This document shows positions 1 through 64,000 of a stretch of 64,000 bases of DNA, one piece after another (positions within the stretch are counted from its first letter, which is position 1; every line of letters begins with the position of its first letter). Made by a program: the position numbers and the translations under genes. The notes under the pieces were generated by a model that was not told the origin of the DNA, made no database searches, and saw only the letters and a list, made by a program, of their open reading frames with translations. Location of the stretch: positions 16,281 through 80,280 of the forward strand of contig DSEQ01000009.1 of the NCBI GenBank assembly GCA_011056555.1, in the 5' to 3' direction. This stretch comes from Candidatus Zixiibacteriota bacterium. GTDB taxonomy: Bacteria > Zixibacteria > MSB-5A5 > JAABVY01.

Positions 1-1330
1 CAAAGAATGTCACGAAAACCATGCGGAATGTGTATACTGCTGTAATAAACGCTCCAACTATTCCGGCCAGCCACAAAATCGGGCTCCCGCTGTCGGATGT
101 CCAGGCGCGCCACAAGATTAAATCCTTGCTGTAGAATCCGGCGGTTATCAGTGGCACCGCGGCAAGGGCGCCGCTTCCGATTAAGAAGGTCCAGAATGTC
201 AACGGCAGTTGTTTGCGCATCCCGCCCATCTTGAACATATTGTGCTCATGATGCAGACACATGATTAATGCTCCCGCTCCAAGAAACAGGAGCGCCTTAA
301 AGAAAGCATGGGTCATGAAATGGAACATGGCTGCCGAATACGCCCCCACACCCAGAGCCAGGAACATGTAGCCGATCTGGCTGATGGTAGAGTAGGCCAG
401 TACACGCTTTATGTCATGCTGTTTCAAAGCGCTGAATCCGGCGATTAATAATGTCGCCGCACCCACAATTGCAACCGCGGCCTGTGCGATCGGCGCAAGA
501 TCGAAGATCACATGAGTACGGGCAATCAAATACACACCGGCGGTCACCATAGTCGCGGCGTGAATCAGGGCGCTGACCGGCGAGGGACCGGCCATAGCAT
601 CCGGAAGCCATACCTGTAACGGCAGCTGGGCCGATTTTCCAACTGCTCCGCCCAGAAGCAGGAGCGCAACTGCAAGTGCAATTCCGGAGCCTGTCCCCCA
701 CTGCATCGAGGCGCTGCTCATTACTTCCTGAATATCGAGGCTGCCCAGATTCCAGAATAGCAGGAACAAGCCGATTGCCATTGCAGTATCGCCCACACGT
801 GTCGTTATGAATGCTTTTCTTGCCGCCGCGCCGTTGTAGGAATCCTTGTACCAGAAACCGATCAAAAGATAACTGCACAGGCCCACACCTTCCCATCCAA
901 GATACAGCAGCACAAGGTTATTTGCCAGTACCAGGGTCAGCATCGAGCCGACAAACAGGTTCATATAGGCAAAGAAACGGCTGAAGCCCTCATCATCTTC
1001 CATGAACTCCCAGGAATAAAGATGAATCAAGAAGCCGACAATAGTTACTACCAGCATCATTAAAAGCGAGAGCGCGTCCAGATGAAACGCTATCTCGGGC
1101 TGGAAATTGCCGACGCCGATCCATGTCCATAGCCTTTGCAGGAATAAGTCCCCCTCAGGGGGTGATGATATAAACTGAATACCAATCAGTACAGATATAA
1201 CAGCCGATATGCCGACCGAGCCCACGCCCAGCAGTCCGGAAACTGACTTCGGCATGCGCTTACCGAATACGGCCAGAATGGCAAAGCTGAAATATGGAAT
1301 AGCCGGTACCAGCCACAATAGACTCAGCAT
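1..1330 (-). CDS. nuoL: NADH-quinone oxidoreductase subunit L, 5' portion only; the ORF runs off the window edge, which is why it is absent from the ORF track
   Basis: Reverse-strand ATG at 1328-1330 abuts the nuoK stop. The translation begins MLSLLWLVPAIPYFSFAILAVFGKRMP..., a polytopic membrane protein typical of NuoL/ND5. It follows nuoK in canonical nuo order. Confidence 0.8.
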   Translation of the reverse strand, partial: MLSLLWLVPAIPYFSFAILAVFGKRMPKSVSGLLGVGSVGISAVISVLIGIQFISSPPEGDLFLQRLWTWIGVGNFQPEIAFHLDALSLLMMLVVTIVGFLIHLYSWEFMEDDEGFSRFFAYMNLFVGSMLTLVLANNLVLLYLGWEGVGLCSYLLIGFWYKDSYNGAAARKAFITTRVGDTAMAIGLFLLFWNLGSLDIQEVMSSASMQWGTGSGIALAVALLLLGGAVGKSAQLPLQVWLPDAMAGPSPVSALIHAATMVTAGVYLIARTHVIFDLAPIAQAAVAIVGAATLLIAGFSALKQHDIKRVLAYSTISQIGYMFLALGVGAYSAAMFHFMTHAFFKALLFLGAGALIMCLHHEHNMFKMGGMRKQLPLTFWTFLIGSGALAAVPLITAGFYSKDLILWRAWTSDSGSPILWLAGIVGAFITAVYTFRMVFVTFF

Positions 1331-1639
1331 CTATCCCCTCATCCTGCTCACCTGATCGGAATCAAGCGTCTTGAATTTACGGTACATAAGTAACACCAGT
1401 GCCAGCCCAACCGCCACCTCAGCCGCAGCCATAGCCAGGATGAACATAAACATGATCTGGCCCTCGGCCTGCGCCCATCTTGCGCCGGCCACCACAAAGG
1501 CCAAACCGGCAGCATTGAGCATAACCTCAATCGAGAGCAGCATGAAGATAATATTCCTGCGCACCAGAAGGCCGATCAATCCCAGCATAAACAGTACGGC
1601 CGCCAAAAGCAGCCCGTGTTCCATAGGAATTGCAGTCAT
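1331..1639 (-). CDS. nuoK: NADH-quinone oxidoreductase subunit K
   Basis: 102 aa with 3 TM helices, an ND4L-like sequence, and the expected position between nuoJ and nuoL. Confidence 0.9.
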
Positions 1640-1679
1640 AATTTCTTTGCCGCTCCTCTTTTTATGTCTACATCAAAAA

Positions 1680-2174
1680 TCAATCTTCGTCCCTGCGTCC
1701 CAGATGAAAAGCTCCCACGAGTCCGGCCAATAAAAGCATTCCCGCCAGCTCAAGCCCGACTAGGTATGAGCTGTACAGGCCGATTCCGACGGCCTTGGGC
1801 CCGACCATCTCAAAACCGGCGGCACGGTTGGAACCGCTTGCCAGCATATAAACCAGTTCAATTCCAAGAATAGCCGCCAGAATGGCAGGACCCACGTACA
1901 TTCTCGGATTGACCCAGCTGCTTTCCAGTTCCGCGGCCTTTTTGCCCATATTCAGCATCATCATCACGAACACAAACAGCACCATAATCGCCCCCGCATA
2001 GATGATTACTTCCAGGGCGCCGATAAAAGGCGCACCCAGGGTGAAAAAGATCACCGCGACAGAAAGTAACGATACAATCAGGTACAGCAATGCGTGAACA
2101 GCATTCATGCGCGTTATAACCATCACGGTCGACAAAACCGCCACTGCCGATGAGATGTAGAAAATTATTGCCAT
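1680..2174 (-). CDS. nuoJ: NADH-quinone oxidoreductase subunit J
   Basis: 164-aa hydrophobic ND6-like protein in nuo operon order. Confidence 0.85.
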   Translation of the reverse strand: MAIIFYISSAVAVLSTVMVITRMNAVHALLYLIVSLLSVAVIFFTLGAPFIGALEVIIYAGAIMVLFVFVMMMLNMGKKAAELESSWVNPRMYVGPAILAAILGIELVYMLASGSNRAAGFEMVGPKAVGIGLYSSYLVGLELAGMLLLAGLVGAFHLGRRDED

Positions 2175-2202
2175 AAGTTAAACCGCCATCTGCCTATCTT
2201 AC

Positions 2203-2718
2203 TCAAGGCAGCAACTTCTTGAAGTCAATCGGTTCATCCTCATTTTCCGCCTCGCCCTTGTCCTTATCTTTGATTTTAAGCCCGGCAACCTTGTAAAAGT
2301 GATAACCGGGATATTTTCCCTCACCTGAAATCAGTAAGTCCTCTTTTTCATAGACCAGATTGGGACGCTCTGGTTCTGACATCTCGAAATCCGGGGTCAA
2401 CTGGATCGCATAGGTCGGGCAGGCCTCCTCGCACAGTCCGCAATAAATGCACCTGGAAAAATTTATCCGGAAAAATTCGGGATAGCGCCGGCCATGTTCG
2501 TCCTCGGTCGCCTGCAGTGAGATACAATCCACCGGGCAGGCCGCCGAACACAGATAGCAGGCCACACATCTTTCATCGCCGTCAGGATCGCGCGATAGAA
2601 TAATTCGTCCACGATACCGCGGACGCAGCTTTACCTTTTCATCCGGGTACTGTACAGTCTCACGCTTACCAAACATGTGCAGGATAACTGTCCAGATTGT
2701 CTTTATAATACTTATCAT
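2203..2718 (-). CDS. nuoI: NADH-quinone oxidoreductase subunit I (2x[4Fe-4S] ferredoxin-type)
   Basis: Two CxxCxxCxxxCP motifs ([12 protein letters not shown] and [12 protein letters not shown]). Confidence 0.9.
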
Positions 2719-2727
2719 ATATTCTCC

Positions 2728-3690
2728 TCAATGCCCCTGTCTGACAGCAAGCAGAACCGCTCCTGTCACGACAAGATTCAGGATCGCCAACGGCAGCATG
2801 AGCTTCCAGCCCCACGACATAAGCTGATCGAAACGCGGACGGGGAAGCGAGGCCCGCAGCAATATGAAGAAACATATAAAGGCAAACAGCTTTATGAAAA
2901 ACCAGACTAGGGGCGGAAGAAACGGCCCATGCCATCCGCCCAGAAAAAATGTCGTGATGACTGCCGATATCAGTACAATGCCGATATATTCGCCCACAAA
3001 AAACATTCCGAACTTCATCCCCGAATACTCGGAATGAAATCCGGCCACAAGTTCGCTTTCCGCCTCGGGTATATCAAACGGCAGGCGATGCATCTCAGCC
3101 AGCCCCGCCACCGTGAAAACCACAAATCCAAAAAACTGCGGGACAATGTTCCACATGCCCGCCTGGGCATTTACAATCTCGCGCAGATTAAATGATCCCG
3201 CCATCGCTACAACTCCCAGAAGAGAAAGCCCCATGAATACCTCATAGCTGATCATCTGCGAGGCGGCCCTGAGCCCGCCCAGAAGGGAATATTTATTATT
3301 TGACGACCATCCGCCCAAAACAACGCTGTATGCTCCCAGTGACGACATCGCCAGAAAGAACAACACGCCGACATTGATATCCATCACTCCGATACCCGGC
3401 GCGATCGGAATCACAGCAAACGACATCAGGACTGTCAGCATGATTATTCCCGGAGCGATAAAGAAAACAAACTTATCGGCAAAGGGAGGTATCCAGTCCT
3501 CCTTGAAAAAAATCTTAATCATATCGGCTATCACCTGAAATATACCGAATGGTCCTACGCGGTTGGGGCCGTAACGGTCCTGCCACAGCGCCAGGAGACG
3601 GCGCTCGAGCCAGATTAATCCGGGCGCAAGCGTAAATACGCCCAGAAGTATGCCGATTGCTGTTAATGCTGACCAGTCTAAATTAATCAT
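2728..3690 (-). CDS. nuoH: NADH-quinone oxidoreductase subunit H
   Basis: 320-aa polytopic ND1-like protein in operon order. Confidence 0.9.
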
Positions 3691-3691
3691 A

Positions 3692-6388
3692 TCATTTCGC
3701 TATTTTGCCGAATGCGGGCAATTCAAAGTAGTTCATGCCGGGCAGGCCGACCGGAATACCCGCAATATTATCCGGAAGACTGTTCATAATTTTTACCGGC
3801 AGACTGATTTGACCATCCTTTATACTTACCTTGACTTTATCCCTTGAACTCACACCTGTCTTTTCAGCGCTCCTTTTGTTCAATGCCAGGTATGCATCCG
3901 GCACAAGCTCCGAAACGGCCTCGGCTTCATTGCTCAATTCCTCACTTCCGAAGATATGATATAACGGCACGAAATAGAACTCATCCTGACGAGGTTTGAA
4001 GGCATCAGGAATAGTCTTGAAGTATTCCGGCTTGGCATGATCTCCGGGCTCGATTAATCGAACACCCGGATCGCCGCCCTTCAGCTCACCCGCAACTTCC
4101 TGTTGATACCTGGCCACCGACTGCACCGAATTCCATCCCGGCGCCCAGAAGAAAGAAATCAGCGATGAGGGCCTCGGGCCGGCAAAACCTTCCATCGAAA
4201 ACGACAAAGGCGAATCGGGATCATCCGGCGGCTTTGGTTCATGCACACTTTTATCAGCATACATTGCAGTGCGGCCGCTGTATCTCATGGGTGCACGAGG
4301 AATTTTCTGCTCATTAATTCTGAAATTTGCCGAGGGCGCAATTTCAATCTTCGGATTAATTCCCTCAAGACTATTTAAAACGGCATCACTTATATCATCC
4401 AGTGCTTTCCATTTTTCAGCTTTTTTGTCATCCAGCTTTATCATGATATCACGAATCCATCGCCAGCTTTCCTGAAGAATCGGATCCGGGTTCAGTGCCT
4501 GGAAGAAACGCTGCACCCTTCCTTCATTATTTATCAACGTCCCATCACCCTCGGCAAATGCAGCCGCAGGCAAAATGGCAGAGGCCCCTTCACTGGTTCT
4601 ATTTTTCAAATAATCCACGACAATTAGATTTGCGCATTTTTCCAAAAATTTATCTACTTGTGTTTTATCAGCATGCCGATACAAATCACTCTCAAGAATA
4701 ATAACCGTATCGGCAGTACCATTTTCCACATCTTCAAAGGCCTTTTCGAGATCGTACCCGCCCAAAAAAGCAGTACCCATGCTGTTGCATTCAGGTAAGG
4801 TATAAACTATATCAGCCTTCCTGTCATCCCTACAAAGTGCCCGGGCAACATTGGCGGCGGCCTCGATCACAGCCTCGCTTCGCATGCTCATACCGGAGAT
4901 TAGCACCGGCTGTCTGGCGTTTTTCAGTGCCCCGGCAATTTCTTCGGCCATGGTCTTTATTTCATCGGGAAGACCCTCAACCGCAGGCGATGATTCATCC
5001 AGTGCATGCGCCACAGCGTAACCAAGACGCGCTATGTCGTCAGGGGCGGCACGATATGTTTTGGCCGCGAATTCGTCCAGTTTGGTCCAGGACGGCGTGG
5101 CCAGATAAAACGGCCCTTTCTCATCCTGCAGGTATTCGCGGATCGCAGCGTCGTTCCACCTGTCGATATGTATCTGCTGAATATCATCGATCGGCTTGTT
5201 CCGTATGGCCTGCTTGACCGCCAGATCCAGCATCGGCGCAGTATTTGTCAAATCCTCTCCCAGTACAAAAACAGCATCGGCCGTTTCGACATCATGAAGA
5301 GAGGCCGGCCGCGCAGGACCATTTCTCAAAATACTTAATATTTTTCGGGCAAGTTTATTCTCCCTGGCAGATAAACCGGAATAGAAATTGTGCTCGCCCA
5401 CCATGCTTTTCAAAGCGAAATTTGCTTCCAGGCTTGCGCGAGGTGATCCTATGCCAATTACTTTGCTCCTGTCCTTCAATAATTCAGAGGTTTTTGCGGC
5501 GGCAGAGTCTCGATCAAAATCTTCAACCTTACCCTCAAATATCGGTTTTCTAATCCTCTTGTTGCTATTGGTAAATTCGTAGCCGAATCTTCCGCGATCA
5601 CACATAAAGTAGCCGTTAACCCGTCGGTTATACCTGTTCAATATCCGCACCGCTTTGTTGTATCTTTCGCCCACCAGCGTATTGCATCCCAGGCTGCAGT
5701 GATGACATACAGACGGCGCGCTCTGCAAATCCCATTTGCGGGTGTAATGCTTTTTCAATGTTTTGTCCGTGAATACTCCTGTGGGACACACCTCTACCAA
5801 ATTACCGCTGAATTCGCTTTGCAGTATGCCCTCTTCACTTCGTCCAAAATAGACATAATCATGCGAGGCCATATCCTGCAAATCCTTGCCGCCCGCATAA
5901 TCCCGGTAAAACCTTACACAGCGATAACAGGCAATACAGCGGTTCATCTCGTGATTTATAAACGGCCCGAGATATTGGTTTCTGTGTGTACGTTTCTTGA
6001 AGCGGAACTTACGATAATTATGTCCGGTCATTACGGTCATATCCTGCAGGTGGCATTCGCCGCCCTCGTCGCAAACCGGGCAGTCATGCGGATGGTTCAC
6101 CATCAGCCATTCGATAATACTGGCCCGGAACTTGCGCGCAGCGGCGGCTTCAATCGAAATTCTCATCCCGTCCTGCACCGGCTGCATACAGGCCATAATC
6201 AGATTGCCCTCTTTATCATCCTCATCCCTGTACTGGATCACCGCACACTGCCGGCAGGCACCCACAGAACCAAGCGCCGGGTGCCAGCAGAAATAGGGCA
6301 AATTAAGGCCGAGCGATAGAACGGCCTGCAGAAGGTTCTGGCCCTTTTCGACCTCGTATGATTTATCATCTATGTAAATAGTAACCAT
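3692..6388 (-). CDS. nuoG: NADH-quinone oxidoreductase subunit G (75-kDa subunit, long form with molybdopterin-oxidoreductase-like domain)
   Basis: 898 aa. The N-terminus has 2Fe-2S and 4Fe-4S cysteine motifs ([15 protein letters not shown] and [10 protein letters not shown]), and the protein is in operon order. Confidence 0.9.
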
Positions 6389-6391
6389 ATC

Positions 6392-7669
6392 TTACTTTCT
6401 CCAGGGACACTGCTTATCCTTGATGTGTTTCTCGAAGTCATCTCGAAAGTATTTCAATGCGCTCTGCAATGGTTCCACCGCACCAGGCGCCAGCGCGCAG
6501 AATGTCCTGCCGGGGCCCAGGAAGTTGCAATGCAGCTCGAGCTGCTCCAGGTCCTCCATGCGTCCCTCGCCGTTTTCGATAGCCATCAGCATCTTATGCG
6601 TCCACGGGAGCCCATCACGGCAGGGCGTGCACCATCCGCAGGATTCCTGTGCGAAAAACTTTTCGAGGTTCACAAGCATCGCCACCGGACAGGTTTTATC
6701 ATCCAGAATGATCATCGTCCCGGTACCCATCCTGCTTCCAACCTTCATAATGGAACCAAAATCCATCGGTGTATCCAGATGCTCCTCCACCAGAAAATCT
6801 GTCGAGGCCCCGCCGGGGAGAAGGCCCTTGAATTTGTATCCATCCCGCATCCCGCCGGCATGCTCCTCCAGAATCTCCCGCACAGTCGTCCCCATCGGAA
6901 GCTCCCATGCTCCCGGCCTTTTCACCCTCCCGCTCACGCCGTAAATCTTGGTACCTCCGTCGCCGGTTTTGCTGAGCTTTTTGTACCAGTCGGCGCCATT
7001 GACAATAATGCCCGGCACATTGCAGAGCGTCTCAACATTCTGCACAATCGACGGCTTTCCCCAGAGCCCGCTGGTCTGGGGGAAGGGTGGCTTGGCGCGG
7101 GGAGTGGCACGTTTGCCCTCCAGCGCATTCAAAAGCCCTGTCTCCTCACCGCACATGTAGCGTCCGGCGGAAACATGAATATACATCTCCAGATCATAGC
7201 CGCTGCCGAGAATATTCTTACCGAGATATCCCGCCTCATATGCCTCTGCAATCGCTTTCCGCAGCAGTTCCTCCGACCGCTTGTAAGCCCAGCGCAAAAA
7301 GATATATGCGGCGCGGGCCTGAATTGCATATGACGAGATTATCATGCCCTCGATCAGGAGATGCGGATCGCCCTCCATCAAGATTCTATCCTTGAATGTG
7401 CCCGGCTCCATCTCGTCGGCATTGGCGATCAGATACTTTGTTCTGGGAGCCTCATCACCCATCGGCACAAAGCTCCACTTCATGCCGGTGCCGAAACCGG
7501 CTCCGCCTCTGCCTCGAAGGTTGGCGTCGGTAACCTCCTCCTGCACCTTCTGCGGGGACATCTCCCTCAATGCCTTTTTGAACCCTGCGTAACCTCCGGC
7601 CCTTTCATAGCCCCTGATATCAAGAGGTCCGCGCTCGGGATCAATATTTTTTGTCAGCGGTTTTTCCAT
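6392..7669 (-). CDS. nuoF: NADH-quinone oxidoreductase subunit F (51-kDa, FMN/NADH-binding)
   Basis: GRGGAGFGTG glycine-rich motif and a C-terminal 4Fe-4S cysteine motif (ESCGWCTPCRDG). Confidence 0.92.
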   Translation of the reverse strand: MEKPLTKNIDPERGPLDIRGYERAGGYAGFKKALREMSPQKVQEEVTDANLRGRGGAGFGTGMKWSFVPMGDEAPRTKYLIANADEMEPGTFKDRILMEGDPHLLIEGMIISSYAIQARAAYIFLRWAYKRSEELLRKAIAEAYEAGYLGKNILGSGYDLEMYIHVSAGRYMCGEETGLLNALEGKRATPRAKPPFPQTSGLWGKPSIVQNVETLCNVPGIIVNGADWYKKLSKTGDGGTKIYGVSGRVKRPGAWELPMGTTVREILEEHAGGMRDGYKFKGLLPGGASTDFLVEEHLDTPMDFGSIMKVGSRMGTGTMIILDDKTCPVAMLVNLEKFFAQESCGWCTPCRDGLPWTHKMLMAIENGEGRMEDLEQLELHCNFLGPGRTFCALAPGAVEPLQSALKYFRDDFEKHIKDKQCPWRK

Positions 7670-7671
7670 TT

Positions 7672-8136
7672 TTATTTCAGCTTATCAATGATTTCATCAA
7701 TTCTTTCAGGGGTCAGATCCCCATATGTTTCCCTGTCGATTATCATGGCCGGGGCCCTCTCACATACCCCCAGGCACGGGATTGTCAGAAGAGTAAACTT
7801 GCCGTCTGCGGTGGTCTCGCCCAGGTCAATCCCCAGCTTTTTTTTCAGATGGTCCAGAACGGTATCATATCCCATAATCCAGCAGCTCACACTATCGCAA
7901 ATCAGGATTACATGCTCCCCCACCTCGCGCCTGAATATCAGGCTGTAGAATGTCGCCACGCTGTCGAGTGCATCCAGGGACATCTCAAGATATTCAGCCA
8001 GATCCTTGAGGCTATCGTCGGAAACCCATCTGCGATGACGCTGGATAATCTTGAGCGCCTCGATCACAACCGCCTGCCTGGTCGGGCTGTGAGAGAGCTC
8101 CTGGTCTATCTCCTTCTTTTCTTCTTCACTCAGCAT
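7672..8136 (-). CDS. nuoE: NADH-quinone oxidoreductase subunit E (24-kDa, thioredoxin-like 2Fe-2S)
   Basis: 154 aa with cysteines in ICDSVSCW ... CLGVCERAP. Confidence 0.9.
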   Translation of the reverse strand: MLSEEEKKEIDQELSHSPTRQAVVIEALKIIQRHRRWVSDDSLKDLAEYLEMSLDALDSVATFYSLIFRREVGEHVILICDSVSCWIMGYDTVLDHLKKKLGIDLGETTADGKFTLLTIPCLGVCERAPAMIIDRETYGDLTPERIDEIIDKLK

Positions 8137-8151
8137 TCATCCAATTCCTCA

Positions 8152-9912
8152 TCATCTGTCCACATCCGCCAGTACAAAATCGATACTTCCCAGGATCGAG
8201 AGCACATCCGCCACAGTCTCGCCCCTTGAAATATAGGGCACCATCTGGATATGCGGGAACGACGGCGCTCGTATTCTTGTGCGGTAAGAAATCGTATTCC
8301 CATCCGAGATCAAATAATAGCCGTTTACCCCTTTGGATGCCTCAACCGCCGCATGAGCCTCGCCCGGCGGAATAACCGGCCCCCAGCTGACGCCCAGAAA
8401 ATGCGTGATCAAAGTCTCGATATCGTGCATGGTTCTGTCTTTTCTCGGTGGAGTTGTCAGGGGATGGTCCGATTTATAATGGCCCTCGGGCATATTCTCC
8501 AGGCACTGCCGGATTATCCTCAAACTCTGGCGCATTTCCTCCACACGAACAAGCGCACGATCATAGCAATCTCCGTGGTCGGCAGTGGGAATATCAAACT
8601 CGAACTGGTCTATACCCGAGTATGGCCTCTTCTTGCGGTAGTCCCATTCGAGTCCTGTGGCACGCAGACCCGACCCGGTCACGCCCCATTCAATCGCCTC
8701 TTCGGTATTATATGCGCCGATACCGACGGTGCGGGCCTTGAAAATCCTGTTCTTCATGACCATGGTATCATACTCTTTAAGCCTCTTGGGCATATACTCC
8801 AGAAACTCTTTTAGCATTTCATCCCAGCCCTTTGGCAGGTCCGCCGCCGTACCGCCGATCCTGAACCAGCTTGGATGCATCCTTCCGCCCGTGACCGCCT
8901 CCACAATCTGGAAAATCCGTTCACGGTCATTGAACATGAAAAAGACCGGGGAAAGAGCCCCCAGATCCTGGGCAAAGGTTCCATACCACACAAGATGACT
9001 GGCAATACGAAACAGCTCGGTCATCATGATCCGGATCACCTGAGCTCGCTGCGGGACCTCGATTCCGGCCAGCTTCTCGACCGCCATCACATAGGGGAAA
9101 TTGTTCATCACTCCCCCCAGATAGTCAATGCGGTCGGTGTATGGTATATATGTATGCCATGACTGCCGCTCGCCCATCTTCTCCGCTCCGCGGTGATGAA
9201 ACCCGATGTCGGGAACGATATCGACAATCATCTCGCCATCGATCTGCAGTATCAGACGCAGGACGCCGTGGGTGCCCGGATGCTGGGGGCCGAGATTGAG
9301 GAACATAAATTCCGTGTCCTCGCTCTCGCGTTTCATACCCCATTCCTCGGGCTTGAACCGCATCGCCTCCTGTTCACGGTCCTGTTTTTCCTGAGGAAGC
9401 GAAAACTGGCCCATCTCTGTGGCTCGCGCGGGGTGCTCCTTGCGAAGGGGATGGCCCTCCCATGTCCAGGGCATCAGGATTCGGCGCAGGTTCGGATGAC
9501 CGTCGAATTTAATGCCGAACATATCATAAACTTCACGCTCGTACCAGTTGGCGTTGTGCCACATATGAGTAATCGTATCGATTGAAGGATATTTGCCGTC
9601 AAGGGCGGTTTTTATTCTGATATCTTCGTTGCGGTCAACCGAGAGCAGGTGGTACACTACCGTAAAAGCGCCATCCGGCTGGCCGTTGCGATTCTGGCGG
9701 GAACGCTCATCGATCGCAGTAAGATCATAAAGCATCCTGTAAGGCCTTTCCGCCTCATCTTTGAGATACTGCAGGACACTACGGACATCAGCCTTATCTA
9801 CCCAGAACGTGGGAATTCCGTCTTTGCTCCGCTGGGGGGCAATTCTGGCATCCCGAAAACGTTCAATCAGATCCAGCTCAATCTGCGGCTCTTTCATATT
9901 CTTTTGATTCAT
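8152..9912 (-). CDS. nuoC: NADH-quinone oxidoreductase subunits C and D fused (NuoCD)
   Basis: 586 aa. The N-terminal ~190 aa are 30-kDa-subunit-like and the C-terminal ~390 aa are 49-kDa-subunit-like. The protein lies between nuoB and nuoE. Confidence 0.9.
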
Positions 9913-9921
9913 AAAAGTCAG

Positions 9922-10563
9922 CTAAATTTGATCAGGCGTACGTAAATCCTTTATCTTTCTTCTCTCTTCGCGCTTTAGATCCCGCCGTGCCGGAAGCTTG
10001 CCTTTCTCGACTCCCTGCGGGCCGATCACCCAGCTCAGGGGGCGCTTTTCCCTGCCGACCGATTCACGCAGGAGCAGCAGCCCTTCCATGAAAGCCTCAG
10101 GTCTGGGCGGACATCCGGGGACATAGATATCCACAGGCATAAACTTGTCCACTCCCTGTACAACGCTGTAGATATCATACATCCCGCCGGAATTGGCGCA
10201 GGAACCCATAGAGATAACCCATCTCGGCTCCATCATCTGATCATACAAACGCCTCACTATGGGCGCCATCTTGATAAAGACCGTTCCGGCAACTATCATA
10301 ACATCCGCTTCACGAGGTGTGCCCCGGATAACCTCTGCTCCGAAACGGGCGATGTCGAACTTACTGGTGAGGCTGGTGGCCATCTCCACAAAACAGCAGG
10401 ACAGGCCGAATGAAAACGGCCACATGGAATTTTTGCGTCCCCATGCGATCAGGTCCTGAAGACGCGAGAGCACCAAGCTCTTTTGAATCGATTTCTGAAA
10501 AGAATCATCAGCCATTTCGTCCGGATGAATTCCGGAGTCCGATAATTTGTGTATCTTGTTCAT
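9922..10563 (-). CDS. nuoB: NADH-quinone oxidoreductase subunit B (20-kDa, N2 cluster)
   Basis: Motifs [15 protein letters not shown] and VPGCPP. Confidence 0.9.
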
Positions 10564-10565
10564 AT

Positions 10566-10979
10566 CTAAAAATCACCTCTTTGCCGATATTTTCCTGCAG
10601 ACTGGCCTATCCAGTCCAGCGCGCCCATGCGCCACTCATAAACAAGCCCTGCCACCAGTATGGCCAGAAATACAAGCAGTGCTGTATAACCCGGCCATCC
10701 CAGCTCCACCGCACCTACGGCCCAGGCGAAGATGAATACAACTTCCAGGTCGAAAATTACAAACAGCATTGCAACAAGATAGAATTTGGCTGAAAACCTT
10801 ATGCGTGCGGATTCGGTGGTCTTTATTCCCGATTCATAGGGCTCATTGGTCTCGTGATCAGTGTGACGCTGCCCCAGGATATAAGACAGCCCATACATGA
10901 CGGCTAATACAAACAGGACTCCCAGAGTGTATACCAGGAAAGGCAGGATGTTCAGAGTCTGATGCCAGAACGCATCCAA
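10566..10979 (-). CDS. nuoA: NADH-quinone oxidoreductase subunit A
   Basis: 137 aa with 3 TM helices. It is the first gene of the operon and has an AAAGGAG SD upstream. Confidence 0.85.
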
Positions 10980-11313
10980 GCTGCAAACTCCTTTTGTTTT
11001 GTGATCAAATTCACATGACTGAATGCGGAAACGAAATACTCAAAAAATCATCAGCATTTTAATGTGAATTTGCTCATGGCAACCGGAAGCTGCATTATTT
11101 TCAAGCCCTTTACTTTTATTGATGGCACCGGTATAAACTGGTGCTCCTCTTTGAATTCAAAAACAGAACCCGGTCTCAAAGTGTTCCAGATAATACCCGC
11201 TTTTAAAACTTACGTTGGCACTTGACAGCACGAATAAGTCGGTTCTATTATCTCTGATTATAAAACATCGGAGGCATTATTGCAAGTATAATGGGGGAAA
11301 AAAGATAGGATGT

Positions 11314-12060
11314 TTACCTTATTCTGTGACGCACCCACAGATTGGGCTCGGTATAAATACCGACGTTTTTCGCCTCATCAATTACAAGGGGCTGCATGCC
11401 CCCTTTTATGGTGTAATCACCGCTTTCGGGAAATTTCATGTCCGTCCATTCCTCCCATTCAGATAAAGTACCCGTAACGGTTATAGATTTGTCCATAATT
11501 TTAATTATCTCGCCACCCAGTCTCAAATGTATGCGGATCCAGGGATCGAATGTTTCTCCATTTTCGGCCTTTTTATCGATATATTCATCAAAGGGCATTG
11601 AAGGGTAGTTGCTCTTCAATGTGGGTCGGAGAGGAGCAAGCAGATTCCCCATACCATATTTTTTTCCAAGCCATATCATGGCCTTAATCATCCTGGCACT
11701 TAACTTCTCATTTCTGAAATCGGGGTGAATCATTATAGCCAGAGCTGAAATGCTGTCGGGTTTACTTTTGACTTGACGATCCCGGAATGCTCGATGCATA
11801 AGTGCATCGAGGCTCGAGGGAAGATCATCAGGCGAGCCATCCCACCTGAGGGGTACTGTATGCCCGGCGGCAATTACTCTATCGTCATCCAAAACAAAAG
11901 CGATCTGATATTGGGCGAATACATTGAATAATGAACTCCAGTAGCGCACATCCCCATGCAGCAAAAACTTCGGCCACGACAATTCACTGAGTTTGTCAAT
12001 CTCGTGCTTCAAATTGGGTTTTTGATCCAGAGTGATGATGTCAAATTCATGAACCGGCAT
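11314..12060 (-). CDS. hypothetical protein, possible GNAT-fold acyltransferase
   Basis: 248-aa ORF. The segment ALAIMIHPDFRNEKLSARMIKAM is loosely GNAT motif-A-like. No strong identification. Confidence 0.4.
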   Translation of the reverse strand: MPVHEFDIITLDQKPNLKHEIDKLSELSWPKFLLHGDVRYWSSLFNVFAQYQIAFVLDDDRVIAAGHTVPLRWDGSPDDLPSSLDALMHRAFRDRQVKSKPDSISALAIMIHPDFRNEKLSARMIKAMIWLGKKYGMGNLLAPLRPTLKSNYPSMPFDEYIDKKAENGETFDPWIRIHLRLGGEIIKIMDKSITVTGTLSEWEEWTDMKFPESGDYTIKGGMQPLVIDEAKNVGIYTEPNLWVRHRIR

Positions 12061-12172
12061 CTGCAGCTCTACTTGGACTGAGCGAAAGAAATTTCACATA
12101 CTGTCAGTTCTCATCCCTTCTTCAAAGGGACGGGAACTAAACTTTTTAAGCCTCTATTATTCAGATCGTAAG

Positions 12173-13897
12173 TTACTTCGCGCCTTTTTGCTGAATCCTT
12201 GCCCAGGTATCCCGCAGACCGACAGAACGGTTAAAAACCGGATGATCAGGAGTCGAATCCTCGGAATCCGCAACGAAGTATCCCTGTCGCAAAAATTGGT
12301 AGTATTCCCCCGATTTTGCATCTTTCAATCCCGGCTCGACCTTGCAGCCAGTCAGTATTTCCAGCGAGTCCGGATTGATATTCTTCAAAAAGTCGCCGCC
12401 TTCGGTTGGATCCTCTTTGTCGAATAGACGGTCGAACAATCTGACTTCGGCATCAACAGCATGTTCGGCAGAAACCCAGTGCAACGTGCCCTTCACTCTT
12501 CTTCCATCGGGAGTGCTTCCTCCCCGGGATTCCGGATCATAACTGCAGCGCAATTCCGTAATCTCCCCCGCATCGTTCTTAACAGCCTCATTGCAGGTAA
12601 TGAAGTAGGCATGTTTCAGGCGCACCTCGCGTCCCGGCGCCAGGCGGAAAAACTTCCTGGGCGGATCCTCCAGAAAATCATCCCGCTCTATATATATTTC
12701 ACGCGTGAATACAATAGTCCTGGTTCCGGCGGATTCATCCTCAGGATTATTGACAGCCTCGAACTCCTCTACCTTATCCTCGGGGTAATTCTCGATTACA
12801 ACTTTCAGCGGCCGAAGCACCGCCATCATTCGGACTGCGCGTTTATTCAGGTCCTCGCGCAGGGTATGCTCCAGAAGCGCAATGTCGACCACGCTCTCGC
12901 GCTTGGCCACTCCGATTCTCTCGCAGAATTCACGGATTGACTCGGGCGAGTAGCCCCGGCGCCTGAGACCGGAAATTGTGGGCATGCGCGGATCATCCCA
13001 GCCGCTCACATATTTCTCCTGCACCAGCTGCAGAAGCTTCCGTTTGCTCATAATCGTATAATTCAAGTTCAGACGCGCAAATTCTATCTGACGGGGATGA
13101 TGTACCTCCAGCTGATCCAAAAACCAGTCGTAGAGCGGGCGATGATCTTCGAATTCGAGTGTGCAGATCGAGTGGGTTATGCCCTCGATCGAGTCCGACT
13201 GGCCATGCGCCCAGTCATAGCTGGGATACACGCACCATTTATCTCCCGTACGATGATGCGCGGCATGCTTGATACGGTACATAACCGGATCACGAAGATT
13301 AATATTGCCGGATGCCATATCGATTTTTGCCCGAAGAACCTTGGAACCATCCGGAAAATCGCCATTCTTCATCTTCTCAAATAATTTCAGATTTTCTTCA
13401 ATCGAACGATCCCGGAAGGGACTATTTTTTCCCGGCTCTGTCAGGGTACCGCGATATTCCCTGATTTCCTCGGCATTCAGATCATCAACATACGCCTTGC
13501 CCTCTTTGATAAGCTTGATGGCCCACTCATAGAGCTGCTCGAAGTAGTCCGAGGCATAAAAAAGGCGGTCCTCCCACTTTGCCCCCAGCCATTCAACATC
13601 CTTTATGATCGACTCCACATAGGAGGATTCCTCTTTCAACGGATTTGTATCATCGAACCTGAGATTGAATTTGCCGTTATAATCTTGCGCCAGGCCATAG
13701 TTCAGGCAAATCGACTTGGCATGCCCGATATGCAGCCAGCCGTTGGGCTCGGGCGGAAAACGGGTATGTACGCGGCTGTTATTTTTGCCCTGCTCCAGGT
13801 CCCTGTCGATAATCTCCCTTATGAAATTCGACGGCTTTCCCGGCTTCTCGTTATCATTCTTATTTATCTTATTGTCTTCCATAATATTAATATCCAC
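12173..13897 (-). CDS. glnS: glutaminyl-tRNA synthetase (class I)
   Basis: Segments [18 protein letters not shown] (HIGH motif), NLRFDDTNP and VMSKR-type MSKR; the alignment to bacterial GlnRS is close throughout. Confidence 0.93.
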
Positions 13898-14100
13898 CTT
13901 TGAGCATTCTCATATCATACAATTCGAACAATCCGGAAAATAATTAATGTCTTTTTTCGTTCAAAACAAAAATCTCTCCAGTCTTCCAATTTTGGAAAGC
14001 CTAAATATATAAAAAATCGGCCGCTCCACAACATAAATCAGCAAATCTCAAATCGTGGGCAGGATGACAAAAATTCTCTCGAAAAGCCCACAAAAAGGGC

Positions 14101-14128
14101 TTGACAAAATCGGCATTTAATATATAAT
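14101..14128 (+). promoter_or_regulatory. sigma70-type promoter: -35 TTGACA (14101-14106), 16-nt spacer, -10 TATAAT (14123-14128)
   Basis: Consensus hexamers read directly, 33 nt upstream of the TrpR-like ORF. Confidence 0.6.
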
Positions 14129-14147
14129 GTTTCTATAAATAGAAACA
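14128..14147. promoter_or_regulatory. perfect inverted repeat TGTTTCTAT-aa-ATAGAAACA overlapping the -10/+1 region; likely operator
   Basis: Perfect 9-bp arms with a 2-nt spacer, read directly. It lies between the -10 hexamer and the regulator start codon. Confidence 0.5.
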
Positions 14148-14161
14148 CTTGTAGATGAGCT

Positions 14162-14473
14162 ATGCGATCAGTCAACAAAGTAATCAAAATATTCAGCGAA
14201 ATTAATGATCCGACAGTCATGCGGAAACTCTTCAGCGAGATTTTTACTCCTGCTGAGATTCAGGATGTCGCTCTTCGATGGCGTCTGATGGAGATGCTCG
14301 ACCAGGGTATCCCCCAGCGTAAAATCGCTTCGGATCTCGGTATCAGCCTGTGCAAGATAACGCGCGGCTCAAAAATTCTCAAAAAGCGAAATTCTGTATC
14401 GAAGAGACTCTTGAATCAAACAACAGGAGGAAGAAATGCAGGTAAGAAAACGAATCGAAAACCAGCCGGATAA
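14162..14473 (+). CDS. TrpR-like DNA-binding protein (YerC/YecD family)
   Basis: 103 aa resembling B. subtilis YerC (..[12 protein letters not shown].. helix-turn-helix) and the Trp-repressor fold. Its 3' end overlaps the trpB start by 38 nt. Confidence 0.7.
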
Positions 14474-15656
14474 TAAAGGTTATTTTGGAGAATACGGCGG
14501 ACGATATGTCCCCGAAATACTTATTGAAATTCTGGATGAAATCACCACAGCATATCTTAACTTAAAGGACCAGAAAGGTTTCAAGGAAGAGCTCTCCTAT
14601 TTATACCGGCATTATGTCGGACGCCCCAGTCCGGTTTTCTATGCTCAAAATCTCTCAGCCAGACTGGGCGGCGCCAAAATCTATCTAAAGCGCGAAGATT
14701 TAAACCATACCGGCGCCCACAAAATCAACCACTGCCTGGGCGAGGCGCTGATTGCCAAAAAGATGGGCAAGAAGAAGATAATCGCCGAAACCGGAGCGGG
14801 ACAACATGGCGTCGCATTGGCAACCGCCGCAGCAATTGTCGGGCTGGAATGCGAAATCTATATGGGCGAGGTGGATATGGCCAAGGAGGCGCCCAATGTC
14901 ACCCGTATGCGTATTCTTGGCACCAATGTCGTGCCGGTCGGATTCGGCCTGAAGACGCTTAAAGAAGCTGTTGATGCCGCCTTTGAGGCTTATATGAAGG
15001 ATCCGGTCGACCAGTTCTATGCCATCGGCTCAGTAGTGGGCCCGCATCCATTTCCAATGATGGTGCGCGATTTCCAGCAGGTTGTGGGCGAGGAGGCTAT
15101 GGTTCAGTTCATGGAGCTGACCGGCAGGCTGCCCGATAATCTGGTGGCATGCGTGGGCGGCGGATCAAACGCCATTGGACTTTTCTCGGCCTTCCTCGAC
15201 GAGGACCGGGTCGAGATGTATGGCGTTGAACCAGCAGGGCTTAGCTTCAAGAAAGGTGAACACGCCGCGACCCTGACCCTGGGTTCTCCGGGGATGATTC
15301 ATGGCTTTAAATGCTATCTTCTGCAGGATGACCAGGGGCGTCCACTCCCGGTCTATTCAATTGCTTCCGGCCTCGATTACCCCGGAGTCGGCCCCCAGCA
15401 CAGCTACCTGAAAGACATCGGGCGGGTGCAGTATAAAACCATTAATGATAAAGAGGCGCTGGATGCCTTCTTTACGCTTTCGAGGGAAGAGGGGATCATT
15501 CCGGCTCTTGAAAGCGCGCATGCCGTTGCTTATGCCATCAAGATGGCTCCCGATCTGGATCAGGATAAGACCATCCTCGTGAACCTCTCCGGAAGAGGGG
15601 ACAAGGATATAGAATATGTGGTTGAAAAATATGGCAAGAAATATGGGATAGCATGA
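14436..15656 (+). CDS. trpB: tryptophan synthase beta chain (standalone, no trpA adjacent)
   Basis: Segments [21 protein letters not shown] (PLP lysine) and GAGQHGVA. An AGGAGGA SD lies upstream. Confidence 0.9.
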
Positions 15657-15689
15657 GGAATGTGAAGACTCAATACTTCTTTGATGCGA

Positions 15690-15721
15690 CCGGGCAGCGG
15701 TTTGATACGCTGTCCGGTTTT
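15690..15721 (+). terminator. rho-independent terminator after trpB
   Basis: Stem CCGGGCAGCG/CGCTGTCCGG (10 bp, one G-U), loop GTTTGATA, then TTTT. Confidence 0.6.
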
Positions 15722-15782
15722 AATTAGCGTGTGGATTGGGTCGGGGTTTCAATCTCTCTGTCTATAAATTCCGGCTTAAATT

Positions 15783-16730
15783 TTAGTCCGTGAACATCGA
15801 ACTGATGCTGTCGCGGTCATGGATGCGCTTTATGGCTTCCCCGAATAGAGGCGCCGCAGAGACAATCTCAATCTTGGGAGAAAATTCTTCCGGCTGATTT
15901 TCCACGGTGTCTGTAACAAGCAGCTTCTTGATAGGGCTGTCATCTATCTTGGCCATCGATCCCTCTCCAAAGACTCCATGAGTCACCATGGCATAAATCT
16001 CTGCCGCGCCCATCTCCTCCAGTTTGCGCGATACATCAACAAGCGTGCCGCCCGAAATCGTAAAATCGTCAACCACAATCGCAGTCTTACCTTCCACATC
16101 GCCGATAACTTCCAGAATCTCGGCCTTCTCATCATGTGCGGTGCGGCGTTTATCCCCGATGGCGACTGAGGCATCGAGCCGTGATGCATACCTGCGGGCC
16201 TGATTGGCAAAGCCGGTATCGGGAGAGACAACCACAATGTTCTTGAGCTTCAGTTCCATGATTCGGTCGCATAAAACAGGCAGGGCATAGAGATTATCCA
16301 CCGGAACACGGAAAAATCCCTGAATCTGCGGGGCATGAAGATCCATCGCCACAACGCGGTCTGCGCCGGCAGCCTCGATAGCATCGGCGCATACACGGGC
16401 GCGTATCGATACCCGCGGCTCATCTTTTTTGTCCCCCTTGGCATAGCTGAAATACGGCATTATTAGGGTCACAGAATCGGCGCTGGCACGGTTCAAGGCA
16501 TCGATCCAGAATAATAGTTCCATGAAGGCATCGTTGGAGGGAAAAACTGTGGACTGGACAAGGTACACACCACGGCCCCTCACATTTTCAAGTACCCTGA
16601 CAAAAGTATTGCCTTCAGAGAACTTGAATACCTCGCCCCGGGCAGGCTTGACCATCAGATAATCACATATTTTTTCGGTCAATTTGATACTGGCCGAGCC
16701 GGAAAATATCATCAAATCATCTTTATCCAT
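15783..16730 (-). CDS. prs: ribose-phosphate pyrophosphokinase
   Basis: 315 aa with PRPP-binding motif VDDFTISGGT and the classic Prs N-terminus. Confidence 0.9.
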   Translation of the reverse strand: MDKDDLMIFSGSASIKLTEKICDYLMVKPARGEVFKFSEGNTFVRVLENVRGRGVYLVQSTVFPSNDAFMELLFWIDALNRASADSVTLIMPYFSYAKGDKKDEPRVSIRARVCADAIEAAGADRVVAMDLHAPQIQGFFRVPVDNLYALPVLCDRIMELKLKNIVVVSPDTGFANQARRYASRLDASVAIGDKRRTAHDEKAEILEVIGDVEGKTAIVVDDFTISGGTLVDVSRKLEEMGAAEIYAMVTHGVFGEGSMAKIDDSPIKKLLVTDTVENQPEEFSPKIEIVSAAPLFGEAIKRIHDRDSISSMFTD

Positions 16731-16748
16731 AAATATTCTCCCCGCTTG

Positions 16749-17288
16749 TTATTTTCCAAATTCTATTTTGAAGACCCTTTCAGCTTCATGGTCTATCTCA
16801 TTACCAATCAATGAAATGGAATTTATGTTGAAATGCCATCTAAAATCACGAAACGCCAGCAGCTGCATGGCGCAGTTCAGGTTATCCCTGTCAACATCCG
16901 GGTAGGCGAGAGATATGTGCGGTATCCAGTGTGCAGACTCGAAATCCTCCACCATGTTCTTTGCGGCCGGCTGGATCGCATTCCAAATCCTTTCGTGCAG
17001 GCTGTTTATCTCACCTGTCCTGACCACAGGAATCTGGATAATTGGATTCTCGCCGGTAAACACGGCAATTCCGCCGGTGCGCACGCGAAACGGTGACGTG
17101 CCGGATGCCAGTTCTTCTATGATTTGAGCAGATTTATTGATATCATACTGCTCGGCAACATGCCATGAAAAATGCGGTATGGGGGCTGCTTTGATGCCGC
17201 TGAGACCGCACTCCCTCTCCAGTTCATCCCAGATATCCTCAACAATCTGGTAATATGGATCCGGCAGTTCTGATACTATGCCATACAT
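16749..17288 (-). CDS. 2H phosphoesterase superfamily protein (LigT/ThpR-like 2'-5' RNA ligase / cyclic phosphodiesterase)
   Basis: Two HxS/Tx motifs (PHFSWH and PHISLAY) in a ~180-aa protein. Confidence 0.65.
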   Translation of the reverse strand: MYGIVSELPDPYYQIVEDIWDELERECGLSGIKAAPIPHFSWHVAEQYDINKSAQIIEELASGTSPFRVRTGGIAVFTGENPIIQIPVVRTGEINSLHERIWNAIQPAAKNMVEDFESAHWIPHISLAYPDVDRDNLNCAMQLLAFRDFRWHFNINSISLIGNEIDHEAERVFKIEFGK

Positions 17289-17391
17289 AATTCTTAATTA
17301 TAATCCTCATGAAATTAGATCTTTTGATCAATCAGAAAAAAAGTGCGGTAAAGTTTGCGGAAAGTCAACAATATTAAGCGGATTAGGGTTT

Positions 17392-17613
17392 CTATTTTAG
17401 TTTTGCGGCATAAACATGATACATCACAAAACGGATCAAGGCAAAAACCGGGACCATGATTAAAAGGAAATATGGAATCTGGTTTTGAATCAATTTCCAG
17501 ACAATCATGCCCAGCCAGACCAGTCCCACAATCATCAAGGTCGCCCGGTTGGCCAACAGCCAGCAGATACGCTGCCGTTCATCCATACTAAGAATATCCA
17601 TCTCCGATCTCAT
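17392..17613 (-). CDS. small membrane protein (2 TM), partner of the XRE regulator
   Basis: 73 aa with two hydrophobic helices. It is directly adjacent to the upstream HTH gene. Confidence 0.5.
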   Translation of the reverse strand: MRSEMDILSMDERQRICWLLANRATLMIVGLVWLGMIVWKLIQNQIPYFLLIMVPVFALIRFVMYHVYAAKLK

Positions 17614-17826
17614 CTATTCAAACTCCTCGTTAAGTTGAAATAAATCATCCACTTTCATACCAAGAACTTTGGCGATTCTGAATGCCAGCACTGCGGAGGG
17701 GGCATATTTTCCCTTCTCAATCGAGATTATTGTCTGTCTCCTGACTCCAACCATTTGAGCCAGTTCCTCCTGCGTCAGGTTCAGACGCGCTCGATGCTGC
17801 TTGATATGATTCTTTAATCCAATCAT
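17614..17826 (-). CDS. XRE-family (Cro/CI-type) helix-turn-helix transcriptional regulator
   Basis: 70 aa; LTQEELAQMVGVRRQTIISIEKGKYAPS is a textbook HTH_XRE sequence. Confidence 0.85.
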   Translation of the reverse strand: MIGLKNHIKQHRARLNLTQEELAQMVGVRRQTIISIEKGKYAPSAVLAFRIAKVLGMKVDDLFQLNEEFE

Positions 17827-17838
17827 AATTGTAATTAA

Positions 17839-17874
17839 TACATTACATAATGTAATGTATAGCTTACATTACGT
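17839..17874. promoter_or_regulatory. operator: palindrome TACATTACAT-a-ATGTAATGTA (17839-17859) plus a third half-site TACATTACG (17866-17874), 13 bp upstream of the XRE start
   Basis: 10-bp arms, perfect except for the central base, read directly. The site overlaps the putative TTGACG/-10 region on the minus strand. Confidence 0.5.
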
Positions 17875-17959
17875 CAAGCAATTTTTACTTTTTTTTAAAA
17901 TATAAAGATTTTGTGTCTATTCTTTAGTTGTTGTCGGTCTTTTGACAGATGCAGCCCGA

Positions 17960-18445
17960 TCAGGCCCGCTCGTAAGCTTCCCTCAAAGTGCTCATTTCAA
18001 TCTTATTCATTTTAAGCAATGCCTCTGTTACCCTGTTCGATTTGGCAGCATCACCATCATCCAGCATATCATTCAAGCCAACCGGTACAACCTGCCAGGA
18101 GACCCCATATTTGTCTCTTAGCCAGCCGCACCGTTCTTCTTTTCCACCCTGGGAGAGTTTTCCCCACAATCCGTCAACTTCCTGCTGGGGTTTGCATTTT
18201 ATGAGAAATGATATAGCCGGAGAGAATGAGAAGTGCGGCCCGCCGTTCAAAGCAATGAATTCCTGTCCCTCGAGCGTGAATTCGATCGACATTACCGATC
18301 CCTCAGGTCTCCCCGAGGCCCCGGCAGACGATTTGTTGTAGTAGATAGTTTTTTCTATTTTGGAGTTCGCAAAAATAGAAGTGTAAAACTTCACCGCCTC
18401 TTCGGCATTATCATCAAACCACAAGAATGGAGTTATTTTCTGCAT
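17960..18445 (-). CDS. VOC-family protein (PhnB-like / glyoxalase-bleomycin resistance fold)
   Basis: The N-terminus MQKITPFLWFDDNAEEAVKFY is typical of PhnB-like VOC proteins. Confidence 0.65.
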   Translation of the reverse strand: MQKITPFLWFDDNAEEAVKFYTSIFANSKIEKTIYYNKSSAGASGRPEGSVMSIEFTLEGQEFIALNGGPHFSFSPAISFLIKCKPQQEVDGLWGKLSQGGKEERCGWLRDKYGVSWQVVPVGLNDMLDDGDAAKSNRVTEALLKMNKIEMSTLREAYERA

Positions 18446-18458
18446 ATATTCCCGGCTC

Positions 18459-18974
18459 TCATTTTTCTGTCAAATTATTTTCCAGATACTCTTGAAGGCA
18501 GTCGAGGCTCGAATTCCAGCCTTCCATGACGCCCATGTCCTGGTGTTTCTTTTTATCTTCAGCCGTGCGATGCATGATTCGCACAGTCAACTCTGTCTTA
18601 CCTCTCAGGTCTTCAAAAAGCGTGGTTACTATAATACCATGCGGCAGATCTAAAGAGGCCGAGTTTTCAAAATCTTCCCCGAACTCATCGGTTGAGGTTA
18701 TCCTATCGGGTTTCACAATTTCTTTGAAGACTCCTTCAGATGGATACCTCTTGCCATCCTGACCGATCATCACATAACGCCATTTGCCGCCCTCTTTCAG
18801 ATCAAGCTCTTCCACCTCTGTCGAAAAGCCTTCAGGTCCCCACCACTCCTCAATATGCTCGGGATCAGTCCATGCTTTCCAGACCAGAGCACGCGGGGCA
18901 TCGAGTTCACGCGAAATGACAATCTCATGCGTGCCAGTGTTTGCCGCTCTATTATTCTTAATTTGTTTTTCCAT
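18459..18974 (-). CDS. SRPBCC-superfamily protein (AHSA1/activator of Hsp90 ATPase homolog-like)
   Basis: 171 aa with the AHSA1-like N-terminal signature VWKAWTDPEHIEEWWGPEGF. Confidence 0.65.
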   Translation of the reverse strand: MEKQIKNNRAANTGTHEIVISRELDAPRALVWKAWTDPEHIEEWWGPEGFSTEVEELDLKEGGKWRYVMIGQDGKRYPSEGVFKEIVKPDRITSTDEFGEDFENSASLDLPHGIIVTTLFEDLRGKTELTVRIMHRTAEDKKKHQDMGVMEGWNSSLDCLQEYLENNLTEK

Positions 18975-19014
18975 AATTATCCTCGCTTTCTATATAATCT
19001 TCTGACGATCACGG

Positions 19015-19464
19015 TCAGTTTCTTGATTCTGATATTTCTTTTACTTTATCGAGGGCCTTCTCCCACAAGGTCTTAAACTGGTCCAGGTATTCCTCGCCGA
19101 TATCCTGCTCAATAGAAAGCCGCGACTGGCCGTTAGTCTCGCTGATTCGATATGTTTCTGTGAAACCTATCCAGTTCTGAGCTTCTTCGTCTTCAAAGTC
19201 CTCCTTACCATCTTTGAGGATTCCCTGATGTTCGAAGGAAATGACCTCGGCCGGCCTGTGAACTGTTATCTTGCTGACCATACCATCACCCTCAGGAGTT
19301 TTGAACAGCGCTTTTCCGCCCTCCTTCCAATCCGATTCAGCATATGAACCCGGATGAAAGACGGAGGTCCATTCTCTGAAGGTCTCGTCCTGCAGAAGAA
19401 CATCCCAGACTCTTTCCTTGGGAGAATTTATATCGACAGACAATTTAAGGATCTGCTTTTTCAT
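19015..19464 (-). CDS. SRPBCC-superfamily protein (AHSA1-like), paralog of the upstream gene
   Basis: 149 aa with RVWDVLLQDETFREWTSVF and the same fold family as 18459-18974. Confidence 0.6.
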   Translation of the reverse strand: MKKQILKLSVDINSPKERVWDVLLQDETFREWTSVFHPGSYAESDWKEGGKALFKTPEGDGMVSKITVHRPAEVISFEHQGILKDGKEDFEDEEAQNWIGFTETYRISETNGQSRLSIEQDIGEEYLDQFKTLWEKALDKVKEISESRN

Positions 19465-19647
19465 ATTTAACTCCTTTATTAATTATTCAAGAATAGGTAA
19501 TCACTTTCGGTACTGTCTCTATAACAGAAATGAGCGCTGTGCAGTTTTGGAAAAAATTGCGATTTAAAATAAATATAAATCCTGAGGCTTAATAAAGATT
19601 ACTTTGTAATGCAATCTTTATCAACAGGAGGGGTAATGAACGGAGCA

Positions 19648-20862
19648 TTAAGGTACCACTATGCGCGGGATTTCCTCGGGCAGGCGGACCAGAATTTCGT
19701 AATTCAGGAATTGAGCCAGATCGCTGAATGATCCGACTGTAATCTGCTGTTTTTTCTGGGATCCGATAATAACGACATCGTCGCCAATATTGACTTCCGG
19801 AAAATCGGTAACGTCGATCATCATCATATTCATATTGACAATACCCACCACCTGGGCACGCCGCCCGCGCACCAGAACATAGCCGCGGTTGCTCAACTGG
19901 CGTGCGAAACCGTGAAAATATCCGATCGGAACAGAGGCGATTTTCTGATTTCTGGCGGTCATATATGATGTCCCGTATCCGATAAATTCTCCCTTACCGA
20001 CCTCTTTGATATTCATGATTCGGCTTTTCCAGGTCATCACGCGCTTTAATGGATCGAGCTGCTTCTTGCTGCGGGGAGTGCCATTATGCATGAAGTAATG
20101 CATCTGTGTCTCTTTATTGGGCCAGAAACCATACTGTGCGATTCCAAACCGCACGAGGTCCATACGTGTGTCCGGATATCGCAGGGCGGCCGCGGAACAG
20201 GCGGTATGCCAGAGCTTTATTTTCAGGCCCTTTCTTGCCAGATCAAGCGCGGTTTCCTTGAATTTGTGTATCTGTTCCTGAACTCTCACATAATTACTGA
20301 TACTTTCGGCGCCGGCATAATGGGTGCAGATACCCTCGACCTTCAGATATTCGGCATTGGCTTTGATAATTCTGACGGCCCGATTGAGATCTCTTCCTGC
20401 CAACCCGGTACGGTACATACCGGTTTCGAGCTCGAGATGAATGAGGGCCGGCCGGCCGATCTTCCTGGCTGCTGTTAATGTCTTTTCCAGCCATTCCACC
20501 GTGAAAATATAGAATGACACCTCATTTTCAATCGCCCATTCAAGGGCGCTGGCACACAAATCGCCCATAATCATTATATGACTGTCCTCAGTCAGACTCT
20601 GATGTGCGATCAGGGCCTCATAGGCGCTGAAGACCGAGAAGTGCCGCACCCCGCATTGCTCAGCAAGCGGGACAAAGGTGCGGATATTATGCCCGTAGGC
20701 GTTCCCCTTGATTACCGATGAAAAAATGGTGCGGGGGCCGATTATTTTCTGAAGAAACTTGATATTTTTCTTCAGCGCCGATTGGCTCAGCTCGATGCGC
20801 GAGGTATGAAAGGAAATCTCGCGCCGCTTCTTTTCCGATATGGTCGATGAAATATAAGTCAT
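19648..20862 (-). CDS. alr: alanine racemase
   Basis: 404 aa with a PLP-lysine motif VIKGNAYGH. The start overlaps the upstream M20 stop by 4 nt. Confidence 0.85.
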   Translation of the reverse strand: MTYISSTISEKKRREISFHTSRIELSQSALKKNIKFLQKIIGPRTIFSSVIKGNAYGHNIRTFVPLAEQCGVRHFSVFSAYEALIAHQSLTEDSHIMIMGDLCASALEWAIENEVSFYIFTVEWLEKTLTAARKIGRPALIHLELETGMYRTGLAGRDLNRAVRIIKANAEYLKVEGICTHYAGAESISNYVRVQEQIHKFKETALDLARKGLKIKLWHTACSAAALRYPDTRMDLVRFGIAQYGFWPNKETQMHYFMHNGTPRSKKQLDPLKRVMTWKSRIMNIKEVGKGEFIGYGTSYMTARNQKIASVPIGYFHGFARQLSNRGYVLVRGRRAQVVGIVNMNMMMIDVTDFPEVNIGDDVVIIGSQKKQQITVGSFSDLAQFLNYEILVRLPEEIPRIVVP

Positions 20863-22001
20863 TTACTCAACAACCTCTTGATGATCATCTCAAATAATTG
20901 TACGCCGGTCAGAATCAAATCATCAGGAAAATCATACGTGGGATGGTGCAATGCCGGTTGATTTTCTCCGGCTCCAAGTCCGAAAAGCGCACCCTTATAT
21001 CTATCTGTAAAATTGCCGAAATCCTCGGACCATGGAAATGGTATGGGCTGTTCGAATTTATCTAAGCCAAGATCATCAGCGATTTCCACGATCAACCTGA
21101 CCATTTCATCGTCATTGACTGTCGAGGGGAAGATTTCATCCCACTGGATTTTTGTCTCCAGATTCCAGCTATTGCAGAGACCCTTGACCATGTCCTCACA
21201 TTTTGCTGAAATTCTCTCCATCACCTCGTCTGAATGCGACCTGAGAGTGGCCATCACATTTCCATATCCCGGCGATGTACCGAAGGCGCGTTCACCCACA
21301 CGGGCATGTATAACCGTTACTTGCGCCGCTTCATGCAGCGCTGAATGAAACTGCGAGATAGCGCTGAAACCATTGATAAGCTGGGCGACGGCCATGGTTG
21401 GACTTTTGCCCTTCTGCGGTTCGGCGGCATGAGAGGTCTCACCCATAAGCTCGACGATCAGACCTTTTGAGGCCGAGGCAAAGACTCCTTCTCGATAGAC
21501 CACCTGTCCCACGGGAAATCCGGGAAGGTTATGTAAGGCGAATACATAATCGGGAGTGATCCGTGAGAACTTGTCGTCATCCAAAACCCACTGAGCGCCC
21601 TTGCCCACCTCCTCGCCCGGCTGATACAAAAGCACGACCCGGCCCTGAGCGGGACGATTGGCATGAAGTCCCTGCGCCAGGCCGGATACGATTGTCATAT
21701 GACCGTCATGCCCGCATTTATGGGAAACTCCATCGCTCTGGGAGGCATGCCCGAGTTCGATTGACTCCGGAATCGGCAAGGCATCCAGATCGCAGCGGAT
21801 CAAAAGCGTGGGACCGTCGGACTCTCCATCATATATGGCTGCAAGGCCATAACCGCCGATACCCTCAACGAATTCATCGGGCTGATATTTGCGCAGGTAC
21901 TCCTCGATCAGGGCCGACGTTTTTTCTTCCTTGCCGGAAAGTTCTGCATTGCGATGCAATGTTTTCCGCAGTTCCAGCAATTCATCCAGTTTTATTTCCA
22001 T
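20859..22001 (-). CDS. M20D-family amidohydrolase (N-acyl-amino-acid amidohydrolase / hippurate hydrolase-like)
   Basis: 380 aa with metal-binding segments KCGHDGHM and LLYQPGEE, characteristic of M20D. Confidence 0.8.
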   Translation of the reverse strand: MEIKLDELLELRKTLHRNAELSGKEEKTSALIEEYLRKYQPDEFVEGIGGYGLAAIYDGESDGPTLLIRCDLDALPIPESIELGHASQSDGVSHKCGHDGHMTIVSGLAQGLHANRPAQGRVVLLYQPGEEVGKGAQWVLDDDKFSRITPDYVFALHNLPGFPVGQVVYREGVFASASKGLIVELMGETSHAAEPQKGKSPTMAVAQLINGFSAISQFHSALHEAAQVTVIHARVGERAFGTSPGYGNVMATLRSHSDEVMERISAKCEDMVKGLCNSWNLETKIQWDEIFPSTVNDDEMVRLIVEIADDLGLDKFEQPIPFPWSEDFGNFTDRYKGALFGLGAGENQPALHHPTYDFPDDLILTGVQLFEMIIKRLLSK

Positions 22002-22390
22002 CTGCTCTCCTGCAGCGCTTCTGATTTCGAAATAACATATATATTATAGTATCGCACTATATTACAGTTCTTCGATATGTAATTGCGAAAATATGTTAAT
22101 TTCTACAAATGGCAAGCTCTTTACTGATTGCTGACTTTTTTGGATCACTGATTGATTTTTCAATCAATTCTTATTATATTTGATATATGTTACGAAAACC
22201 GGTATGACGAAATAATTATCTGGATACAAAAAAAGGGCTGTTTGGGCAATTAGGCCGTTTTTCCTCATGATCCTGCATCAGCCATCTGGCAATTGTTCAT
22301 ACTAATTGAATTATCGTTGTACAATTTATGCAGGGCAGCGGCTTTCTTCCGGATAATCAACCCTGTGTATCCATCAAAAAGGAGTATAAA

Positions 22391-23935
22391 ATGAATCCCC
22401 CAGATCATGAAATAACTGCAGAGACCGATATCGAGGTCGAAAAACTGGAGCCTCGTGAGGCATTGAAAGAAGTTATCATCTACAATCCGATGAAAAACCC
22501 GGAGAGGACCAACGCCACCATGGGCCGGGTAGCGGAGGTAATCGGTATAATCATTGAAGATGACGAGAAAGCGAAGTTTCTGGATGACAAATGCAAATCC
22601 AAAATCAAGGGACACGAACTCGACGAACCACTGACTGCTGATGAGGGCACGGCGATTGCCGATATACTCGCAACAGACCTCAATCGGGACCAGGTAAACC
22701 GCGCAGTCAGGCTTTTTTATGAATCGGAAATTTCCACCGAAGAGGTCGTGGCGATGCATAAGAACTACAAAATCCCTGTATCGCGCCTTGAAGACGATCT
22801 CCTGCCGGTGCGGGGAAAAGGCGCCCGGATTTGGGATTCAAAAGGCAAATCGTATATAGACCTCGACAGCAATTACAGCGCGACCAATCTTGGCAACGCC
22901 AATCCTGAAATTGCACGCGGACTTTATAATCAGGCCAATCTGCTGATCTCCCAGAAAGAGGATCGTATCCAGGTCGCCCGTACACGCTTCCTGCGCGAGA
23001 TCATTGGTATGATGCCGGGCGATCTCACTCATTTTTACTGGCAGAATTCGGGAGGAGAGGCGGTCGACAAATCGATCAAAATTGCCAAGGCATATACCGG
23101 ACATACCGGGGTAGTTGCCTTCGAGAATGGTTTCCATGGGCGTACTCATGGCGCGGTGGCGGTTACATATAACAAAATGTACAGAGAACCATTTGGACTC
23201 GATAAGGAATCATGGGTGCATTTCGCGCCCTTCGGGAATCTGGATGCTGTGGAAAAATTTCTATCCTCCGGCGATGCTAAATCAGTGATTCTGGAATTGA
23301 TCCAGGGCGAAGAAGCGGGGATCAATCCCGCCACACGGGAATTCGCTCACGGTTTGCGTGAACTTTGTGATAAGTATGATGCTCTTATGATTGCCGATGA
23401 AGTGCAGACCGGATTTGGACGTGTGGCCGAGGCCGACGATCAATGGTTTGCCAGCCATGTTTACGGCATCACGCCGGACATAATAACCATCGGCAAATCG
23501 TTCGGCGGCGGCTACCCGGTTACGGCAGTGGTTACCAAAAAGCATATCTCCGAGAAAATGCATCCGGGCATGGATGGTTCCACTTTTGGTGGTAATCCTA
23601 TGGCTATGGTGGCGGCCCTGATTGCCACACGCCAGATGAGAACCCTGGGTCTCCCCGGGCTGGCCGTCAAAAGATCGAAGGAATTTGCATCGGGGCTCAA
23701 AAATATAAAATCACCCATGTTAAAAGGATTTCGCACGGCGGGACTCATGATAGGTATCGATTTTGATTCCCGTGAGAACATGATAAAGGTACAGGAAGGC
23801 ATGAAGAAGTATGGTGCCCATTCATCCCTTTCCACCGGGCCGACCATGCGCTGGATGCCTCCCTTGGTTATCGAAAGCGATGAAGTGCAGGAAGTGCTGG
23901 GTGCTTTTCAGAAATCTTTGAATGATGCACAATAG
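22391..23935 (+). CDS. class III (acetylornithine/ornithine-type) PLP aminotransferase with a ~115-aa N-terminal extension of unknown function
   Basis: The aminotransferase core runs from ~aa 120 (RIWDSKGKSYIDL ... ADEVQTGFGR ... IGKSFGGGYP). The ATG at 22391 has an AAAAAGGAG SD. The ORF-track start at 22328 is probably too far upstream. Confidence 0.8.
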   Translation: MNPPDHEITAETDIEVEKLEPREALKEVIIYNPMKNPERTNATMGRVAEVIGIIIEDDEKAKFLDDKCKSKIKGHELDEPLTADEGTAIADILATDLNRDQVNRAVRLFYESEISTEEVVAMHKNYKIPVSRLEDDLLPVRGKGARIWDSKGKSYIDLDSNYSATNLGNANPEIARGLYNQANLLISQKEDRIQVARTRFLREIIGMMPGDLTHFYWQNSGGEAVDKSIKIAKAYTGHTGVVAFENGFHGRTHGAVAVTYNKMYREPFGLDKESWVHFAPFGNLDAVEKFLSSGDAKSVILELIQGEEAGINPATREFAHGLRELCDKYDALMIADEVQTGFGRVAEADDQWFASHVYGITPDIITIGKSFGGGYPVTAVVTKKHISEKMHPGMDGSTFGGNPMAMVAALIATRQMRTLGLPGLAVKRSKEFASGLKNIKSPMLKGFRTAGLMIGIDFDSRENMIKVQEGMKKYGAHSSLSTGPTMRWMPPLVIESDEVQEVLGAFQKSLNDAQ

Positions 23936-23996
23936 GGAGCCGGCCGGGACCGAAGCAGGCAACCTCTGCGACCGAAACCAGATCTGAAAACAGTTG

Positions 23997-24024
23997 CGGC
24001 AGGTCCTCAGACCTGCCGTTTTTT
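23997..24024. terminator. bidirectional rho-independent terminator between the convergent aminotransferase and SSS genes
   Basis: Stem CGGCAGGTC/GACCTGCCG (9 bp), loop CTCA, then T6; the SSS stop codon overlaps the T-run. Confidence 0.7.
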
Positions 24025-25873
24025 ATTGCAATTTTGACCTCGTCTTAGATAACGCAGAGAAGGCGGTAAGAAGTGTAAAGGAAATAATCGATACGCCCAC
24101 CCCGAACACGGCCGGATCGAACTGATTCATGAATTCGTAGGTACGCTCGCTGAAAATCGCAAAATCGAATTTATCGTCGAGAACCATCATAAATCGATAC
24201 AGCAGGGTTATAACCGTAGCAGCCAGCATAGTAATAAATATATTGCGGGTCATTGTGCTGGAGCGTTTCTTGTAGATCGCACCCACTGATACTGGCAGAA
24301 TTATAGCCGGCGCCCAGACATGATATGTAAACAACAGCAGGCCGATAATATCAGACCACAGAACGGCAATCAGAATAGCAGTAACACCCAGCAGGGCAGT
24401 GCAGATTCGCGCCAGCCGTAATATTTTGCCGTCGCCCTTATCAGTCCAGCCCAGTTGATGTTCAAACAAGTCCTTCACAAAGATAGCGGTGGAGGAATTC
24501 AGCGCTGAGTCCGCCGACGACATCACCGCCATTAAAAGCGCGCCGATCATCAATCCCCCGATCACGGGATTATTCAGGGTCTGGACCACCATCGGAAGCG
24601 CCTGCTGTGGATCAATATCCGGATAATGCACCCGGGCATAAAGTGCAATGAAGAAGAGTACCACCGGAAAAGTGATTGCCAGGAAAAAACCTACACCGGC
24701 GATACCGATCCGCGTATTCCTGATATCTTTGCCAATACAATACCTTGTGGCGTAACCCGGGGCAAAGGTCTCTCCCAGGAAGAAGGCCAGAAATGTGGTA
24801 ATTAGAAACATCCAGCCCATGCCACCTTCAATCTTGAAGAAATTGGCGGAAATCTGCCTGTTGCGGGTTATCTCATCCGGATATGCATCCTGAATCAAGG
24901 ACAGGTTGAATTTGCGCAGCTCGCGATCTTTGAGATCAGCGCTCATAAACTCCAGCGTCTGGGGGCTCAGGTTGACATGCGCGAAGCGCGCCTTGCTGTA
25001 AAATTCTTTCTCAATCAAAAAATAATTGAAGATATCAACCAGTTCTTTCCGCAGTTCCGAAGAATCGCTCTCCGGCTCTCTTAGAATGTCCAATGACAGT
25101 TTTTCTGTCCCATTTATCCCCTCCCGTATATAGCGGGAGACAGAATCTGGAGAGTTCAAAATTGTCTCCGACAAACCTGCGGGATCGACAAAATCGGCGG
25201 TTCCGAATCTATTCGGCACAAATTTGCCGGTCTCGGAATTATAGGAATCCGAGATTGAGGGGATACAGAACAGCAGAGTGATTGCAAATCCCCCCAGAAG
25301 AACCATAAACTGAAATAAATCAGTATGAATAACCGCTAAAAGTCCGCCGGCCGTACTGTAAATCACCACCATTGCCCCGCCGATAATTATGGCCCAACGA
25401 AGGACGTTCTGCGAATCTGCAAATTCCGGCAGAATTGCTGACAGCACCGTGCCGAAAGCAGCCATTTGCGCCGCCACGATAAAGACTGAAAACAGAAGCG
25501 ATAGAATCAAGACCAGGAAGCGCGGCCTCTCGCCGTAACGATGACCGAAATATCCGGCCACAGTGTAAAGCTCGGCTTCGCGAAACTGCGGCGCCACAAC
25601 CAGTCCGGAGAAGATAAAATGAAAATATCCGCCGGTCGATACCAGGAGCCAGAGGATGCCAAATTCGTAAGTATGGCCGATATTGCCAATCGAATAACCC
25701 CCGCCTATTACAGTCGCACCCATGGTAGCGAAGAGCATGAACCAGCCGACATTACGTCCGGCCACAAGGAAATCATCGGAAGTACCAACTTTCCTTACTT
25801 TCAGAACACCCTTGGTAAAGATGAAGATCATGTAGGCGATTACAATGCCCCATAAGATAAGACGTTCACTCAT
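24023..25873 (-). CDS. sodium:solute symporter (SSS family) with a ~140-aa internal hydrophilic insertion
   Basis: 616 aa. The N-terminus (DFLVAGRNVGWFMLFATMGATVIGGGYSIG) is SSS-like. Residues ~205-345 are charged and non-membrane, flanked by TM helices. Confidence 0.8.
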   Translation of the reverse strand: MSERLILWGIVIAYMIFIFTKGVLKVRKVGTSDDFLVAGRNVGWFMLFATMGATVIGGGYSIGNIGHTYEFGILWLLVSTGGYFHFIFSGLVVAPQFREAELYTVAGYFGHRYGERPRFLVLILSLLFSVFIVAAQMAAFGTVLSAILPEFADSQNVLRWAIIIGGAMVVIYSTAGGLLAVIHTDLFQFMVLLGGFAITLLFCIPSISDSYNSETGKFVPNRFGTADFVDPAGLSETILNSPDSVSRYIREGINGTEKLSLDILREPESDSSELRKELVDIFNYFLIEKEFYSKARFAHVNLSPQTLEFMSADLKDRELRKFNLSLIQDAYPDEITRNRQISANFFKIEGGMGWMFLITTFLAFFLGETFAPGYATRYCIGKDIRNTRIGIAGVGFFLAITFPVVLFFIALYARVHYPDIDPQQALPMVVQTLNNPVIGGLMIGALLMAVMSSADSALNSSTAIFVKDLFEHQLGWTDKGDGKILRLARICTALLGVTAILIAVLWSDIIGLLLFTYHVWAPAIILPVSVGAIYKKRSSTMTRNIFITMLAATVITLLYRFMMVLDDKFDFAIFSERTYEFMNQFDPAVFGVGVSIISFTLLTAFSALSKTRSKLQ

Positions 25874-25986
25874 TGGCTGATCCCTCCCTGAATATGGGCC
25901 AACAGAACTGCTGCGGTATGGTAAGAGGTCTTATGCAGATTTATCTTTAGTCTTGAATCCCAGTCTGAGAAGATGAAGTCTTCCTC

Positions 25987-27144
25987 CTATGATTCTATCT
26001 CATCCAGCACCGGCTCAATTTTCGATTTGCCTTTCTTGCCCAGCTTTTGCTCGAATACATCCAATGAGGGTACTATGGCTTTTTCCAGATAACGTCCGCT
26101 CATCAATCTCAGGAGCGCGGAATAATTGCACCTGAATTTGATCGTGTCGCCGACTTTCAAACCATCCGGATTATCACCCAGGTTCACCACTACTATATCA
26201 CTGGAGGCTCCGGCGATCCTGTGTTCGGGGTCGATCGGAGTCAAACCCCCGACATCAGTGTCGAGCTGGCCTACGCTGACCAGGGCGCGATACCCCCGCT
26301 GCCCCGGGGCTATTTCCTCATCGTCATCGGGCGAAAATGGTGTGGGTGTAGAAGTTCCTGTTTCGGCGGCGGTTGCCAGATTCTTCTCCTTCATTTCCGC
26401 AATCTCAGCCTCCAGCAGAACGACATCGTCACGAAGCTCGGGCAGTGTCCCGCCGTTAATCAGATCCGTGCCCAGAAATATTGCCTCTCCGATCCTGAAA
26501 TGGTTGATGGCCTTTGGAAGGGTCTTCTCGATTAAAAGAGGGAGCACCGCCGTCGATCCGCCCGAGATCATGGAAAGTTTGTGCTGGAACTTCAGCTCCA
26601 AGAGCTCGCGGTACAGTATCAGCTGCATGAATTGATCTATAGACGGCACCGCGCCCGCGAGACATCCCAGGTTGGCGCCGATCCCCAGAACCTCGATATT
26701 CGAAAGATGAAATACTTCTTGATAAAATTTAATCAACGAACCGGGAAGGATACCCTCACGAAGATCGCCCAGTTCGATCATTATTATGATCCTGTGGATT
26801 TTATCCTGCAACGCTGCTTCTCTATTGAGCTCGTTGATCACATCAATTTCGCTGTTCAGGCTGACATCCGACAGCGAAATGACATCATGTATCGAGGAGA
26901 GATCCGGTACGCGCAGGTACCATGTCTCGAAGTCGCCGACCGATTTGCGTATCGCTGCGAAATTCTCCAAGCGCGAGTCGCCTATGGAATTGACTCCCAG
27001 CATTTTCAGTGCCTTGACAGTTTCAATATGACCGCAGAGAACCTTGGTGACTACTGTCCAGCTTGCCCCATGCTTCTTCATCCAGCGATTAATTGTCGCC
27101 AGGTTATGCTGGAGTATGTCAAGATTTATGGTTACCCTGTTCAT
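25987..27144 (-). CDS. alanine-racemase-fold (fold-type III PLP) protein, YhfX/ornithine-racemase-like
   Basis: 385 aa. The N-terminal TIM-barrel has a candidate PLP lysine in WTVVTKVLCG. Size and layout resemble YhfX-type predicted amino-acid racemases. Confidence 0.6.
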   Translation of the reverse strand: MNRVTINLDILQHNLATINRWMKKHGASWTVVTKVLCGHIETVKALKMLGVNSIGDSRLENFAAIRKSVGDFETWYLRVPDLSSIHDVISLSDVSLNSEIDVINELNREAALQDKIHRIIIMIELGDLREGILPGSLIKFYQEVFHLSNIEVLGIGANLGCLAGAVPSIDQFMQLILYRELLELKFQHKLSMISGGSTAVLPLLIEKTLPKAINHFRIGEAIFLGTDLINGGTLPELRDDVVLLEAEIAEMKEKNLATAAETGTSTPTPFSPDDDEEIAPGQRGYRALVSVGQLDTDVGGLTPIDPEHRIAGASSDIVVVNLGDNPDGLKVGDTIKFRCNYSALLRLMSGRYLEKAIVPSLDVFEQKLGKKGKSKIEPVLDEIES

Positions 27145-27629
27145 TTGGTATACCTCATCTCGGCATATTTTGTGGTCATCCCCAGCCGTTCATAAAGCTT
27201 CTTGGCCGGATTGTCATATTCTACATGAAGTTTCACATCCCCCTCAGCCTTATCGAAGCTGTACTTGACAATCTCTCCGCCGATCCCCTTGCCGCGGGCA
27301 ACCGGATCGACCGCTATAAAGAGCAGGATATTGGGAGGAATATAACCGCCCATATCGGTATGCAGCATTACCAGGGCACCCACCGGCTGTTTTTCGATCT
27401 CACCAATCAGGATGAATCCGCCCTTGCCCTCGGCATCGGAAAATGCATAGTCGATCGCTCTTTTAATATCCTCAACCGTATCTTCGTAGGGCTTCAGGCT
27501 TTCATGCAGAAAGCGCGCCAGCTCATCAACGGTAATCCAGTCCGGCATCTCCTCCGGTTTATGCACTTCGTGTATCTTCAGGTTCTCTTTGCTGATCTTA
27601 TTCTTGTCAAGCTTACTTTCAGTTGCCAT
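27141..27629 (-). CDS. GNAT-family N-acetyltransferase
   Basis: 162 aa with motif A VDPVARGKGIGGEIV. The start overlaps the upstream stop by 4 nt. Confidence 0.8.
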   Translation of the reverse strand: MATESKLDKNKISKENLKIHEVHKPEEMPDWITVDELARFLHESLKPYEDTVEDIKRAIDYAFSDAEGKGGFILIGEIEKQPVGALVMLHTDMGGYIPPNILLFIAVDPVARGKGIGGEIVKYSFDKAEGDVKLHVEYDNPAKKLYERLGMTTKYAEMRYTK

Positions 27630-27631
27630 TC

Positions 27632-28210
27632 TTAATTCCCTTCTTTTGCTGATCCGTTTCCTTCATCCGGATCGTTTTGTTCGTCGATAACTGTTATTTC
27701 CGATGCCTCCAGTGGATGGCTGGATAAAAAGGGCGAGGCATCAAGCTTATCGGCACCCATCATAAGCGCTATCCTGTTGAGCGAATTCAGAATCTGGGTC
27801 TTCTCGCTCTCATCCAGATTACTGAATTCGGCCAGAAATTTTTCCTGCAGCAGGGGAGGAGCATTCTCCAGGATTTTTCGAGCGGATTCTGTACCCCGCA
27901 CAAATACCTGACGACGATCCCTCGATCCCCGCCGCCTTTCCACCAGACCCCTGCGCTCCAGACGGTCGATAATACCAGTCACCGTGGCGTTACTCAGGCT
28001 GGCGGTTTTGGCCAGTTCACCCAGAGAGGTCTCCCTGTTTTTCATAATTGATTGCAATAGAAGGAGTTGCGGTCCCGTAAGGCTGTAGTCCTGGACAAGC
28101 CGCCGAGAATGCAGATCAATTGCGCGCATAATACGTCTGAGCGCCACAATCACCTGATCCGAGTATTTTATTTCCGTATCAACCATCTTTTCTATACAAA
28201 TATTTTGCAC
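27632..28210 (-). CDS. MarR-family transcriptional regulator with an acidic C-terminal tail
   Basis: Winged-helix segment LTGPQLLLLQSIMKNRETSLGELAKTASLSNATVTGIIDRLERRGLVERRR. The start codon is uncertain: GTG at 28210 or ATG at 28186. Confidence 0.75.
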   Translation of the reverse strand: MQNICIEKMVDTEIKYSDQVIVALRRIMRAIDLHSRRLVQDYSLTGPQLLLLQSIMKNRETSLGELAKTASLSNATVTGIIDRLERRGLVERRRGSRDRRQVFVRGTESARKILENAPPLLQEKFLAEFSNLDESEKTQILNSLNRIALMMGADKLDASPFLSSHPLEASEITVIDEQNDPDEGNGSAKEGN

Positions 28211-28330
28211 GCTAAATATCTACGAATTAATTAATAAGTCAAGATAATTTTTCATAGAAAATTAGCCCTTCATCAACTGTTCTTAATCTATAACATGATG
28301 TAAGCAAAGAAGTTCCGGGATGGCCCGGGC

Positions 28331-28819
28331 TTATTTCTGGCTGCTTTTGTAAACATCGGGTGTTTCTTGAGGATATTCCTGATCCCGTAATTCCGGCCGG
28401 CGAACCTTCCCTCCCAGATGCGCTGTCCAGAGCATCAGAGCGGCGCTCAATATTGCCACCAGCAGGGTAGCGATCACTGTCCAGGAGGGCATCTTCGAGC
28501 GGACTTTCCATACTGCAAGCGAAATCAGCGCCAGTGCGCCCATGATAAGCGAGACAATAAAGGCAAGCTCGGCTGCCTCCTCGTGTTCATGAGCCATCTC
28601 CTCAGACACCCCTGGCTGGTGTTCGATTTCCTCCTCTGCCGGTTCCCCCGTCAAATAAGTGGGAACTGCAAAAACTGCAAATATTAGAAGCATGGCCAGA
28701 GACGTTTTAATAAGCAGGGCCTTTTTGAAAACCAGACCTGTAATCAAAATTGCAAGCCCGATCAAAATACCAATTACAGGAACGTGATTCAATAAGATAT
28801 GAAGGTATGCCGAACTCAT
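28331..28819 (-). CDS. integral membrane protein (4 TM), unknown function
   Basis: 162-aa hydrophobic ORF with an SD upstream. Confidence 0.5.
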   Translation of the reverse strand: MSSAYLHILLNHVPVIGILIGLAILITGLVFKKALLIKTSLAMLLIFAVFAVPTYLTGEPAEEEIEHQPGVSEEMAHEHEEAAELAFIVSLIMGALALISLAVWKVRSKMPSWTVIATLLVAILSAALMLWTAHLGGKVRRPELRDQEYPQETPDVYKSSQK

Positions 28820-28849
28820 ATTACTCCCCTTTGTTCATTATTCCAGATT

Positions 28850-29614
28850 TTAATTTCTAAGATAAGAAGCCCCATTGATATCGACAATGCTTCCGGTCAT
28901 ATATTCCGGAGCATCCGAAGCAAGGTATTCAACCAGTCCGGCGATCTCATCCGGGCTTGCGGCGCGATTCAACGGGCTCTGGGCGCGCACTTCATCCCCC
29001 CCGGGACCCTCCAGAGTATCCTTAACCATATCCGTTTCGACATATCCGGGAGCAACTGTATATACGAATATCTTGAGGGGTGCCAACGCTTTGGCCAGGG
29101 ATTGGCTCATGGAATTCATACCTGCTTTGCTGGCGCCATAGGCAGGGGCATCCGGCTCGCCCCGAAATGCTCCACGTGAAGAAATATTGATGATCCTCCC
29201 TCCTGCATTCTTAATCATTTGCCGGGCAACAAAATAGGCAAGATCGGCGGGGCCGATAAGGTTGGTGTAAATTGTCTCTTTCCAGGCCTTCTGCCAGTCC
29301 TCGAAGCTGGTTTCCGCCGGGGGATGTTCGATAAAAACCCCGGCATTGTTCACCAGCACATCAACTCTTCCCATAGCCTGCATGACATTATTAACCATCG
29401 CCTGCAACGATTCTGAATCCGCCAGATCCGCCTGCGAGACCTGATGAGATTTACCCGGAAGTTCAGCCAGAGTTTTTTCGGCCCCGGCCTTGTTCTTATT
29501 ATAATGCACTATGACCCGATAGCCTTTCTCAGCAAATCTTTTCGCAACAGCCTTACCTATTCCCCGTGATGCTCCTGTTACCAATACAACTTTGCTTTCC
29601 AAATCGACGCCCAT
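28850..29614 (-). CDS. short-chain dehydrogenase/reductase (FabG-like)
   Basis: Segments TGASRGIG, NNAG and a YxxxK-type catalytic region (YGASKAG). Confidence 0.85.
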   Translation of the reverse strand: MGVDLESKVVLVTGASRGIGKAVAKRFAEKGYRVIVHYNKNKAGAEKTLAELPGKSHQVSQADLADSESLQAMVNNVMQAMGRVDVLVNNAGVFIEHPPAETSFEDWQKAWKETIYTNLIGPADLAYFVARQMIKNAGGRIINISSRGAFRGEPDAPAYGASKAGMNSMSQSLAKALAPLKIFVYTVAPGYVETDMVKDTLEGPGGDEVRAQSPLNRAASPDEIAGLVEYLASDAPEYMTGSIVDINGASYLRN

Positions 29615-29781
29615 ACTGTCTCCTCCCGATGGATTTACCAGACAAGCTCTTGATTGTGGCGCCCTCCATTCAGCCGCCAGTAATTTAAACCTGTCCTGAT
29701 ACTATGTCAAACCTTGAAATGCCAAAAATTTCGGCTTGTTCCCCCTGAGTCAGCACCACCAGCCTTGACAGAGAAGCGGGA

Positions 29782-31785
29782 CTATTTCTTGCCGGCCTTA
29801 ATCAGTTTCTGAAACCTGCTTATATGCTCCACATCTCCCAAGACATAGAGCGTATCTTCGGCTTCAATCCTGGATGGCCCATCCGGGCTGGTGATAACCC
29901 TGTCCCCCCTCTGAATGGCAATCACTGTAATCCCATGCTTCCTTCTGAGATCAGTCTCCATCAATGTTTTCCCGGCTAATTCGGCTTTTTTATCAACCCT
30001 GAGCGAGCAGACATCAATATCCGAAAGATGGCGCTTGAGGTCAGAGACACTGGAAGTCCTGCGTGAAAGCCCGCGGAACATCTGGTAACTGTCCGCCCTG
30101 ACCTCATCTATGAATTTATCGATCTCCTCGCGCGGCACCAGGTATTTCATCAGCACCTGAGTGAAAATCTCGACTGATGTCTCGAATTCCTCTGGTATCA
30201 CATTATCCGCTCCCAGGTCATATAACGGTTTCATTTCCTGCACAAAACGTGTCCTGACAATTATATGAACACGCGGGTTCATGCGCCGGGCCAGCGCGGT
30301 AATGCGCCGGGTAGCGCTGGGATCGGCAATCGTAATAACGAGAATGCGCGCCTTTTTAATGGCGGCCTGGTGCAGGGCGGCCTCGCCTGTGGCATCACCG
30401 TAAAATATCGGCTCACCCTTCTCCCGCTCCTGGTTGACTGTATCCGGATTCATTTCAATTACTCTGTAATCTATATTCGAGGCCCTGGCTGCACGGGCAA
30501 CATTGCGACCATTGATCCCAAAGCCGATTATTATAAGGTGATCATCCAGGGCTTCGGCAGAAACATGCTTATTTTCTCCCATTGCAATATATGATCCGCT
30601 TTTGTATTTCCTCAGGAAGGGCCAGTCCGACATCCTCTCCGCAAGGCCCGGGGCGGCAGACATGATGAAAGGCGTGACACCCATGGTTAGAATCGAAACC
30701 GCTATAAATCTCTGATATAGATCGCCGTCGATCAGGTTAAACTCCAGTCCGACCCTGGAAAGAATAAACGAAAATTCACCTACCTGGCCCAGGGAAAGTC
30801 CGGCAATTAAAGCCGCACGGCTGGACATCCCCAGAAGCAAAGCCACTCCTGCGGCCAATCCGCTTTTTACGAAAAGGACCAACACAGCACCGCCGGCAAT
30901 TAGAAACGGATTTTCCAGAAAGAACGATATATCCAGAAGCATGCCCACGGATACAAAGAAGAAACTTGTGAAGACCTCCTTGAAGGGCAGGATTCCCTCC
31001 AGCGCTCTATGGCTGTATTCGGATTCGGAGATTACCAGGCCCGCAAGAAATGCTCCCAGTCCCAGCGACAAGCCGGCCTGTGATGTCAGCCAGGCCACGG
31101 CCATTCCGATTACAACTATGCTCAATAGAAAGAGTTCGCGGCTCTGGGTACGGGTTATCTGGTATAATATTCCCGGCACCAGGTAGCGCGCGGTCAGAAC
31201 TACAAGTATAATAACCGCCAGGGCCTTGACAACAAGCATTAAGGGCGATGATCCGGTATGACCCTCAGCCCCGGCCAGGAGAGGGGTGAAAATCATCATC
31301 GGCACTATGATTATATCCTGGAAGATCAATATTGAAAGTACCACCCGTCCATGCGGACTGGCGATTTCGACCTTTTCCTGGAGCACACGCAGGACAATCG
31401 CGGTGCTGCTCAATGCTATCAGGCAGCCGATGAAAAAGGCCCGGGAGGGCTCCTGCCCGAGCTGTATGGCCACCAGGTAGGCAAGTGCTATTGTCAGCAA
31501 CACCTGCAATGTACCCCCCAGCATCACCAGGCGTTTCGAGCGCAGCAGGCTGCGGAATGAAAACTCGATTCCAATCGAAAACAGGAGCAGGATCACGCCA
31601 ATCTCCGCCAGAACCTCTACATCATGTATTGACCTGACGATGCCAAGCGCAGATGGCCCGATTAATAGCCCGGTTACCAGAAATCCAACGATCGAGGGTA
31701 TGCCCAGGCGATGACATATAAAGAGGACGACGACGGAACACCCAAAAATTACAACTATGTCCTGGAGAATCGGAATTTCACCCAC
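29782..31785 (-). CDS. CPA2-family monovalent cation:proton antiporter with TrkA-N and TrkA-C domains (KefB/KefC-like)
   Basis: 667 aa. The N-terminal ~400 aa form a Na_H_exchanger-like membrane domain, followed by a Rossmann segment IIIGFGINGRNVARA and a TrkA-C region. Confidence 0.85.
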   Translation of the reverse strand: MGEIPILQDIVVIFGCSVVVLFICHRLGIPSIVGFLVTGLLIGPSALGIVRSIHDVEVLAEIGVILLLFSIGIEFSFRSLLRSKRLVMLGGTLQVLLTIALAYLVAIQLGQEPSRAFFIGCLIALSSTAIVLRVLQEKVEIASPHGRVVLSILIFQDIIIVPMMIFTPLLAGAEGHTGSSPLMLVVKALAVIILVVLTARYLVPGILYQITRTQSRELFLLSIVVIGMAVAWLTSQAGLSLGLGAFLAGLVISESEYSHRALEGILPFKEVFTSFFFVSVGMLLDISFFLENPFLIAGGAVLVLFVKSGLAAGVALLLGMSSRAALIAGLSLGQVGEFSFILSRVGLEFNLIDGDLYQRFIAVSILTMGVTPFIMSAAPGLAERMSDWPFLRKYKSGSYIAMGENKHVSAEALDDHLIIIGFGINGRNVARAARASNIDYRVIEMNPDTVNQEREKGEPIFYGDATGEAALHQAAIKKARILVITIADPSATRRITALARRMNPRVHIIVRTRFVQEMKPLYDLGADNVIPEEFETSVEIFTQVLMKYLVPREEIDKFIDEVRADSYQMFRGLSRRTSSVSDLKRHLSDIDVCSLRVDKKAELAGKTLMETDLRRKHGITVIAIQRGDRVITSPDGPSRIEAEDTLYVLGDVEHISRFQKLIKAGKK

Positions 31786-32054
31786 TCAGGAGTTCCTTTC
31801 AAATACTTTCGCGCCATGTTTTCGGTGGAACAACCGAAACCGTTCACCCCAAGTTAATTAAGATCAGCTTTTGATTACAAGTAAAAAAGCTGTTTAATTT
31901 GGATTTCAGGTATACCCGGGACGACCTATGCCCTCGATGATCGTCTGTATCGGCAGGGAGGACGGCAAATTATTTACAACAAATGTATTGCCATATTTTC
32001 AACACTTATATAATTTGTTTAAGCCTTGATAAAAAACTATAATCCGGGGCCGAT

Positions 32055-33362
32055 ATGAATAGACCTGAATCATATCATGCTAATACCGTATGGGTTTTTA
32101 TTCTGACGCTCGTCGTTTTTACGGTTGTTTCCGTTCCGGCATTCTGTTACGAGATCGACACAACAAGAGTCCGCGAGAAGCCCGAAGAGAATATAACATT
32201 CGGGGAGGCGGTGCTGGCTGCGCCGTCATTCATCCTGAATCTCCCCTTCTGGGTGCTGAAAAATGTGTCCGATTTCACGGTAAACGAAATCGTCTATTCC
32301 AAACCCATTCAGGCGCTTTTTGCTTTGAAACTCAGGCCAATTTGGGGATTCTACCCCACAGGGGGCTATAATTCCAACGCCGGCGTTAAAGCTGGAATTG
32401 TCTATAGAGTAAAAGATCTTCTCTCGGAGGAGGAGGATTTTAAGGTCAAAGCCTCCTACTCCACCCACGACTACCAGACCTACAGCCTGAGATACAAGAT
32501 CATGCCTCAGAATTCCATATTCAATGAAGTGCATTTCAATTTTAGTTATAGACAGAAGCCCCGCGAAAGCTTTTATGGCATCGGTAACAGGACCTCAGAT
32601 GACAATGAGGTTGCCTTTAACCTCGAAAACGGATTCATGGGCTTCGGCTGGAACCATGAGATTTCCAGTCAGTTCTCAACCGGAGTTGACTTCTCCTACC
32701 GGATACTGAATATCTATGACGGGCAGGACCCATCATTGACCGGCTCTCTCGATTCTATCCAAGCAAAATTCGATCTCAGCGAGGATGAGCTGGCGAATGC
32801 ACGTGTTCTGACTGTGGGCATGAACCTGAAATATGATTGGCGCGACCACCCCGGGCAGACCACATCTGGAGGATACCACGCCCTTGAGCTGTCCTACAAC
32901 AGGGGCAGAGGACAACTTCAAGACCTTGAATATTTCCTGGCTTCGGTTAGTCTATATCAATTCATTCACATTTACAGGCAAAGAGTGCTGGTTCTTAATT
33001 TCCGCACGGAGACCATTGGCAAAACCGATGGATCGCCGGATTTGCCATTTTATCTGAGACCAGCACTGGGTGGTGAAGAGAGTCTGCATGGATATAAGGA
33101 GCATCGCTTCATAGATAATACAACCATGCTGGCGGCGGTAGAATACCGCTTTCCCCTCTTGCAGGGTGTGGACGGCTTATTGTTTTTTGAAGAGGGTAGA
33201 GTTTTTGATGATTTTTCTAAGGATTTCGATCTGAAAAACTGGCATTATTCTACCGGCATCGGTATCAGGTTGTGGGATCAGGAAGGCCTGAGATTAAACG
33301 GCTATGCTGCTTTCAGCAAAGAGAGTCCGCAATTTTACGTGCATTTGTCCGAAACACTCTAA
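32055..33362 (+). CDS. Omp85-family outer-membrane beta-barrel (bacterial surface antigen D15-like, no POTRA domains evident)
   Basis: Signal peptide followed by an alternating amphipathic beta-strand pattern. A loop-6-like motif LGGEESLHGY is present (cf. VRGF/Y of Omp85 proteins). The C-terminal region is aromatic-rich. Confidence 0.55.
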   Translation: MNRPESYHANTVWVFILTLVVFTVVSVPAFCYEIDTTRVREKPEENITFGEAVLAAPSFILNLPFWVLKNVSDFTVNEIVYSKPIQALFALKLRPIWGFYPTGGYNSNAGVKAGIVYRVKDLLSEEEDFKVKASYSTHDYQTYSLRYKIMPQNSIFNEVHFNFSYRQKPRESFYGIGNRTSDDNEVAFNLENGFMGFGWNHEISSQFSTGVDFSYRILNIYDGQDPSLTGSLDSIQAKFDLSEDELANARVLTVGMNLKYDWRDHPGQTTSGGYHALELSYNRGRGQLQDLEYFLASVSLYQFIHIYRQRVLVLNFRTETIGKTDGSPDLPFYLRPALGGEESLHGYKEHRFIDNTTMLAAVEYRFPLLQGVDGLLFFEEGRVFDDFSKDFDLKNWHYSTGIGIRLWDQEGLRLNGYAAFSKESPQFYVHLSETL

Positions 33363-33373
33363 GGATGCACATT

Positions 33374-35086
33374 ATGAAAAATTATATGAAAATATCTTTA
33401 TTGCTGCTGTCACTGATGCTTATGCTGGGTTGCAGCGGCTACAAACCAGTCTTGCAACCGGAGGGTCCCTACTGGGTTGACGACGATAAACAGGATATCC
33501 CGGAACCATCATCCAAGGACCCAAACTTAGCCTGGATGTCCATCAAGCGTTCCAGCTTCGACCAGATTGAAGACGGCCTCGATCTGGAACGGAATTTCAG
33601 GATTCTATCCGATGAGCGTGAAGAAGCGGCCAATATCAACAGTTTCGACGAGGTTCCCAACTGCACCTGGTTCACCAACCGTCATGGTTTCGCACGCATG
33701 ACTCCGGACGAGATCGCCGAAGGAGTCGATCTCACGCCGGGACCGGACACAAGCGGACCATGGCTTGTATTTCGTCCTAAGGTGCAGGGTACCACTCCCG
33801 GTTTCTGGATCGAGGATTCACGGGGAGATCAATATGTCATCAAATTCGACCCGAAGGGGTATCCTGAGATGGCTACGGCGGCGGCCGCCATGGCTTCCCG
33901 ATATTTCCATGCTTGCGGTTATAATGTGCCCCAGGAAACAATTGTATATTATCGTCCCGAAATCCTTCAGGTCAAAGAAGGGGTGAAGTTTGAAGACAAA
34001 GCTGGTGTGAAACGTGAATTCACTCAGCAGGACTTAGAGGATATTCTTAAACGAGTACATCACGAGCCGGACGGGAGAATTCGGTCACTGGCCTCGCTTT
34101 CTCTGGGAATTCATGGTAAAATCAAGGGCCCTTTCAGCTATAGCGGAAGACGGAGCGATGATCCCAATGACTGGTTCGATCACCAGGACAGGCGGGAATT
34201 GCGCGGGCTGTATGTCATCGGATCGTTCATAAATCATTATGACCTGAAGGACCAGAATTCCCTCGATATCTATGTGGAGGAAAACGGAAATAAATTTCTA
34301 AAGCATTTCCTGATCGATTTCGGTTCCACCTTCGGCTCTGACGGCCAGGGGCCAAAGCCGCCTATTAAGGGCTATGCCAATATGATCGATCTTCGTGACG
34401 CCTTCGTATCCCTGATAACTGTCGGCCTCAAGACATGGGACTGGCGGGGAGGTGGCGAGGTAATCTACCCATCCATCGGCTATTTCGAAGCGGATATCTT
34501 TCAGCCCGATAAGTTCGATCCGATCTACCCCAATCCCGCTTTTGAGGACAAAACCGACCGCGACTGCTACTGGGGAGCCAAAATCGTTATGGCATTCCGC
34601 GACAGTGATTTACGCGCCCTGATCGAAACCGGGCAGTATTCCAATCCCCAAGCCGAGGAATATCTGTTCGAAACCCTGAAAAAGCGCCGCGACAAGATTG
34701 GACGATTCTGGTTTTCAAAGGTCAATCCCCTGGATTATTTTGAAACGGAATATGCTGGCAGTGATCTCAGAATCAGGTTCGATGACCTGGGAATCAAATA
34801 CGAGCTCTGGCCCCAAGATGCGGTCTATGACTATGAAATCAGATACGGCAAGGAACTTATCCGCAAGGATCGGGTTAAAACTGGCGAAATAATTCTGACA
34901 CAGGATGATTTAAATCGCATGACCTCGGCATTTAAAGCCACGGATAAAAAAGAGGATTATATTTACAGGATGGATATCAGAACCACCAGAGGGAATGGTG
35001 ATCCGAGCAAGCCAACCCGATTGCATTTCTGGTATCATCATGATGAAAATAAATTCTCATTGGTGGGAGTCGAACATCTGGATTGA
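33374..35086 (+). CDS. lipoprotein with a eukaryotic-like (Hanks-type) protein-kinase-fold core
   Basis: ATG at 33374 with an AAGGA SD. The signal peptide plus lipobox is MKNYMKISLLLLSLMLMLGC. Kinase motifs are YVIKF (Lys codon 33842-33844), HYDLKDQN (34235-34258) and DFG (34316-34324). The ORF-track start at 33272 overlaps the upstream gene and is rejected. Confidence 0.6.
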   Translation: MKNYMKISLLLLSLMLMLGCSGYKPVLQPEGPYWVDDDKQDIPEPSSKDPNLAWMSIKRSSFDQIEDGLDLERNFRILSDEREEAANINSFDEVPNCTWFTNRHGFARMTPDEIAEGVDLTPGPDTSGPWLVFRPKVQGTTPGFWIEDSRGDQYVIKFDPKGYPEMATAAAAMASRYFHACGYNVPQETIVYYRPEILQVKEGVKFEDKAGVKREFTQQDLEDILKRVHHEPDGRIRSLASLSLGIHGKIKGPFSYSGRRSDDPNDWFDHQDRRELRGLYVIGSFINHYDLKDQNSLDIYVEENGNKFLKHFLIDFGSTFGSDGQGPKPPIKGYANMIDLRDAFVSLITVGLKTWDWRGGGEVIYPSIGYFEADIFQPDKFDPIYPNPAFEDKTDRDCYWGAKIVMAFRDSDLRALIETGQYSNPQAEEYLFETLKKRRDKIGRFWFSKVNPLDYFETEYAGSDLRIRFDDLGIKYELWPQDAVYDYEIRYGKELIRKDRVKTGEIILTQDDLNRMTSAFKATDKKEDYIYRMDIRTTRGNGDPSKPTRLHFWYHHDENKFSLVGVEHLD

Positions 35087-35089
35087 TTT

Positions 35090-36319
35090 GTGATCATGAA
35101 GGTAAGTATTTTTATACCCATATCAATTTTATGCCTGTTTCAGGCATTCACATCTCTCCATGCAGAATCCAATGATCCACATGCAATCAGTGGAAGTGAT
35201 TTTGATCATTTAATGAATATCCAGAATGTTGAATTACAGAATAAACTCGAGAATATATTTCCCGAGAGTGAAGGTTATCTGGTAAGCGGACCTCTGTGCG
35301 ACGATACGTTCGAGGACTCTGCGTATTTTTATTGCGGTGCGGTCAGGGTTATTTGCCCAAACCTTAAACTATATAAGCAAGGTATAGACATAGCCGCCGG
35401 CATGGACAGTCTCACTGCAATTACAGATTATCCGGATCCAAGCGGATCATACTATGCCTTTGAAAAATATTATACTTATCATAATGGTAACCTGGTCGAT
35501 ACGTTCAAGTTTGAAACCGCAAATTCCGTTCGGTACGAGCTTGCCTTAAATAAGGAGCTGATATTCAGCCCGCTTCGAAGTGATGTCATCCGCATGCCCG
35601 ATTCAGAACGTAAGGAAATGCATGATTATTTCCTTCAATATGACTCCGGGAATATTCCGGCAGAGCAGCTTTACATACATTACGTACCCTATATCATCGA
35701 GGGCTATCAGAATTACAAAGAGTTCCTTTTAAGTCATGCCGAGATCGATCTCGATTTCATAAGCGGCGTGACCGCCTTTGTACCCACTGAAGAAACTCTG
35801 CAATGGTTCAGGGAGAATGCTCCGCAGGAGGCATATCCCAATAAGGAAGCGTCCAAATTTGAGGAGGAAATTCATGAATTCTTCGAGCGCGGCGGTGATT
35901 TGCGCGTCATCCAGACTTTAACGAAAGAAGGCTTCGACACACTTCAAAGCGGGGAATATTTCTATGCTGTCAGCCCTGCATACAAAATTCGTTTTGGACG
36001 GGAGCTTTTGCGCGAGGAGGTCAAACGTATCGAAGAGGAAACGGGCAAGAAGGTCCCGCGCGCCAATCATGCCTTTTTATTCCCGGGCGAAGCGGTACTG
36101 ACCGCCGGGGCTTTCTGGATAGATACAGACAAGGAAAACAAGCTGGTCAAGGTCAATGCCCAGTCCGGCCATTATTTCTACAGCAATGTTTCCCCGACTA
36201 TCCGCGAGGATATCTCCGAACGTTCCGACCATTACCTGACCACGCTGGGTCATTTTTTCAAGGCCCTTGACAGCCTGCAAATTCCCTGCGATAAGATTCT
36301 CATAAGTAAACTCCAATGA
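35090..36319 (+). CDS. secreted hypothetical protein
   Basis: 409 aa with signal peptide MIMKVSIFIPISILCLFQAFTSLHAE and no recognised domain. The start is 4 nt after the upstream stop. Confidence 0.55.
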   Translation: MIMKVSIFIPISILCLFQAFTSLHAESNDPHAISGSDFDHLMNIQNVELQNKLENIFPESEGYLVSGPLCDDTFEDSAYFYCGAVRVICPNLKLYKQGIDIAAGMDSLTAITDYPDPSGSYYAFEKYYTYHNGNLVDTFKFETANSVRYELALNKELIFSPLRSDVIRMPDSERKEMHDYFLQYDSGNIPAEQLYIHYVPYIIEGYQNYKEFLLSHAEIDLDFISGVTAFVPTEETLQWFRENAPQEAYPNKEASKFEEEIHEFFERGGDLRVIQTLTKEGFDTLQSGEYFYAVSPAYKIRFGRELLREEVKRIEEETGKKVPRANHAFLFPGEAVLTAGAFWIDTDKENKLVKVNAQSGHYFYSNVSPTIREDISERSDHYLTTLGHFFKALDSLQIPCDKILISKLQ

Positions 36320-36340
36320 TGGCTTGAGCGGTAAGCGGAT

Positions 36341-37192
36341 ATGAAAAAAGTCGGCAGTTACAAGATATTATTGATTCTATCCATACTCTTTTTCTCCTTC
36401 CGGCCTTTACCGGCAGACGACCGTGAATATCTCTCCAGCACAGAGATCACTGGCATATCGGCCGGCTCGATTGCGCTGGGAGCCGCGGGGCTGTGGGCAC
36501 TCGATTTCGATAGCACCCGTCGTCCGGTAATTTCAGGCCCGGCGCCATGGGAAGAGTCGATTCAGCGTTTTCTGGGCGGGAGATACTATCCGGGCAAAAC
36601 CAACTGGCTGGACCACAGCTTCGGCTCTTCCATAACTCCCATTTTGATGGGCGGTTTGCTTCTGGGCGCCGATATCAGCTGGCCCCGGTATGATCGCGCC
36701 AAAGATGTCTGGCAGGATATGTTTTTGTACGGCGCGGGCCTTCTTGCAACCAAAGGCGTTACCGGGATCACCAAGGGTTTCTTCGCACGTCCGCGTCCCA
36801 TGGTCGCGCTTGAGCCTGAGCTTTACAACCGGAATAAAAATAATGATTACGCCCAGGATCGGGCTTCATTCTTCTCGGGTCATACCTCCAGCGCCTTTTT
36901 CTCCACCGCTTTTCTGAATATGCGCATCCGCCAGATCATGCGCCAGGAGATGACCTATAATGACTACAAGGACTGGCGCTGGCTGCCGCCGACAATCCTG
37001 TTCGGCTGGGCCTCCTACGTGGGCTACACCCGTATCGATGCTTATAAACACTATATAACCGATGTTGTTTTTGGAGCTCTGGCAGGATGGGTGATGGCGG
37101 AGCTGTTTTATCATTTCGGCGACAATATAGAAAAGCCCCGGGACTCATCATCAAGGGGCAAGGTTCTATTCAAAATAGGATTCAGCTTTTAG
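36341..37192 (+). CDS. PAP2-superfamily membrane phosphatase/phosphotransferase
   Basis: PAP2 motifs KGFFARPRP (KxxxxxxRP), SGHTS (PSGH) and YTRIDAYKHYITD (SRxxxxxHxxxD-like), with multiple TM helices. Confidence 0.8.
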   Translation: MKKVGSYKILLILSILFFSFRPLPADDREYLSSTEITGISAGSIALGAAGLWALDFDSTRRPVISGPAPWEESIQRFLGGRYYPGKTNWLDHSFGSSITPILMGGLLLGADISWPRYDRAKDVWQDMFLYGAGLLATKGVTGITKGFFARPRPMVALEPELYNRNKNNDYAQDRASFFSGHTSSAFFSTAFLNMRIRQIMRQEMTYNDYKDWRWLPPTILFGWASYVGYTRIDAYKHYITDVVFGALAGWVMAELFYHFGDNIEKPRDSSSRGKVLFKIGFSF

Positions 37193-37671
37193 ATAAATGT
37201 CTTCACGATCTCGGTCTGCAAACCCTGAAGCTCACCATAGGCCTTATTGATTTCCGCTATCTTCTCCTCCAGCTTTTTCATGAGCTTTTGTCTTTCGATG
37301 CCATTCCGAAGAACGATCAGGAGATCATCATTATCCCACGGTTTCTCAATATACTGGAACAGTCCGACGTCATTTATAGCCTTGATTGCATTTTCCTTGT
37401 CGGCATAACCGGTCAGAATAATACGAGGCACCTGGGGCCGCATCTCCTTGACCTTTGCCAGAAAGGATATCCCATCCATCTCCGGCATCAGATAATCGGA
37501 AATCACCACATCAATCTCATTCTTCTTGATATATTCCAGCGCGTCTTTCGCTGAGGTGAAGGTCTCGACAGTGTATTCCGTCTCGAGGCTCAAGAATGAA
37601 TTGAGGCTCGTCAGGACCATCTCTTCATCATCAACGATTACGACCGTGCTTTTCTCCTTATCATCAACCAT
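37189..37671 (-). CDS. standalone response-regulator receiver (REC) domain protein
   Basis: 160 aa with the phospho-acceptor region DVVISDYLMPEMDG. It is a close paralog of the REC domain in the upstream gene. Confidence 0.85.
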   Translation of the reverse strand: MVDDKEKSTVVIVDDEEMVLTSLNSFLSLETEYTVETFTSAKDALEYIKKNEIDVVISDYLMPEMDGISFLAKVKEMRPQVPRIILTGYADKENAIKAINDVGLFQYIEKPWDNDDLLIVLRNGIERQKLMKKLEEKIAEINKAYGELQGLQTEIVKTFI

Positions 37672-37673
37672 CT

Positions 37674-38900
37674 CTATCTCCTGTCTGTGTTAATTTCGAT
37701 TCCGAACAGTGTAACATCATCACTATACACCCCGCCATTAAAATCACCCAGGGACTCCGCCAGGCCATTAATTATTTCCCCGCAGGCGGAGCTGCCTAAT
37801 TTCTTCAAGACTTCGGGCAGATTTTTGCTTTCAAAAAAGTCTCCATCCTTGTTGACCGCCTCGGTCAGTCCGTCAGTATATAATATCAAACTGTTGCCCG
37901 GGTCAAGCATTACTGCTTTATCCGGCCCCGGCTTATACATTTCCGGTCTTATAAAGCCCAGCATCATACCGTTAGACGCAACCAGTTCCGATTTGTTTTC
38001 CTGCTTGCGAATAAGATACGGATAAGTCAAGCCGCCGTTAGATATGGTGATCTCCCTTTTGCCCGGATCGATCCTGGCAACCAGTGCCGCCACATAGAGT
38101 TCCTCCGGGAGGCCCTTCTCCAGGATTTCGTTCATGCCGCTCAGGATTTGCGAGGGTTGATGGTTTCCTCCGGCAAATGATACGAAGGCGAATTTCAGAA
38201 GCGCGGTGCTCAGAGCCGCCTGTATGCCATGCCCGGTGGCATCCGCCACCAATACCGACCAGCAGCCGTCCTGCATCGGTATGATATCATAAAAATCACC
38301 GCCAATCTCTATCGCCGGCTTATAGTAAGTTTCAAATTTCACGCCGTCAATTTGGGGAAGTTTACGCGGCAGCAATGCCTGCTGGAGCTTGCGGGCAAGC
38401 TTCAGCTCACGTGCAATCATATTGTTGTGTTCAAAGAGCTCATCACGATGTCTCAGGACTTCATCCAGCTCCTTGATCTTCATGTGCAGATGCTCTCTCA
38501 GGCTCTTGGATTCAATAGCATTTTTGAGAACCAGCTTAAGCTGTTCATTGTCCCATGGTTTTTCCAGGTACTGGAACAGGCTTACCTCGTTGATGGCCTT
38601 GATGGCATTTTCCTTGTCGGCATAACCGGTAAGAAGAATCCGGGGCAGGTCGGGATACATTTCCCGCACTGCACTCAAAAACTGCAGACCGTTCATATCC
38701 GGCATCAGGAAATCGGATATAACCACATCCACCGGCTTCTGCTTCAGCCGCTCCAGAGCCTCATGCGGTGACTGGTAGCCGATCACATTGTATTCGGTCT
38801 CCAGTTCCAGAAAAGATCCCAGGCTCTGCACCACAATCTCATCGTCATCGACCAGCATTATGGTTTTTGACGATCTCTCATCCATATTACTATCGCTCAT
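37674..38900 (-). CDS. response regulator with C-terminal PP2C/SpoIIE-type serine phosphatase domain (RsbU/RssB-like)
   Basis: N-terminal REC (DVVISDFLMPDMNG) plus a C-terminal PP2C region (GGDFYDIIP ... VADATGHG ... LYTDGLTEA). Confidence 0.85.
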   Translation of the reverse strand: MSDSNMDERSSKTIMLVDDDEIVVQSLGSFLELETEYNVIGYQSPHEALERLKQKPVDVVISDFLMPDMNGLQFLSAVREMYPDLPRILLTGYADKENAIKAINEVSLFQYLEKPWDNEQLKLVLKNAIESKSLREHLHMKIKELDEVLRHRDELFEHNNMIARELKLARKLQQALLPRKLPQIDGVKFETYYKPAIEIGGDFYDIIPMQDGCWSVLVADATGHGIQAALSTALLKFAFVSFAGGNHQPSQILSGMNEILEKGLPEELYVAALVARIDPGKREITISNGGLTYPYLIRKQENKSELVASNGMMLGFIRPEMYKPGPDKAVMLDPGNSLILYTDGLTEAVNKDGDFFESKNLPEVLKKLGSSACGEIINGLAESLGDFNGGVYSDDVTLFGIEINTDRR

Positions 38901-40480
38901 CGTCCTCGAATTGGAATTATGATTCTGAAGGTTGTACCCTGATTCACTCTGGATTCGACCTCGATTCGGCCCTTATGGTCCTCAGTTATCTGGTGAACGA
39001 TCGAAAGCCCCAGGCCGGTTCCGACCCCGGCGCCTTTGGTTGTATATCCCGGATCAAATACCCGTTCCAGTTTATCCTCGGGAATTCCGCGGCCGGTATC
39101 GGAAAATTCAATAACAGCATCGCCGCCCTGGCGGCGTGTTCTGATAATAATCTTACCTTTATCCTCGATAGCCTGGCTGGCATTGACCAGTATATTCATA
39201 AAGACCTGGTTAAGCTGGTTGGGATAGCAGCTTATCTTCGGCAAATCCCCATAATCCTTTTCAACTTCCACCCGATCCTTGAGCTGGTGATGCACCAGTG
39301 TCAACGTATTTTCTATGCCGTCATGGATATTTACAGTATCCATTTCCGCCTGGTCGAGGCGGGCGAATTTGCGCAGGCTGCTGACAATATTGATTATTCG
39401 GGAAGAGGCTGTTTTATTGATCCGGGTGAGATCTTCCATATTTTCCAACAGCTTACCGAGCTGCTTGCTTTCACGAAATTCGGTCGGCGCAGCAGAATCG
39501 GAGACCATGGCCTTCAGCTTCTCGATAGAGCGGATGAAAAGATCGTTGTTGCTGTTGAGTGCTCCCAATGGCGTATTGATTTCGTGGGCTACGCCCGCCA
39601 CCAGATTACCGAGGGCAGCCATTTTTTCCGCCTGCACCAGCTGCGTCTGTTTCTGTCGCAGCTCCCTTGTCCGTTCCTCCACCTTCTGCTCGAGCTCCTC
39701 GTTAGCTTTTTTCAGCTCCTGCTCAAGCCGGTATCGGGTCGTAACGTCCTGCACAATATTCAGTTCGCGCCAGTTATGTTTAATATCCCGAAAATAGCCG
39801 GTGGTGAACTGGTAAACTCTGTTGTTGGGAAATATCCTCTCCTCCACATAGACGCCGTCCTCGCTCAGGATCTGCTCGCTTTCCACCCGCTGATCGTCAA
39901 TAGACTGCTCCCAACCGCATGGGCAGCCCTCATCCCGGGCCCGGTCAAAAATCTCTTTCAGCTTTTTATTCTCAAATTCAACTTTCGGTTCGCCATTTAT
40001 ATTCTTACGTACCCCCAGACCGACCGGCATTAGATCAAGAATATATTCATAATATTCGCGCAGGCGTCTATTCTCCCTCTGCAAAAGAACGCGACTTGTT
40101 ATGTCACGGCAAATACGCTGAATGATCTTCTTGTCCCCGTAATTTATGACTCCTGCGGAAATTTCTATATCCAGGAGGGTCTTATCTTTTCGCAGAAAAT
40201 GCAGTTCGCCGGTATAGCCCTTACCGCTTTCCACCACCTGGTTAAAAAGCCGCCTGGATTCCTCCCACTCAGATTCGGGATGGAGTTCCCAGACTTTCTT
40301 ACCCACTAACTCGTCAACGCTGAAGCCGGTCAGCTTCTCGGCCCTGAGATTCGCCTCCAGTATGGTGCCGTCAGCCGGTTCGATCGAAAAGATGGCGTCG
40401 CTGGCCATCTCGATCATCTTGCGGTATTTCTCTTCCGACTCCCGCAGGCTTTTTAAATCGGAGTTATCTGCCTTAACCAT
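38897..40480 (-). CDS. cytoplasmic PAS-domain sensor histidine kinase
   Basis: No TM segments. PAS-like N-terminal regions, an H-box VAGVAHEINTPL and HATPase_c G-boxes (DTGRGI and GTGLGLSIV). Confidence 0.85.
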   Translation of the reverse strand: MVKADNSDLKSLRESEEKYRKMIEMASDAIFSIEPADGTILEANLRAEKLTGFSVDELVGKKVWELHPESEWEESRRLFNQVVESGKGYTGELHFLRKDKTLLDIEISAGVINYGDKKIIQRICRDITSRVLLQRENRRLREYYEYILDLMPVGLGVRKNINGEPKVEFENKKLKEIFDRARDEGCPCGWEQSIDDQRVESEQILSEDGVYVEERIFPNNRVYQFTTGYFRDIKHNWRELNIVQDVTTRYRLEQELKKANEELEQKVEERTRELRQKQTQLVQAEKMAALGNLVAGVAHEINTPLGALNSNNDLFIRSIEKLKAMVSDSAAPTEFRESKQLGKLLENMEDLTRINKTASSRIINIVSSLRKFARLDQAEMDTVNIHDGIENTLTLVHHQLKDRVEVEKDYGDLPKISCYPNQLNQVFMNILVNASQAIEDKGKIIIRTRRQGGDAVIEFSDTGRGIPEDKLERVFDPGYTTKGAGVGTGLGLSIVHQITEDHKGRIEVESRVNQGTTFRIIIPIRGR

Positions 40481-40508
40481 ATTTTCATATCCGGTCCCGG
40501 CGCCGATG

Positions 40509-40937
40509 TCAGGCTACTCGTTCGACCAAATTCCTGAGCCTCTTTACCACAGTCTTGATTACGCCCTGCGCAATCTGCACATGGTCGGCCAGCAGATCGA
40601 TGAAATCCTCGCGGTCGACACGAAGCAGACGGCAGTCTGCGGCCGCGGTTGCGGTTACCACTCTCGGCTCCTCATCAAAAAGAGCCCAGGTACCAAAGGC
40701 ATCGTCTTTTTCTGCAGTGGAAATTTCCTGGTCGCCTCTGTGCAGCTTCACCTTGCCCTCCAGCACAAGGTAGAGCGCATCCGAGGGATCATGTTCCTTG
40801 TAGATCACGTCCCCCTTGATATATTCCACTTCCTCTGCTATCGAGGCCAGAGAGGCCAGCTGCTCGGTGGGCACTTCCGAGAAAACATCGATATTCTGCA
40901 AAAGAATTACTTTTTCAACAATAGAAAGCATACTCAA
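40509..40937 (-). CDS. standalone cyclic-nucleotide-binding (CAP effector) domain protein
   Basis: 142 aa with ..GDVIYKEHDPSDALYLVLEGKVKL ... FGTWALFDEEPRVVTATAAADCRLL.. and no DNA-binding domain. Confidence 0.75.
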   Translation of the reverse strand: MSMLSIVEKVILLQNIDVFSEVPTEQLASLASIAEEVEYIKGDVIYKEHDPSDALYLVLEGKVKLHRGDQEISTAEKDDAFGTWALFDEEPRVVTATAAADCRLLRVDREDFIDLLADHVQIAQGVIKTVVKRLRNLVERVA

Positions 40938-40986
40938 TACTCTTTATTTAAACAACGTCATTTCCACATCAAAGTTCTTACAGGCA

Positions 40987-43758
40987 CTATGTTTCAAACC
41001 GCTTAACCACTCTTTCCGCAGTCTCCTTTACCAATGGGTCGGGATCATTTTGAGCGTCGTGGATTAGCTTCCTCATATTCTCGGAAGCATTAGCGGTAAC
41101 ATTATAGATCGCACAACACCTGAGCCAATTATCGTGACCCTTGATAAGGCGCTCCAGGGCTTCCTCCCGGGTACGGGTCTTGACACGGAAAAACTCCTCG
41201 CCTTTGCGAAGCACTGTTTCGACCGGAACATCATCGAGTATCGGGAGAATATATTTCTTTACGTCGCGACTCAGGAGATTATCGAGAAACTCGATAGCAT
41301 TGGCCTGAAGCACCTTTTTGCCGCTCACGAACCCCTGATAGGCATAAAATATGTCTGTGGGAGGATAGACCAGACCCAGGAGCCGGAATATCCGTTCGAG
41401 GTTGTACTGCTGTTTTTCTTCCAGCGCCTTTTTCAGGAGTTTGGAACCCGGTGATTCATCGAATTGCCTGTGGGAATATAGGATCTGGTAAATTTCATAA
41501 TAATCCTTGATTTCATTCAGAAGGACCTGTTCCACCTTCCCATGGTCAAAGCTGAGCTCCGAATAGACGCTTCGCAGGCTGTTCAGGGCTTTGACCACAT
41601 GATATTTCAGGGAGGGTTCCACCTTATCCAGGTTGTCGGTCAAAACATCAACTGTCTCCTGCTCAGGAATCAGCTTCATCACCCTTGGTATATTTTTGCG
41701 AATATTGTAATCGACTGCGCGGTCGTGCAGGTAATCGCTGAGGGTCCCCAGCACGCCTGTTCCGAAATCGGCCAGCGCTTTGCGAACATTTGCGCGCAAA
41801 TCCCTGTCGGTCAATCTCTCGATCAGCCAGGGTATATATTTGCGCCGTTTCAAACGGCCGATGCATTCTATCGCATTTTTCACCACCTCGATCGACTTAT
41901 CATTAAGCAGAATCTCTATGTAGCCGCTGAATTCCGGTTTGTTCACCACGCCCAGAATCCGGGCGACCTGAATACGGCTCAATTCCGCCTCCTCAGATAT
42001 ATCGCGCATGGCCGCCTTTATGAGTTCCTCATCGACCAGCTCCCTTTCCTCCGGACGGCCATAATCGGTAAGATATGCCAGAGCTGCATTGACTATGCGA
42101 GGGTCATCGCTGCGCAGGTATTCCCGCAGTTTTTCCAGAGTATCTCCCTCGGTTCGGGAGCATATGAAGTGCACGGCCTCCGAACGGACCTCAATGTCCT
42201 CATCAGTCAGCATCTTCTCTACTATCTCCATATGCGAGCGGTCGCCATGCTCGAGAAGCACCTTCAGCGCATCGAGCCTGATGTCGGCCGACTCATGCCT
42301 CAAATGAGGAACTACTTTTTCCACCCTCTCAACATTCTTCACCGAACGCAGCATCTCCAGCGCATATCCAATCTGCCGATCATTGGGGCTGTCCAGCGAA
42401 TTTATCAGCGCATTGATGGTGGAGCGGTCATCGATCTGAACGGTGAGCCTGGAATAGTCGATCTCGCGCTTTTCAATGGCTCTGCGGAATGAATTCAGAT
42501 ATTCCTTCCGCATGAAGACAGTCAGGGTTAACCAGATAAGCAGTAATCCAATCACGATCAGACTGATTTCCTTTACCGTCAGATGAAAGACGAGGGTGCA
42601 GAGAAGCAGAAGGGCGCCGGCAAATCCGCGGAACCACCTGTCCACGAACATATCGATAAATATTTTTGTGCGCTTTTTTACCTCCAGCGGTATGGGCAAA
42701 AACAGCAATTCCCTGCCGGTCTTGTCCATAGAATATTTTATACTGCCATCCACTCCCCTCAGCATTATACCGGCAATCAAGCCGGGGAAGAGAAACATCG
42801 CCGCTGAGCCAAGCAATAATCCCGTCGGCAGAAACATAATGATACCGCCCACCCCCAAAAAGCGAATTAGCCTGTATGTAAAAAACAATTGCAGTATTAG
42901 TGAAGCCATGCTGAGCCAGCTGTAGAACTGTCCGAAGAATGATGTCAGATCAGCTTTTTCCGGATAAGCAGCTTTGGATACGGTTTTGAACTGCCAATCC
43001 ACAAATGAAGCCACCATCATGGTTATAGCTATAATACCCACAAGCAATAACAGGTGGCGTGACCTGAAAATCGTCTTTGTAATCTGCCCCAGCTTTTCCC
43101 CGGGGGGCTCGCGATGGCGAGCGGAACGCTGAAGTTCCTTCTCCGAAACAGTCTTCTTCTTCCAGATTACGGCTACCAGTAAAGCTACAATTACGAGCGG
43201 TACCATACAGATAAATAAGAGGTTTTCCGTGCCTACATCCAGGGCCTTGACGAGGAAACTGGTGACCTGTCCACCGGTGAAGGCGCCGATAATCCCCCCC
43301 AGTCCGAGTAATGTGAAGACTCGTTTGGCCTGTGCAGAATTATACACGGCATTGGCCAGAAGCCAGAATTGGGAGGTCGTAAGCACGCCATAGATGCTCA
43401 CCCATGTATAAAATAGATAATAAACCCAGGCGCTGGAGATCTGGACCAGCCAGCGCAGAATAAAAAGATTCACTATAATAATGGCAAGAGTGAAAATAAT
43501 CAGTCGATTCAGCTTCAACGAACGGCTGGCCCTGGAATAAAGTGTAACAACAGGAGCGGTCACCAGGGCGGTGATAATGAAAACAAGCGGGAGCATCTCC
43601 GAACTGACCCTCACCAGAAACAGCGAATCCCTGGCGGGTTTAAGCAGGTAATAGCTCAAAAGGATCAGGTAATAACTGGACAGCATCAGCAGGGTCAGTG
43701 CGATTTCACCCTTCCTGATGTCAAATATCGATTTGAGAAAACTCTTCATCGAATTCAT
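40987..43758 (-). CDS. fusion protein: N-terminal TLC/Npt-like (ATP:ADP antiporter family) 12-TM permease plus C-terminal HEAT-repeat (PBS-lyase-like) domain
   Basis: 923 aa. The N-terminus (ALTLLMLSSYYLILLSYYLLKPARDSLFLV) aligns by eye with the N-terminus of chlamydial/rickettsial nucleotide translocases. The C-terminal ~480 aa carry repeated D..VR..A..AL helical units (DADIRLDALKVL, DEDIEVRSEAVHFI, DKSIEVVKNAIECIG). Confidence 0.7.
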   Translation of the reverse strand: MNSMKSFLKSIFDIRKGEIALTLLMLSSYYLILLSYYLLKPARDSLFLVRVSSEMLPLVFIITALVTAPVVTLYSRASRSLKLNRLIIFTLAIIIVNLFILRWLVQISSAWVYYLFYTWVSIYGVLTTSQFWLLANAVYNSAQAKRVFTLLGLGGIIGAFTGGQVTSFLVKALDVGTENLLFICMVPLVIVALLVAVIWKKKTVSEKELQRSARHREPPGEKLGQITKTIFRSRHLLLLVGIIAITMMVASFVDWQFKTVSKAAYPEKADLTSFFGQFYSWLSMASLILQLFFTYRLIRFLGVGGIIMFLPTGLLLGSAAMFLFPGLIAGIMLRGVDGSIKYSMDKTGRELLFLPIPLEVKKRTKIFIDMFVDRWFRGFAGALLLLCTLVFHLTVKEISLIVIGLLLIWLTLTVFMRKEYLNSFRRAIEKREIDYSRLTVQIDDRSTINALINSLDSPNDRQIGYALEMLRSVKNVERVEKVVPHLRHESADIRLDALKVLLEHGDRSHMEIVEKMLTDEDIEVRSEAVHFICSRTEGDTLEKLREYLRSDDPRIVNAALAYLTDYGRPEERELVDEELIKAAMRDISEEAELSRIQVARILGVVNKPEFSGYIEILLNDKSIEVVKNAIECIGRLKRRKYIPWLIERLTDRDLRANVRKALADFGTGVLGTLSDYLHDRAVDYNIRKNIPRVMKLIPEQETVDVLTDNLDKVEPSLKYHVVKALNSLRSVYSELSFDHGKVEQVLLNEIKDYYEIYQILYSHRQFDESPGSKLLKKALEEKQQYNLERIFRLLGLVYPPTDIFYAYQGFVSGKKVLQANAIEFLDNLLSRDVKKYILPILDDVPVETVLRKGEEFFRVKTRTREEALERLIKGHDNWLRCCAIYNVTANASENMRKLIHDAQNDPDPLVKETAERVVKRFET

Positions 43759-43817
43759 GCCCTCGGCTCTGTACGTAAGATATTAACTAAGCTATATCAG
43801 ATCTATAATCAAGCAAT

Positions 43818-44015
43818 TTATCCGGGTCTGCCGACAATGTCACGGCATATTTTGCCCTTCACCCCTTTTGGAATCAGCATAAGTACTGCCCTCGTGTGGT
43901 TTTCCACTTCAACGCCTAAAGTGGTAAAACACGGATCAAGAGTTTTGTCGATGATGTCTGTCGGTCTCCCGCCGCCGGGACCCGATATTTCCACAAATAT
44001 ACAGTCTTTGTTCAA
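43818..44015 (-). CDS. possible small protein (65 aa, TTG start) immediately upstream of the transporter-HEAT operon
   Basis: ORF with a glycine-rich motif EISGPGGGRPTD. It has a non-ATG start and no recognisable family. Confidence 0.25.
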   Translation of the reverse strand: MNKDCIFVEISGPGGGRPTDIIDKTLDPCFTTLGVEVENHTRAVLMLIPKGVKGKICRDIVGRPG

Positions 44016-44596
44016 AAATGTCCTAATTTAAATTTTACCAATTCCACTGTGTAATGCAGACAGGGATGCTTTTTGATTTCTTCATTTGATATTAAATCCC
44101 GCAATTTTCTATGGCCCGATTTGGAATAATATAAAGCATTACTCAGTAACATCTCAATCTCTTTTTTCAAGGGCAGGCAATATTTTAGACTGGATGCGCC
44201 CTCAGAAATCGCGCTGATGGATTCCTTTTAATGAATTCGAAATGAAGTTGAGACCCCAGACAGAAGATACATAACTGCAAGTCTCCCAACAGAATTATCT
44301 ACAGTACCGGAAACGTATTTTTCGGAAAATAATATGGAGACCCTCTGAATCGGGGCGGGATATATGTTCGGATGATATTCGGATTCTATTCCTGCTTCGC
44401 TCGTAAAGATGTTTCAGGTGGGATCAGGGTTTGCTTTTAATGAAATTCTAATGATGGCCTAACATCATTTGGACAAAACAGACGTTATTACTTCAAGTTT
44501 TGACAGATAACATGGTCAAGGGAATAATGGTTTTGATAATTTTTAAAGCTGATATCTGGTAGGCATTCATATCAGATTTATTTTTATGGAGGTTGT

Positions 44597-47527
44597 ATGA
44601 AACAACAGGTAATGAGGTATTGTGCAACATGCGCCGGTACACGACTGCCTTTACTGCTGATAATAGTGTTCGCGGTTCTCTGCCTGACTCAAACAGACCC
44701 GTTATATGCTGCACAGAAGGCCGGCAAGATAAGCGGCAAGATTCTAGATGCTGAAACCGGCGAGCCCCTGCCGGGAGCGGTGGTTCAGATCAAACTTGAA
44801 AGCAGTACAATTGGCGCACAGACGGATTTTGACGGAAATTATCTCATTCGAGAGGTTCCCGTCGGTATTCACGCCCTGGAGATTTTCCTGGCCGGATACC
44901 GAAACACCGTTGTACGAGAGGTCCGGGTAAATTCTGAGGAGGTGACCAATGTGCCCCTGGCACTTCATGCCGAGGCATATGAAGACGAGGAACAGGTTGT
45001 GGAGGCCCGGGTCCTGCCGAATAACGAGGCTGTCCTGCTAATGGAACGCCAGAAGGCGCCCGAGATCGGGAATGCTATCTCGGCTGAGGCAATGTCCAAT
45101 TCCGGCGCCTCGGATGCCGGTGAAGCAATTGCCAAGATCGCCGGAGGTACGATGCAGGGCGGAAAATATGCCAACCTGCGCGGCCTGGAAGAAAGGTATA
45201 TTTCCACCCATCTGAATGGGACCGAACTGGCCAGCGCCGATCCGGATAAAAAGGCTTTTCACATGGACCTGATTCCGACCAATCTCCTGGATAATGTTCA
45301 GGTCATCAAGTCATTCACTCCGGACAGACCCGGTAATTTCTCCGGCGGAATTATAGATATCGGTACCAAGACTTATCCCGAGCAGCTTTCACTTAAGTTC
45401 TCGGTTTCCAGCACCTATAGCTCGGGGGCTTCGTACAATGACAATTTCCTGACCTACCGGGGCGGCAACGATGACTGGCTCGGTTTTGATGACGGTACCA
45501 GGGATGTACCCGATCCTGTCTCCGGCACCGAGCTTCCGCTTTATTCGTATACTATTAATAGTCCCGAAACTGCCCATTCTCTGAGTGAATTGACGAGGTC
45601 ATTCAACAGTGTCATGTCCCCGATTTCCAAAGCTCCGCCGTTAAACAGCGACTACTCCTTCTCGCTCGGCAATCAGACCACCCTTTTCGGGAAGCGGTTA
45701 GGCTACCAGGGCAGTTTCAATTACGGGAGAAAGTACAATTATTATGATGGCGGGCGCCTGGCCTATTATTTCGTATCAGGAGACCCATCCGTTATAGAGG
45801 GCTTGACAAATGACTGGAGAATGTCGGATGCCAGGGGCTCGGAAGAGGTTCTCTGGGGAGGATTGTTTGCAACCTCATATCATATCCATCCCAACCATGA
45901 GTTCGGCGCCGATTACGTTCACACCCAGAGCGGTGAGAACATGGCGCGCTACATTTCAGGGCACTTCTACGACGGCAACCTCTCACCCGAGGCAACCTAT
46001 GAAACACGAGTTTTAAGGTATACCGAGCGTACTCTGAATTCCCTGCAATTCCACGGCAAACACTATCTTCCCGGCCTCTTCAGATCCAATCTCGACTGGA
46101 ATTACTCCTACTCCCGGAACGAGCAGGATGAGCCGGATATGCGCTTCTTCTCGAACCATTTCTATGTCGACGAGGAGAGCGGCGATACCAGCTATTATAT
46201 AGCCCCCAACCTTTACACGCTGCCCCAGAGATATTACCGGGAGCTTGATGAAAATAGCAGCAGCTTCGATATCAACTGGAGTATCCCATTTAAGCAGTGG
46301 AACGGTCAGTCCAGCAAATTCAAATTCGGCGGGCTGTTCTCACAGAAAAACCGGGATTTCCTTGAAAGAGTCTACAATTTCAAAAACCCTGCAAATAAAT
46401 ATGAGTACAACGGCGACCCATCGGAATTCTTCAGCCCTGAAAACCTGGGAATCATCGACAGTACCTTCAATCCCTACAGCCAGACCTGGAGATACGACTG
46501 GACACTTTATGTCTACGACAACTCCGACCCGCGTGCCAATTATACCGGTGATGAAAGTATCAGCGCTTTCTATGGCTTGCTCGACATACCCCTTTCAACC
46601 AGATTGCGTGTGATAGCCGGCGCCAGGTTCGAAACTACTGGAATTGAGGTGGCTCCAGTCGATACCAGTTATGAAAGCGGCTCAATCGATACCGATGATC
46701 TCCTGCCATCCGTTAACCTGACCTATGCGCTCAATAAAAAGATGAACCTTCGTGCCGCCTACGGGCGCACACTGGCGCGCCCCACCTTCCGTGAAATGGC
46801 GCCCTACCCGTCATGGGATTTCGCCAATGAATTCTATTTCATTGGCAATCCCGAACTGATGAGAACGCTGATAGACAATTTTGATGTCCGCTGGGAGTAT
46901 TTCATAAGGCCCGGCGAGCTTCTTGCTCTCAGCTTATTCTATAAGGACTTCCAGAATCCAATCGAACGGGCTATCAAACATGAGAACGGCGAAATCCAGT
47001 ACCAGAATGTCGATCAGGCGACCGTCTATGGAATAGAATTCGAGATAAGAAAGAACCTGGATGTCTTAACCGGATGGCTCCGAAATTTTACGATAACATC
47101 GAACCTGACCTTGATCAATTCGCAGGTCGATATACCGGAAACAGAGCTGGACATCATCAGATCCTATGATCCCGATGCAGATGATACCAGGCCTCTTCAG
47201 GGCCAGTCGCCCTACATCCTGAATATCGACCTTACTTATGACAACCATAGAACCGGTACTATGGCCAATCTCTCATTCAATGTCTTCGGCGAGAGGCTTT
47301 ACGAAGTCAGCCAGGGAGCTACTCCTGATGTTTATGAGCAATCCCGGCCGGACCTGAAACTCATCCTGAAGCAGGGACTCTTTGGCGGAATCGATTTAAG
47401 GTTGAAATTCAGCAATATCCTCAATCCATCATATAAGAACGTCCATCATTTCCGCGGCGATGATTACATCAGAATGGAACATAAAGAGGGCCGCAGATTC
47501 TCGATCGGATTGAGTTATAGCATATAG
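44597..47527 (+). CDS. TonB-dependent outer-membrane receptor with N-terminal carboxypeptidase-regulatory-like (CarbD) domain
   Basis: 976 aa with a signal peptide, then GKILDAETGEPLPGAVVQI (CarbD). A plug region and a long barrel follow, ending in an aromatic residue (..LSYSI). A GGAGG SD lies upstream. Confidence 0.9.
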   Translation: MKQQVMRYCATCAGTRLPLLLIIVFAVLCLTQTDPLYAAQKAGKISGKILDAETGEPLPGAVVQIKLESSTIGAQTDFDGNYLIREVPVGIHALEIFLAGYRNTVVREVRVNSEEVTNVPLALHAEAYEDEEQVVEARVLPNNEAVLLMERQKAPEIGNAISAEAMSNSGASDAGEAIAKIAGGTMQGGKYANLRGLEERYISTHLNGTELASADPDKKAFHMDLIPTNLLDNVQVIKSFTPDRPGNFSGGIIDIGTKTYPEQLSLKFSVSSTYSSGASYNDNFLTYRGGNDDWLGFDDGTRDVPDPVSGTELPLYSYTINSPETAHSLSELTRSFNSVMSPISKAPPLNSDYSFSLGNQTTLFGKRLGYQGSFNYGRKYNYYDGGRLAYYFVSGDPSVIEGLTNDWRMSDARGSEEVLWGGLFATSYHIHPNHEFGADYVHTQSGENMARYISGHFYDGNLSPEATYETRVLRYTERTLNSLQFHGKHYLPGLFRSNLDWNYSYSRNEQDEPDMRFFSNHFYVDEESGDTSYYIAPNLYTLPQRYYRELDENSSSFDINWSIPFKQWNGQSSKFKFGGLFSQKNRDFLERVYNFKNPANKYEYNGDPSEFFSPENLGIIDSTFNPYSQTWRYDWTLYVYDNSDPRANYTGDESISAFYGLLDIPLSTRLRVIAGARFETTGIEVAPVDTSYESGSIDTDDLLPSVNLTYALNKKMNLRAAYGRTLARPTFREMAPYPSWDFANEFYFIGNPELMRTLIDNFDVRWEYFIRPGELLALSLFYKDFQNPIERAIKHENGEIQYQNVDQATVYGIEFEIRKNLDVLTGWLRNFTITSNLTLINSQVDIPETELDIIRSYDPDADDTRPLQGQSPYILNIDLTYDNHRTGTMANLSFNVFGERLYEVSQGATPDVYEQSRPDLKLILKQGLFGGIDLRLKFSNILNPSYKNVHHFRGDDYIRMEHKEGRRFSIGLSYSI

Positions 47528-47574
47528 TGAATAATTACTGATACACTAATTTTATAAATATTATAGGAGGAAAC

Positions 47575-48990
47575 GTGAAAAAGTACCTGTCAGTAACATT
47601 GAAACCCATATTTGCACTTGTGGCAATCCTGACCCTGGCGGTCTTTACCGGATGCAGTGACGATGACAACAATAGTTCGGTCGGTCCTGATGACGGCGAT
47701 GAATCTTTCGCCTTTTTATTCGATGATATGATCCAGGCCGGTGACAGCATGAACCTTTCTGCCGATAGCAACTGGCTCGTGAGCGGCTTCGTGTTTGTCG
47801 AGGAAGGCGCCGCATTGTCGATAGAACCGGGCGCGGTCATACGATTTAGGCCGGGTACCGGAGTCAATGCCAGCGCTTTGATAATTGCCCGGGGCGGAAG
47901 GATCTGGGCCAACGGCACGCAGGATAATCCCATCATCTTTACAGCGGAAGTTGACGATGTCAATGATCCCAGCGACCTGGGCCTCTTCGACAACGGTCTC
48001 TGGGGCGGTTTGATCATCCTTGGAAGCGCAACCGTGAATACCCCTACAGGTCTCAGCCAGATCGAAGGCATCCCTTCGGACGAAATTCGCGGCGAATACG
48101 GCGGAAATGACGACAACGACAATTCCGGGTCGCTCCGCTATGTCTCTATCCGTCACGGCGGATCGGAAATCGGGGCTGCCAACGAGATCAACGGTTTGAC
48201 CCTGGGCGGAGTCGGCAGACAGACTGTAATTGAATATGTCGAAATCTACTCCAATTTTGATGATGGTGTGGAATTCTTCGGCGGTGTACCCAGCACCAGG
48301 AACATCGCGGTCGCCTTCTGCGGCGATGACGCTTTTGATTATGATGAAGGGTTCCGCGGCAATGGCCAGTTCTGGTTTGCGGTGCAACATGAAAAAGTCG
48401 GCAACAGGTGCGGCGAGCATGACGGCGCCACAGGCGATGAGCAGGGTACACCCTTTGCTCATCCTATCATCTCCAACGCCACCTACATCGGCTCCGGAAA
48501 CCGCTCCGCCAACAGCGACAACGATTACGCAATCATCATGCGTGATAACGCAGGCGGTGAATATCACAACAGCATCTTCTACGGTTTCCAGGGCTCCGGC
48601 TTGCATGTCGAGGACAAGACCGGCGAAGCGATCGAACACAGCCGTGCCCGGCTTGAGGCCGGCGATATCGTCTTCAATAACAATATCTGGTACAGCTTTG
48701 GCGCAGGCAACACAATGAACGATGTTTTCCAGCAGGAGTTCGTCAGAACCGTTATGGCTCAGCAGGGCTGGACCAACGAAATGGTCGATCCGTTAATCAA
48801 CTCAGTGGCCAGGCTTAATACCGGCGCATTGAATCCGGTGCCCAGTGCATCCGGACCTGCCGCCAATGCGGCTGATCAGCCCGCAGGCGCTTTCTTCCAG
48901 AATGTCAGCTACAAAGGCGCATTTCAGCCCGGTTCTGCAAACTGGCTTAAGGGATGGACGGCCCTGGATCATTACGGGTTCCTGCAATAA
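47575..48990 (+). CDS. cell-surface lipoprotein, Gly/Asn-rich with repeated GG..G/NN motifs (possible beta-helix), receptor-associated
   Basis: GTG start with a GGAGG SD and a lipobox LAVFTGC. Glycine- and asparagine-rich repeats run through the protein. Confidence 0.65.
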   Translation: MKKYLSVTLKPIFALVAILTLAVFTGCSDDDNNSSVGPDDGDESFAFLFDDMIQAGDSMNLSADSNWLVSGFVFVEEGAALSIEPGAVIRFRPGTGVNASALIIARGGRIWANGTQDNPIIFTAEVDDVNDPSDLGLFDNGLWGGLIILGSATVNTPTGLSQIEGIPSDEIRGEYGGNDDNDNSGSLRYVSIRHGGSEIGAANEINGLTLGGVGRQTVIEYVEIYSNFDDGVEFFGGVPSTRNIAVAFCGDDAFDYDEGFRGNGQFWFAVQHEKVGNRCGEHDGATGDEQGTPFAHPIISNATYIGSGNRSANSDNDYAIIMRDNAGGEYHNSIFYGFQGSGLHVEDKTGEAIEHSRARLEAGDIVFNNNIWYSFGAGNTMNDVFQQEFVRTVMAQQGWTNEMVDPLINSVARLNTGALNPVPSASGPAANAADQPAGAFFQNVSYKGAFQPGSANWLKGWTALDHYGFLQ

Positions 48991-49017
48991 CAGGAGTGAT
49001 GCCACTTAGATGTTTCT

Positions 49018-49048
49018 ATATGGGACCCTTATCAGGTCCCATATTTTT
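49018..49048 (+). terminator. rho-independent terminator after the receptor-lipoprotein pair
   Basis: 10-bp stem ATATGGGACC/GGTCCCATAT, loop CTTATCA, then TTTT. Confidence 0.75.
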
Positions 49049-49173
49049 AATTTTATTTAACATGGAATAAAGTTTGGCGGAACAATTCTATTGCTTTTGA
49101 TATTTTACATTTCTAATATTTGGTTGACGTAAGAGAAACCCATAAACTCCATAATCTTTTAAAGGAGGTACTG

Positions 49174-49704
49174 ATGCTCAAGAAGCTAACAATTATCGCT
49201 ATCGCACTGATTCTGGTTATTCCGGTAATCGGGAATGCCAAGGATCTCACAGGACGGTTCAGTCTGGGTTATTTTGATTCCGATGCCCCGGTTGGATTCC
49301 GTTACTGGGTGAATGATAAAATCGGCCTCGACCTCGGCCTGGGATTTGAATCGGTCGACCTGGGTGAAGAGAACGGGACCTCATTCTGGGTTGAAGCGGG
49401 AGTCCCCTATGTTGTCTACCCGACTGACAGGGCCAATTTCTTCATCCGTCCCGGTGTTGTCTTTGCAAGTCTCGACAACCGCGTTTACGGTTCGGGTCCC
49501 CTGGATGAGAAGTGGACAGTATTCACAATATTATTGACCCCGGGAGCTGAGGTCTTTTTCGGTGACCATTTTTCGCTGCAGGCGGCGCATGGCTTTGCAT
49601 TAAGAATCACCTCTCCTCCGGATGAGATTAGCGATGAATCTTCAACCGATTTCAGCTCGATTGCCGCAAGCGTCACGACTATCGGCTTCCATTTCTATTT
49701 TTAG
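49174..49704 (+). CDS. small outer-membrane beta-barrel protein (OmpW/OmpA-barrel-like)
   Basis: Signal peptide, an alternating hydrophobic pattern, and a terminal aromatic (..IGFHFYF). An AAAGGAGG SD lies upstream. Confidence 0.55.
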   Translation: MLKKLTIIAIALILVIPVIGNAKDLTGRFSLGYFDSDAPVGFRYWVNDKIGLDLGLGFESVDLGEENGTSFWVEAGVPYVVYPTDRANFFIRPGVVFASLDNRVYGSGPLDEKWTVFTILLTPGAEVFFGDHFSLQAAHGFALRITSPPDEISDESSTDFSSIAASVTTIGFHFYF

Positions 49705-49736
49705 AAATTAGCTGTCGATCATAATCTTTTGATTAA

Positions 49737-49768
49737 AGGGTATGGGCATTGTCCCATACCTTTTTTTT
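49737..49768 (+). terminator. rho-independent terminator
   Basis: Stem GGGTATGGG/CCCATACC followed by T8. Confidence 0.75.
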
Positions 49769-49859
49769 CGTTGCTGCTTGAAATCTCATCTTGCTGCATT
49801 ATCTTATCCATTTAGGAACAAAATGAACTGTGCATGGATTTAAAGGAGGCTGAAATCAT

Positions 49860-50216
49860 ATGAAGAATATAGAAATCAAAGATGACAAGTGGATTAATGC
49901 CGAAGGCTACAAGAAGCAGATACTGGCTTCCAGCGAGGATTTCGATTCCGAGGGTGTACTGGCACAGGTGGTGGTAATCGGTCCGGGATCTGTGGTCAGA
50001 CCGCACTATCATAAAAGCACCTATGAATATTATTATGTCATGCAGGGTGATGTCGCCTTCACCATAAACGGCGAGATTCGGAGATTAAAGGCTGGCGAGA
50101 TGATGATGACGGAGCCTAATGATATCCACAAAGTCGAAAACGATTCTGATGAGGATTTCATGGTTCTGGTCTTCAAGAGCAATTATGTAAAGAATGATAC
50201 TTACTGGGCGGAGTGA
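49860..50216 (+). CDS. cupin-domain protein
   Basis: 118 aa with VVRPHYHKSTYEYYYVMQGDV ... MMTEPNDIHKVEN, a two-motif cupin signature. Confidence 0.7.
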   Translation: MKNIEIKDDKWINAEGYKKQILASSEDFDSEGVLAQVVVIGPGSVVRPHYHKSTYEYYYVMQGDVAFTINGEIRRLKAGEMMMTEPNDIHKVENDSDEDFMVLVFKSNYVKNDTYWAE

Positions 50217-50240
50217 ATTAGTTTATCTTCTCTAATATGT

Positions 50241-51059
50241 TTATTCATCCAGTTCGAAAACAACTTTATAGGCAATCCAAACACCAATTGGTTCACCCTC
50301 TAACATTGCCGGTTTATATTTTCTTTCAATAGCGGCCTCCAAGGCAGCTTCCTCGAATCCAATATCAGTGCCGGAGTCCTTTTTAATCTCAGCACATTTT
50401 ACTGTGCCATGCTTGTCAACATAGGCCCTGATCCAGACAGTACCTTCAATTCCTTCTTTCTTTGCCTCATCAGGAAATTCCGGCTCCGGCCCGGACAGCA
50501 GAATTGGATCAACATCGATTATCTCAAAGCTATCGGGCTCAGGGCAATCCGTGTCAGCATCTGCCTTCGTACCGGTTTTGACGACATTTTCATCCCCAAA
50601 TATGACTTTATAGGCAACCCATACTGCCACCGGCTGGCCGTCTTTTATAGCAGGACGGTACTTTCTTTGCCAGGCAGCTCGTATAGCCGCCTCCTCAAAA
50701 CCGACATCCTTTCCGGATTCTCTGGCAACAAACACATCGCGAACAGATCCGTCTTTGTCAACAAGCAACTTGATCCAGACGTCACCGCCAATACCCTCTT
50801 TCAAAGCTCCTTCGGGATAAACCGGTTCAGGCGCATCTATTAGTATTGGCTTTTCATCAATGCTGGCGCTTACCTCCAGCTCGGAAACGGGCTCAGAGAT
50901 ATTTGCACTGTCGATTACTATAATACGGTCCCGGGCATGATTGAACTTCTGCGAATACATGCTTTCCGATTCTATTACATTTTCATGTGAACTTTGTCCC
51001 GTTAACGGAAAAGCAATCGCTGCGATGCCGAGTACACTGCTTGCCATCACTTGCAACAC
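50241..51059 (-). CDS. secreted protein with two tandem TonB C-terminal-like domains
   Basis: Two repeats of P.YP..A.KEGI.G.VWI...VDK.G.V..........G...FEEAA..A...RKY.PA...G.P..VW.AYKV.F, preceded by a signal-peptide-like N-terminus. No TM anchor or proline-rich spacer is present. The start is GTG with an SD. Confidence 0.65.
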   Translation of the reverse strand: MLQVMASSVLGIAAIAFPLTGQSSHENVIESESMYSQKFNHARDRIIVIDSANISEPVSELEVSASIDEKPILIDAPEPVYPEGALKEGIGGDVWIKLLVDKDGSVRDVFVARESGKDVGFEEAAIRAAWQRKYRPAIKDGQPVAVWVAYKVIFGDENVVKTGTKADADTDCPEPDSFEIIDVDPILLSGPEPEFPDEAKKEGIEGTVWIRAYVDKHGTVKCAEIKKDSGTDIGFEEAALEAAIERKYKPAMLEGEPIGVWIAYKVVFELDE

Positions 51060-51149
51060 TTTATAGATATTTACCTCCTTATTTTGTGGACTCGACCTTT
51101 TTGACGAATACTATTGTGATATGTCAAATTTTTTTTGAAAGCTAAAATC

Positions 51150-51179
51150 AAAAAAAACGGCCCGCTTTAAAGCGAGCCG
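51150..51179 (-). terminator. rho-independent terminator after the esterase gene
   Basis: Minus-strand stem CGGCTCGCTTT/AAAGCGGGCCG (one G-U), then T8. Confidence 0.65.
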
Positions 51180-51201
51180 CTTAAAATCGAATCAAGCCAT
51201 T

Positions 51202-52404
51202 TTACTGCAGGCCCAATTTGTCCTGCATATTTTCCAGATGCTGCTTATAGATTGGAAGATTCGGATCAGCTATAATTTCACCCTTTTCCACCGCCAGAGC
51301 ATAATTCTCGCGCGCCAGTTCAAATTCGCCCATGGCCTCATATCCCTCTCCCAGGCTGTCATAAACATTGGCTGAATTAGGGTATTTCTTAACATTCAGT
51401 TTGAAGATCTTGATAGCCTTATCGAAATTCTCCTGTCCCAGCGCAGTATAACCCATCATATTCAGGACTGCCTCGGGTACATCGATCTCATAACCAAACC
51501 TATTGCTGAGCTTGAGAAAATGCTCATGCACCGCTGCCACAGTGCTGTCCAGAAGGCCCGGAGGGAGTTCCCAGCCGTCATATAAATCCTCTAGGGCTTT
51601 ATATATGGTCAAATGCGGAGTGGAGCCGTGATCCTCATCCCCCATAAAGTCGTAGTGCCAAACCAGACCCTCGGGCGCCTCGCTTTCCAGCAGCAATGTG
51701 AAACGTTCCGCCGATTCCGTCATCAGCTGTCCCTCATTACCCATACTGATATAAAGGAATTTCCGAAGATCGGGACTTTGCTTGAAAAATGGCCGCGCCT
51801 TACGGGCCAGATAGTTATCATCCCACCAGAATGTCGGACTGATAGCAACATAGGCATCAAACATCTCCGGTCTGCTCAAAAGAGCATTGACCGTAAAGAG
51901 CCCGCCGAATGAATGCCCTACAAGGATTCTGTAGTCTTTCGTCCGATAATGCTTGTTCACATATGGAATCAACTCTTTTTCAAAAAATTCCAGAAAATTT
52001 TCGGCCCCTCCTGCGGTTTCAAACCTGCTGCCTCGATTGGAGATATCTCTGGTGGGGGAAAAGTCGCGCGTGCGATCTGTATTGACCAGCGCTACCACAA
52101 TCATGTTGGATATCCTGCCCTCCCGCGTCAGAAAATCTACAATCCCTGTTACGTGATGAAAATGATAGGTACCGTCAAGCAGATACATCACCGGGTACTT
52201 TGTTTCGCTCTGCTCATATCCGGTGGGTGTATAGACCAGAATTATGCGCTCTTCATTAAGAATCTCGGACTGGAGTTTATTCAACTGCCCGAGATAGATT
52301 TTGTCACCCTCCGCCTGTGCAAATGCGGGCCTGGACGCCGGATAAAAGGCCAGCACAAGAAATAGTGATGCCACAGTTATTAATAACTTTGATTTGGTTC
52401 TCAT
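51202..52404 (-). CDS. putative esterase (enterochelin-esterase/Fes-like alpha-beta hydrolase) with C-terminal TPR repeats
   Basis: Signal peptide from the ATG at 52404 with an AAGGAG SD. The nucleophile elbow is GHSFGG, and the C-terminal third is TPR-like. The ORF-track start at 52449 is likely too long. Confidence 0.7.
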   Translation of the reverse strand: MRTKSKLLITVASLFLVLAFYPASRPAFAQAEGDKIYLGQLNKLQSEILNEERIILVYTPTGYEQSETKYPVMYLLDGTYHFHHVTGIVDFLTREGRISNMIVVALVNTDRTRDFSPTRDISNRGSRFETAGGAENFLEFFEKELIPYVNKHYRTKDYRILVGHSFGGLFTVNALLSRPEMFDAYVAISPTFWWDDNYLARKARPFFKQSPDLRKFLYISMGNEGQLMTESAERFTLLLESEAPEGLVWHYDFMGDEDHGSTPHLTIYKALEDLYDGWELPPGLLDSTVAAVHEHFLKLSNRFGYEIDVPEAVLNMMGYTALGQENFDKAIKIFKLNVKKYPNSANVYDSLGEGYEAMGEFELARENYALAVEKGEIIADPNLPIYKQHLENMQDKLGLQ

Positions 52405-52659
52405 AACGCTCTGCTCCTTAATTATGGAATAAAAGCGCGGTAAACCCACGCCTCGCTTCTATATATGTATTTTTAACGCCAATGTTTCATTGGCTTTCGA
52501 GAATGGTCATTATGTGGACATTTTTCCAGGGCAGGCCCGGTTGCAAGCGCTTGTTTAGCTGGCGGGAAAGAGCAGGTTGGAAGAGCCAGTACGTCCGGGG
52601 AGATGGAAGCCTCCCCTTATTTATGAGGGAGACTTCCAAATTTTCTATGAACTCGTGAA

Positions 52660-53553
52660 TTAAATATCAAACATACCTTCATACGCATCCGTGTGCGCCG
52701 GGCTGACCCGCAGGTGATATGGTTTCGCCCAGGCCTTCATTTCAGCCTCGGCATAGGGAGCAACCTCTTCGGCATAAACATAATTCAAATCATTCAAAGC
52801 CTCCAGGAAGAAATATGTCCAGGCACCATGCTCAAAAGCGTAGACATCATAGGAATCTGAATTGGTCGAGGCTGTGGCCATGAAAGTTCCGGCCTGGCAA
52901 TCTAGATGAAAGTCTCCAATAACACAGGCGTCAAGCGTCACCAGCTTCTTCGTGCATGCGGCGGAATTAATATACTGCATTACAAAGCCATGCGTCATAT
53001 AATACATGTCAGTTGAAATTATGCATGAGCCATAGCCGGGGTACTTGGTACCATGACCCGAATAGCAGAATGCGATCTCATCCCCGGCGGCGGCCTGGGC
53101 CTCAAGCCATTGCAGACCGGCCTGGATATTGTCGGCCGTGGCGCTTTGATCGAGATCCATTTGAACGGTGAAACCCTGGCCCTGCAGGTAGCTCTTCATC
53201 GCCTGAGCATCATCATCGCAGAAATTCAAATCATTAACCGTCCCGTCATAATCAGATATTCCCACAATATAGGCATACTTATGGGCTGGATTGGGATTCG
53301 GGTCCTGGCTTCCGGTATCCGGGGGCGGTTTGGGCGGCTTCTTTTCCAATGCGTCGACAAACTGTTGAGAAGGCGCAATCAGATAAGACTGAATCACCTC
53401 CGCCGGTCTTATGTCGACGAATTCCGGACGAGGGGTCAGGACAATCGCTGCTTTCTGGCTGTCCGGATTGCTGTCGACAGGAGACTCACTGCAGGACAGT
53501 GCCAGACAAAGCAAAATCCCTGTGGCAATCAAAAGGATTGCTGGTTTCCTCAT
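52660..53553 (-). CDS. caspase-family (peptidase C14) lipoprotein
   Basis: Lipobox LCLALSC. The His-Cys dyad is read in the segments CYSGHG and LVTLDACVIG. An AGGAGGA SD lies upstream. Confidence 0.65.
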   Translation of the reverse strand: MRKPAILLIATGILLCLALSCSESPVDSNPDSQKAAIVLTPRPEFVDIRPAEVIQSYLIAPSQQFVDALEKKPPKPPPDTGSQDPNPNPAHKYAYIVGISDYDGTVNDLNFCDDDAQAMKSYLQGQGFTVQMDLDQSATADNIQAGLQWLEAQAAAGDEIAFCYSGHGTKYPGYGSCIISTDMYYMTHGFVMQYINSAACTKKLVTLDACVIGDFHLDCQAGTFMATASTNSDSYDVYAFEHGAWTYFFLEALNDLNYVYAEEVAPYAEAEMKAWAKPYHLRVSPAHTDAYEGMFDI

Positions 53554-53699
53554 TTCTCCTCCTGTTTATTTAAGATTTGGGCTTTAGATAGCATATATAT
53601 ATACTGTATCATCTATTTTGTACCAAAATAAAAATTAATGGTCCTGTCTCTTTTATGAATCCAGGAACAAAAACCTGAAATTCAGATTCTAAAAATTAA

Positions 53700-54179
53700 A
53701 TGGGTTCAAATAATGAAAAAATATTGCGTGACTATCTAGCCCGGATGCTGAACTGGCAGGATGCTCATGTTAACCTGGAAAAGGCTGTGGAAAATTTTCC
53801 GCCTGACCTGATGGGAAAAAAGCCGGAAGGTGCGGCGCATTCGGCCTGGCAGTTACTGGAACATATGCGCCTGGCCCAATGGGATATCCTGGATTTCATC
53901 AAAAATCCAGATTACGAGGAGCTGAATTGGCCGGATGATTACTGGCCTAAAGACCCTGCTCCTCCTGATGATTCCGCCTGGGACAAAAGCATCGAATCAT
54001 TCAACGCTGATCTCAAGGAACTCCAGGACATGGCCAGAGACAGCTCGGTCGATCTCTACAGCAAGATTCCGCATGGCAGCGGTCAGACCATACTGCGGGA
54101 GTTATTGCTGGTGGCCGATCATAATACTTATCACCTGGGTCAAATAGTGCAGCTGCGCAAAATGCTGGGCGCCTGGTAA
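53700..54179 (+). CDS. DinB/YfiT-like (DinB_2) four-helix-bundle protein
   Basis: 159 aa with histidine-containing segments WQLLEHMRLAQWD and DHNTYHLGQIVQLR. Confidence 0.6.
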   Translation: MGSNNEKILRDYLARMLNWQDAHVNLEKAVENFPPDLMGKKPEGAAHSAWQLLEHMRLAQWDILDFIKNPDYEELNWPDDYWPKDPAPPDDSAWDKSIESFNADLKELQDMARDSSVDLYSKIPHGSGQTILRELLLVADHNTYHLGQIVQLRKMLGAW

Positions 54180-54296
54180 GAGATTTCTCTGCTTTAGTCC
54201 AGAAGACCAATCTATTTTAAATGCCCGGCGGACCTCCTTATCCACCGGGCATTTTTTCCCGTGCACGAGCCACCAAAGAATACCCCAGCGACAGCC

Positions 54297-54602
54297 CTAT
54301 GTCGGCTGAGGTTCATATTTGACTTCCTTGCCCATCTCTGAAAATGAGAAGTTGTGGAAGACATTATGACCGTTGTAGTCCAGCACCCGCAGATCATCAA
54401 CCTGCTTGACATCATTCATGACAGTTTCGAAAGTGGAGGCGTATTTCTCTTTGACGCGTTCGAGTGGAATTTCGCAGGCGATAAAGCGTTTAATTCCTTT
54501 GGCGCTCAAAGTCTCCACGAATTTAGGATCGGTAAATGACTCATAGGAAGTCAAAATCAGAATTGGGCCTGTGCCGGTAAAAATAATTGCGGCTTTCATC
54601 TG
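54297..54602 (-). CDS. hypothetical small protein
   Basis: ~101 aa starting from MKAAIIFTGTGPIL.., with no family recognised. Confidence 0.35.
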   Translation of the reverse strand, partial: QMKAAIIFTGTGPILILTSYESFTDPKFVETLSAKGIKRFIACEIPLERVKEKYASTFETVMNDVKQVDDLRVLDYNGHNVFHNFSFSEMGKEVKYEPQPT

Positions 54603-54820
54603 ACGGCCTCCATTATTAAGGTTTTTATCAAAGCCGGAGTCCAATCAAGATGTAATAAATTCTCTGATGCTGTATCAGGTGGGTTTGTCTCTCACCTGTA
54701 ATTTATCTGGAATCCGCCATCCTGGCAAGCATTTTTCACTGATCTTGTGATAATCACATAAAAGGCATCCTTTGTCAGTTTAAATACCGGGGATTGAATC
54801 CGGCCTTCCCTTCGGGCAAA

Positions 54821-54848
54821 AAAAATCCCGCACTCGGCGGGATTTTTT
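54821..54848. terminator. bidirectional rho-independent terminator
   Basis: A7, stem ATCCCGC/GCGGGAT with loop ACTCG, then T6. It lies 17 nt downstream of the minus-strand gene ending at 54865. Confidence 0.75.
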
Positions 54849-54864
54849 CAAGCGTAAAATCGAA

Positions 54865-55506
54865 TTATTTCTTCTTGTTCTTACCCTGACTCTTATTATT
54901 CCTGGCAGGTTCCTGATCTTCGGCATACTTTTCGGTCTTGGACTTGTTCTTTTTGTTCTTCACCTGTGTATTGATTTGAACAAAATTGTGTCCATTGGCG
55001 CGCATCTTGATAACCTCCTCCGGTGCATAGCCATAATGCTCGGAGATAAAGCGCAGGTTGACAAAATTAACGATATCGGCATCGGACAACACTATTTCCC
55101 CCCATTGGCTCTTCTTCTTGTTCTTGTAATGCCCGTAAGCCTTGCCGTAGGGCGGCACAGGCTTGCCCTCCACAGGCACATAGTAAACGCCCGCATTGAG
55201 CCCGAAATGTGCCGTTATCTGCCACCAGGATTTCCCTTCAAGCCGCAGCTGGACAATCAACCCCGGGGAAACTTCCGCTTTTCTCGCCAAAAAGAACACC
55301 ACCGGCATCTCCTCTTCGGGAATCTTGCTGCGTCTGACAACGATTAGTTCTTTCTCAGGCGCTCTATAATGTTCCCCTATTGCCAGATAGAAGCTCTTCA
55401 AACCGTCGTCCCCGATCGAAAGACCGATATCCATATCTGCCGAGCAATCGGCTGAGGGCCAGAACAAACATAGACAAATCACTGCCGGAATTATTAAAGC
55501 TCGCAT
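54865..55506 (-). CDS. secreted hypothetical protein with lysine-rich C-terminal tail
   Basis: ATG at 55506 with a GGAGGAA SD. A signal peptide is followed by a C-terminus rich in K/N (KNKKNKSKTEK ... KNKKK). Confidence 0.5.
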   Translation of the reverse strand: MRALIIPAVICLCLFWPSADCSADMDIGLSIGDDGLKSFYLAIGEHYRAPEKELIVVRRSKIPEEEMPVVFFLARKAEVSPGLIVQLRLEGKSWWQITAHFGLNAGVYYVPVEGKPVPPYGKAYGHYKNKKKSQWGEIVLSDADIVNFVNLRFISEHYGYAPEEVIKMRANGHNFVQINTQVKNKKNKSKTEKYAEDQEPARNNKSQGKNKKK

Positions 55507-55668
55507 ATTTTCCTCCACAATTGCGGTGATACTGCACAATAAAACCGGGTTCTGGAAACCCGTGACACCTACCTTTATATTGTCGGAGGGATTATATCCG
55601 ATTCTTAAGAAAATTAATTTATATTCCCGAGCCCGAAGCCAAACCTGTTGTAATTCAAGCGGATAAAT

Positions 55669-55707
55669 AAAAAACCCGGCGTGAATGAAGGCCGGGCTTG
55701 ATTTTTT
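55669..55707 (-). terminator. rho-independent terminator after the cysteine desulfurase gene
   Basis: Stem CCCGGC/GCCGGG flanked by A6 on the plus strand and T6 on the minus strand. Confidence 0.6.
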
Positions 55708-55720
55708 GAAAGTCGAGATT

Positions 55721-56920
55721 TCAGCTTGCGGATGATACCGATTTTTTCATCTGACGGGCGCGCTGGGCGATCTCATCAACAGCATTTATAGCCGCATCGA
55801 TATCCTCTCCGGTATTGAACGGCCCGATTGCAAACCGTACCCCGCCGTGAATCTTGTCGATTCCGAGCTGCTTATGAACCAACGGAGCGCAGTGTAATCC
55901 GGTGCGGGTGGCGATGCTGAAATCCACATCCAGCATGATACCCACATTTCCTGCCTCCATATCCTTGACATTGATTGTCATGGTCGCCAGATGATTTTCC
56001 ATACTGCCACAGCAGTAAACCTCGACGCCGTCGATCTTCTTGAAACCGTCGGCCAGCTTTTGAGCAAGTTTCATCTCATGCTTATAGATAACATCAACGC
56101 CGCCCTGCTCCCTGATCCAGTCCTGTCCGGCCCAGAGCGAGGCGATCCCAACCATATTGGGGGTGCCGAATTCCATCCGGTAGGGATACTCCTCCAGATG
56201 GTAGGGATAAGCCGAGCGTACCCCGGTGCCGCCGCTTCTGGTCTGCTTGATTTCGACATGCTTGCGCACACATAGACCGCCAATTCCGGTCGAGCCCATC
56301 ATTCCTTTATGGCCGGTAAAGGCCAGCACATCGACATTCATCTCTTTCATGTTAATAGGCACCACTCCGGCGGTCTGGGAGACATCGATCGCAAAGAGCA
56401 CATCCATCTCTTTGCAGACGGCGCCTATTTCGGCCACCGGCTGGATTGTACCGATGACATTGGAGCCGTGATTTACTATAACGAGCTTTGTATTTGGCTT
56501 AATGGCTGCTTTGATGGCATCCGGTTCAACAAAACCGTCTTTGTTAAAGGGCACATAAGTAGCTTCCACACCATGATCGCGCACCAGATGATTGATCGGT
56601 CGGATGACCGAGTTGTGTTCCAGGTTGGTGGTAACTACATGATCCCCCTCGGACAATAGCCCCTGGATGATCAGGTTCAGGGCATCGGTGGCGTTATAGG
56701 AATAGCACAGCCGTTCGGGAGCGTCCTCATCTCCGCCAAAGAATTTGGTGAGCGTCTTGCGAAGATCCTCAACTATATTGCCGGCTTCTATGGCCTTATC
56801 GAAACCGCTTCGTCCCGGATTGACCCCGCATCCGCGGTAGAATTCTATCATGAAGTCGTAGACTTTATCCGGTTTGGGCCATGATGTGGCCGCGTTGTCG
56901 AGATATATCAGTTTTTCCAC
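55721..56920 (-). CDS. class V aminotransferase-fold PLP enzyme, cysteine desulfurase/SufS-CsdA-like
   Basis: Segments FTGHKGMMGSTGIG (PLP lysine) and RTGLHCAP (active-site Cys motif). An AGGAG SD lies upstream. Confidence 0.8.
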   Translation of the reverse strand: MEKLIYLDNAATSWPKPDKVYDFMIEFYRGCGVNPGRSGFDKAIEAGNIVEDLRKTLTKFFGGDEDAPERLCYSYNATDALNLIIQGLLSEGDHVVTTNLEHNSVIRPINHLVRDHGVEATYVPFNKDGFVEPDAIKAAIKPNTKLVIVNHGSNVIGTIQPVAEIGAVCKEMDVLFAIDVSQTAGVVPINMKEMNVDVLAFTGHKGMMGSTGIGGLCVRKHVEIKQTRSGGTGVRSAYPYHLEEYPYRMEFGTPNMVGIASLWAGQDWIREQGGVDVIYKHEMKLAQKLADGFKKIDGVEVYCCGSMENHLATMTINVKDMEAGNVGIMLDVDFSIATRTGLHCAPLVHKQLGIDKIHGGVRFAIGPFNTGEDIDAAINAVDEIAQRARQMKKSVSSAS

Positions 56921-57407
56921 ATGTGACTCCTGTATAAAATAAAATATTTTTGCAAAATTAAGGGAAGATTCAGTTTTGGCAGGCTTCTACAGCCCATCGA
57001 AGATTTCCTCTCTTCCGCGTCCCCGGGAGAGCGCGAAAATAGCCCGTCTTTAAGGTCATAAGATAATCATACGCACCATATCTGTCAACCTGTTGTGAAA
57101 TTTACATCAGAATTTGTGGGGAGTATATATTTAATCAGGAGTGTTTTGGTCTTTTGTAGTAAATAAGAAATTTTGTAGCCCACATTTGGGATTTATGGGG
57201 TGCCCCATCCCCGCAAGGGGTGGGTTTGCACGTGCCGGCAGAAACCCTTTCCTGCCGGAGATATACATGATTAGATGGCTTAGCAGGTCAAACCCTTCCG
57301 GGACTTGAACAGCCGTCGGGTATTGGTTGCCGACGCGACATAAGAGATTCTTCGCCCGTCAAAGGCCGGGTCCTTGACTTCGCTCTGAATGACTCTGGCA
57401 AACATAC

Positions 57408-57438
57408 AAAAAAACCCCGCCTTGACATAAAGACGGGG
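57408..57438 (-). terminator. rho-independent terminator after the OM barrel gene
   Basis: Minus-strand stem CCCCG/CGGGG followed by T7. Confidence 0.55.
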
Positions 57439-57462
57439 CGAGCAAAGTGAGTTGAATTACCC

Positions 57463-58206
57463 TTAGAAATGCACAGCCACTCCCAGACGTATATTCGCTG
57501 CATCCAGGTGAAGCCCATCCTCAAAGGTGTCGAAATCGGTGTCGTAGAAACCGTAGTAGTCGTAGTACTCCAGGTCGAGAAAATACCAGCGGTTCTCAAG
57601 AATCATCGCGTATTCGGCCAGGATGCTCAAGGATCTATTTAAAAAAACCTCCATTCCAACCGAGCCCTCGACTCCAAAGCCGAGCTGTCCGCTCTCGTCA
57701 ACCCTGACATCATAAACCCAGTCGTATGGATAGTCGTAATAAATTATAGCAAGGTCCGGATCGGTTTCCCGGTAACTCAGACGCGGACCTGCACCGAAAT
57801 AAAATCTCAGACGGTCATCGATACGGGGATAAAACAAATATTGAAGTGAAATACTCCCTCCCGAGATGTCAAAAAAGTCGATATCCCTGAAAACAAACGA
57901 GTAACCGTCATGGAAGAATACCCTGTCCTCATAAAGGTTGTCATCATCCTCGAAAAACCCGATATTTAAACGCATTGCACCCTCACGCGAGACCTGCTTT
58001 GTGAGTGAAAGCATGCCGCCGCGGAAATCATCATTATCAAAACTGCGGTCCAGATGAAGCTGCAGGGACCATGTATTGAACCGCTCCATAGGCGGCTGGC
58101 CTTTCGGCACACGTCTGATGCGGGCCTCTGCCTGCGATGGAAAGAGCAGCGCGCCCAGCGCAAAGACGATCAACATAAACAGTATTGCTTTTGTCCAGTC
58201 TGACAT
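57463..58206 (-). CDS. outer-membrane beta-barrel protein, unknown function
   Basis: Signal peptide, Tyr/Asp-rich alternating strands, and a C-terminal ..GVAVHF. A GGAGG SD lies upstream. Confidence 0.55.
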   Translation of the reverse strand: MSDWTKAILFMLIVFALGALLFPSQAEARIRRVPKGQPPMERFNTWSLQLHLDRSFDNDDFRGGMLSLTKQVSREGAMRLNIGFFEDDDNLYEDRVFFHDGYSFVFRDIDFFDISGGSISLQYLFYPRIDDRLRFYFGAGPRLSYRETDPDLAIIYYDYPYDWVYDVRVDESGQLGFGVEGSVGMEVFLNRSLSILAEYAMILENRWYFLDLEYYDYYGFYDTDFDTFEDGLHLDAANIRLGVAVHF

Positions 58207-58299
58207 TTTATCTAACCTCCGAATTTATTCTTTCATTCTGGAGAATATTAAAACAAGTGCCGTGCCAGAAATTATAACTGATTATTTTCTAATATGTTA

Positions 58300-58470
58300 G
58301 GCACGCACAATGGATTCCTGCGTATTGGCCCCCGCACAAAAATAGTGCAAGAGATTTTGGGGCATGCACAAGGATTGGCAGAACCCAGGATTTGTGCGTT
58401 GTGCACGTCCCCGTGCACAATGTCATTCTCAACGATTTGTCACGGCGCACGGGGACGTACGCCGTGCACG
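58300..58470. repeat. GC-rich repeat block with three GTGCAC hexamers and a perfect 12-bp inverted repeat ACGTCCCCGTGC (58405-58416) / GCACGGGGACGT (58447-58458) separated by 30 nt
   Basis: Read directly. The block is embedded in otherwise AT-rich DNA. Confidence 0.6.
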
Positions 58471-58649
58471 AATGTGGGTGAAAATCATAAAAAGAAACCC
58501 ACCGCTAAAGCGGATAGGGCACCCAAGCATTAGAAAAGATACTATTGGAGCGTTTAATATATTGCTATTCAAGTAATGAGATCAATTTATATTTGCTTGC
58601 AAAAAAACGATTTGCGACTATTCTATATAATTAGATGAAAGGAGAAGCG

Positions 58650-59087
58650 ATGGATGTAATTAATCTATTTGCCAAGCTTAATTTAGAAAAAATTGACTTT
58701 GATGGCAGTATAACAGCAACAACACCGGATCAATTCATTGCGCAATTTAAGAAAGTGTGTTCATGTCAGGCATCAAAACACAACCAGTCTATTGTATATG
58801 TATGGCATACAGAGAAAGCAATATCTCGTTTAAGGGGAAAAAGTACAATTGTTTACATTGGTAAAACCGATGCTACATTTTACACAAGACATTATCGCTA
58901 TGCCGAGACGGAGGCTTCAGGTAATAACTGGAAAAGATATAGCTATATCATTAATCAATATGGGGCAATAGGATTTTGTTGTGCGAGAATTCCTTCGCCA
59001 AATACTCCTCTGGAAATAGAAAACAGGTTGCTTCAAAAATATTTCGAGGAACATCTGGAACTACCCCCCATAAACAAAAGCCTATAA
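58650..59087 (+). CDS. small GIY-YIG-like domain protein (putative nuclease) in an AT-rich islet
   Basis: AAAGGAG SD with ATG at 58650. The motif segment is VYVWHTEKAISRLRGKSTIVYIGKTDATFYTRHYRY, with Glu and Asn downstream. Codon usage is visibly AT-richer than in neighbouring genes. Confidence 0.55.
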   Translation: MDVINLFAKLNLEKIDFDGSITATTPDQFIAQFKKVCSCQASKHNQSIVYVWHTEKAISRLRGKSTIVYIGKTDATFYTRHYRYAETEASGNNWKRYSYIINQYGAIGFCCARIPSPNTPLEIENRLLQKYFEEHLELPPINKSL

Positions 59088-59138
59088 AAAATATGCCTGC
59101 TTATCTCTGGGCACCCCAAAAATTCAAACATTGGGTGG

Positions 59139-59162
59139 CACGCCCAAATTCATTTGGGCGTG
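59139..59162. repeat. perfect 24-bp palindrome CACGCCCAAAT-tc-ATTTGGGCGTG
   Basis: 11-bp perfect arms read directly. Related imperfect copies (CTGCCCAAAC..GTTTGAGCAG) lie nearby. Confidence 0.6.
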
Positions 59163-59267
59163 GTCTTCTAATGTACCTGCCCAAACAAAGTTTGAGCAGG
59201 CCACCCATTGAATTGAGATAAAAAATCACAAGCTAAAGCTTGGGACACCGGGGCGAATCTGTTCACA

Positions 59268-59297
59268 AGAAAAAAAGCATGATCACAGGGATCATGC
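59268..59297 (-). terminator. rho-independent terminator after the GatE-like gene
   Basis: Stem GCATGATC/GATCATGC (8 bp) flanked by A7 on the plus strand, which is T7 on the minus strand. Confidence 0.7.
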
Positions 59298-59325
59298 CCT
59301 ACAATTAATTCAAATGGGAGTTTTA

Positions 59326-61263
59326 TTACGATGTCGCCGGATGTTTGGCTTTGACTTGCTCTTTGACCATATCCTTGAGCTTTTCCGGGGGGAACTTGCC
59401 GCGGGTTTCTGATTTGACCTGACCAATAATATACTCTATCAGCTTTTCTTCGGATTTGAATCTGTCGCCATCAAGCTCTGCGGCTTTGCTTTCTATTAGA
59501 GAGCTTACATCACTCTCAGTCATCGGTATTAAATTCAATTCATCGAAAAGCCTCTCCAGCGGAATATTCGTGCCATTTGATGAAAGATAATCGAGAGCTA
59601 CATAGACCGCTTCGTTTGGCAATTCACGTTGTCCGGTTTGCTCCAGAATGTAGGCCAGGAGATCATCGGAAATAAATATCAGGTCCCTGCCCTGGCGTTT
59701 CAGATTTTTCAGATAGCCCTCGAAAAGATATGCCAGGAAAACCGGGTCAGTGAGATTGCGCTTCAATAACCGGTCGTACATAAGTGCAAATTTTGAACGT
59801 CCCAGGGAATAGACCAGTTCATCGGACAGCCCCAGTTCCATCCAGCGTTCATCGCGGCTGTAGGCCGGGTCCGGAAGAACCGCCCTGAGCTTATCCAGAC
59901 GATCTTTGGTGATTGCCACCGGCGAGGAATCGGTGTCGGGATACATACGGTCCGGGCCGGGAAGTATCCGTTCGAAATCCGTAATGCCCTCGCCAATATG
60001 CTGACGGGTTTCATTGGGCACGCCCTCGGTCGCCTCCACAGCACGGATCTTCACTTCCGACAGCGCCATGTTGACATCAGCTTCAGTGCCCCAGGTTATA
60101 ATAATCGCATCGGTATGACGCATATGGAAGACCTTTTTAATCTCGTCGCAGATTTCATCCGGCAGTTCGGCACAACTGATATCGTCGGAATGGATGATGT
60201 TCGGATATTTATCGATGCAGGCGATTACCTTAATTCGTCCGGAGATCTCATCGGCAAAGGTCTTATTCGGCTGGGTCTTGTAATTGAGTATGCCCGCAAA
60301 GCGTTCCAGCATGATACCGCCAACCTTGCCGCCATTGTTTATGACCTCGGATATCACCGGATGCGCTATCTTCTTGAAAATCTCGGTCAGGTCCTTCTTC
60401 TCGCTGTGAATTGTACTGGGGGATATTCCGCGTTTGCGCAGTTCTGATTTTATCTCCAGAAGCGATTTTTGCCTTAAACCCTCGACCTCGGTCAGGCGCT
60501 TGATATATCCGGTTTTATCAATGCCCTTGAGCTCCACCCGAGTGCCGCCGTCGATGGAAACATTGACATCCTGACGGGTTACTCCAATCCCGCGCCGTAC
60601 CCGTCCCGATGAGCGCAGCACGCGTCCGATAACCTCATCGACTTCCATCGCCTCGGTCGGAGTTTGCATATCCGGATAGGTCACAATCTCGACCAAAGGA
60701 GTTGAAAGACGATCTGTCCTGAACCTGATCTGATGTCCAATATCGTGCACCTCGCGGCAGGCATCCTCCTCAAGAGCGACTTGAATAATCCTGATTTTGC
60801 GGTCCTTGTATGGTATCCACCCTTCCACACCGACAATGGCGGTGCGCTGGAAGCCTGTGGGGATCGAGCCATCCAGATACTGCTTTCTGGTAATATGAAG
60901 TTCATCCACAATATGGCAGTTGAAGAGCATGGAAATCTGGAGGGCGATATCGAGAGCCTCCTGGTTGATCGGAAAAGGCGGGGTATCATCCATCTCATAG
61001 GTGCAGACATTATCCCGGAAGAGCTCGTAAACCACCTCTTTTTTGGTCTTGAATTCCATCAAGGCGGTGCCGTCATACTCTCCCAGTTCGGAAAGTGTGG
61101 GGCGCATATGTCTTACGATTAAACCGTCGGGAGGACCGTCAACATAACCGACCGGGCAGCGGCAGAACAGCTTTTTGGCGGTATCGAGCTGTTGATGAAC
61201 CTCCAGCCCACACTTGAAGCCAAGCTCTTTGAATCTGCTGTCGTCTAAATTATCCCAGTTCAT
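59326..61263 (-). CDS. GatB/GatE-family tRNA-dependent amidotransferase subunit, GatE-type (archaeal-like, with large insertion)
   Basis: 645 aa. The N-terminus GLEVHQQLDTAKKLFCRCP matches the GatE/GatB start. A cradle motif VTRQDVNVSIDGGTRVELKG is present. A ~160-aa insertion precedes the helical/YqeY-like tail. Confidence 0.65.
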   Translation of the reverse strand: MNWDNLDDSRFKELGFKCGLEVHQQLDTAKKLFCRCPVGYVDGPPDGLIVRHMRPTLSELGEYDGTALMEFKTKKEVVYELFRDNVCTYEMDDTPPFPINQEALDIALQISMLFNCHIVDELHITRKQYLDGSIPTGFQRTAIVGVEGWIPYKDRKIRIIQVALEEDACREVHDIGHQIRFRTDRLSTPLVEIVTYPDMQTPTEAMEVDEVIGRVLRSSGRVRRGIGVTRQDVNVSIDGGTRVELKGIDKTGYIKRLTEVEGLRQKSLLEIKSELRKRGISPSTIHSEKKDLTEIFKKIAHPVISEVINNGGKVGGIMLERFAGILNYKTQPNKTFADEISGRIKVIACIDKYPNIIHSDDISCAELPDEICDEIKKVFHMRHTDAIIITWGTEADVNMALSEVKIRAVEATEGVPNETRQHIGEGITDFERILPGPDRMYPDTDSSPVAITKDRLDKLRAVLPDPAYSRDERWMELGLSDELVYSLGRSKFALMYDRLLKRNLTDPVFLAYLFEGYLKNLKRQGRDLIFISDDLLAYILEQTGQRELPNEAVYVALDYLSSNGTNIPLERLFDELNLIPMTESDVSSLIESKAAELDGDRFKSEEKLIEYIIGQVKSETRGKFPPEKLKDMVKEQVKAKHPATS

Positions 61264-61382
61264 AACTTGTGAAATATATCACTTTAATCTCTCAATATAC
61301 CAAATCTACAGGCCTTGGCAACCGATTTCGTGTTTTTTTTTGATGTTTGACAACACGACCGAAAATGTTATCTTTTGCCCTT

Positions 61383-63095
61383 ATGAAAAGGAAGTTCCGT
61401 ATAGCGCTGGCCCAGATCAACTCCACGGTGGGAGCGCTGGATCAAAACCTGGATAAAATCATTTCTTACGCCAGAAGGGCCGAGGAGCATGGCTGCGATA
61501 TAGTGGCCTATCCGGAGCTGGCCCTGACCGGCTATCCCCCTGAGGACCTGCTCCTGAAGAAGGCCTTCAATCTTGATGTTTCCAGGACTCTTAAGAAGCT
61601 GATTAAGGAAAAGATAAGGCCGATCATGGTGTTCGGTTATCCTGATTTCGACGGCGGGAAGTATAATTCTGCAGCGGTAATCTATAATAATAAGCTGGTC
61701 GCCTCGGTCAATAAATTCATGCTGCCCAATTACGGCGTCTTTGATGAAAAGCGCTATTTCACCCCCGGAAACGGAACATATATATTCGATCTCGGCTTCA
61801 TGCGTTTCGGTGTAAATATCTGTGAGGATATCTGGGTCACTCCCGGCACCACGGAGATTCTGACCTTGCATGGCGCCAATCTGGTTATCAATATCTCCGC
61901 CTCTCCCTACACTATTCGCAAGGAAAAATACCGCGAAACCATGATACAGCGGATAGTAAAGCGATGTCATATGTTTCTGGCCTTCTGCAATATGGTTGGC
62001 GGTCAGGATGAACTGGTTTTTGACGGCTATTCGATGATATTCAATCCCGAAGGGGAGATGCTGGCCTCTGCGAAGACATTCGAGGAGGATATGATCTTCG
62101 CCGAAATCGACCCTCTGGAGTCCGAGGCCAAACGGTTCACGATTACGGTTCCCCGGCAGATACCTCCGGTGGAAATTAAAAGACTGGGCGATTTCAAAAA
62201 CCGCAAAAGAACTAAAGCAATCAAATCAGTTATAAATCCCCCACCGTCCCGGGAGGAGGAAATATACAAGGCTCTGATTCTGGGAACAACTGATTATATC
62301 CAGAAGAATGGTTTTTCCGAAGTCGTTGTAGGGCTTTCCGGCGGGATAGATTCGGCCGTGACCGCTGTCCTGGCCTACGACTGCGTAGGACCGGAGCGAA
62401 TGCACTTAGTCTTTATGCCCTCGGAGTATACTCAGGATCAATCGACCAAAGACGCTAAAAAGCTGGCCCAGAATTTGGGAATACCTCTCCAGACATTTCC
62501 GATTGACAGCACATTTCAATGCTACAAGGAGATGCTCAAGGGGAGTTTCAAGGGTCTTAAGGAGGATATTACCGAGGAAAACCTTCAGGCGCGAATCCGC
62601 GGCAATATCCTGATGGCGCTTTCGAATAAATTCAAATGGCTGGTGCTTACGACCGGAAACAAATCCGAGGTTTCAGTCGGATACTCCACACTGTATGGCG
62701 ACACTGCCGGCGGTTTTGCAGTCATAAAGGATTTATATAAAACCGAGGTTTTCAAGCTGGCGCGCTACTATAATCGTAAGGAGAAGCGAACGGTGATACC
62801 TCGTTCGGTAATAGAGAAGCCGCCCTCGGCAGAACTGCGCCACAACCAGAAAGACACCGACAGCCTTCCTCCCTATGAAGTGCTCGATCCGATTCTGAAA
62901 CTATACATAGAGCAGGACAGGGGCCAAAAGGAGATCATAGATCGCGGGTATGACGAGGAACTTGTAAACCGTATCATAAGGATGGTTGATCTGGCAGAAT
63001 ACAAACGCCGCCAGTCCCCGCCCGGCGTCAAGATTACCCCCAAGGCCTTTGGCCGCGATCGCAGAATGCCTATCACACAGCGGTATTTCAGATAA
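61383..63095 (+). CDS. nadE: glutamine-dependent NAD+ synthetase (N-terminal carbon-nitrogen hydrolase domain plus C-terminal NAD synthetase domain)
   Basis: FRIALAQIN ... YPELALTGY (CN hydrolase) and GLSGGIDSAV (PP-loop). The start is uncertain: the ORF-track TTG at 61347 or the ATG at 61365 or 61383. Confidence 0.88.
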   Translation: MKRKFRIALAQINSTVGALDQNLDKIISYARRAEEHGCDIVAYPELALTGYPPEDLLLKKAFNLDVSRTLKKLIKEKIRPIMVFGYPDFDGGKYNSAAVIYNNKLVASVNKFMLPNYGVFDEKRYFTPGNGTYIFDLGFMRFGVNICEDIWVTPGTTEILTLHGANLVINISASPYTIRKEKYRETMIQRIVKRCHMFLAFCNMVGGQDELVFDGYSMIFNPEGEMLASAKTFEEDMIFAEIDPLESEAKRFTITVPRQIPPVEIKRLGDFKNRKRTKAIKSVINPPPSREEEIYKALILGTTDYIQKNGFSEVVVGLSGGIDSAVTAVLAYDCVGPERMHLVFMPSEYTQDQSTKDAKKLAQNLGIPLQTFPIDSTFQCYKEMLKGSFKGLKEDITEENLQARIRGNILMALSNKFKWLVLTTGNKSEVSVGYSTLYGDTAGGFAVIKDLYKTEVFKLARYYNRKEKRTVIPRSVIEKPPSAELRHNQKDTDSLPPYEVLDPILKLYIEQDRGQKEIIDRGYDEELVNRIIRMVDLAEYKRRQSPPGVKITPKAFGRDRRMPITQRYFR

Positions 63096-63213
63096 ATCAA
63101 TTATCTGCTGCTGAGTGGAAGAAAAATAATGGCGTCTCAATTTTAAATGAAACTATAAGACCAAACCTATGCCTCACACAAAATGAGCTTATTGATAAAC
63201 CCTGATGGTGTAT

Positions 63214-63325
63214 CGTTGGGTCTGATTCTTTCGCAGACGGAATTGTGACCCAACGCAAATGCTTGCTATATAATAAGGCGCAGGGTCACACCCCCCGATT
63301 CCTCCGGGGGCCAAGACCCTGCGCG
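63214..63325. repeat. two GC-rich hairpins sharing GGGTC/GACCC arms, the second nested
   Basis: Hairpin 1 is CGTTGGGTC ... GACCCAACG (63214-63255). Hairpin 2 is GCGCAGGGTC-acac-CCCCCG-attcctc-CGGGGG-ccaa-GACCCTGCGC (63279-63325). Both read directly. Confidence 0.5.
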
Positions 63326-63469
63326 GAGAAAAGTACCCTCCTCAACACGCCCTGAAACAGTGGGGCACCCGGCATTAACAAAATTTATCTCTTGCCTTCA
63401 ACAAACCATTGATCTTAATTAAAAGCATCATCAATATCATCAATCACACTGGAGGAGAATATGACGAAA

Positions 63470-64000
63470 TATATTACAGCATTAGCCTTGTTGATGACTC
63501 TCTCAGCCGCGGCTGAATCTGAAGACACAAACAGGCCTTCACCATTTTATCCGGTCACTACATATTCAATAGTATGTTATGATTCCGCCACAGGGCAGTT
63601 CGGAGCGGCGGTGCAGTCGCACTGGTTCAAGGTTGCCGATGTTATCTGGGCCGAGCCCGAGGTTGGTGTAGTGGCGACCCAATCACTGGCCGATTTCTCT
63701 TATGGCCTCCTCGGGCTCGAGATGATGGAAGCAGGCAAGACCGCACAGCAGGCGCTGGAGGGTCTTAAATCCTCCGATCCAAACTCGGATGTGAGACAGG
63801 TGGCGATGATTGATAACAAGGGAAACATCGCTACTCATACAGGAGAAAACTGTATTGCCATGGCGGGTCATCGCGTCGGCCCGAACTATTCTGTGCAGGC
63901 CAACCTGATGGAGAAGGCTACTGTCTGGGATGCTATGGCGCAGGCATTCGAGAAAACCGAGGGCGAACTGGCGGACCGTATGATGGCTGCATTGGAGGCG
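63470..64000 (+). CDS. DUF1028-family (Ntn-hydrolase-like) protein, N-terminal 177 codons; continues past the window end
   Basis: GGAGGA SD, a signal-peptide-like N-terminus, and then TYSIVCYD, which resembles the DUF1028 N-terminal TFSIVARD. The frame is open to the end of the window. Confidence 0.5.

Follow-up and report, generated by a model that had tools for sequence, protein, structure and literature searches.

Four closely spaced genes (g1 to g4) in the window, the whole 64,000-nucleotide stretch of DNA analysed here, are predicted to encode envelope proteins. This raises the question of whether they act as a unit, and whether that unit carries out phosphorylation chemistry outside the cytoplasm. 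The initial annotation had treated them as a self-contained set: an Omp85 barrel without POTRA domains, a Hanks-kinase lipoprotein, a secreted protein, and a PAP2 enzyme able to take phosphate from undecaprenyl-PP. This interpretation is partly supported. The conserved core consists of the POTRA-less Omp85 barrel and an exported atypical kinase-fold protein, and the main conserved partner of this pair, missed by the initial annotation, is a set of genes that includes NTT-type nucleotide transporters.

Gene layout

The ORF list confirms that all four genes are on the plus strand (Table 1) and, with the chosen starts, reproduces the reported gaps of 11, 3 and 21 nt. The ATG chosen for g2 is internal to a longer ORF (33272-35086); use of an alternative ATG at 33365 would leave 2 nt between g1 and g2. 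Promoter and terminator scans of the cluster gave background-level results, which speak neither for nor against co-transcription. The order g1-g4 recurs in five other Zixibacteria genomes (L001, L003, L004, L005 and L015), and thus the arrangement is not due to chance. Export signals can be read in each of the four translations, so all four products are predicted to be extracytoplasmic, as had been claimed. The NTT set is on the minus strand, outside the region originally described, and its last gene, encoding a receiver, converges on g4 such that the two stop codons overlap.

Table 1. Genes of the envelope cluster and of the convergent NTT operon, with motifs recognized in the encoded proteins.
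Feature	Position in window (nt)	Strand	Description
g1	32055-33362	+	435 aa; POTRA-less ('noNterm') Omp85-family outer-membrane barrel, signal peptide
g1 lid-lock motif	33084-33095		LHGY
g1 lid-lock motif	33183-33197		FFEEG
g2 (KIN)	33374-35086	+	570 aa; predicted exported kinase-fold lipoprotein
g2 lipobox	33419-33433		LMLGC, aa 16-20
g2 Gly-rich loop	33779-33802		KVQGTTPG
g2 β3 Lys157	within 33836-33850		
g2 catalytic loop	34235-34258		HYDLKDQN, aa 288-295
g2 DFG	34316-34324		aa 315-317
g3	35090-36319	+	409 aa; GTG start; predicted to be secreted
g4	36341-37192	+	283 aa; PAP2 membrane enzyme, lipid-phosphate-phosphatase type
g4 PAP2 motif	36773-36799		KGFFARPRP
g4 PAP2 motif	36875-36883		SGH
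g4 PAP2 motif	37031-37063		RIDAYKHYITD
g4 C-terminal β-signal-like strand	37163-37189		VLFKIGFSF
NTT set	37189-43758	-	
Receiver (REC and ~40-aa C-terminal helix)	37189-37671	-	160 aa; Pfam Response_reg E 1.7e-28
Receiver-PP2C (SpoIIE) phosphatase	37674-38900	-	408 aa; Pfam SpoIIE E 1.4e-41, Response_reg E 1.9e-25
PAS histidine kinase	38897-40480	-	527 aa; Pfam HATPase_c, HisKA, PAS
Stand-alone cyclic-nucleotide-binding protein	40509-40937	-	142 aa; Pfam cNMP_binding E 1.1e-19
NTT-HEAT	40987-43758	-	923 aa; Pfam TLC 76.2 bits (cutoff 21), HEAT_2 E 1.2e-23

The barrel and the kinase-fold protein

The translation of g1 begins with a hydrophobic signal sequence. The protein matches the NCBIfam Omp85_fam model below its cutoff (E 9.5e-22), and 31 of 33 syntenic orthologues match Pfam Omp85 (PF01103). 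A profile built from these 33 orthologues matches BamA barrels (E 1e-15 to 1e-13), with the barrel at profile positions ~98-438, and no POTRA domain was matched in g1 in a Pfam search, in agreement with its original description. Barrels of this type correspond to the noNterm Omp85 class of Heinz and Lithgow. The Leptospira representatives (LIC12252, LIC12254 and LIC12258; PMC11358297) have in common with g1 a POTRA-less, 16-strand BamA-like barrel, BamA-type lid-lock motifs kept in the family consensus, an adjoining lipoprotein gene and an unassigned function. They differ in the partner, which is a DUF1566 or Big-domain lipoprotein in Leptospira and a kinase-fold protein here, and in the window g1 H and E replace the lid-lock R and D.

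We identified no Pfam (including PF00069), NCBIfam or PDB match to the g2 sequence, even at E 1-10. The AF2 model is confident and has a kinase fold, and its best structural neighbours are atypical kinases, the closest being CtkA (H. pylori JHP0940; PDB 3akj); PI4K type II, HipA, CotH and Fam20 are also similar in structure. Thus, the catalytic motifs and kinase fold claimed for the lipoprotein stand, but the term Hanks is too narrow. No relationship to these enzymes is detectable by sequence (10-15% identity in structural alignments). Unlike them, g2 has a lipid anchor, a conserved N-terminal segment (aa 21-125; its ~100 residues include strongly conserved D38, N87, W99 and R103) ahead of the kinase-like domain (~aa 126-450), a C-terminal FN3/Ig-like sandwich (~aa 453-570), and a gene paired with that of an Omp85 barrel.

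Across ~12 phyla, K157, D290, N295 and D315 of the g2 family are at least 97% conserved, as are K136 and G139 of the Gly-rich loop. The spacing is canonical and ePK-like (D-x4-N, then DFG 20 residues on), and K292 of the HxDxKxxN loop is conserved in close relatives only. Judging from these residues, g2 is predicted to keep an intact nucleotide/Mg2+ catalytic site. Its family could nevertheless catalyse AMPylation or glutamylation, or could comprise pseudoenzymes, since kinase folds vary.

A lipobox or signal peptide is present in every g2-homologue N-terminus examined, a set that leaves out those obviously extended by a mis-called upstream start. Homologues are lipoproteins in most phyla; those of Acidobacteriota, Gemmatimonadota and some Latescibacterota instead carry a plain signal peptide and lack the lipid anchor. 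The surface-lipoprotein export signal of Bacteroidota involves acidic residues after the lipid-modified Cys. Bacteroidota homologues have basic residues there, which argues for a protein that faces the periplasm.

Conservation of the module

The comparison set consisted of 81 loci of other species, at least 70 of which have a g1 homologue directly upstream of the g2 homologue, so the pair is nearly universal. By contrast, PAP2 is present in ~15 loci and g3 in five, and thus the proposed synteny of the lipoprotein holds widely for the Omp85 gene but only in a minority of loci for the other two; the four genes do not form a conserved functional unit.

After the core pair, the most recurrent flanking family is the NTT. 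Of the 81 loci, 48 contain an NTT-like gene close to the g2 homologue and two more have one at the locus edge; with 16 further loci truncated, this corresponds to ~50 of 65 assessable loci, leaving ~15 in which no NTT gene was present within 6 kb. The closest NTT gene shares the strand of the pair in 36 loci and is found downstream in 37; the core and NTT genes are often separated by <500 nt, and overlaps of 4-8 nt occur in L017, L052 and L075. Linkage of the core to NTT genes spans >10 phyla and ~3/4 of checkable genomes, including Zixibacteria, Calditrichia, KSB1, Latescibacterota, Krumholzibacteriia, Gemmatimonadota, Acidobacteriota, Bacteroidota/Rhodothermota and Nitrospirota.

The linked set, often in one operon with the core pair, comprises an NTT, an NTT-HEAT protein, a cNMP-binding protein and a small (160-aa) receiver; the short NTT paralogue is missing from the window. 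In at least 11 loci the cNMP-binding gene comes after NTT-HEAT or forms a fusion with it. The module ends with a receiver of 141-174 aa (mostly ~160) in L001, L003, L004, L005, L015, L018, L021, L048, L052 and L078. L001 also has a PAS histidine kinase at the same position as in the window. The receiver-PP2C protein, a cytoplasmic regulator, was not recognized among the recurrent components of the module at other loci.

NTT-HEAT-cNBD proteins are a known family, widely conserved in free-living bacteria and without known function, and pairing of NTT-HEAT with a cNMP-binding gene has been reported (Major, Embley & Williams, 2017; PMC5381601). The window encodes the same architecture followed by a cNBD gene. 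That study proposed ATP uptake and reported no connection with an Omp85 barrel or exported kinase-fold protein, whereas the context found here suggests periplasmic supply. The NTT-like proteins of the module score 56-68 bits against TIGR00769 (56 bits for the window protein; cutoff 387). They are thus distant from characterised NTP/NDP exchangers, and ATP/ADP specificity is an assumption.

We found no description of the kinase family or the module in the literature, and no Pfam or NCBIfam model for either, in line with the earlier remark that this gene combination is not a described system.

Phosphoesterases and g3

A further gene linked to the core pair encodes an exported phosphoesterase, which is a PAP2 in some loci and a calcineurin-like metallophosphoesterase in others. 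The latter carries a lipobox or signal peptide, weakly matches a 2',3'-cyclic-nucleotide phosphodiesterase model and is found in 16 loci, never together with PAP2; the window has no metallophosphoesterase. PAP2 is a lineage-specific addition that is replaced elsewhere. Its dispensability and exchange for a metallophosphoesterase fit a hydrolase arm rather than a phosphate donor.

As proposed originally, g4 is an intact PAP2, with 76.3 bits against the Pfam model (cutoff 27.2) and all three motifs. Among solved structures, PLPP1-3 are the closest relatives (E 9e-10) and LpxE is a weak match; no NCBIfam equivalog, for LpxT or any other named PAP2, was matched. The three motifs and a multi-helix membrane core are common to g4, LpxT, LpxE, LpxF and lipid phosphate phosphatases. 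In g4 a signal-like N-terminal segment is followed by weakly hydrophobic membrane helices, and the protein ends in a conserved strand resembling a β-signal; such features are not known from LpxT, LpxE or LpxF. The last residue is F in 80 of 103 PAP2 homologues and hydrophobic or aromatic in 97, and the strand extends to cluster-linked PAP2s of other phyla.

Within the comparison set g3 was found in Zixibacteria only, and it is a lineage-specific addition to the module. Its predicted signal peptide ends at LHA, before E. As stated previously, there is no recognizable domain by sequence (no Pfam, NCBIfam or PDB match). Part of the protein has an RSH-synthetase or Pol-β nucleotidyltransferase-like fold, which would make g3 the second exported protein of the module with a nucleotide-type fold. 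Likeness to the exported alarmone synthetases SaEAS and VpEAS/RelV (PMC12691689) is weak (Foldseek TMt <=0.47; profile E 0.058). Of the RSH catalytic residues, neither the canonical Asp (DxxGxR) nor the Glu (ExQIRT) is retained, no conserved acidic residues of g3 being aligned with them, and the best-conserved region, the C-terminal half (aa 200-390), has no match.

Proposed function

We suggest that inner-membrane NTT proteins may export cytoplasmic ATP in exchange for periplasmic ADP, and that this supply could be gated from the cytoplasm, where signals would act through the HEAT domain, the cNMP-binding protein and the receiver. The kinase-fold protein, held on the periplasmic side of the outer membrane on or beside the Omp85 barrel, would use this ATP to phosphorylate an envelope substrate, and phosphate would be removed by PAP2 or the metallophosphoesterase. 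A PAP2 partner of lipid-phosphate-phosphatase type favours an outer-membrane lipid or glycolipid as substrate, although a protein is also possible. In Zixibacteria, g3 would contribute another secreted protein with a nucleotide-type fold. Small solutes generally pass the outer membrane, and thus keeping ATP within the periplasm is a difficulty for this mechanism. Lig E, a periplasmic ATP-dependent ligase, and periplasmic or exported alarmone synthetases (PMC12691689) are precedents for exported ATP-using enzymes.

It is possible, but unlikely, that the barrel instead serves to secrete or display the kinase-fold protein, moving it through the outer membrane much as two-partner secretion or Slam systems do, for action outside on other cells or external substrates, with the NTT genes only loosely related (e.g., by taking up released nucleotides). 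A barrel gene followed by its cargo gene is the commonest layout, one barrel gene is flanked by two kinase genes in L028, L032 and L038, CtkA is itself a secreted kinase, and the homologues without a lipid anchor would suit this arrangement. Leptospira noNterm Omp85 genes also adjoin genes for lipoproteins suspected to be surface-exposed; however, the lid-lock motifs of the family consensus imply a closed dome, which counts against a secretion pore (PMC11358297). Further points against secretion are the lack of POTRA domains for substrate handling and of acidic residues after Cys in Bacteroidota homologues. Nor does secretion explain why NTT, cNBD and receiver genes are linked to the pair at the operon level. 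ATP is also scarce outside cells.

We consider rather more doubtful a role in nucleotide capture, with the barrel as channel, the kinase-fold lipoprotein as a receptor that binds or processes nucleotides, phosphoesterases that trim them, and the NTT importing them across the inner membrane. All components could bind nucleotides or phosphate esters, the metallophosphoesterase has its weak cyclic-nucleotide phosphodiesterase match, and an outer-membrane barrel with a lipoprotein resembles SusC/D uptake logic. Import is also the direction of characterised NTTs (PMC5381601). Against this, the invariant catalytic Asp, Asn and DFG Asp are more than binding needs, and a periplasmic kinase step would still require a phosphate donor. 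Moreover, no Omp85 barrel is known to serve as a solute channel, a lipid-phosphate-phosphatase-type PAP2 is a poor match to soluble nucleotides, and cytoplasmic control by cNBD, receiver and HEAT is untypical of scavenging systems.

Improbable, too, is a purely structural role, in which the lipoprotein would be a non-catalytic accessory of an Omp85-type insertase, analogous to the BamB-E lipoproteins and taking the place of POTRA domains, in a module for the assembly or tethering of certain envelope proteins, among which might be the PAP2 with its β-signal-like C-terminus. The BamA-like barrel without a periplasmic domain, the conserved lipoprotein N-terminus, as expected of a docking segment, and the C-terminal strand of the PAP2 homologues are consistent with this, but full conservation of catalytic residues across phyla is unexpected for a pseudokinase, most loci lack PAP2, and the NTT linkage is unexplained.

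We regard as very unlikely the original proposal of a self-contained four-gene unit in which an LpxT-like PAP2 uses undecaprenyl-PP and removes the need for periplasmic ATP: LpxT is a real phosphotransferase precedent (PMC2229476), the PAP2 active site is complete, and the genes are tightly packed in an order kept in the other Zixibacteria, but PAP2 is dispensable, interchangeable with a hydrolase and closest to lipid phosphate phosphatases, the kinase fold keeps its nucleotide site, and NTT linkage is much stronger than PAP2 linkage.

Phosphorylation fed by exported ATP, as we favour, would have a parallel in the eukaryotic secretory pathway. There, the kinases Fam20C and VLK are fed by the lumenal ATP/ADP exchanger AXER/SLC35B1. 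The transporter family differs, being of NTT/TLC-type MFS in the putative bacterial system, which would act in a periplasm bounded by a porous outer membrane; the shared logic is that of a kinase outside the cytosol that depends on a membrane ATP/ADP antiporter. Based on gene content, we tentatively suggest, as a reading that is plausible but short of probable, that the locus represents a widespread, undescribed envelope module with putative ATP-fed extracytoplasmic phosphorylation.

Gene content of the region

The four packed plus-strand genes g1 to g4 were described in the initial annotation as an envelope operon, suggestive of phosphorylation outside the cytoplasm. The observation is confirmed: the ORF list gives the same intergenic gaps of 11, 3 and 21 nt, and all four products are predicted to be extracytoplasmic, based on export signals readable in each translation. 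The interpretation is partly supported. A kinase fold, an Omp85 barrel, a PAP2 enzyme and an extracytoplasmic setting hold, but the functional unit was misdrawn. Homologues that carry an organism name place the source of the window in Zixibacteria. Promoter and terminator scans of positions 31500-37800 gave no signal above shuffled sequence, and an Rfam scan of 31000-45000 for a riboswitch that would name a ligand gave no match at E up to 1.

Features in and around the gene set (positions in the window)
Feature	Positions	Strand	Remarks
Na_H_Exchanger-TrkA (Kef-like)	29782-31785	-	divergent from g1
g1, Omp85-like barrel	32055-33362	+	435 aa (ORF list)
g2, kinase-fold lipoprotein	within ORF 33272-35086	+	ATG at 33374 gives 570 aa; N-terminus MKNYMKISLLLLSLMLMLGC
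g3, secreted protein	35090-36319	+	409 aa (ORF list)
g4, PAP2	36341-37192	+	283 aa (ORF list)
Receiver	37189-37671	-	160 aa; stop codon overlaps g4 stop codon
Receiver-PP2C	37674-38900	-	Pfam
PAS histidine kinase	38897-40480	-	Pfam
cNBD (cyclic-nucleotide-binding)	40509-40937	-	Pfam
NTT-HEAT	40987-43758	-	PF03219 (TLC), 76.2 bits vs cutoff 21
No long ORF	43759-44596 (838 nt)		between NTT-HEAT start and TonB-dependent receptor gene; no Rfam match, E up to 1
TonB-dependent receptor	44597-47527		CarboxypepD_reg N-terminal domain
ORF, 471 aa	47575-48990	+	no Pfam match; downstream of TonB-dependent receptor
ORF, 194 aa	49120-49704	+	no Pfam match; downstream of TonB-dependent receptor
TonB_C protein	50241-51059	-	Pfam
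Esterase-TPR protein	51202-52449	-	Pfam

An exported lipoprotein with a kinase fold

Neither g2 nor g3 carries a domain recognisable by sequence, as the initial annotation had noted for g3. Neither matched Pfam, NCBIfam or PDB sequences (for g2, no Pfam match at E up to 1). These sequence searches yielded nothing of use, and only structure prediction threw light on the two proteins. The AlphaFold model of g2, from an alignment of 36 homologues, is confident (pLDDT 89.6, pTM 0.90) and has the bilobal fold of the protein-kinase-like (PKL) superfamily. This bears out the kinase fold first suspected from the motifs HYDLKDQN (aa 288-295) and DFG (aa 315-317), both of which are present.

Conservation was computed on a larger alignment, in which 70 sequences represent about 12 phyla. 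Identical in at least 97% of these are K136, G139 (Gly-rich loop), K157 (end of β3), D290 and N295 (D-x4-N), H311 and D315 (DFG), and the PKL catalytic set (ATP-anchoring β3 Lys, catalytic Asp, Asn five positions on, Mg-binding DFG Asp) is conserved family-wide. Equally conserved in this alignment are an Arg/Asp-rich segment (R260, D263, N265, D266, H270, R273, R274, R277) and, near the N-terminus, D38, N87, W99 and R103. Given the confident model and the conserved catalytic residues, we conclude that both the kinase fold and the catalytic site are present. Kinase folds are able to carry other chemistries. On the modelled fold and the catalytic residues, g2 is a candidate phosphotransfer enzyme.

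The sequence falls in no described kinase family, so the earlier label of Hanks kinase is unjustified. A Hanks-type Ser/Thr kinase (PF00069) is rejected for g2 on the lack of a Pfam or PDB sequence match and on the structural neighbours, the top ones being atypical kinases and not ePKs. FN3/Ig-like domains rank after the kinases and match a C-terminal sandwich at about aa 453-570.

The N-terminus of g2 has a signal peptide with the lipobox LMLGC (aa 16-20; pattern [LVI][ASTVI][GAS]C), as predicted for a lipoprotein. A lipobox is present in most homologues, and a plain signal peptide in those of Acidobacteriota and Gemmatimonadota; all homologues with a start that is not obviously extended have one or the other. 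In Bacteroidota, acidic residues after the lipid-modified Cys are presumably the lipoprotein export signal. Because the Bacteroidota homologues have basic, non-acidic residues after this Cys, a periplasmic orientation of g2 is suggested.

Some distant homologues have C-terminal extensions of 200-640 aa, for example the proteins P0387 (1158 aa) and P0384 (742 aa). The extra regions of these two resemble each other in sequence and, when checked for informative fusions, contained no Pfam domain. Cluster look-ups of distant family members returned only the annotation "hypothetical protein" and no cultured organism.

The POTRA-less Omp85 barrel

The g1 protein of the window matches NCBIfam Omp85_fam at E 9.5e-22, a score below the cutoff of that model, and has no Pfam match. 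Among 33 syntenic orthologues, 31 match PF01103, the family of the Omp85 superfamily, and a profile of all 33 aligns with BamA barrels (E 1e-15 to 1e-13) and also with TamA. The barrel match begins at about position 98 of 438 in this profile, so that about 65 residues separate it from the signal peptide, and no POTRA domain was matched in Pfam. The POTRA-less barrel of the initial annotation is therefore upheld, and g1 is, judged by sequence, a member of the "noNterm" class of Omp85 proteins. The Leptospira members of this class, like g1, are encoded next to lipoprotein genes (PMC11358297).

Omp85 proteins have a lid-lock made of (V/L)RG(F/Y) in loop 6 and FxDxG in strand 13, and the consensus of the g1 family reads LRGF and FxDxG. 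In the window these read LHGY (33084-33095) and FFEEG (33183-33197), so that the Arg-Asp pair becomes His-Glu. In two-partner secretion, TpsB has two POTRA domains and TpsA an N-terminal TPS domain. This system was considered and rejected, as g1 has no POTRA domain and g2 no TPS or haemagglutination domain in Pfam.

Distribution and the conserved pair

With each GTDB species represented by one genome, a pattern scan identified a g2 relative in at least 564 of them, and 80 loci were retrieved. These derive from Zixibacteria, Calditrichia, KSB1, Latescibacterota, Krumholzibacteriia, Gemmatimonadota and Acidobacteriota, and further from Bacteroidota/Rhodothermales/Balneolaceae, Marinimicrobia and Nitrospirota. 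When 1.84 billion representatives were scanned in full with HMMER, the g2 family comprised 3,579 clusters (50% identity) with an E cutoff of 1e-3 and 1,162 with one of 1e-30. The family has no Pfam or NCBIfam model.

Searches by tblastn with the four window proteins found that, in at least 70 of 81 distinct loci, the gene just upstream of the g2 homologue encodes a g1 homologue; several of the others are cut by contig ends. By the same method g3 was detected at 5 loci and a PAP2 like g4 at about 15. Thus, the conserved unit is the barrel-kinase pair and not the four genes: conservation of the neighbourhood holds for g1 and g2 and fails for g3 and PAP2. ORF-based counts of flanking genes are lower bounds (antisense ORFs were picked in some GC-rich loci), and the tblastn recount is the better estimate.

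The pair shows several local variants. A duplicated kinase gene with a single barrel gene, in the order kinase - Omp85 - kinase, is found in L028, L032 and L038, and a Bryobacteraceae locus (L080) has the kinase-fold gene in tandem. In eight loci (L029, L047, L051, L055, L058, L062, L068, L072) a Hanks-type kinase gene (PF00069, about 530-790 aa) adjoins the exported kinase-fold gene; in several of them it follows directly, on the opposite strand. Gemmatimonadota have a gene for an HtrA-like Trypsin_2-PDZ protease upstream of the barrel gene.

A secreted protein with a possible RSH-like fold, and exported phosphoesterases

The structure model of g3 has a pLDDT of 85.6. Its best 32 Foldseek matches are RSH-family alarmone synthetases or GTP-pyrophosphokinase-family proteins, and they are weak (E from 1e-3, TMt at most 0.47). 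The best PDB match to a g3 profile is the synthetase YwaC, also weak (E 0.058), with VRVICP of g3 aligned to RSH GVRIIC. On these two results we tentatively read g3 as having an RSH/NTase-like fold. In the same weak alignment, the RSH catalytic Asp (DxxGxR) and Glu (ExQIRT) are not conserved as acidic residues, and g3 is best described as a secreted protein with a predicted RSH/NTase-like fold. A diverged copy of the metallophosphoesterase found at this position in other phyla was an alternative for g3; the fold search favours the RSH/NTase-like fold instead. The g3 family comprises 228 clusters, and all members that carry an organism name are Zixibacteria.

The PAP2 assignment of g4 stands. 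It scores 76.3 bits in Pfam against a gathering cutoff of 27.2, and KGFFARPRP, SGH and RIDAYKHYITD correspond to the PAP2 motifs KX6RP, PSGH and SRX5HX3D. The nearest solved relatives are the eukaryotic lipid phosphate phosphatases PLPP1-3 (E 9e-10); the match to LpxE is weak, and no NCBIfam model, LpxT included, matched at E up to 1. That g4 is of the lipid-phosphatase type faintly hints at a lipid or glycolipid as the substrate.

A calcineurin-like metallophosphoesterase with a lipobox or signal peptide was identified in 16 loci and PAP2 in 15, and they were never seen together (81 loci; ORF-based lower bounds). The two exported enzymes thus alternate.

The C-terminus of g4 (37163-37189) is a VLFKIGFSF strand resembling the β-signal of outer membrane proteins, which follows a polar, unconserved linker of about 15-20 aa. 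Similar PAP2 endings occur in L001, L008, L012, L014, L019, L020, L054, L059, L064 and L078, and the module-adjacent PAP2s of Bacteroidota and Nitrospirota end as g4 does. Of 103 PAP2 homologues, 80 have a terminal F; counting every hydrophobic or aromatic last residue gives 97. The helices of g4 are weakly hydrophobic. Could this helical enzyme dock to the Omp85-like barrel, or have a seat in the outer membrane?

Linkage to ATP/ADP-translocase-family genes

In clustering of flanking ORFs, the most recurrent family after the core pair is TLC/NTT (ATP/ADP translocase). Its members are either about 440 aa long or NTT-HEAT fusions of about 940 aa, the latter often followed by genes for a cNMP-binding protein (about 145 aa) and a receiver (about 160 aa), as identified with Pfam. 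A typical one-strand layout is Omp85 - kinase - (metallophosphoesterase) - NTT - NTT-HEAT - cNBD - receiver (L017, L021, L052, L065), and gene overlaps of 4-8 nt occur in module layouts. The tblastn recount found an NTT-like gene in 48 of 81 loci and, in 2 more, only the HEAT/cNBD end at the locus edge. Truncation makes 16 loci uninformative; of the 65 that can be assessed, about 50 have an NTT-like gene and about 15 have none nearby. In 36 loci the closest NTT-like gene is encoded on the same strand, and in 37 it lies downstream. The NTT set of the window lies on the minus strand and converges on g4; the short NTT and the metallophosphoesterase are both absent from the window.

The NTT-like proteins are, on sequence comparison, apparently distant from characterised NTP/NDP exchangers. 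TIGR00769 scores 56 bits for the NTT-HEAT protein of the window and 56-68 over the NTT-like proteins, against a cutoff of 387, and the short NTT paralogue of L017 has partial similarity to the solved NTT1 (E 6e-11). NTT-HEAT and NTT-HEAT-cNBD proteins form a monophyletic group, widely conserved among free-living bacteria and described as lacking a characterised function, and the study reporting this mentions no link of NTT-HEAT to Omp85 or kinases (Major, Embley and Williams 2017, PMC5381601). We found no characterisation of NTT-HEAT-cNBD proteins in the literature since 2017.

Cation/proton antiporters also recur beside the module. In three Gemmatimonadota loci (L047, L051, L058) the kinase and NTT genes are separated by an NhaA gene (at about locus positions 9200-10900), and a Kef-like gene neighbours g1 in the window. 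This may be coincidence.

A possible route for periplasmic phosphorylation

In the model that we propose, NTT proteins would move cytoplasmic ATP out and periplasmic ADP in. The antiporter would run in the ATP-outward direction once an enzyme in the periplasm converts ATP to ADP. Gating of this exchange would fall to the cytoplasmic HEAT domain, the cNBD protein and the receiver, and the kinase-fold protein, held with the barrel at the inner face of the outer membrane, would phosphorylate an envelope component from which PAP2 or the metallophosphoesterase would later remove the phosphate. We put forward this full model, with gated ATP supply, outer-membrane kinase and phosphoesterase reversal, tentatively, as a serious possibility. 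The outer membrane is leaky to small solutes, and this is a weak point of the model. Others are the distance of the NTT-like proteins from characterised exchangers, the assessable loci with no NTT gene close by, and the range of chemistries open to kinase folds. Secretory-pathway kinases of the Fam20 type in eukaryotes, which rely on a lumenal ATP/ADP exchanger, may be an analogue. Precedents for ATP use beyond the inner membrane are exported or periplasmic alarmone synthetases (PMC12691689) and Lig E, a periplasmic ATP-dependent ligase.

Other readings, each less probable, draw on the same genes. The barrel may secrete the kinase or display it on the surface; the near-constant pairing of the two genes is consistent with this, and the Bacteroidota N-termini point to a periplasmic protein. 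A system for nucleotide capture and uptake would also bring together a barrel and NTT genes, with transport opposite to the ATP-outward exchange expected beside an ATP-consuming enzyme. A non-catalytic role in assembly would suit an Omp85 relative, and the catalytic residues of g2 are conserved across the family. The initial annotation had looked to PAP2 as a possible donor of phosphate from Und-PP; LpxT is a precedent for periplasmic phosphorylation that proceeds without ATP (PMC2229476). The NTT genes next to g4 are a likelier answer than PAP2 to the question of periplasmic ATP.

Extended to many diderms (the FCB group, Acidobacteriota, Gemmatimonadota, Nitrospirota and related phyla), the proposed model becomes an ATP-dependent periplasmic phosphorylation switch, in which cNMP/receiver-gated ATP/ADP antiport by NTT and NTT-HEAT would feed a barrel-docked kinase that PAP2 or metallophosphoesterase resets. 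We regard this generalisation as the more doubtful of the two.

Novelty and significance

Our literature searches found no description of a module combining Omp85, a lipoprotein and a kinase fold, or of a periplasmic kinase module, in line with the initial annotation, which did not recognise the gene combination as a described system. As far as could be found, the component folds are known, and the kinase family and gene combination are new and match no characterised system. The function proposed for the module is a prediction.

To our knowledge, the bacterial periplasm is generally assumed to be without ATP, and envelope processes to draw their power from the inner membrane or from donors activated beforehand. 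An exported kinase fold with an intact ATP site, a paired barrel, NTT genes in the usual case and an exported phosphatase together make a testable candidate for regulated extracytoplasmic ATP supply and reversible phosphorylation. They also offer a first functional context for the NTT-HEAT-cNBD proteins of free-living bacteria and for POTRA-less Omp85 proteins, the roles of which become directly addressable by experiment. If the generalised switch is real, three orphan families would gain a function together: NTT-HEAT-cNBD in free-living bacteria, noNterm Omp85, and a kinase family that Pfam lacks. It would then also overturn the working rule that there is no ATP-driven signalling in the periplasm.

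Follow-up and report, generated by a model that had tools for sequence, protein, structure and literature searches.

Kinase-like gene and its surroundings

The analysed window, a stretch of 64,000 nucleotides from a Candidatus Zixiibacteriota genome, contains on its forward strand a gene for a kinase-like predicted lipoprotein (33365..35086, 573 amino acids plus stop), delimited by the open reading frame listing, the upstream stop and the start context. The stop of the preceding gene at 33360-33362 leaves ATG 33365 or ATG 33374 as the probable true start, the latter having AAGGA 8 nt upstream. The GTG at 33272, from which an earlier note on this DNA numbered the residues, overlaps the preceding gene by 91 nt and is an unlikely start; residues K191, D324 and D349 of that note correspond to K160, D293 and D318 in the 573-residue numbering used here.

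The N-terminus reads MHIMKNYMKISLLLLSLMLMLGC, with the cysteine codon at 33431-33433. The predicted type II signal peptide (33365..33433, forward strand), MHIMKNYMK-ISLLLLSLMLML-GC, has the positively charged n-region, hydrophobic h-region and lipobox cysteine (L-M-L-G-C) of a lipoprotein, the methionine at position -3 being slightly atypical. This lipobox had been recognized in the earlier note, and its cysteine, Cys23, is invariant in all 41 close homologues. Of 76 family members, 49 were assigned a lipobox by script and five others by eye, and most of the remaining ones were judged by eye to have Sec-type signal peptides; a signal peptide, Sec-like or with a lipobox, is thus present at the start of nearly all inspected members, across phyla. 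Because Cys23 is invariant in the close clade and distant homologues carry a lipobox or a Sec signal, the prediction of an exported lipoprotein is supported at the sequence level. Sec export and lipidation of Cys23 would leave the protein membrane-tethered and facing the periplasm, and, if the E. coli sorting rules hold, Ser at +2 points to the outer membrane, on its inner leaflet.

The signal peptide is followed on the same strand by a family-specific N-terminal extension (residues 24-132; 33434..33760), a predicted protein-kinase-like (PKL) catalytic core (residues 133-452; 33761..34720) and a predicted C-terminal FN3/Ig-like beta-sandwich (residues 456-573; 34730..35083). According to AF2 secondary structure, pLDDT and conservation, the extension consists of a flexible tether and two helices with a conserved N-x-N-x-F-D-E-V-P-N-x-x-W-F-T-N-R motif; D95, W102 and N105 are invariant in close homologues and R106 is nearly so.

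The gene directly upstream (32055..33362, forward strand) encodes a 435-aa Omp85-family outer-membrane beta-barrel with a signal peptide (NCBIfam Omp85_fam, E 9.5e-22, residues 208-432), whose homologues match Pfam PF01103. It has no POTRA match at E<=1, and its signal peptide is followed after only about 65 residues by the first barrel-like strands; therefore it is not a classical TpsB or BamA. To our knowledge, the POTRA-less subclass of Omp85 has no assigned function. Downstream, 35090..36319 (forward strand) encodes an exported 409-aa protein with a Sec-type signal peptide, seen in Zixibacteria only, the N-terminal half of which has a RelA/SpoT-like nucleotidyltransferase fold. An active RelA/SpoT-type synthetase was considered for this product and rejected, as the canonical acidic residues are not conserved, and similarity of fold alone is claimed. 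The last gene of the forward-strand cluster codes for a PAP2-family membrane phosphatase (36341..37192; Pfam PAP2, E 2.3e-21).

On the reverse strand, Pfam identified genes for a response regulator (37189-37671), a response regulator-PP2C/SpoIIE phosphatase (37674-38900), a PAS histidine kinase (38897-40480) and a cyclic-nucleotide-binding protein (40509-40937). These regulatory genes lie between the kinase module and that of a 923-aa TLC/NTT-type (ATP/ADP-translocase-like) transporter fused to HEAT repeats (40987..43758, reverse strand; TLC E 3.1e-21, HEAT_2 E 1.2e-23). The TLC-HEAT gene is about 6 kb from the kinase-like gene, on the opposite strand and not in one operon with it. In other phyla, the small response regulator also accompanies TLC-HEAT (E 1e-70 to 1e-92).

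Motifs, conservation and fold

In the core of the protein, K160 is kept as the predicted nucleotide-binding lysine, D293 as the catalytic Asp, and N298 and D318 as the metal ligands. The motifs read in the earlier note are all present in the DNA at the positions given there. AAA at 33842-33844 (forward strand) encodes the lysine of Q-Y-V-I-K-F-D, that is, Lys160 in I-K-F-D-P, a candidate ATP-phosphate-binding residue in predicted strand beta3 (156-161). CAT TAT GAC CTG AAG GAC CAG AAT at 34235-34258 encodes HYDLKDQN, the main part of the predicted catalytic loop N290-H-Y-D293-L-K-D-Q-N298 (34232..34258, forward strand), which in the AF2 model comes after helix 282-288, the alphaE equivalent, and before hairpin 299-316. 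GAT TTC GGT at 34316-34324 (forward strand) encodes D318-F-G, preceded by the near-invariant His314; its candidate metal-binding Asp lies 25 residues past the catalytic-loop Asp. A chance origin of the motifs is dismissed, since the strict pattern H.D.K..N.{15,35}DFG occurs once among the window ORFs of at least 80 aa (40,585 residues) and in 0 of 20,000 shuffles of the kinase-like protein.

The homologue search returned more than 2,000 sequences. The family comprises 2,764 clusters at 50% identity from at least 566 species of many diderm phyla, and all its named members are annotated as "hypothetical". Conservation was assessed in a diverse set of 47 homologues (30-57% identity) and in the close set of 41. 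Lys is found at position 160 in 46/47 diverse and 41/41 close homologues; among the diverse ones, D162 is kept in 45, D293 in 46, N298 in 44, D318 in 44, H314 in 46 and G324 in all 47. Loss of the motif residues among homologues, named in the earlier note as evidence against a kinase, was thus not observed, at least 44 of the 47 keeping each of Lys160, Asp293, Asn298 and Asp318. Further family-specific invariant residues are D266, D269, H273, R277, R280, D400, W403 and R441. The diverse alignment contains no conserved stretch of 7-10 residues.

Two details of the motifs are read differently in the light of the alignments. First, only the Asp and the Asn of HYDLKDQN are kept family-wide, the Tyr position being variable and the Lys position being K or R in 39/47; the near-perfect HRDLKxxN appearance therefore seems to be partly a feature of the clade of the window protein. 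Since the Tyr position is not conserved, the suggestion that HYD in place of HRD points to a particular mode of regulation carries no weight. Second, the Glu-containing helix proposed earlier is indeed predicted (residues 169-184), but E168 (PEMATAAAA) is only its N-cap, and the acidic position of the family is 174 (Glu in 36 and Asp in 6 of the 47). The window protein and its clade in Zixibacteria depart from the remaining family in having A174 and no acidic residue on this alphaC-equivalent helix. Exactly one acidic residue at position 174 or 191 is present in 85/87 sequences, and E191 may stand in for the acidic residue 174 in the Zixibacteria clade.

Because the lysine lies in beta3, the D-x-x-x-x-N loop follows the alphaE equivalent, DFG comes next, and the residues concerned are conserved, the modelled PKL fold is supported. 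The core is of the HipA/CtkA/PI4K-II/Fam20 structural type, with the flexible tether before it and the FN3-like domain after it, and is nearest to the HipA/PI4K-II/Fam20/CotH structural branch; in the fold comparison CtkA was the best match, and HipA, Fam20C, CotH and actin-fragmin kinase were also matched. As the catalytic residues are kept at 30-57% identity and lie in the expected PKL elements, the protein is likely to be catalytically competent.

The structural part of the check proposed in the earlier note thus favoured a kinase-like fold, while a match to the profile of a known kinase family was not obtained. No Pfam family matched the protein at E<=1, and no meaningful match came from Pfam, NCBIfam and PADLOC or from sequence searches of the PDB, whether queried with the protein alone or with the profile of its family; the sole profile match, to an IgA receptor in the C-terminal domain, was judged spurious. 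No sequence profile of a known kinase family reached significance for the window protein. Pkinase (PF00069) matched neither the protein nor its 47 diverse relatives, nor did Fam20C (PF06702) at E<=1, the likeness to Fam20C being structural only. HipA_C (PF07804) and HipA_2 (PF20613) did not match the window protein, the best relative scoring 19.2 bits against a cut-off of 27, and a comparison of the family alignment with E. coli HipA in hhalign gave a probability of 0.35% with no meaningful alignment. PI3_PI4_kinase (PF00454) matched one of the 47 relatives at E 0.3 and did not match the window protein. The kinase-like family has no matching Pfam or NCBIfam model.

As to the Hanks catalytic signature claimed in the earlier note, the beta3 Lys, the catalytic-loop Asp and Asn, and the DFG Asp are in place, but the Pkinase profile is not matched and the ePK-specific C-lobe (APE motif, alphaF-alphaI) is not found. 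The beta1-beta2 loop, R-P-K139-V-Q-G142-T-T-P-G146, has conserved K139, G142 and G146 and does not follow the Gly-rich GxGxxG pattern. The residues that are present do not separate kinase families, because they are common to the whole PKL superfamily.

Conserved neighbourhood in related loci

The conserved gene neighbourhood, which we regard as the most important feature of the family, was absent from the earlier note. It was analysed in 80 genome loci found with the close-homologue alignment, 42 of them well-flanked (at least 5 kb of flank). An Omp85 barrel is encoded in 69/80 loci (39/42 well-flanked), nearly always as the gene immediately upstream in the same orientation; in four loci (L033, L039, L044 and L091) the Omp85-kinase pair is tandem-duplicated as a unit. 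In 49/80 loci (31/42 well-flanked) the kinase-like gene has a TLC-family gene within 7 kb, which in over 20 loci, belonging to several phyla, follows it directly and in the same direction; the 11 well-flanked loci with no TLC gene within 7 kb keep the Omp85-kinase pair. An exported phosphatase, PAP2 or metallophosphoesterase, is encoded nearby in 21/42 well-flanked loci. PAP2 occurs in 15 of the 80 loci, 12 of them from Zixibacteria, and is replaced in other lineages by a metallophosphoesterase, in most cases with an N-terminal lipobox or Sec-like signal peptide. A Rhodothermales genome contains a clean Omp85-kinase-metallophosphoesterase-TLC-TLC-HEAT operon.

Among loci collected with the short TLC carrier as a seed, the foremost conserved neighbours, TLC-family genes aside, are the kinase-like gene and Omp85. 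The kinase-like gene is present in 16/80 such metagenome loci and in 9/26 of those of at least 9 kb; a short TLC carrier specific to the kinase system was rejected on these counts. The kinase-TLC coupling is frequent, not obligatory.

A HipA-type toxin-antitoxin operon with a HipB/HipS partner was not found, the neighbours being Omp85, the exported protein and PAP2. An anti-phage defence or toxin role, by analogy with HipA and CtkA, was rejected because there is no PADLOC match and no antitoxin-like neighbour, and also because the envelope-gene context is conserved across phyla.

Proposed role and alternatives

The reading we prefer, with a probability of roughly 0.55, is that of an active extracytoplasmic, lipid-anchored kinase of the PKL fold that forms a unit with the Omp85 barrel, is opposed by exported phosphatases and is fed by NTT carriers. 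The protein would most likely transfer phosphate from a nucleotide to an envelope substrate, acting together with the POTRA-less barrel encoded directly upstream. The co-encoded exported phosphatases, PAP2 in the window and lipoprotein metallophosphoesterases in other lineages, would counter it, and the co-encoded TLC/NTT carriers would pass the nucleotide through the inner membrane, relying on the exchange of ATP and ADP that is known for NTTs but with the ATP sink in the periplasm. Characterised NTTs import; export of ATP by the carriers of the cluster is what exchange thermodynamics would allow. Against a kinase fed in this way stands the general view that the periplasm lacks ATP. As the substrate, a protein linked to or passing through the Omp85 partner is slightly favoured over an envelope lipid or glycan.

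Phosphorylation of a lipid head group, of LPS/lipid A or of a surface glycan, the phosphate being removed by PAP2, is a possibility to which we give a clear minority chance. It departs from the preferred reading in substrate only. The lipid tether to the membrane surface has a parallel in palmitoylated PI4K II-alpha, and the phosphorylation of xylose by Fam20B is a parallel for glycans. However, CtkA, the best structural match, phosphorylates proteins, as do HipA, Fam20C, CotH and actin-fragmin kinase; the partner found universally is a barrel of protein-handling type, and PAP2 is largely limited to the Zixibacteria clade, the metallophosphoesterases found elsewhere having no assigned specificity.

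Scavenging or sensing of nucleotides or phosphate is unlikely. Here the barrel would admit extracellular nucleotides, the kinase-fold lipoprotein bind or process them, the phosphatases trim them and the NTTs import the products, in line with PMC5381601, according to which all characterised NTTs are importers. The phosphatases are indeed exported, the kinase fold is in the first place a nucleotide-binding fold, and the second exported protein next door has a nucleotidyltransferase-like fold. But scavenging needs no phosphotransferase, while the catalytic Asp and both metal ligands are kept beyond the nucleotide-binding residues, and the Omp85-kinase pair persists where TLC is missing. We also know of no Omp85 barrel acting as a nucleotide channel.

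An inert pseudokinase that plugs the barrel structurally, chaperones it or regulates it as a subunit, possibly sensing a ligand such as ATP, would fit the tight one-to-one pairing of the two genes and their joint tandem duplication, the loss of the alphaC-position acidic residue in the Zixibacteria clade and the accepted scarcity of periplasmic ATP. Pseudokinases usually lose at least one of the Lys, the catalytic Asp and the DFG Asp, but each of these is kept across the diverse set; moreover, the acidic residue appears to be relocated rather than lost, and an inert scaffold would have little use for the phosphatases and nucleotide carriers encoded with it. We consider this role quite improbable. 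The view of the earlier note, a Hanks-type (eukaryote-like) Ser/Thr kinase relocated outside the cell, drew on the resemblance of HYDLKDQN, DFG and the upstream Lys to Hanks subdomains VIb, VII and II, is refuted by the profile and fold searches and retains hardly any probability.

Returning to the proposed lipid-anchored kinase, its family differs from the known systems that it resembles. CtkA is a strain-variable, host-directed factor, unlike the widely conserved chromosomal gene of environmental bacteria described here. This secreted Ser/Thr kinase of Helicobacter pylori (JHP0940, PDB 3AKJ) has 13% identity and no profile relationship to the window protein, and lacks the lipobox, the N-terminal extension, the FN3-like C-terminal domain and the Omp85/NTT/phosphatase neighbourhood. 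HipA of the HipA/HipT toxin kinases is cytoplasmic, whereas the window protein is predicted to be exported and has no HipB/HipS-type partner. Fam20 kinases (the Golgi casein kinase Fam20C, the xylosylkinase Fam20B) are Golgi enzymes of eukaryotes, carry an insertion domain of their own and are about 11% identical to the window protein, which has no PF06702 match; a parallel in ATP supply may be drawn by analogy. PI4K-II alpha (PDB 4PLA/4HND) is a eukaryotic lipid kinase of the cytosolic face.

The exported alarmone synthetases SaEAS and VpEAS/RelV provide a precedent for Sec-exported nucleotide-consuming bacterial enzymes, and the authors raise the source of the nucleotide as an open question (PMC12691689). 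They differ from the kinase-like protein in fold and chemistry, the general fold being shared with the 35090..36319 product; in the available part of that paper their genes are presented as loci standing alone, with no mention of a nucleotide carrier. The NTT-HEAT carriers of free-living bacteria have no known function according to PMC5381601, the available part of which does not connect them with an exported kinase-like protein or with an Omp85 barrel; the 923-aa TLC-HEAT and the adjacent cNMP-binding protein of the window match the architecture and operon given there. A full-text literature search found no description of the kinase-like family or of a kinase-NTT carrier link, and the link of NTT-HEAT to the exported kinase-like protein and the Omp85 barrel is new here.

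If the kinase is active, a large bacterial family would join the short list of extracytosolic kinases (Fam20 and, arguably, CotH and CtkA), and its neighbourhood would offer a testable answer on the role of NTT and NTT-HEAT carriers in free-living bacteria (PMC5381601) and on the nucleotide supply of exported enzymes in a compartment believed to lack ATP (PMC12691689). A more general proposal, tentative and in our opinion rather doubtful, is that of a dedicated extracytoplasmic phosphorylation system in many diderm phyla (Zixibacteria, Latescibacterota, Gemmatimonadota, Acidobacteriota, Rhodothermales and other Bacteroidota, Calditrichota, KSB1 and Nitrospirota), comprising an Omp85-docked atypical kinase, reversing phosphatases and ATP-exporting NTT/TLC carriers. 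If it holds, the carriers would swap cytoplasmic ATP for ADP, as a bacterial counterpart of Golgi Fam20 with its nucleotide import; orphan NTT and NTT-HEAT carriers would gain a function, and the rule of an ATP-free periplasm would be contradicted. The pairing of the kinase with a POTRA-less Omp85 suggests a new way to modify or regulate something at the outer membrane, and even with an inactive kinase the conserved Omp85-lipoprotein pair would be a new envelope module.

Gene, motifs and export signals

The kinase-like open reading frame extends over 33272-35086 on the forward strand. Reading of the DNA found in it all motifs of the earlier note, which had claimed a Hanks-type kinase signature behind a lipobox, and all positions agree: the Lys codon AAA at 33842-33844 (within Q-Y-V-I-K-F-D), H-Y-D-L-K-D-Q-N at 34235-34258, D-F-G at 34316-34324 and, in the N-terminus MHIMKNYMKISLLLLSLMLMLGC, the Cys codon at 33431-33433 (all +). 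The motif H.D.K..N.{15,35}DFG occurs once among the window ORFs of at least 80 aa (40,585 residues) and in 0 of 20,000 shuffles of the kinase-like protein. As the stop codon TAA of the upstream gene lies at 33360-33362, the start is probably ATG 33365 or ATG 33374, the latter with AAGGA 8 nt upstream of the codon, and the overlapping GTG 33272 seems unlikely. Residues are counted here from ATG 33365, giving a protein of 573 aa, so that K191, D324 and D349 of the earlier note become K160, D293 and D318.

All members of the protein's close clade have Cys23. A lipobox was detected by script in 49 of 76 family members from 80 genomes and by eye in five more (e.g., LVVSCSAPP, LLLYGCGTAS); lipid anchoring is predicted in about two thirds of the family. 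Most remaining members, mainly from Latescibacterota, Gemmatimonadota and Acidobacteriota, begin with Sec-type signal peptides (e.g., ...AYAGEPPL, ...ALAQRPL). Judging from these two kinds of signal, the whole family appears to be located outside the cytoplasm.

Fold, family and conserved residues

Homologues of the kinase-like protein number more than 2,000 (90%-identity clusters) and are encoded in at least 566 species genomes; 2,764 representatives of 50%-identity clusters match the family at E<=0.001, 737 of them at E<=1e-30. All members are named "hypothetical protein" in their sources. The closest named relatives belong to Zixibacteria, which places the window in this phylum; other carriers, by label, are Latescibacterota, KSB1, Calditrichota, Gemmatimonadota, Acidobacteriota, Rhodothermales, Balneolaceae, other Bacteroidota, Marinimicrobia, Nitrospirota and Poribacteria.

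No model of Pfam-A, NCBIfam or PADLOC matched the protein, and PDB sequence searches, with the single protein or the family profile as query, returned no kinase. The profile search against kinase-like models proposed in the earlier note thus left the window protein without a match and yielded only sub-threshold hits in relatives: of 47 diverse members scanned singly, 10 matched HipA_2 (best E 8e-4, 19.2 bits vs. a 27-bit cut-off), six HipA_C and one PI3_PI4_kinase. In re-scanned members the HipA matches cover residues ~129-226 and align with the start of the HipA models.

The structure prediction proposed at the same time places the motifs in a protein-kinase-like (PKL) fold. The AlphaFold2 model, based on an alignment of 41 homologues, has high confidence (mean pLDDT 89.8, pTM 0.90) and comprises an N-terminal signal peptide, an extended tether (residues 24-54), two helices with a conserved coil region (55-132), a bilobal core (133-452) and a C-terminal beta-sandwich (456-571). 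Fold comparison gave the highest value for Helicobacter pylori CtkA (13.5), followed by PI4K type II-alpha (11.7), Hydra Fam20 xylosylkinase (10.8), a HipA_C-domain kinase (7WCF, 10.3), zebrafish Fam20C (10.2), Shewanella HipA (10.0), CotH (9.9), actin-fragmin kinase (9.6), C. elegans Fam20C (9.5), MavQ (8.0), WaaP (6.6) and, at 6.4 each, Rio1 and YabT, the best Hanks-type kinase. These values assign the modelled protein to the HipA/CtkA/PI4K-II/Fam20/CotH branch of the PKL superfamily. Hanks identity is rejected (YabT 6.4 vs. CtkA 13.5); what stands of the original reading is that the protein is kinase-like, by fold and conserved residues, and exported. In the model, K160 lies in the third N-lobe strand (156-161), the N-H-x-D-x-x-x-x-N loop between helix 282-288 and hairpin 299-316, and DFG immediately C-terminal to this hairpin, i.e., the motif residues are predicted to be where the PKL fold needs them.

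Among 47 homologues with 30-57% identity to the query, K160 is conserved in 46, D162 in 45, D293 in 46, N298 in 44, H314 in 46, D318 in 44 and G324 in all 47; K160, D293 and D318, whose loss among homologues would have spoken against the earlier note, are hence kept in 44-46 of 47. Its match to HRDLKxxN is family-wide for Asp and Asn only, the remainder being clade-specific (position 292 is variable, position 295 is K/R in 39/47). Family-specific invariant residues are D266, D269, H273, R277, R280, D400, W403 and R441, those from D266 to R280 lying in a D-D-P-N-D...H..R-R-E-L-R-G segment N-terminal to the catalytic loop.

In the alphaC-equivalent helix, position 174 is Glu or Asp in 42/47 diverse members and Ala, Gly, Ser or Thr in the window protein (A174, codon 33884-33886, +) and all 41 close relatives; Glu191 (codon 33935-33937, +) is invariant in the clade of the window protein and mostly Asn elsewhere. 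Over the 87 sequences of the close and diverse alignments, 41 carry an acid at 174 only, 44 at 191 only, one at both and one at neither. It looks as if a needed acidic residue had moved, not decayed, and the pattern may reflect few evolutionary events. By the usual criteria, applied to the sequence, the protein is no pseudokinase.

Conserved gene neighbourhood

In the window, the kinase-like lipoprotein gene (33365-35086, +) starts 2 nt past the stop codon of an Omp85-family barrel gene (32055-33362, +) and is followed by genes for an exported protein without assigned function (35090-36319, +) and a PAP2 phosphatase (36341-37192, +). The barrel protein has only ~65 residues between signal peptide and barrel, POTRA domains being undetected and apparently absent; we know of no function assigned to this Omp85 subclass. 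Genes farther out (29782-31785, -; 44597-47527, +; 22328-28210) are ordinary ones for a Na+/H+ exchanger with TrkA domains, a TonB-dependent receptor with a CarboxypepD_reg domain, a class-III aminotransferase, a sodium:solute symporter, an alanine-racemase-like protein, a GNAT acetyltransferase and a MarR regulator; in other phyla, none of them recurs as a conserved neighbour of the kinase-like gene.

Window proteins were compared with the ORFs of 80 genome loci, and all ORFs were clustered all-against-all; 42 well-flanked loci had at least 5 kb on both sides. The kinase-like gene shows conserved linkage to an Omp85 barrel (69/80 loci, 39/42 well-flanked), carriers of the ATP/ADP-translocase type (TLC/NTT; genes of at least 350 aa in 49/80 and 31/42) and exported phosphatases, PAP2 or metallophosphoesterase (31/80 and 21/42). 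The Omp85-like gene nearly always directly precedes the kinase-like gene in the same orientation, and in more than 20 loci a co-directional TLC gene starts at most 200 bp downstream, such direct succession being found in Latescibacterota, Bacteroidota, Calditrichota, KSB1, Gemmatimonadota and Acidobacteriota. PAP2 was found in 15 loci and a calcineurin-like metallophosphoesterase in 18, most of the latter beginning with lipobox or Sec-like signal peptides. Outside the window's clade the metallophosphoesterase lies directly downstream of the kinase-like gene (L018, L020, L021, L025, L036, L045, L066, L080 and other related loci, 18 in total), a position matching that of the 35090-36319 protein and the PAP2 slot. 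One Rhodothermales genome has a single co-directional array of Omp85, kinase-like, metallophosphoesterase, short TLC and TLC-HEAT (HEAT-repeat fusion) genes.

In L033, L039, L044 and L091 the Omp85-kinase pair is tandemly duplicated as a unit, which implies, at the level of gene order, that each kinase-like protein would work with its own barrel; a single TLC gene follows the duplicated pairs. In the reverse test, metagenome loci seeded with short TLC contained the kinase-like gene in 16/80 cases (9/26 among loci of at least 9 kb), and this gene and Omp85 ranked first among the conserved neighbours that do not belong to the TLC family. As this test is weaker, the kinase-TLC linkage is strong but not obligatory.

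A membrane-anchored Hanks-type Ser/Thr kinase (HRDVKPxN, DFG) adjoins the kinase-like/TLC cluster in L029, L048, L052, L054, L059, L062, L069, L072, L076 and L083, labelled largely Gemmatimonadota, and recurs in nine short-TLC-seeded metagenome loci; this kinase might regulate the system from the cytoplasmic side.

Proposed function and nucleotide carriers

By computation, the protein has a PKL fold like that of HipA, CtkA, PI4K-II and Fam20, keeps the residues for nucleotide binding, catalysis and metal binding, and carries an export signal of a kind conserved in the family; the functional steps beyond fold, conservation and synteny are those we infer. The protein would be an active phosphotransferase at the membrane surface in the periplasm, acting jointly with its own barrel, and the adjacent phosphatases would undo its reaction. 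NTT carriers could provide the nucleotide: characterised NTTs are counter-exchangers (PMC5381601), and high cytoplasmic ATP together with a periplasmic ATP sink yielding ADP would run the exchange outward.

The substrate may be a protein, given that protein kinases prevail among the structural neighbours and that the partner barrel is of the protein-handling type. A lipid or glycan is well in play too, in view of the similarity to PI4K-II, the lipid anchor, PAP2 and the arginines that do not vary. A nucleotide-scavenging or sensing module fits poorly with a catalytic set that is conserved in full, and so does an inert scaffold.

As a phosphotransferase, the protein would work like CtkA, HipA and the Fam20-type atypical kinases, none of whose sequence profiles admits it; unlike HipA it has no antitoxin partner, and unlike Fam20 it is not eukaryotic. 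It is a new family-level variant within the known PKL superfamily, and the surrounding system, if working as proposed, would be considerably more novel. In full-text literature searches, neither the family nor any connection of a kinase with NTT carriers turned up; a 2026 preprint that describes new PKL families treats a different, intracellular PAP2-linked one. A 2025 study of exported alarmone synthetases calls it unclear by what route exported enzymes that depend on nucleotides obtain their substrates in the periplasm or outside the cell (PMC12691689). With a family so widespread, matched by no profile or paper in our searches, two open questions, the role of NTT and NTT-HEAT carriers in free-living bacteria and the nucleotide source of exported enzymes, become accessible to direct tests.

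The short TLC carriers whose genes adjoin the kinase-like gene (L010-L081) are of two sequence types, ...TAENATDYSLQNTVRQ...PTTREEKYKAKQAID... and ...NTADNGFSYSINQSAKE...PTTREEKYKAKAFID..., and some loci have both a short TLC and a long TLC-HEAT. Carriers of the NTT-HEAT type whose gene lies beside one for a cNMP-binding protein are reported as widespread in free-living bacteria, their function not being known (PMC5381601). In the window, such a carrier (TLC/NTT-HEAT, 43758-40987, -) forms one operon (37189-43758, -), convergent with the forward-strand cluster, with genes for a cNMP-binding protein (40937-40509, -), a PAS histidine kinase (40480-38897, -), a response regulator fused to a PP2C phosphatase (38900-37674, -) and a single-domain response regulator (37671-37189, -). 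The latter (160 aa) is extremely conserved beside TLC-HEAT in other phyla (E 1e-70 to 1e-92), which suggests that the operon encodes a signal-regulated nucleotide carrier.

Follow-up and report, generated by a model that had tools for sequence, protein, structure and literature searches.

A probable horizontally acquired single-gene module encoding a GIY-YIG nuclease in an intergenic spacer of Zixibacteria

Endonuclease II (EndoII, or DenA) of phage T4 forms tetramers, each of which binds to two DNA molecules, and introduces nicks at a degenerate 16-bp site; its residues G49, R57, and E118 are functionally important (PMC2764454). The GIY-YIG homing enzymes are two-domain proteins (PMC3664794), and a preprint reports that integron cassettes encode phage defense (bioRxiv 10.1101/2024.07.02.601719). 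Here, we describe an insert with a gene for a 145-aa protein in a 64,000-nucleotide stretch of a Zixibacteria genome (the window). We assign a probability of roughly 0.6 to the reading that it is a horizontally acquired single-gene module encoding a stand-alone GIY-YIG endonuclease of the T4 EndoII/R.Hpy188I type.

As modelled, the nuclease is structurally closest to EndoII (PDB 2wsh), although the two are only about 14% identical in sequence and are not linked by HMMER. The hairpin from GIY to YIG is nine residues longer in the window protein, the spacing from Glu to Asn is 18 rather than 12, and whereas EndoII is phage-borne, the window gene is cellular or cassette-borne. The structural similarity to R.Hpy188I and R.Eco29kI is much weaker than that to EndoII and, unlike in these systems, there is no adjacent methyltransferase gene. 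The window protein also lacks the linker and C-terminal DNA-binding domain of I-TevI, I-BmoI, and the T4 Seg proteins, and its gene has neither the intron nor the phage context of the GIY-YIG homing endonucleases, being located instead in an insert flanked by a duplication. The similarity to PD-T4-3, a 5hmC-specific GIY-YIG defense nuclease (PDB 9u75), is weak, and the latter has 248 aa and extra domains.

Extent of the insert and the empty site in relatives

The original prediction placed an AT-rich islet between the genes for an outer membrane (OMP) barrel and a GatE-like protein, a location that was borne out (Table 1). The drop in base composition is real but not uniform, with a GC content of 28% at 58207-58299, 53% at 58300-58528, and 34% at 58529-59109. 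Comparison with relatives confined the foreign DNA to 58527-59108, which is smaller than the islet first described. In the closest relative, L005, the counterparts of the window segments 58391-58526 and 59109-59208 lie side by side with a 10-bp overlap, and the empty site (GCGGATGGGGCACCCAAAATCTCATATATCGGGTGGC) contains a single copy of GGGCACCCAA, where the window has one copy on each side of the insert. L014 likewise lacks the nuclease gene. The suggestion of a foreign segment was supported in that close relatives do not have it at the same site. The composition points in the same direction: the GC content is 34% in the insert versus 48.8% in the window, and GC3 is 0.295 for the nuclease gene versus 0.434-0.668 across 33 long open reading frames (ORFs).

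Table 1. Coordinates of the features in and around the spacer (positions in the window)
Feature	Position	Strand	Remarks
Third hairpin with GGGCACCC copy	57198-57232	minus	Inverted orientation; Aminotran_5/OMP spacer
OMP-barrel-like gene	57463-58206	minus
Spacer	58207-59325		Between the OMP-barrel-like and GatE genes
Upstream region of the OMP-barrel gene	58207-58299	minus	AT-rich (28% GC); outside the insert
Promoter-like site	58300-58271	minus
GTGCAC-rich imperfect palindrome	58390-58473		36-nt arms, 72% complementary; core TTGTGCAC-N6-GTGCACAA
Element A, hairpin	58495-58526	minus	CCC-A-CCGC TAAA GCGG-ATA-GGG, ending in GGGCACCCAA
Left flanking direct repeat	58517-58526	plus	GGGCACCCAA
Inserted module	58527-59108	plus	582 bp, ~34% GC; missing from L014 and from the collinear site in L005
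Leader (5' part of the module)	58527-58649	plus	AT-rich, 123 bp; GGAG Shine-Dalgarno before ATG at 58650
EndoII-like GIY-YIG nuclease gene	58650-59087	plus	145 aa (coordinates include the stop codon); GGAG Shine-Dalgarno
Right flanking direct repeat	59109-59119	plus	GGGCACCCCAA, one extra C
Three-way-junction-like element	59129-59210		Outer stem CATTGGGTGGC/GCCACCCATTG
Element B, hairpin	59220-59249	minus	Degenerate second motif copy: CAAGC TAAA GCTTG + GGGACACC
GatE intrinsic terminator	59274-59300	minus
GatE gene	59326-61263	minus

Only 21 nt of the insert lie beyond the stop codon, and the junctions read GGGCACCC|AA. The insert differs from insertion sequences and MITEs in that it has a direct duplication of 10-11 bp but neither terminal inverted repeats nor a transposase. 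Its termini (GCATTAGAAAAG… / …CTGCTTATCTCT) do not form an inverted repeat, and the repeat listing of the region contained no inverted-repeat pair at the insert ends. As originally noted, no integrase or transposase accompanies the segment, and a search for recombinase domains among the called genes gave the same outcome within about 10 kb of the insert. The leader presumably contains a promoter, but a consensus scan gave none.

The original prediction had further drawn the foreign DNA as a cassette of about 850 bp, bounded by the repeat GGCACGC(A/C)CAA at 58300 and 59137 and equipped with palindromes as its recombination sites. The two copies (GGCACGCACAA and GGCACGCCCAA) do form a 10/11 repeat and the palindromes exist. 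However, direct 11-mer pairs with at most one mismatch are no more frequent in the region than by chance (seven observed versus a mean of 6.95 in shuffles), the presence/absence breakpoints are located elsewhere, L014 does not retain the copy at 58300, and both segments that flank the insert occur in relatives without the ORF. The comparison with L005 and L014 refutes this delineation, the probability of which we consider close to nil.

The palindromes are better described as belonging to the spacer. The GTGCAC inverted-repeat block was correctly noticed and is conserved in L005 and L014, and two related copies are present in L015 beside the Aminotran_5 ortholog. An RNA hairpin was rejected for this block: as judged by eye, its arms show no compensation in L015, and it is therefore treated as a sequence element. 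The supposedly perfect 24-bp palindrome (59139-59162) has 11-nt arms around a non-palindromic TC and is thus palindromic at 22 of 24 positions. Since the GTGCAC block is retained in L005 and L014, and the palindrome in L005, all without the ORF, these are resident elements and not recombination sites of a cassette. The palindrome corresponds to the first hairpin of the three-way-junction-like element, which also contains a second hairpin ending near 59198. This element, a candidate minus-strand small RNA, is 91% identical in L005 and missing from L014. Its hairpin sequence did not occur in viral contigs, Rfam gave no match in the spacer of the window or of L005/L014, and no tRNA or tmRNA genes were found. 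Elements A and B are both terminator-like on the minus strand, with a stem at 58515-58497 followed by a T-run in element A, which is also found in L005 and L014, and a corresponding structure at 59242-59229 in element B. The third copy of the motif lies outside the insert region, in the same local cluster.

The relationship ((L005,L014),window) makes the window the outgroup, so that parsimony does not distinguish between a single gain and a single loss. The module could be ancestral, with no insertion at this site in the window's own lineage; two GGGCACCC motifs that were already present could have undergone slipped or illegitimate recombination, removing it from the lineage of L005 and L014. 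This motif recurs locally, and the same spacer contains a clear case of repeat-mediated deletion, namely the loss in L014 of the three-way-junction module, which in L005 is flanked by direct repeats of about 72 bp. However, the GC3 value of the nuclease gene is far outside the host range and shows no sign of a drift toward it, despite a DNA divergence of about 20% between the lineages, and no such gene was found near GatE in the outgroups L015, L016, and L018. Furthermore, a module that was later lost would still have been foreign when it first arrived. We consider an ancestral origin followed by loss unlikely. The gene order differs in more distant relatives, and in L006, where GatE is 89% identical, GatE is followed by a different gene and the locus is not collinear. 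A metagenome scan with GatE returned one relative with 31% identity and one N-terminal fragment, and nothing else. L004 was rejected as a second context of the nuclease gene, its ends being Nextera adapters.

The nuclease and its family

The sole credible ORF in the spacer is the one predicted, a 145-aa frame with a strong Shine-Dalgarno sequence. Its motif reads V49-Y-V-W ... Y69-I-G-K-T ... R80-H ... E124 ... N142, of which Y50, Y69/I70/G71, R80, E124, and N142 are conserved, whereas V49, W52, and H81, which were included in the original motif, are not. In an alignment of 72 family members, Y50, R80, and E124 are invariant, and R60, G63, S65, Y69, I70, G71, Y131, H135, E137, P139, P140, and N142 are conserved in at least 90% of the sequences. 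The family comprises 135 representatives at E<=1e-3, a number that falls to 64 at E<=1e-10; both counts include the cluster of the query itself, and the proteins are mostly 130-170 aa long. The cluster representatives were mostly seen once each.

The ORF alone had no match in Pfam, NCBIfam, or PADLOC, the search against PHROGs gave nothing usable, and the query itself was the sole match in a word-indexed protein search. This held at E<=1 for the GIY-YIG profile PF01541 and at E<=10 for the PADLOC defense models. The expected similarity to PF01541 was thus not seen for the ORF itself but emerged at the level of the family and the structure. PF01541 matched 14 of the 72 relatives, with a best E-value of 7e-4 and all scores below the gathering score of 22.6 bits. 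In the three relatives that were inspected (P0017, P0022, and P0025; 13.8-16.9 bits), the VY..YIG..R stretch was aligned to profile positions 2-38 in the correct register. A search of the PDB sequences with the family profile was discarded, as it gave only spurious matches (a designed repeat protein and RNase HII).

The AlphaFold model has a pLDDT of 97.9, compared to 40 in a single-sequence run, and the protein has the alpha/beta fold of the GIY-YIG nucleases, with a three-stranded sheet that contains the GIY and YIG strands and flanking helices. The best Foldseek match was Hpy188I, and the viral fold matches were weak. The nuclease fold and about 45 additional N-terminal residues account for the entire protein, and its architecture is EndoII-like, with a single domain of about 140 aa, N-terminal and middle regions, and a C-terminal PPxN motif. 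The hhalign alignment to EndoII pairs Y50 with Y37, YIGKT with YIGKT, and R80 with R57, while E124 and N142 were paired with E118 and N130 by eye only. The catalytic set is hence retained as Tyr50, Tyr69-Ile-Gly, Arg80, Glu124, and Asn142, the last of these in the PPxN motif. These residues correspond to the hallmarks of the superfamily, namely the Tyr of GIY, the Tyr-x-Gly of YIG, an Arg some 10 residues further on, a Glu that binds metal, and an Asn near the C-terminus. Alignment with hhalign to the catalytic domain of I-TevI was not meaningful. Taken together, the residue conservation, the model, the Foldseek result, the EndoII alignment, and the Pfam matches of the relatives support the prediction of a GIY-YIG-fold protein.

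Contexts of the homologs and the route of entry

Two homologs are canonical one-gene integron cassettes, each about 600-660 bp in size. The one in the Vibrio plasmid record pVPTW011 (L021; protein WP_025787263.1) is located between VCR-like attC sites, and the one in L022, the metagenome-assembled genome GCA_037446575.1, is placed between canonical attC sites and adjoins an integron-type integrase. In contrast, the window copy has its own 123-bp leader and is devoid of attC, attI, and intI. Other homologs were found in a context of Mrr_cat, HNH, and WYL genes, near an Ssp-like module, together with a SIR2 fragment and a DDE transposase, and beside a HigBA-like pair. At each of the four other loci that were checked, the nuclease gene had a lower GC content than its surroundings, and there was no conserved partner gene upstream of the homologs. 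These contexts, about nine neighborhoods for the defense reading, favor a cassette-borne accessory or defense gene.

That two homologs are bona fide cassettes raises the question of whether the window copy could be a decayed cassette, put at a secondary site by an integron integrase. An attC site, which has the layout R''-L''…L'-R' and a G|TTRRRY crossover, would be expected at the 3' end of a cassette. The left junction (CCAAGCATTAGAA) resembles the R' ends (CCAAACGTTAG..) of the attC sites in L022. However, the ORF is not followed by an attC site and only by the short remainder of the insert, the GTT crossover is found at neither junction, there is no integrase within 10 kb, and the downstream three-way-junction element occurs in the empty allele too. 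A strict R''/R' scan, which missed most of the true Vibrio attC sites, gave one weakly folding candidate at 58210-58302. A decayed cassette is, in our view, very unlikely.

A free-standing homing endonuclease gene would have cut the empty allele (…GGATGGGGCACCCAAAATC…) and been copied in by repair, in an "intronless homing" like that of the T4 seg genes. The GIY-YIG fold, the solitary gene with its own leader, and the precise presence/absence polymorphism inside an otherwise conserved spacer are consistent with such a process. However, the protein has only 145 aa and no C-terminal DNA-binding domain, while the homing enzymes are two-domain proteins (PMC3664794). Moreover, no homologs were found in 50,697 phage genomes, the fold matches to viral proteins are weak, the homologs travel as integron cassettes, and double-strand-break repair makes no 10-bp duplication. 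Homing appears rather improbable to us, and we return to a horizontally acquired module. One point counts against the latter: EndoII and I-TevI leave staggers of 2-4 nt, and GIY-YIG cleavage is not known to produce a duplication of 10 bp.

This module may have entered at the foot of the terminator-like hairpin, with recombination supplied in trans. The duplicated 10-11 bp would then reflect duplication of the target site or, alternatively, a crossover core common to both partners. None of terminal inverted repeats, attC, integrase, or transposase accounts for the insertion. Among the three haplotypes, all gene-content breakpoints coincide with the 3' border of the hairpin-GGGCACCC motif, of which there are three to four copies within 2 kb and none elsewhere in the 64 kb, and inverted copies of the motif flank the OMP gene. 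It is conceivable, as a long shot, that the hairpin of about 30 nt ending in GGGCACCC is the recombination site of an undescribed platform that shuffles single modules between OMP and GatE in this clade of Zixibacteria. Its cargo would include the nuclease gene, the three-way-junction element, a metallophosphoesterase gene, and perhaps also the OMP gene. The outcome would be similar to that of an integron, but with a different site, an enzyme acting in trans, and no linked recombinase.

Proposed function and significance

By analogy with EndoII, the enzyme is probably oligomeric and uses one metal ion to nick or cleave DNA. There is no partner methylase or antitoxin, and therefore the host most likely tolerates the nuclease because it acts selectively on DNA that is foreign or carries different modifications, or because it is under tight control. 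An enzyme of this kind would serve as an accessory defense or conflict nuclease, and the gene is probably a defense or conflict gene. For a mobile accessory gene, the insert is rather unremarkable, and neither the family nor the pair of filled and empty sites overturns current understanding.

The analysis defines a small protein family that is missed by the current Pfam, NCBIfam, and PADLOC models, and the members of which are, on structural grounds, cellular relatives of T4 endonuclease II. The filled and empty sites, where 10 bp are duplicated at the base of a hairpin, provide a tractable case for the entry of single-gene modules without an integrase. Since the family recurs in single-gene integron cassettes and in defense-type neighborhoods, its members could be tested at low cost for nuclease activity of a one-gene anti-phage or a modification-dependent type.

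The OMP–GatE spacer and its insert

The spacer at 58207-59325 lies between an OMP-barrel-like gene and a GatE gene, and gene callers in three public sources chose the same ATG for its sole credible ORF. The original prediction described the entire spacer as an AT-rich islet; the drop in GC is real but patchy, and it is interrupted by a stretch of 53% GC. The GC3 value of the ORF is 0.295, as compared to 0.434-0.668 (median 0.588) for the 33 window ORFs that are 250 aa or longer. Based on these values and the GC contents of the segments, the ORF segment is compositionally foreign, but the GC-rich palindrome block is not.

Features of the OMP–GatE locus (window positions)
Feature	Position	Strand	Remarks
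Third hairpin copy	57198-57232		inverted
OMP-barrel-like gene	57463-58206	minus	247 aa; weak PF13505 match
Segment upstream of OMP gene	58207-58299		GC 28%
Segment	58300-58528		GC 53%
GTGCAC block	58390-58473		
Hairpin A	58495-58526	minus	terminator-like
Insert	58527-59108		582 bp
Segment	58529-59109		GC 34%
Nuclease ORF	58650-59087	plus	145 aa; AAAGGAGAAGCG just upstream
Segment	59110-59262		GC 47%
Three-way-junction-like structured element	59129-59210		9252-9330 in L005
Hairpin B	59220-59249	minus	terminator-like; degenerate copy of A
GatE's own terminator	59300-59274		hairpins A and B downstream
GatE gene	59326-61263	minus	645 aa; PF02934 at 1e-49
Whole window			GC 48.8%

Three relatives were recovered at 88-90% GatE protein identity, namely L005 (MAG CAZBZV010000064), L014 (JGI 3300035633) and L006. 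Window positions 58391-58526 correspond to 9475-9344 in L005 (82% identity) and 59109-59208 to 9353-9252 (91% identity). Since these two matches abut and share 10 bp, GGGCACCCAA, the 582-bp insert is absent from L005. L005 has the 10-mer once; the window has it to the left of the insert as GGGCACCCAA (58517-58526) and to the right as GGGCACCCCAA (59109-59119). The L014 locus covers the OMP gene through GatE and contains the GTGCAC block and hairpin A, which is directly followed by a gene for a 344-aa metallophosphoesterase; both the nuclease ORF and the three-way-junction element are absent between its OMP gene and GatE. Other genes follow GatE in L006 and in three more distantly related loci with 75-79% GatE identity (L015, L016 and L018). 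A public ENA contig (L004) was rejected as a second genomic context because its ends (1-54 and 669-741) are Nextera transposase adapters (AGATGTGTATAAGAGACAG / CTGTCTCTTATACACATCT), an assembly artefact.

The original prediction would have been refuted by relatives containing the same segment; it passes this check, but with other boundaries than those proposed. As judged from the alignments, the insert includes neither the GTGCAC block and the palindrome, which had been proposed as the cassette's own recombination sites, nor hairpin A and the three-way-junction element; all four are resident. The sequences GGCACGCACAA (58300), GGCATGCACAA (58361) and GGCACGCCCAA (59137) are all present, but the direct repeat GGCACGCACAA/GGCACGCCCAA, thought to bound the islet, is at chance level, with 7 direct 11-mer pairs of at most one mismatch in the region against a shuffle mean of 6.95. 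The "24-bp palindrome" at 59139-59162 consists of two perfect 11-nt arms with TC at the centre. The original observation is confirmed in part, and its interpretation is supported in part: the foreign insertion and the GIY-YIG assignment hold, but the boundaries and the recombination sites do not.

As originally noted, no integrase or transposase was found near the insert, nor was any attC site, and sequence inspection and a repeat search revealed no terminal inverted repeats at its ends. The duplication of 10-11 bp that flanks the insert is compatible with transposition through a staggered cut, or with a trans-acting site-specific recombinase whose crossover core is shared. It is at odds with homing through the repair of double-strand breaks, and also with the short staggers that cleavage by GIY-YIG enzymes leaves.

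The L005 and L014 loci are approximately 90% identical to each other and each approximately 80% identical to the window, so that a single gain on the window's branch is as parsimonious as a single loss in the ancestor of L005 and L014. The extreme, un-ameliorated GC3 of 0.295 and the outgroups, which lack the gene, favor a recent gain, and such a loss is unlikely. Under gain and loss alike, the module was foreign on arrival.

A predicted EndoII-like nuclease

The ORF by itself has no match in Pfam, NCBIfam or PADLOC, and a word-indexed search of 5.8 billion proteins returned nothing but the query. HMMER, run exhaustively over 1.84 billion cluster representatives, identified 135 proteins at E<=1e-3, 64 of them at E<=1e-10, including the query's cluster, and nearly all are 130-170 aa long. 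In a 72-sequence family alignment, Y50, R80 and E124 are invariant, and R60, G63, S65, Y69, I70, G71, Y131, H135, E137, P139, P140 and N142 are at least 90% conserved, which bears out the predicted GIY…YIG…R…E…N pattern. The ORF does not match the GIY-YIG profile PF01541 proposed for checking it, but 14 of the 72 family members do, every score inspected being below the gathering score. The VY–YIG–R stretch aligned to PF01541 positions 2-38 in all three members checked.

In the structure comparison, T4 endonuclease II (EndoII) scored 10.1 (114 residues, 3.0 Å), followed by the UvrC GIY-YIG domain (6.4), I-TevI (5.2), R.Eco29kI (5.2), R.Hpy188I (5.0) and PD-T4-3 (4.1); the top match in Foldseek was Hpy188I. 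An hhalign comparison of the family with an EndoII query identical in sequence to chain 2wsh_A pairs Y50 with Y37, Y69-I-G-K-T with Y47-I-G-K-T, and R80 with R57, and by eye E124…P139-P140-x-N142 matches E118…P127-P128-W-N130 in EndoII. The EndoII tetramer introduces nicks at degenerate sites, and mutation of G49, R57 or E118 alters recognition, binding or catalysis (PMC2764454). The 145-aa product is predicted to be a GIY-YIG nuclease with a single domain, EndoII-like and with its catalytic set intact, for which we infer nuclease activity. Family residues 92-136 (the YG-I-I…E-LL-Y-H part) also match 17 tandem stretches in a protein of 2201 aa (P0018), and the family profile weakly matches the designed repeat protein 8fje in PDB.

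Resident elements and rearrangements around GatE

The three-way-junction element is 91% identical between the window and L005, as compared to 79.5% for the GatE DNA, and has no match in Rfam. It folds well: z = -5.6 for the window copy and z = -5.5 for the L005 copy taken with terminator A (hairpin A). When the minus strand of L005 is read, the element runs directly into hairpin A, an arrangement that may represent a small RNA gene; in the window the nuclease module splits the pair.

The apical stems of the hairpin copies vary with compensation (CCGC/GCGG, CCCC/GGGG, CAAGC/GCTTG). The window contains GGGCACCC six times versus 1.7 expected, and in the window, as in L005 and L014, the longer motif of hairpin plus GGGCACCC is restricted to the OMP–GatE locus. 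All gene-content breakpoints among these three haplotypes coincide with the 3' edge of GGGCACCC, which may reflect recombination that is either site-specific or driven by repeats at the locus; that the motif marks a recombination platform is improbable. Direct repeats of about 72 bp flank the three-way-junction module in L005, and L014 has a single copy, a textbook case of repeat-mediated deletion. A 26-nt patch directly after GGGGCACCC is wholly different between L005 and L014, with about 90% identity on both sides.

The GTGCAC block is an imperfect palindrome with 36-nt arms, the core TTGTGCAC-N6-GTGCACAA and the sequence TGTGCGTnGTGYACGTCCCCGTGC…, and both L005 and L014 conserve it beside the OMP gene. 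L015 (79% GatE identity) has two copies with opposite relative orientation at 1450-1685, where they separate NadE from the Aminotran_5 orthologue. Since the arm changes in L015 are uncompensated, the block may be a protein-binding site. The OMP-barrel gene and the block are bracketed by inverted copies of the hairpin and GGGCACCC (the third copy and A). In L015 and L016, Aminotran_5 adjoins NadE with no OMP gene in between, and the OMP segment may therefore be a module that can move or invert in its own right.

The metallophosphoesterase gene (minus strand; L005 7942-8976, L014 7786-8820) is located between the hairpin motif and GatE. It has a host-like GC3 (0.57-0.59) and abuts the GatE stop codon in both loci; in the window it is absent, and GatE has its own terminator instead. 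The window GatE is of the archaeal type, subunit E of the GatDE amidotransferase with a GAD insertion, in a bacterial (Zixibacteria) genome. It is approximately 52% identical to GatE of Thermoplasmata, and many similar copies are present in MAGs of Zixibacteria, Eisenbacteria and Bacteroidetes; NCBI lists an identical protein under a candidate division Zixibacteria MAG. No GatD gene is adjacent to it. A passage in PMC2811023 states that GatDE is exclusive to archaea.

Homologs and their genomic contexts

A tblastn search of 50,697 phage genomes yielded no nuclease homolog, and 72,556 plasmids yielded one, at 35% identity, in pVPTW011 of Vibrio parahaemolyticus. This homolog (L021 5992-6459) is an integron cassette: it belongs to an array of co-oriented small genes with 17 VCR-like attC sites and has one such site on each side. 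Another homolog, with 41% identity, is placed between canonical attC sites ending AAAC|GTTATG in MAG GCA_037446575.1 (L022). An integron-type tyrosine recombinase is encoded about 1 kb away; it scores 243 bits against TIGR02249, for which the cut-off is 265, and 239 bits against NF040815, for which it is 220. An attI-like AAACGTTAGTTGC is also present. The integrase of this integron (3115-6676) is co-oriented with the cassettes, with the attI-like site just past its stop codon, and a 281-nt segment (4687-4967, 5611-5891) is duplicated at 99% identity.

The neighbors of the homologs include DnaB_C, WYL, Mrr_cat and HNH at one locus; DnaB, DUF6232 and an Ssp-like module of Aminotran_5, DUF4007 and a large protein at another; a SIR2 fragment, DUF4423 and a DDE transposase at a third; and a WYL regulator or a HigBA-like pair elsewhere. 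In L012 (3499-7940), the Aminotran_5 gene beside the homolog is divergent from a DUF4007 gene and from a large gene (more than 1126 aa), an arrangement that resembles an SspABCD-type module for DNA phosphorothioation. The family members in L009 and the window likewise have Aminotran_5 genes nearby, perhaps by coincidence. Such neighborhoods are typical of genes for defence or conflict and suggest a function of this kind.

No conserved partner gene was identified among the homolog loci examined, the GC content of the nuclease gene is lower than that of its flanks in all four loci measured, and the ten family clusters checked have only 1-4 members each. The window contains a further predicted EndoII-like GIY-YIG nuclease, carried on a small acquired module. 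Given the cassette contexts, the low GC content, the small clusters and the lack of a kept partner, the family acts like a rare accessory function that moves horizontally as a single gene.

Follow-up and report, generated by a model that had tools for sequence, protein, structure and literature searches.

A GatE protein from a Zixibacteria genome that encodes glutaminyl-tRNA synthetase: probable subunit of a bacterial GatDE amidotransferase

In the review literature, as late as 2022, GatDE figures as an archaeal signature enzyme that occurs in archaea only (PMC2330236, PMC9499178, PMC8007984), and its tight fit to the A1–U72 pair of archaeal tRNA-Gln is given as the reason for the fact that archaea never acquired GlnRS. 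The characterised archaeal enzyme reads A1–U72 and rejects Asp-tRNA(Asn), and the tail domain of the solved GatE binds the tRNA D-loop; U1–A72 is the determinant read by bacterial GatCAB (PMC2330236). We found no mention of a bacterial GatDE in the searchable literature, and the Melioribacter genome paper contains nothing on GatDE.

The gene considered here, gatE, occupies 59326..61263 on the minus strand of a 64-kb stretch of DNA (the whole stretch analysed, referred to as the window), starts with ATG and encodes 645 residues. The host is a bacterium of the Zixibacteria, with a NuoCD fusion, NuoF, NuoG, a TonB-dependent receptor and an outer-membrane β-barrel protein encoded in the same window. 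The protein scores 534.1 bits against NF003107 (cutoff 456), residues 9–639 matching positions 4–626 of the 630 in the model, and 460.9 bits against TIGR00134, the NCBIfam GatE equivalog (cutoff 319.55). GatB equivalog models reach at most 157 bits with cutoffs of 315–680; the top one gives 157.3 bits (cutoff 338) and TIGR00133 gives 138.9 bits (cutoff 314.8). Both solved archaeal GatE chains (PDB 1zq1_C and 2d6f_C) align with the protein end to end (E about 1e-97), and GatB chains cover residues 85–275 only. The protein is therefore a genuine, intact GatE rather than a lengthened GatB.

The N-terminal catalytic cradle (residues 17–280; 60424..61215, minus strand) holds the kinase residues and two motifs, the GatE-style GLEVHQQLDTAKKLFCRCP at residues 19–37 and the GatB/E cradle motif VTRQDVNVSIDGGTRVELKG at residues 228–247. 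His23 (codon 61195-61197), Glu165 (60769-60771) and Glu192 (60688-60690), all on the minus strand and with codons verified, are the Mg2+/kinase residues equivalent to His15, Glu157 and Glu184 of the Methanothermobacter thermautotrophicus enzyme (PMC2330236). None of the 87 GatE sequences in the alignment departs from this triad and, since all three residues are conserved, nothing indicates a new activity. The Pfam model GatB_N, which has 277 positions, is spread across residues 17–455, leaving an insertion of about 165 residues. The core of this insertion (residues 304–401; 60061..60354, minus strand) is AspRS-like or GAD-like; the Pfam GAD match is weak (E = 0.0015, under the gathering score), and the region aligns with the insertion domains of 1zq1_C and 2d6f_C. 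The YqeY-like tail (residues 508–636; 59356..59742, minus strand) matches Pfam GatB_Yqey at 32.5 bits (cutoff 27) and, by analogy with the solved GatE (PMC2330236), would be the domain that binds the tRNA D-loop. An original prediction made from the DNA alone had named GatE rather than GatB on the strength of both motifs, an insertion of about 160 residues and an excess of 150–170 residues over GatB. Each of these points held, the protein exceeding GatB, whose chains in the PDB have 466–483 residues, by about 165 residues, and the kinase site that it had proposed to check is intact.

The divergent neighbour of gatE is nadE (NF010588, 729 bits), as had been predicted. The other predicted neighbour, a GIY-YIG islet, proved to be a 150-residue ORF (58635-59087) with no Pfam match at E ≤ 10 and no NCBIfam match, and the label was dropped. 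The predicted terminator is present as an intrinsic-terminator-like hairpin on the minus strand at 59274..59300, 26 nt past the gatE stop codon. Its stem, read from 59300 to 59274, has 11 pairs, four of them G–C, and a loop of 5, and is followed by the T-run TTTTCTTGTG. Upstream of gatE, a sigma-70-like promoter match (61294..61321, minus strand; TTGCCA, 16 nt, TATATT, extended TG) sits in the 83-bp divergent gap common to nadE. It agrees with the consensus at 10 of 12 positions and is a consensus match only, with five such matches in the region against 4.5 expected from shuffling. The gene is now monocistronic, flanked by a promoter-like site and a terminator of its own. The 64-kb window gave no matches in scans with Rfam and for tRNA genes.

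The window also encodes, 46 kb from gatE, a class I GlnRS (glnS; 12173..13897, minus strand). It scores 758 bits against TIGR00440 (cutoff 426), in agreement with its earlier description as bona fide. Orthologs with 70–89% identity occur in many Zixibacteria MAGs; one lies on the 927,514-bp contig of the window's own GatE, the single contig on which GlnRS and GatE were seen together. PGAP names this 574-residue protein a "GlnRS/YqeY fusion", which is misleading.

In all probability short of certainty, gatE codes for subunit E of a bacterial GatDE amidotransferase that is both complete and functional; we hold this to be the probable explanation. Its most likely function would be the canonical one, the transamidation of Glu-tRNA(Gln) alongside GlnRS; both this substrate in the window's organism and the reason for coexistence with GlnRS are what we infer. 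GatE would bind mischarged Glu-tRNA(Gln), reading its acceptor end and D-loop rather than the anticodon, and, with His23, Glu165 and Glu192 as the Mg2+ site, would phosphorylate the γ-carboxyl with ATP. The asparaginase-like GatD would free ammonia from glutamine or asparagine, an intersubunit tunnel would carry it to GatE, and GatE would use it to amidate the acyl-phosphate. Acting parallel to GlnRS, the enzyme may clear or convert Glu-tRNA(Gln) produced by a non-discriminating GluRS. It may also serve one tRNA-Gln isoacceptor, a specificity that we suggest because both of the linked tRNA-Gln genes seen are CUG. Counting against this explanation, GlnRS is present and conserved in the phylum, so that a Glu-tRNA(Gln) amidotransferase looks dispensable.

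Clues to the substrate come from genes linked to gatE in related loci. In two archaeal members of the clade (L093 and L094) a tRNA-Gln(CUG) of archaeal type, with A1–U72, lies 30 nt past gatE. On a closed Zixibacteria chromosome (L001), from a species other than that of the window, gatE, gltX and tRNA-Gln(CUG) all fall inside 5 kb. This tRNA-Gln is of bacterial type, with U1–A72 and G73, and is the only one for which U1–A72 was observed in this analysis. This counts against the canonical function: since the characterised archaeal GatDE reads A1–U72, recognition must differ or be relaxed there. A tRNA-Glu is found near gatE in L001, L013 and L033; the tRNA and gltX linkages are few and all come from relatives of the window's genome, a further point against the favoured explanation. 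The glnA gene lies a few kilobases from gatE in five loci and in L092. Recurrence near gatE is limited to 5–9 loci for an NtrBC-like pair, for GlnA and for a hibernation factor.

It is possible, if unlikely, that GatDE is mainly or additionally an Asp-tRNA(Asn) amidotransferase, filling the role that GatCAB has in GlnRS-containing bacteria. With GlnRS present, the Gln pathway needs no amidotransferase. The U1–A72 pair is common to bacterial tRNA-Gln and tRNA-Asn, so a GatE adapted to U1–A72 might accept both. In Deinococcus, Thermus and Bdellovibrio, all of which have GlnRS, GatCAB supplies Asn-tRNA(Asn) and is often the sole route to asparagine. The literature gives a precedent for GatCAB kept beside GlnRS for Asn (PMC4206432). 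A phmmer search of about 1.5 Mb of sequence flanking GatDE-bearing loci, confined to those flanks, found no GatB paralog, which lends very weak support. Against this role, the linkages found in related loci all belong to the Glu/Gln system (tRNA-Gln, gltX, glnA and tRNA-Glu) and none involves aspS, asnS or tRNA-Asn. Moreover, the archaeal members of the clade adjoin tRNA-Gln, and Asp-tRNA(Asn) is rejected by characterised GatDE (PMC2330236). We consider doubtful the related proposal that GatDE replaced GatCAB as the tRNA-dependent amidotransferase of GlnRS-containing bacteria and acts on bacterial U1–A72 tRNAs, be it Asp-tRNA(Asn) or that together with Glu-tRNA(Gln). If true, it would give GatDE a range of substrates not demonstrated before and would overturn the argument that tight co-evolution with archaeal tRNA-Gln bars the coexistence of GatDE and GlnRS.

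The complete GatDE that we favour includes a GatD. As the original prediction had observed, no gatD adjoins gatE; none was found anywhere in the 64-kb window, either with Pfam on all ORFs of at least 380 residues or by BLAST with Zixibacteria GatD. A GatD (P0178; HEQ97769.1) and GatE HEQ98366.1 have accessions 597 apart, and both are labelled as TPA entries of a Zixibacteria MAG. A second copy (P0241), identical to P0178 at 460 of 461 residues, is present in run SRR5214154, as is the exact GatE. The tetranucleotide profile of the GatD contig correlates with that of the window at r = 0.952, the window's own halves giving 0.949, so that composition does not set the two apart; the contig compared was that of P0241, the cluster mate of P0178. 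The GatD of this species scores 524.5 bits against the GatD equivalog TIGR02153 (cutoff 324) and keeps TGGTIA at residue 104, HGTDT at 181 and Lys262. Over 126 orthologs 208 positions are at least 98% conserved, and GatD is under extreme purifying selection throughout the clade. A full GatD belongs to the same organism as the window's GatE, on the indirect basis of a MAG and a metagenome. With gatD at another place in this genome, GatE is not a lone gene.

Of the 83 related loci, 58 have gatD no more than a few kilobases from gatE, usually directly downstream, and neighbourhood clustering of these loci identifies it as the sole conserved neighbour. The ancestral gatE–gatD pair has been split in the Zixibacteria subclade to which the window belongs. 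The original prediction had instead taken GatE to be solo and repurposed, which could make it, for instance, a stand-alone tRNA-dependent kinase or the user of another ammonia donor once GatD was lost. Such a loss would be consistent with a gatD outside the window and with a monocistronic gatE that has its own terminator and promoter-like site. We regard it as highly improbable in view of the GatD that differs from the MAG copy at one residue in 461, shares the run and matches in contig composition. The selection on GatD and the unchanged catalytic residues of GatE also oppose it, and gatD is retained by other Zixibacteria in which the genes are unlinked; in L002, for instance, it lies 6 kb away from gatE. 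For annotation, the absence of an adjacent gatD does not equate to a solo gene.

The GatE subtype was found in at least 587 species-representative genomes, and the labels of the 80 best GTDB loci are bacterial in 78 cases. It is also present on three closed bacterial chromosomes, CP070742.1 (Zixibacteria), CP070718.1 (Phycisphaerales) and OY762428.1 (Kapabacteria), and independent assemblies from at least five samples show the window's gatE arrangement. A GatDE of this clade occurs in several hundred bacterial species. In a GatB-rooted neighbour-joining tree, 194 of 200 bootstraps place the clade inside canonical GatE, and not within bacterial GatB. It also holds true Thermoplasmatales archaea, and bacterial monophyly to the exclusion of these members receives 107 of 200 bootstraps. 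The tree fits an old archaeal origin, after which the clade, now large, would have spread long ago through many bacterial phyla. The GC and GC3 values of gatE equal those of glnS and nadE; its composition is fully ameliorated and a recent horizontal transfer was rejected. Of the horizontal acquisition from archaea that had been proposed, an archaeal source is supported, but not as an event specific to this genome. GatE has been taken to imply an archaeal host and a host without GlnRS; here the host window and nearly all of the best loci are bacterial, and the GlnRS in the window is genuine. Confinement to archaea is a criterion of distribution and not a molecular one, so membership in GatE stands.

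An artefact, in which chimeric assembly or mis-binning had brought an archaeal fragment into a bacterial MAG, would accord with the archaea-only literature cited above, and we dismiss it as next to impossible, mis-assembly being ruled out by the independent assemblies and the closed genomes, with bacterial genes on both sides of gatE in the contiguous window and a composition equal to that of neighbouring housekeeping genes.

The significance of the locus lies in two aspects. Firstly, an intact GatDE beside GlnRS in a bacterium, and within a clade of several hundred bacterial species, stands against the view that the enzyme is confined to archaea. Secondly, a related Zixibacteria genome combines the same GatE subtype with a U1–A72 tRNA-Gln, which makes the strictness of first-base-pair recognition testable. 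Also testable are the purpose of a second Gln-tRNA route or a GatDE-based Asn-tRNA route, and whether GatCAB is absent from these phyla.

The closest characterised systems are the archaeal GatE proteins of M. thermautotrophicus (2d6f) and Pyrococcus abyssi (1zq1). The window GatE shares with them the cradle, the AspRS-like insertion, the helical region and the YqeY tail in a full-length alignment, together with an identical His/Glu/Glu triad. The GatD partner is likewise asparaginase-like with both of its motifs kept, and archaeal members of the same clade adjoin an A1–U72 tRNA-Gln. In contrast, the window GatE is only 33–35% identical to the two references, and 37 positions that are at least 95% conserved in the clade, most of them in the catalytic cradle, are different in both. 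The host also differs, being a bacterium with GlnRS in whose lineage gatD is unlinked, and the one Zixibacteria tRNA-Gln that was read has U1–A72 and G73. The GatB subunit of bacterial GatCAB shares its kinase and amidation chemistry and its bacterial setting with the window GatE, and its catalytic cradle and YqeY tail are paralogous. It differs from the window GatE in being without the insertion of about 165 residues and in having as its partner the amidase-family GatA, via GatC, rather than an asparaginase-like GatD. The nearest archaeal relatives are the GatDE systems of Thermoplasmatales/Thermoplasmatota (L014, L016, L093 and L094), which belong to the same clade with 51–55% identity and share its clade-specific residues; in them gatD lies on the strand opposite to gatE, at a distance of up to about 1.6 kb. 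They are distinguished from the window's host as genuine archaea, with TBP and Trm56 on the contig and the A1–U72 tRNA-Gln just downstream of gatE.

The gatE open reading frame (window 59326-61263, minus strand) starts with ATG and encodes 645 residues. The gene and the GatE features read from it in the original prediction are real, and the two motifs quoted there are present at residues 19-37 and 228-247. In NCBIfam searches the protein passes the GatE cutoffs (534 bits against 456 for NF003107 and 461 against 320 for TIGR00134), whereas no GatB equivalog exceeds 157 bits (cutoffs 315-680). It aligns end to end with both solved archaeal GatE chains, 1zq1_C and 2d6f_C (E ~1e-97); the match to GatB chains is confined to residues 85-275. 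Identity to the P. abyssi and M. thermautotrophicus proteins is 33-35%, compared with 51-55% to Thermoplasmat* GatE sequences. The Pfam GatB/GatE catalytic domain, a model of 277 positions, is spread over residues 17-455, which implies an insertion of ~165 amino acids. A weak match to GAD (AspRS insertion) covers residues 304-401 and a GatB_Yqey tail occupies residues 508-636. Judged from its sequence, the protein is, on every molecular criterion open to testing, a GatE.

The predicted terminator is also present, as an 11-pair hairpin at 59300..59274 (minus strand) followed by a T-run, 3' of gatE. On the 5' side gatE and nadE, encoding glutamine-dependent NAD+ synthetase, are transcribed divergently from an 83-bp gap (window 61264-61346) that contains a sigma-70-like site for gatE (61321..61294, minus strand). 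This synteny is shared with a 90%-identical species (L012) and absent from more distant relatives. The name GIY-YIG given to the 150-residue ORF at 58635-59087 finds no support in Pfam or NCBIfam.

The window is bacterial. It encodes a NuoCD fusion, NuoF, NuoG, a TonB-dependent receptor and an OMP beta-barrel, and the GlnRS noted earlier (glnS, 12173-13897, minus strand) is genuine, with 758 bits against a TIGR00440 cutoff of 426. The top NCBIfam model for this 574-residue protein is NF011291, 'glutamine--tRNA ligase/YqeY domain fusion protein' (899 bits), of which it spans only positions 11-561 of 769, so the YqeY domain is missing. Zixibacteria orthologs of 559-586 residues carry the fusion name at NCBI, in what looks like systematic misnaming.

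Several other ORFs in the window merit mention. A 923-residue protein (40987-43758, minus strand) has a weak AAA/TLC NTP/NDP exchange transporter superfamily match (TIGR00769, 56 bits, residues 100-420), then HEAT-like repeats with NblB-like matches at 475-667; such a nucleotide-transporter-like fusion is unusual for a presumably free-living bacterium. Three large successive ORFs of 435, 604 and 409 residues (32055-36319, plus strand) match no Pfam family at E<=1e-5, and a 471-residue ORF (47575-48990) has no NCBIfam match. A 224-residue protein (54865-55539, minus strand) with a signal-peptide-like N-terminus and a Lys/Asn-rich C-terminal tail (KNKKNKSKTEK...GKNKKK) lacks a meaningful family match.

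gatE shows no trace of recent transfer or chimerism. Its GC and GC3 (0.504 and 0.587) resemble those of glnS (0.506 and 0.590) and nadE (0.491 and 0.592). The exact GatE sequence has two deposits, HDS01838.1 and HEQ98366.1, both from MAGs named 'candidate division Zixibacteria bacterium', and at least five independent assemblies carry it beside the same neighbours. The proposed archaeal acquisition fits an old event in the history of the clade. We scanned one genome per GTDB species with two clade-specific peptides, and at least 587 stretches among the 600 matches listed were confirmed as relatives. The taxonomic labels are those of MAGs, and some look doubtful. Among the best 80 stretches 78 are labelled bacterial, closed chromosomes included: Ignavibacteria, Kapabacteria, Melioribacteraceae, Zixibacteria, Aminicenantes, Caldisericia, WOR-3, KSB1, Fermentibacteria, Phycisphaerae, Rhodothermaceae and others. 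The other two are Thermoplasmat* archaea; the Thermoplasmatales members are truly archaeal, with TBP and Trm56 on the contig. One closed chromosome labelled 'Thermoplasmata archaeon' (L092; CP070751.1, 3717581-3739518), with gatD-glnA divergent from gatE, is very large for that group at 5.16 Mb; its flank encodes TatA/TatC, HypF, NikR and PadR and no diagnostic archaeal marker, and the label may deserve checking.

A distance-based neighbour-joining tree (145 sequences, 200 bootstraps) combined 121 representatives at 50% identity, drawn from 1.84 billion searched proteins, with 21 labelled GatE (the window protein, two PDB references and sequences from the loci) and three fragments of GatB. Rooted on GatB, which spans only ~190 columns of the alignment, it groups the window protein with GatE and places all bacterial sequences plus Thermoplasmatales in one clade (171/200) inside canonical GatE (194/200); a position sister to all canonical GatE appears in only 5/200. 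The canonical sequences are unlabelled and were assumed to be archaeal from their grouping with the two archaeal references. Bacteria excluding Thermoplasmatales are monophyletic in 107 of 200 replicates, no clear majority. The tree supports an old archaeal origin of the clade and leaves the particular donor unfixed.

The original prediction described a solo GatE without GatD. There is indeed no gatD in the 64-kb window, but the organism appears to possess one. GatD HEQ97769.1 is likewise labelled TPA Zixibacteria, and its accession number is 597 away from that of GatE HEQ98366.1. A GatD identical to it at 460 of 461 residues was found in run SRR5214154, which also contains the exact GatE, and on a 470-kb contig of a sibling JGI sample. 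The tetranucleotide correlation of this contig with the window (r=0.952) compares with 0.949 between the window's own halves and 0.910 for the next-closest species. Accession block, shared run and tetranucleotide match together place GatD in the organism. This protein passes TIGR02153 (524.5 bits against 324) and keeps the asparaginase motifs TGGTIA and HGTDT. Among 83 related loci gatD is the only conserved gatE neighbour, lying within a few kilobases in 58, usually directly downstream and often overlapping; in the window's Zixibacteria subclade (L001, L012, L015, L035, L051 and L087) the genes are unlinked, and in L002 they are 6 kb apart. The absence of gatD beside gatE thus reflects an operon split specific to this lineage.

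In M. thermautotrophicus GatE, His15, Glu157 and Glu184 coordinate Mg2+ and are needed for kinase and transamidase activity (PMC2330236). Their counterparts in the window protein, His23, Glu165 and Glu192, are intact, and the triad is invariant in 87 of 87 GatE sequences; in GatD 208 positions are at least 98% identical across 126 orthologs. Such conservation argues for strong selection on both subunits for the known chemistry. With GatD in the organism and the catalytic residues conserved, the suggested repurposing is unsupported. The two subunits are strikingly asymmetric, GatD orthologs sharing 65-90% identity and GatE orthologs from the same bacterial phyla 43-55%.

We consider canonical Glu-tRNA(Gln) transamidation, in parallel with GlnRS, the probable function; the conserved catalytic residues and linkage to the Glu/Gln system in relatives favour it. 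A closed Zixibacteria chromosome (L001) carries gatE, bacterial-type gltX (TIGR00464, 549 bits) and tRNA-Gln(CUG) with U1-A72 and G73 inside 5 kb, and a tRNA-Glu 3 kb upstream. Folded manually (5' UGGGGGA / 3' CACCCCA), the acceptor stem of this tRNA-Gln (15041-15114, plus strand) seems mismatched at its base, at G6-A67 and A7-C66. A tRNA-Glu precedes gatE by ~5 kb in L013 and by ~170 nt in L033, and in two archaeal loci (L093 and L094) a tRNA-Gln(CUG) with A1-U72 begins 30 nt past the gatE stop codon. Five loci plus L092 have glnA within a few kilobases, and an NtrBC-like pair recurs near gatE in nine. The main rival, an Asp-tRNA(Asn) or dual role, draws on analogy with GatCAB in GlnRS-containing bacteria, as described in PMC4206432; we regard it as unlikely, since no linkage of gatE to aspS, asnS or tRNA-Asn was seen in the related loci. 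That GatDE replaces GatCAB, acting on Asp-tRNA(Asn) or on both substrates, seems slightly less likely still.

Bacterial members are already named GatE and GatD by NCBI's pipeline, and thus are known to databases; no paper on bacterial GatDE was found in the literature searched, and the enzyme is apparently undiscussed in print. Two contextual rules from that literature are broken by the window gene: GatDE is reported from archaea only, and its hosts are said to be without GlnRS, which is encoded here in the same window. Canonical Glu-tRNA(Gln) transamidation would require this enzyme to accept U1-A72, unlike characterised archaeal GatDE. The gene looks like an ordinary GatE; what is unexpected is the domain of life in which it occurs. 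It exemplifies a bacterial GatDE clade that is widespread and apparently undescribed, and here it coexists with GlnRS.
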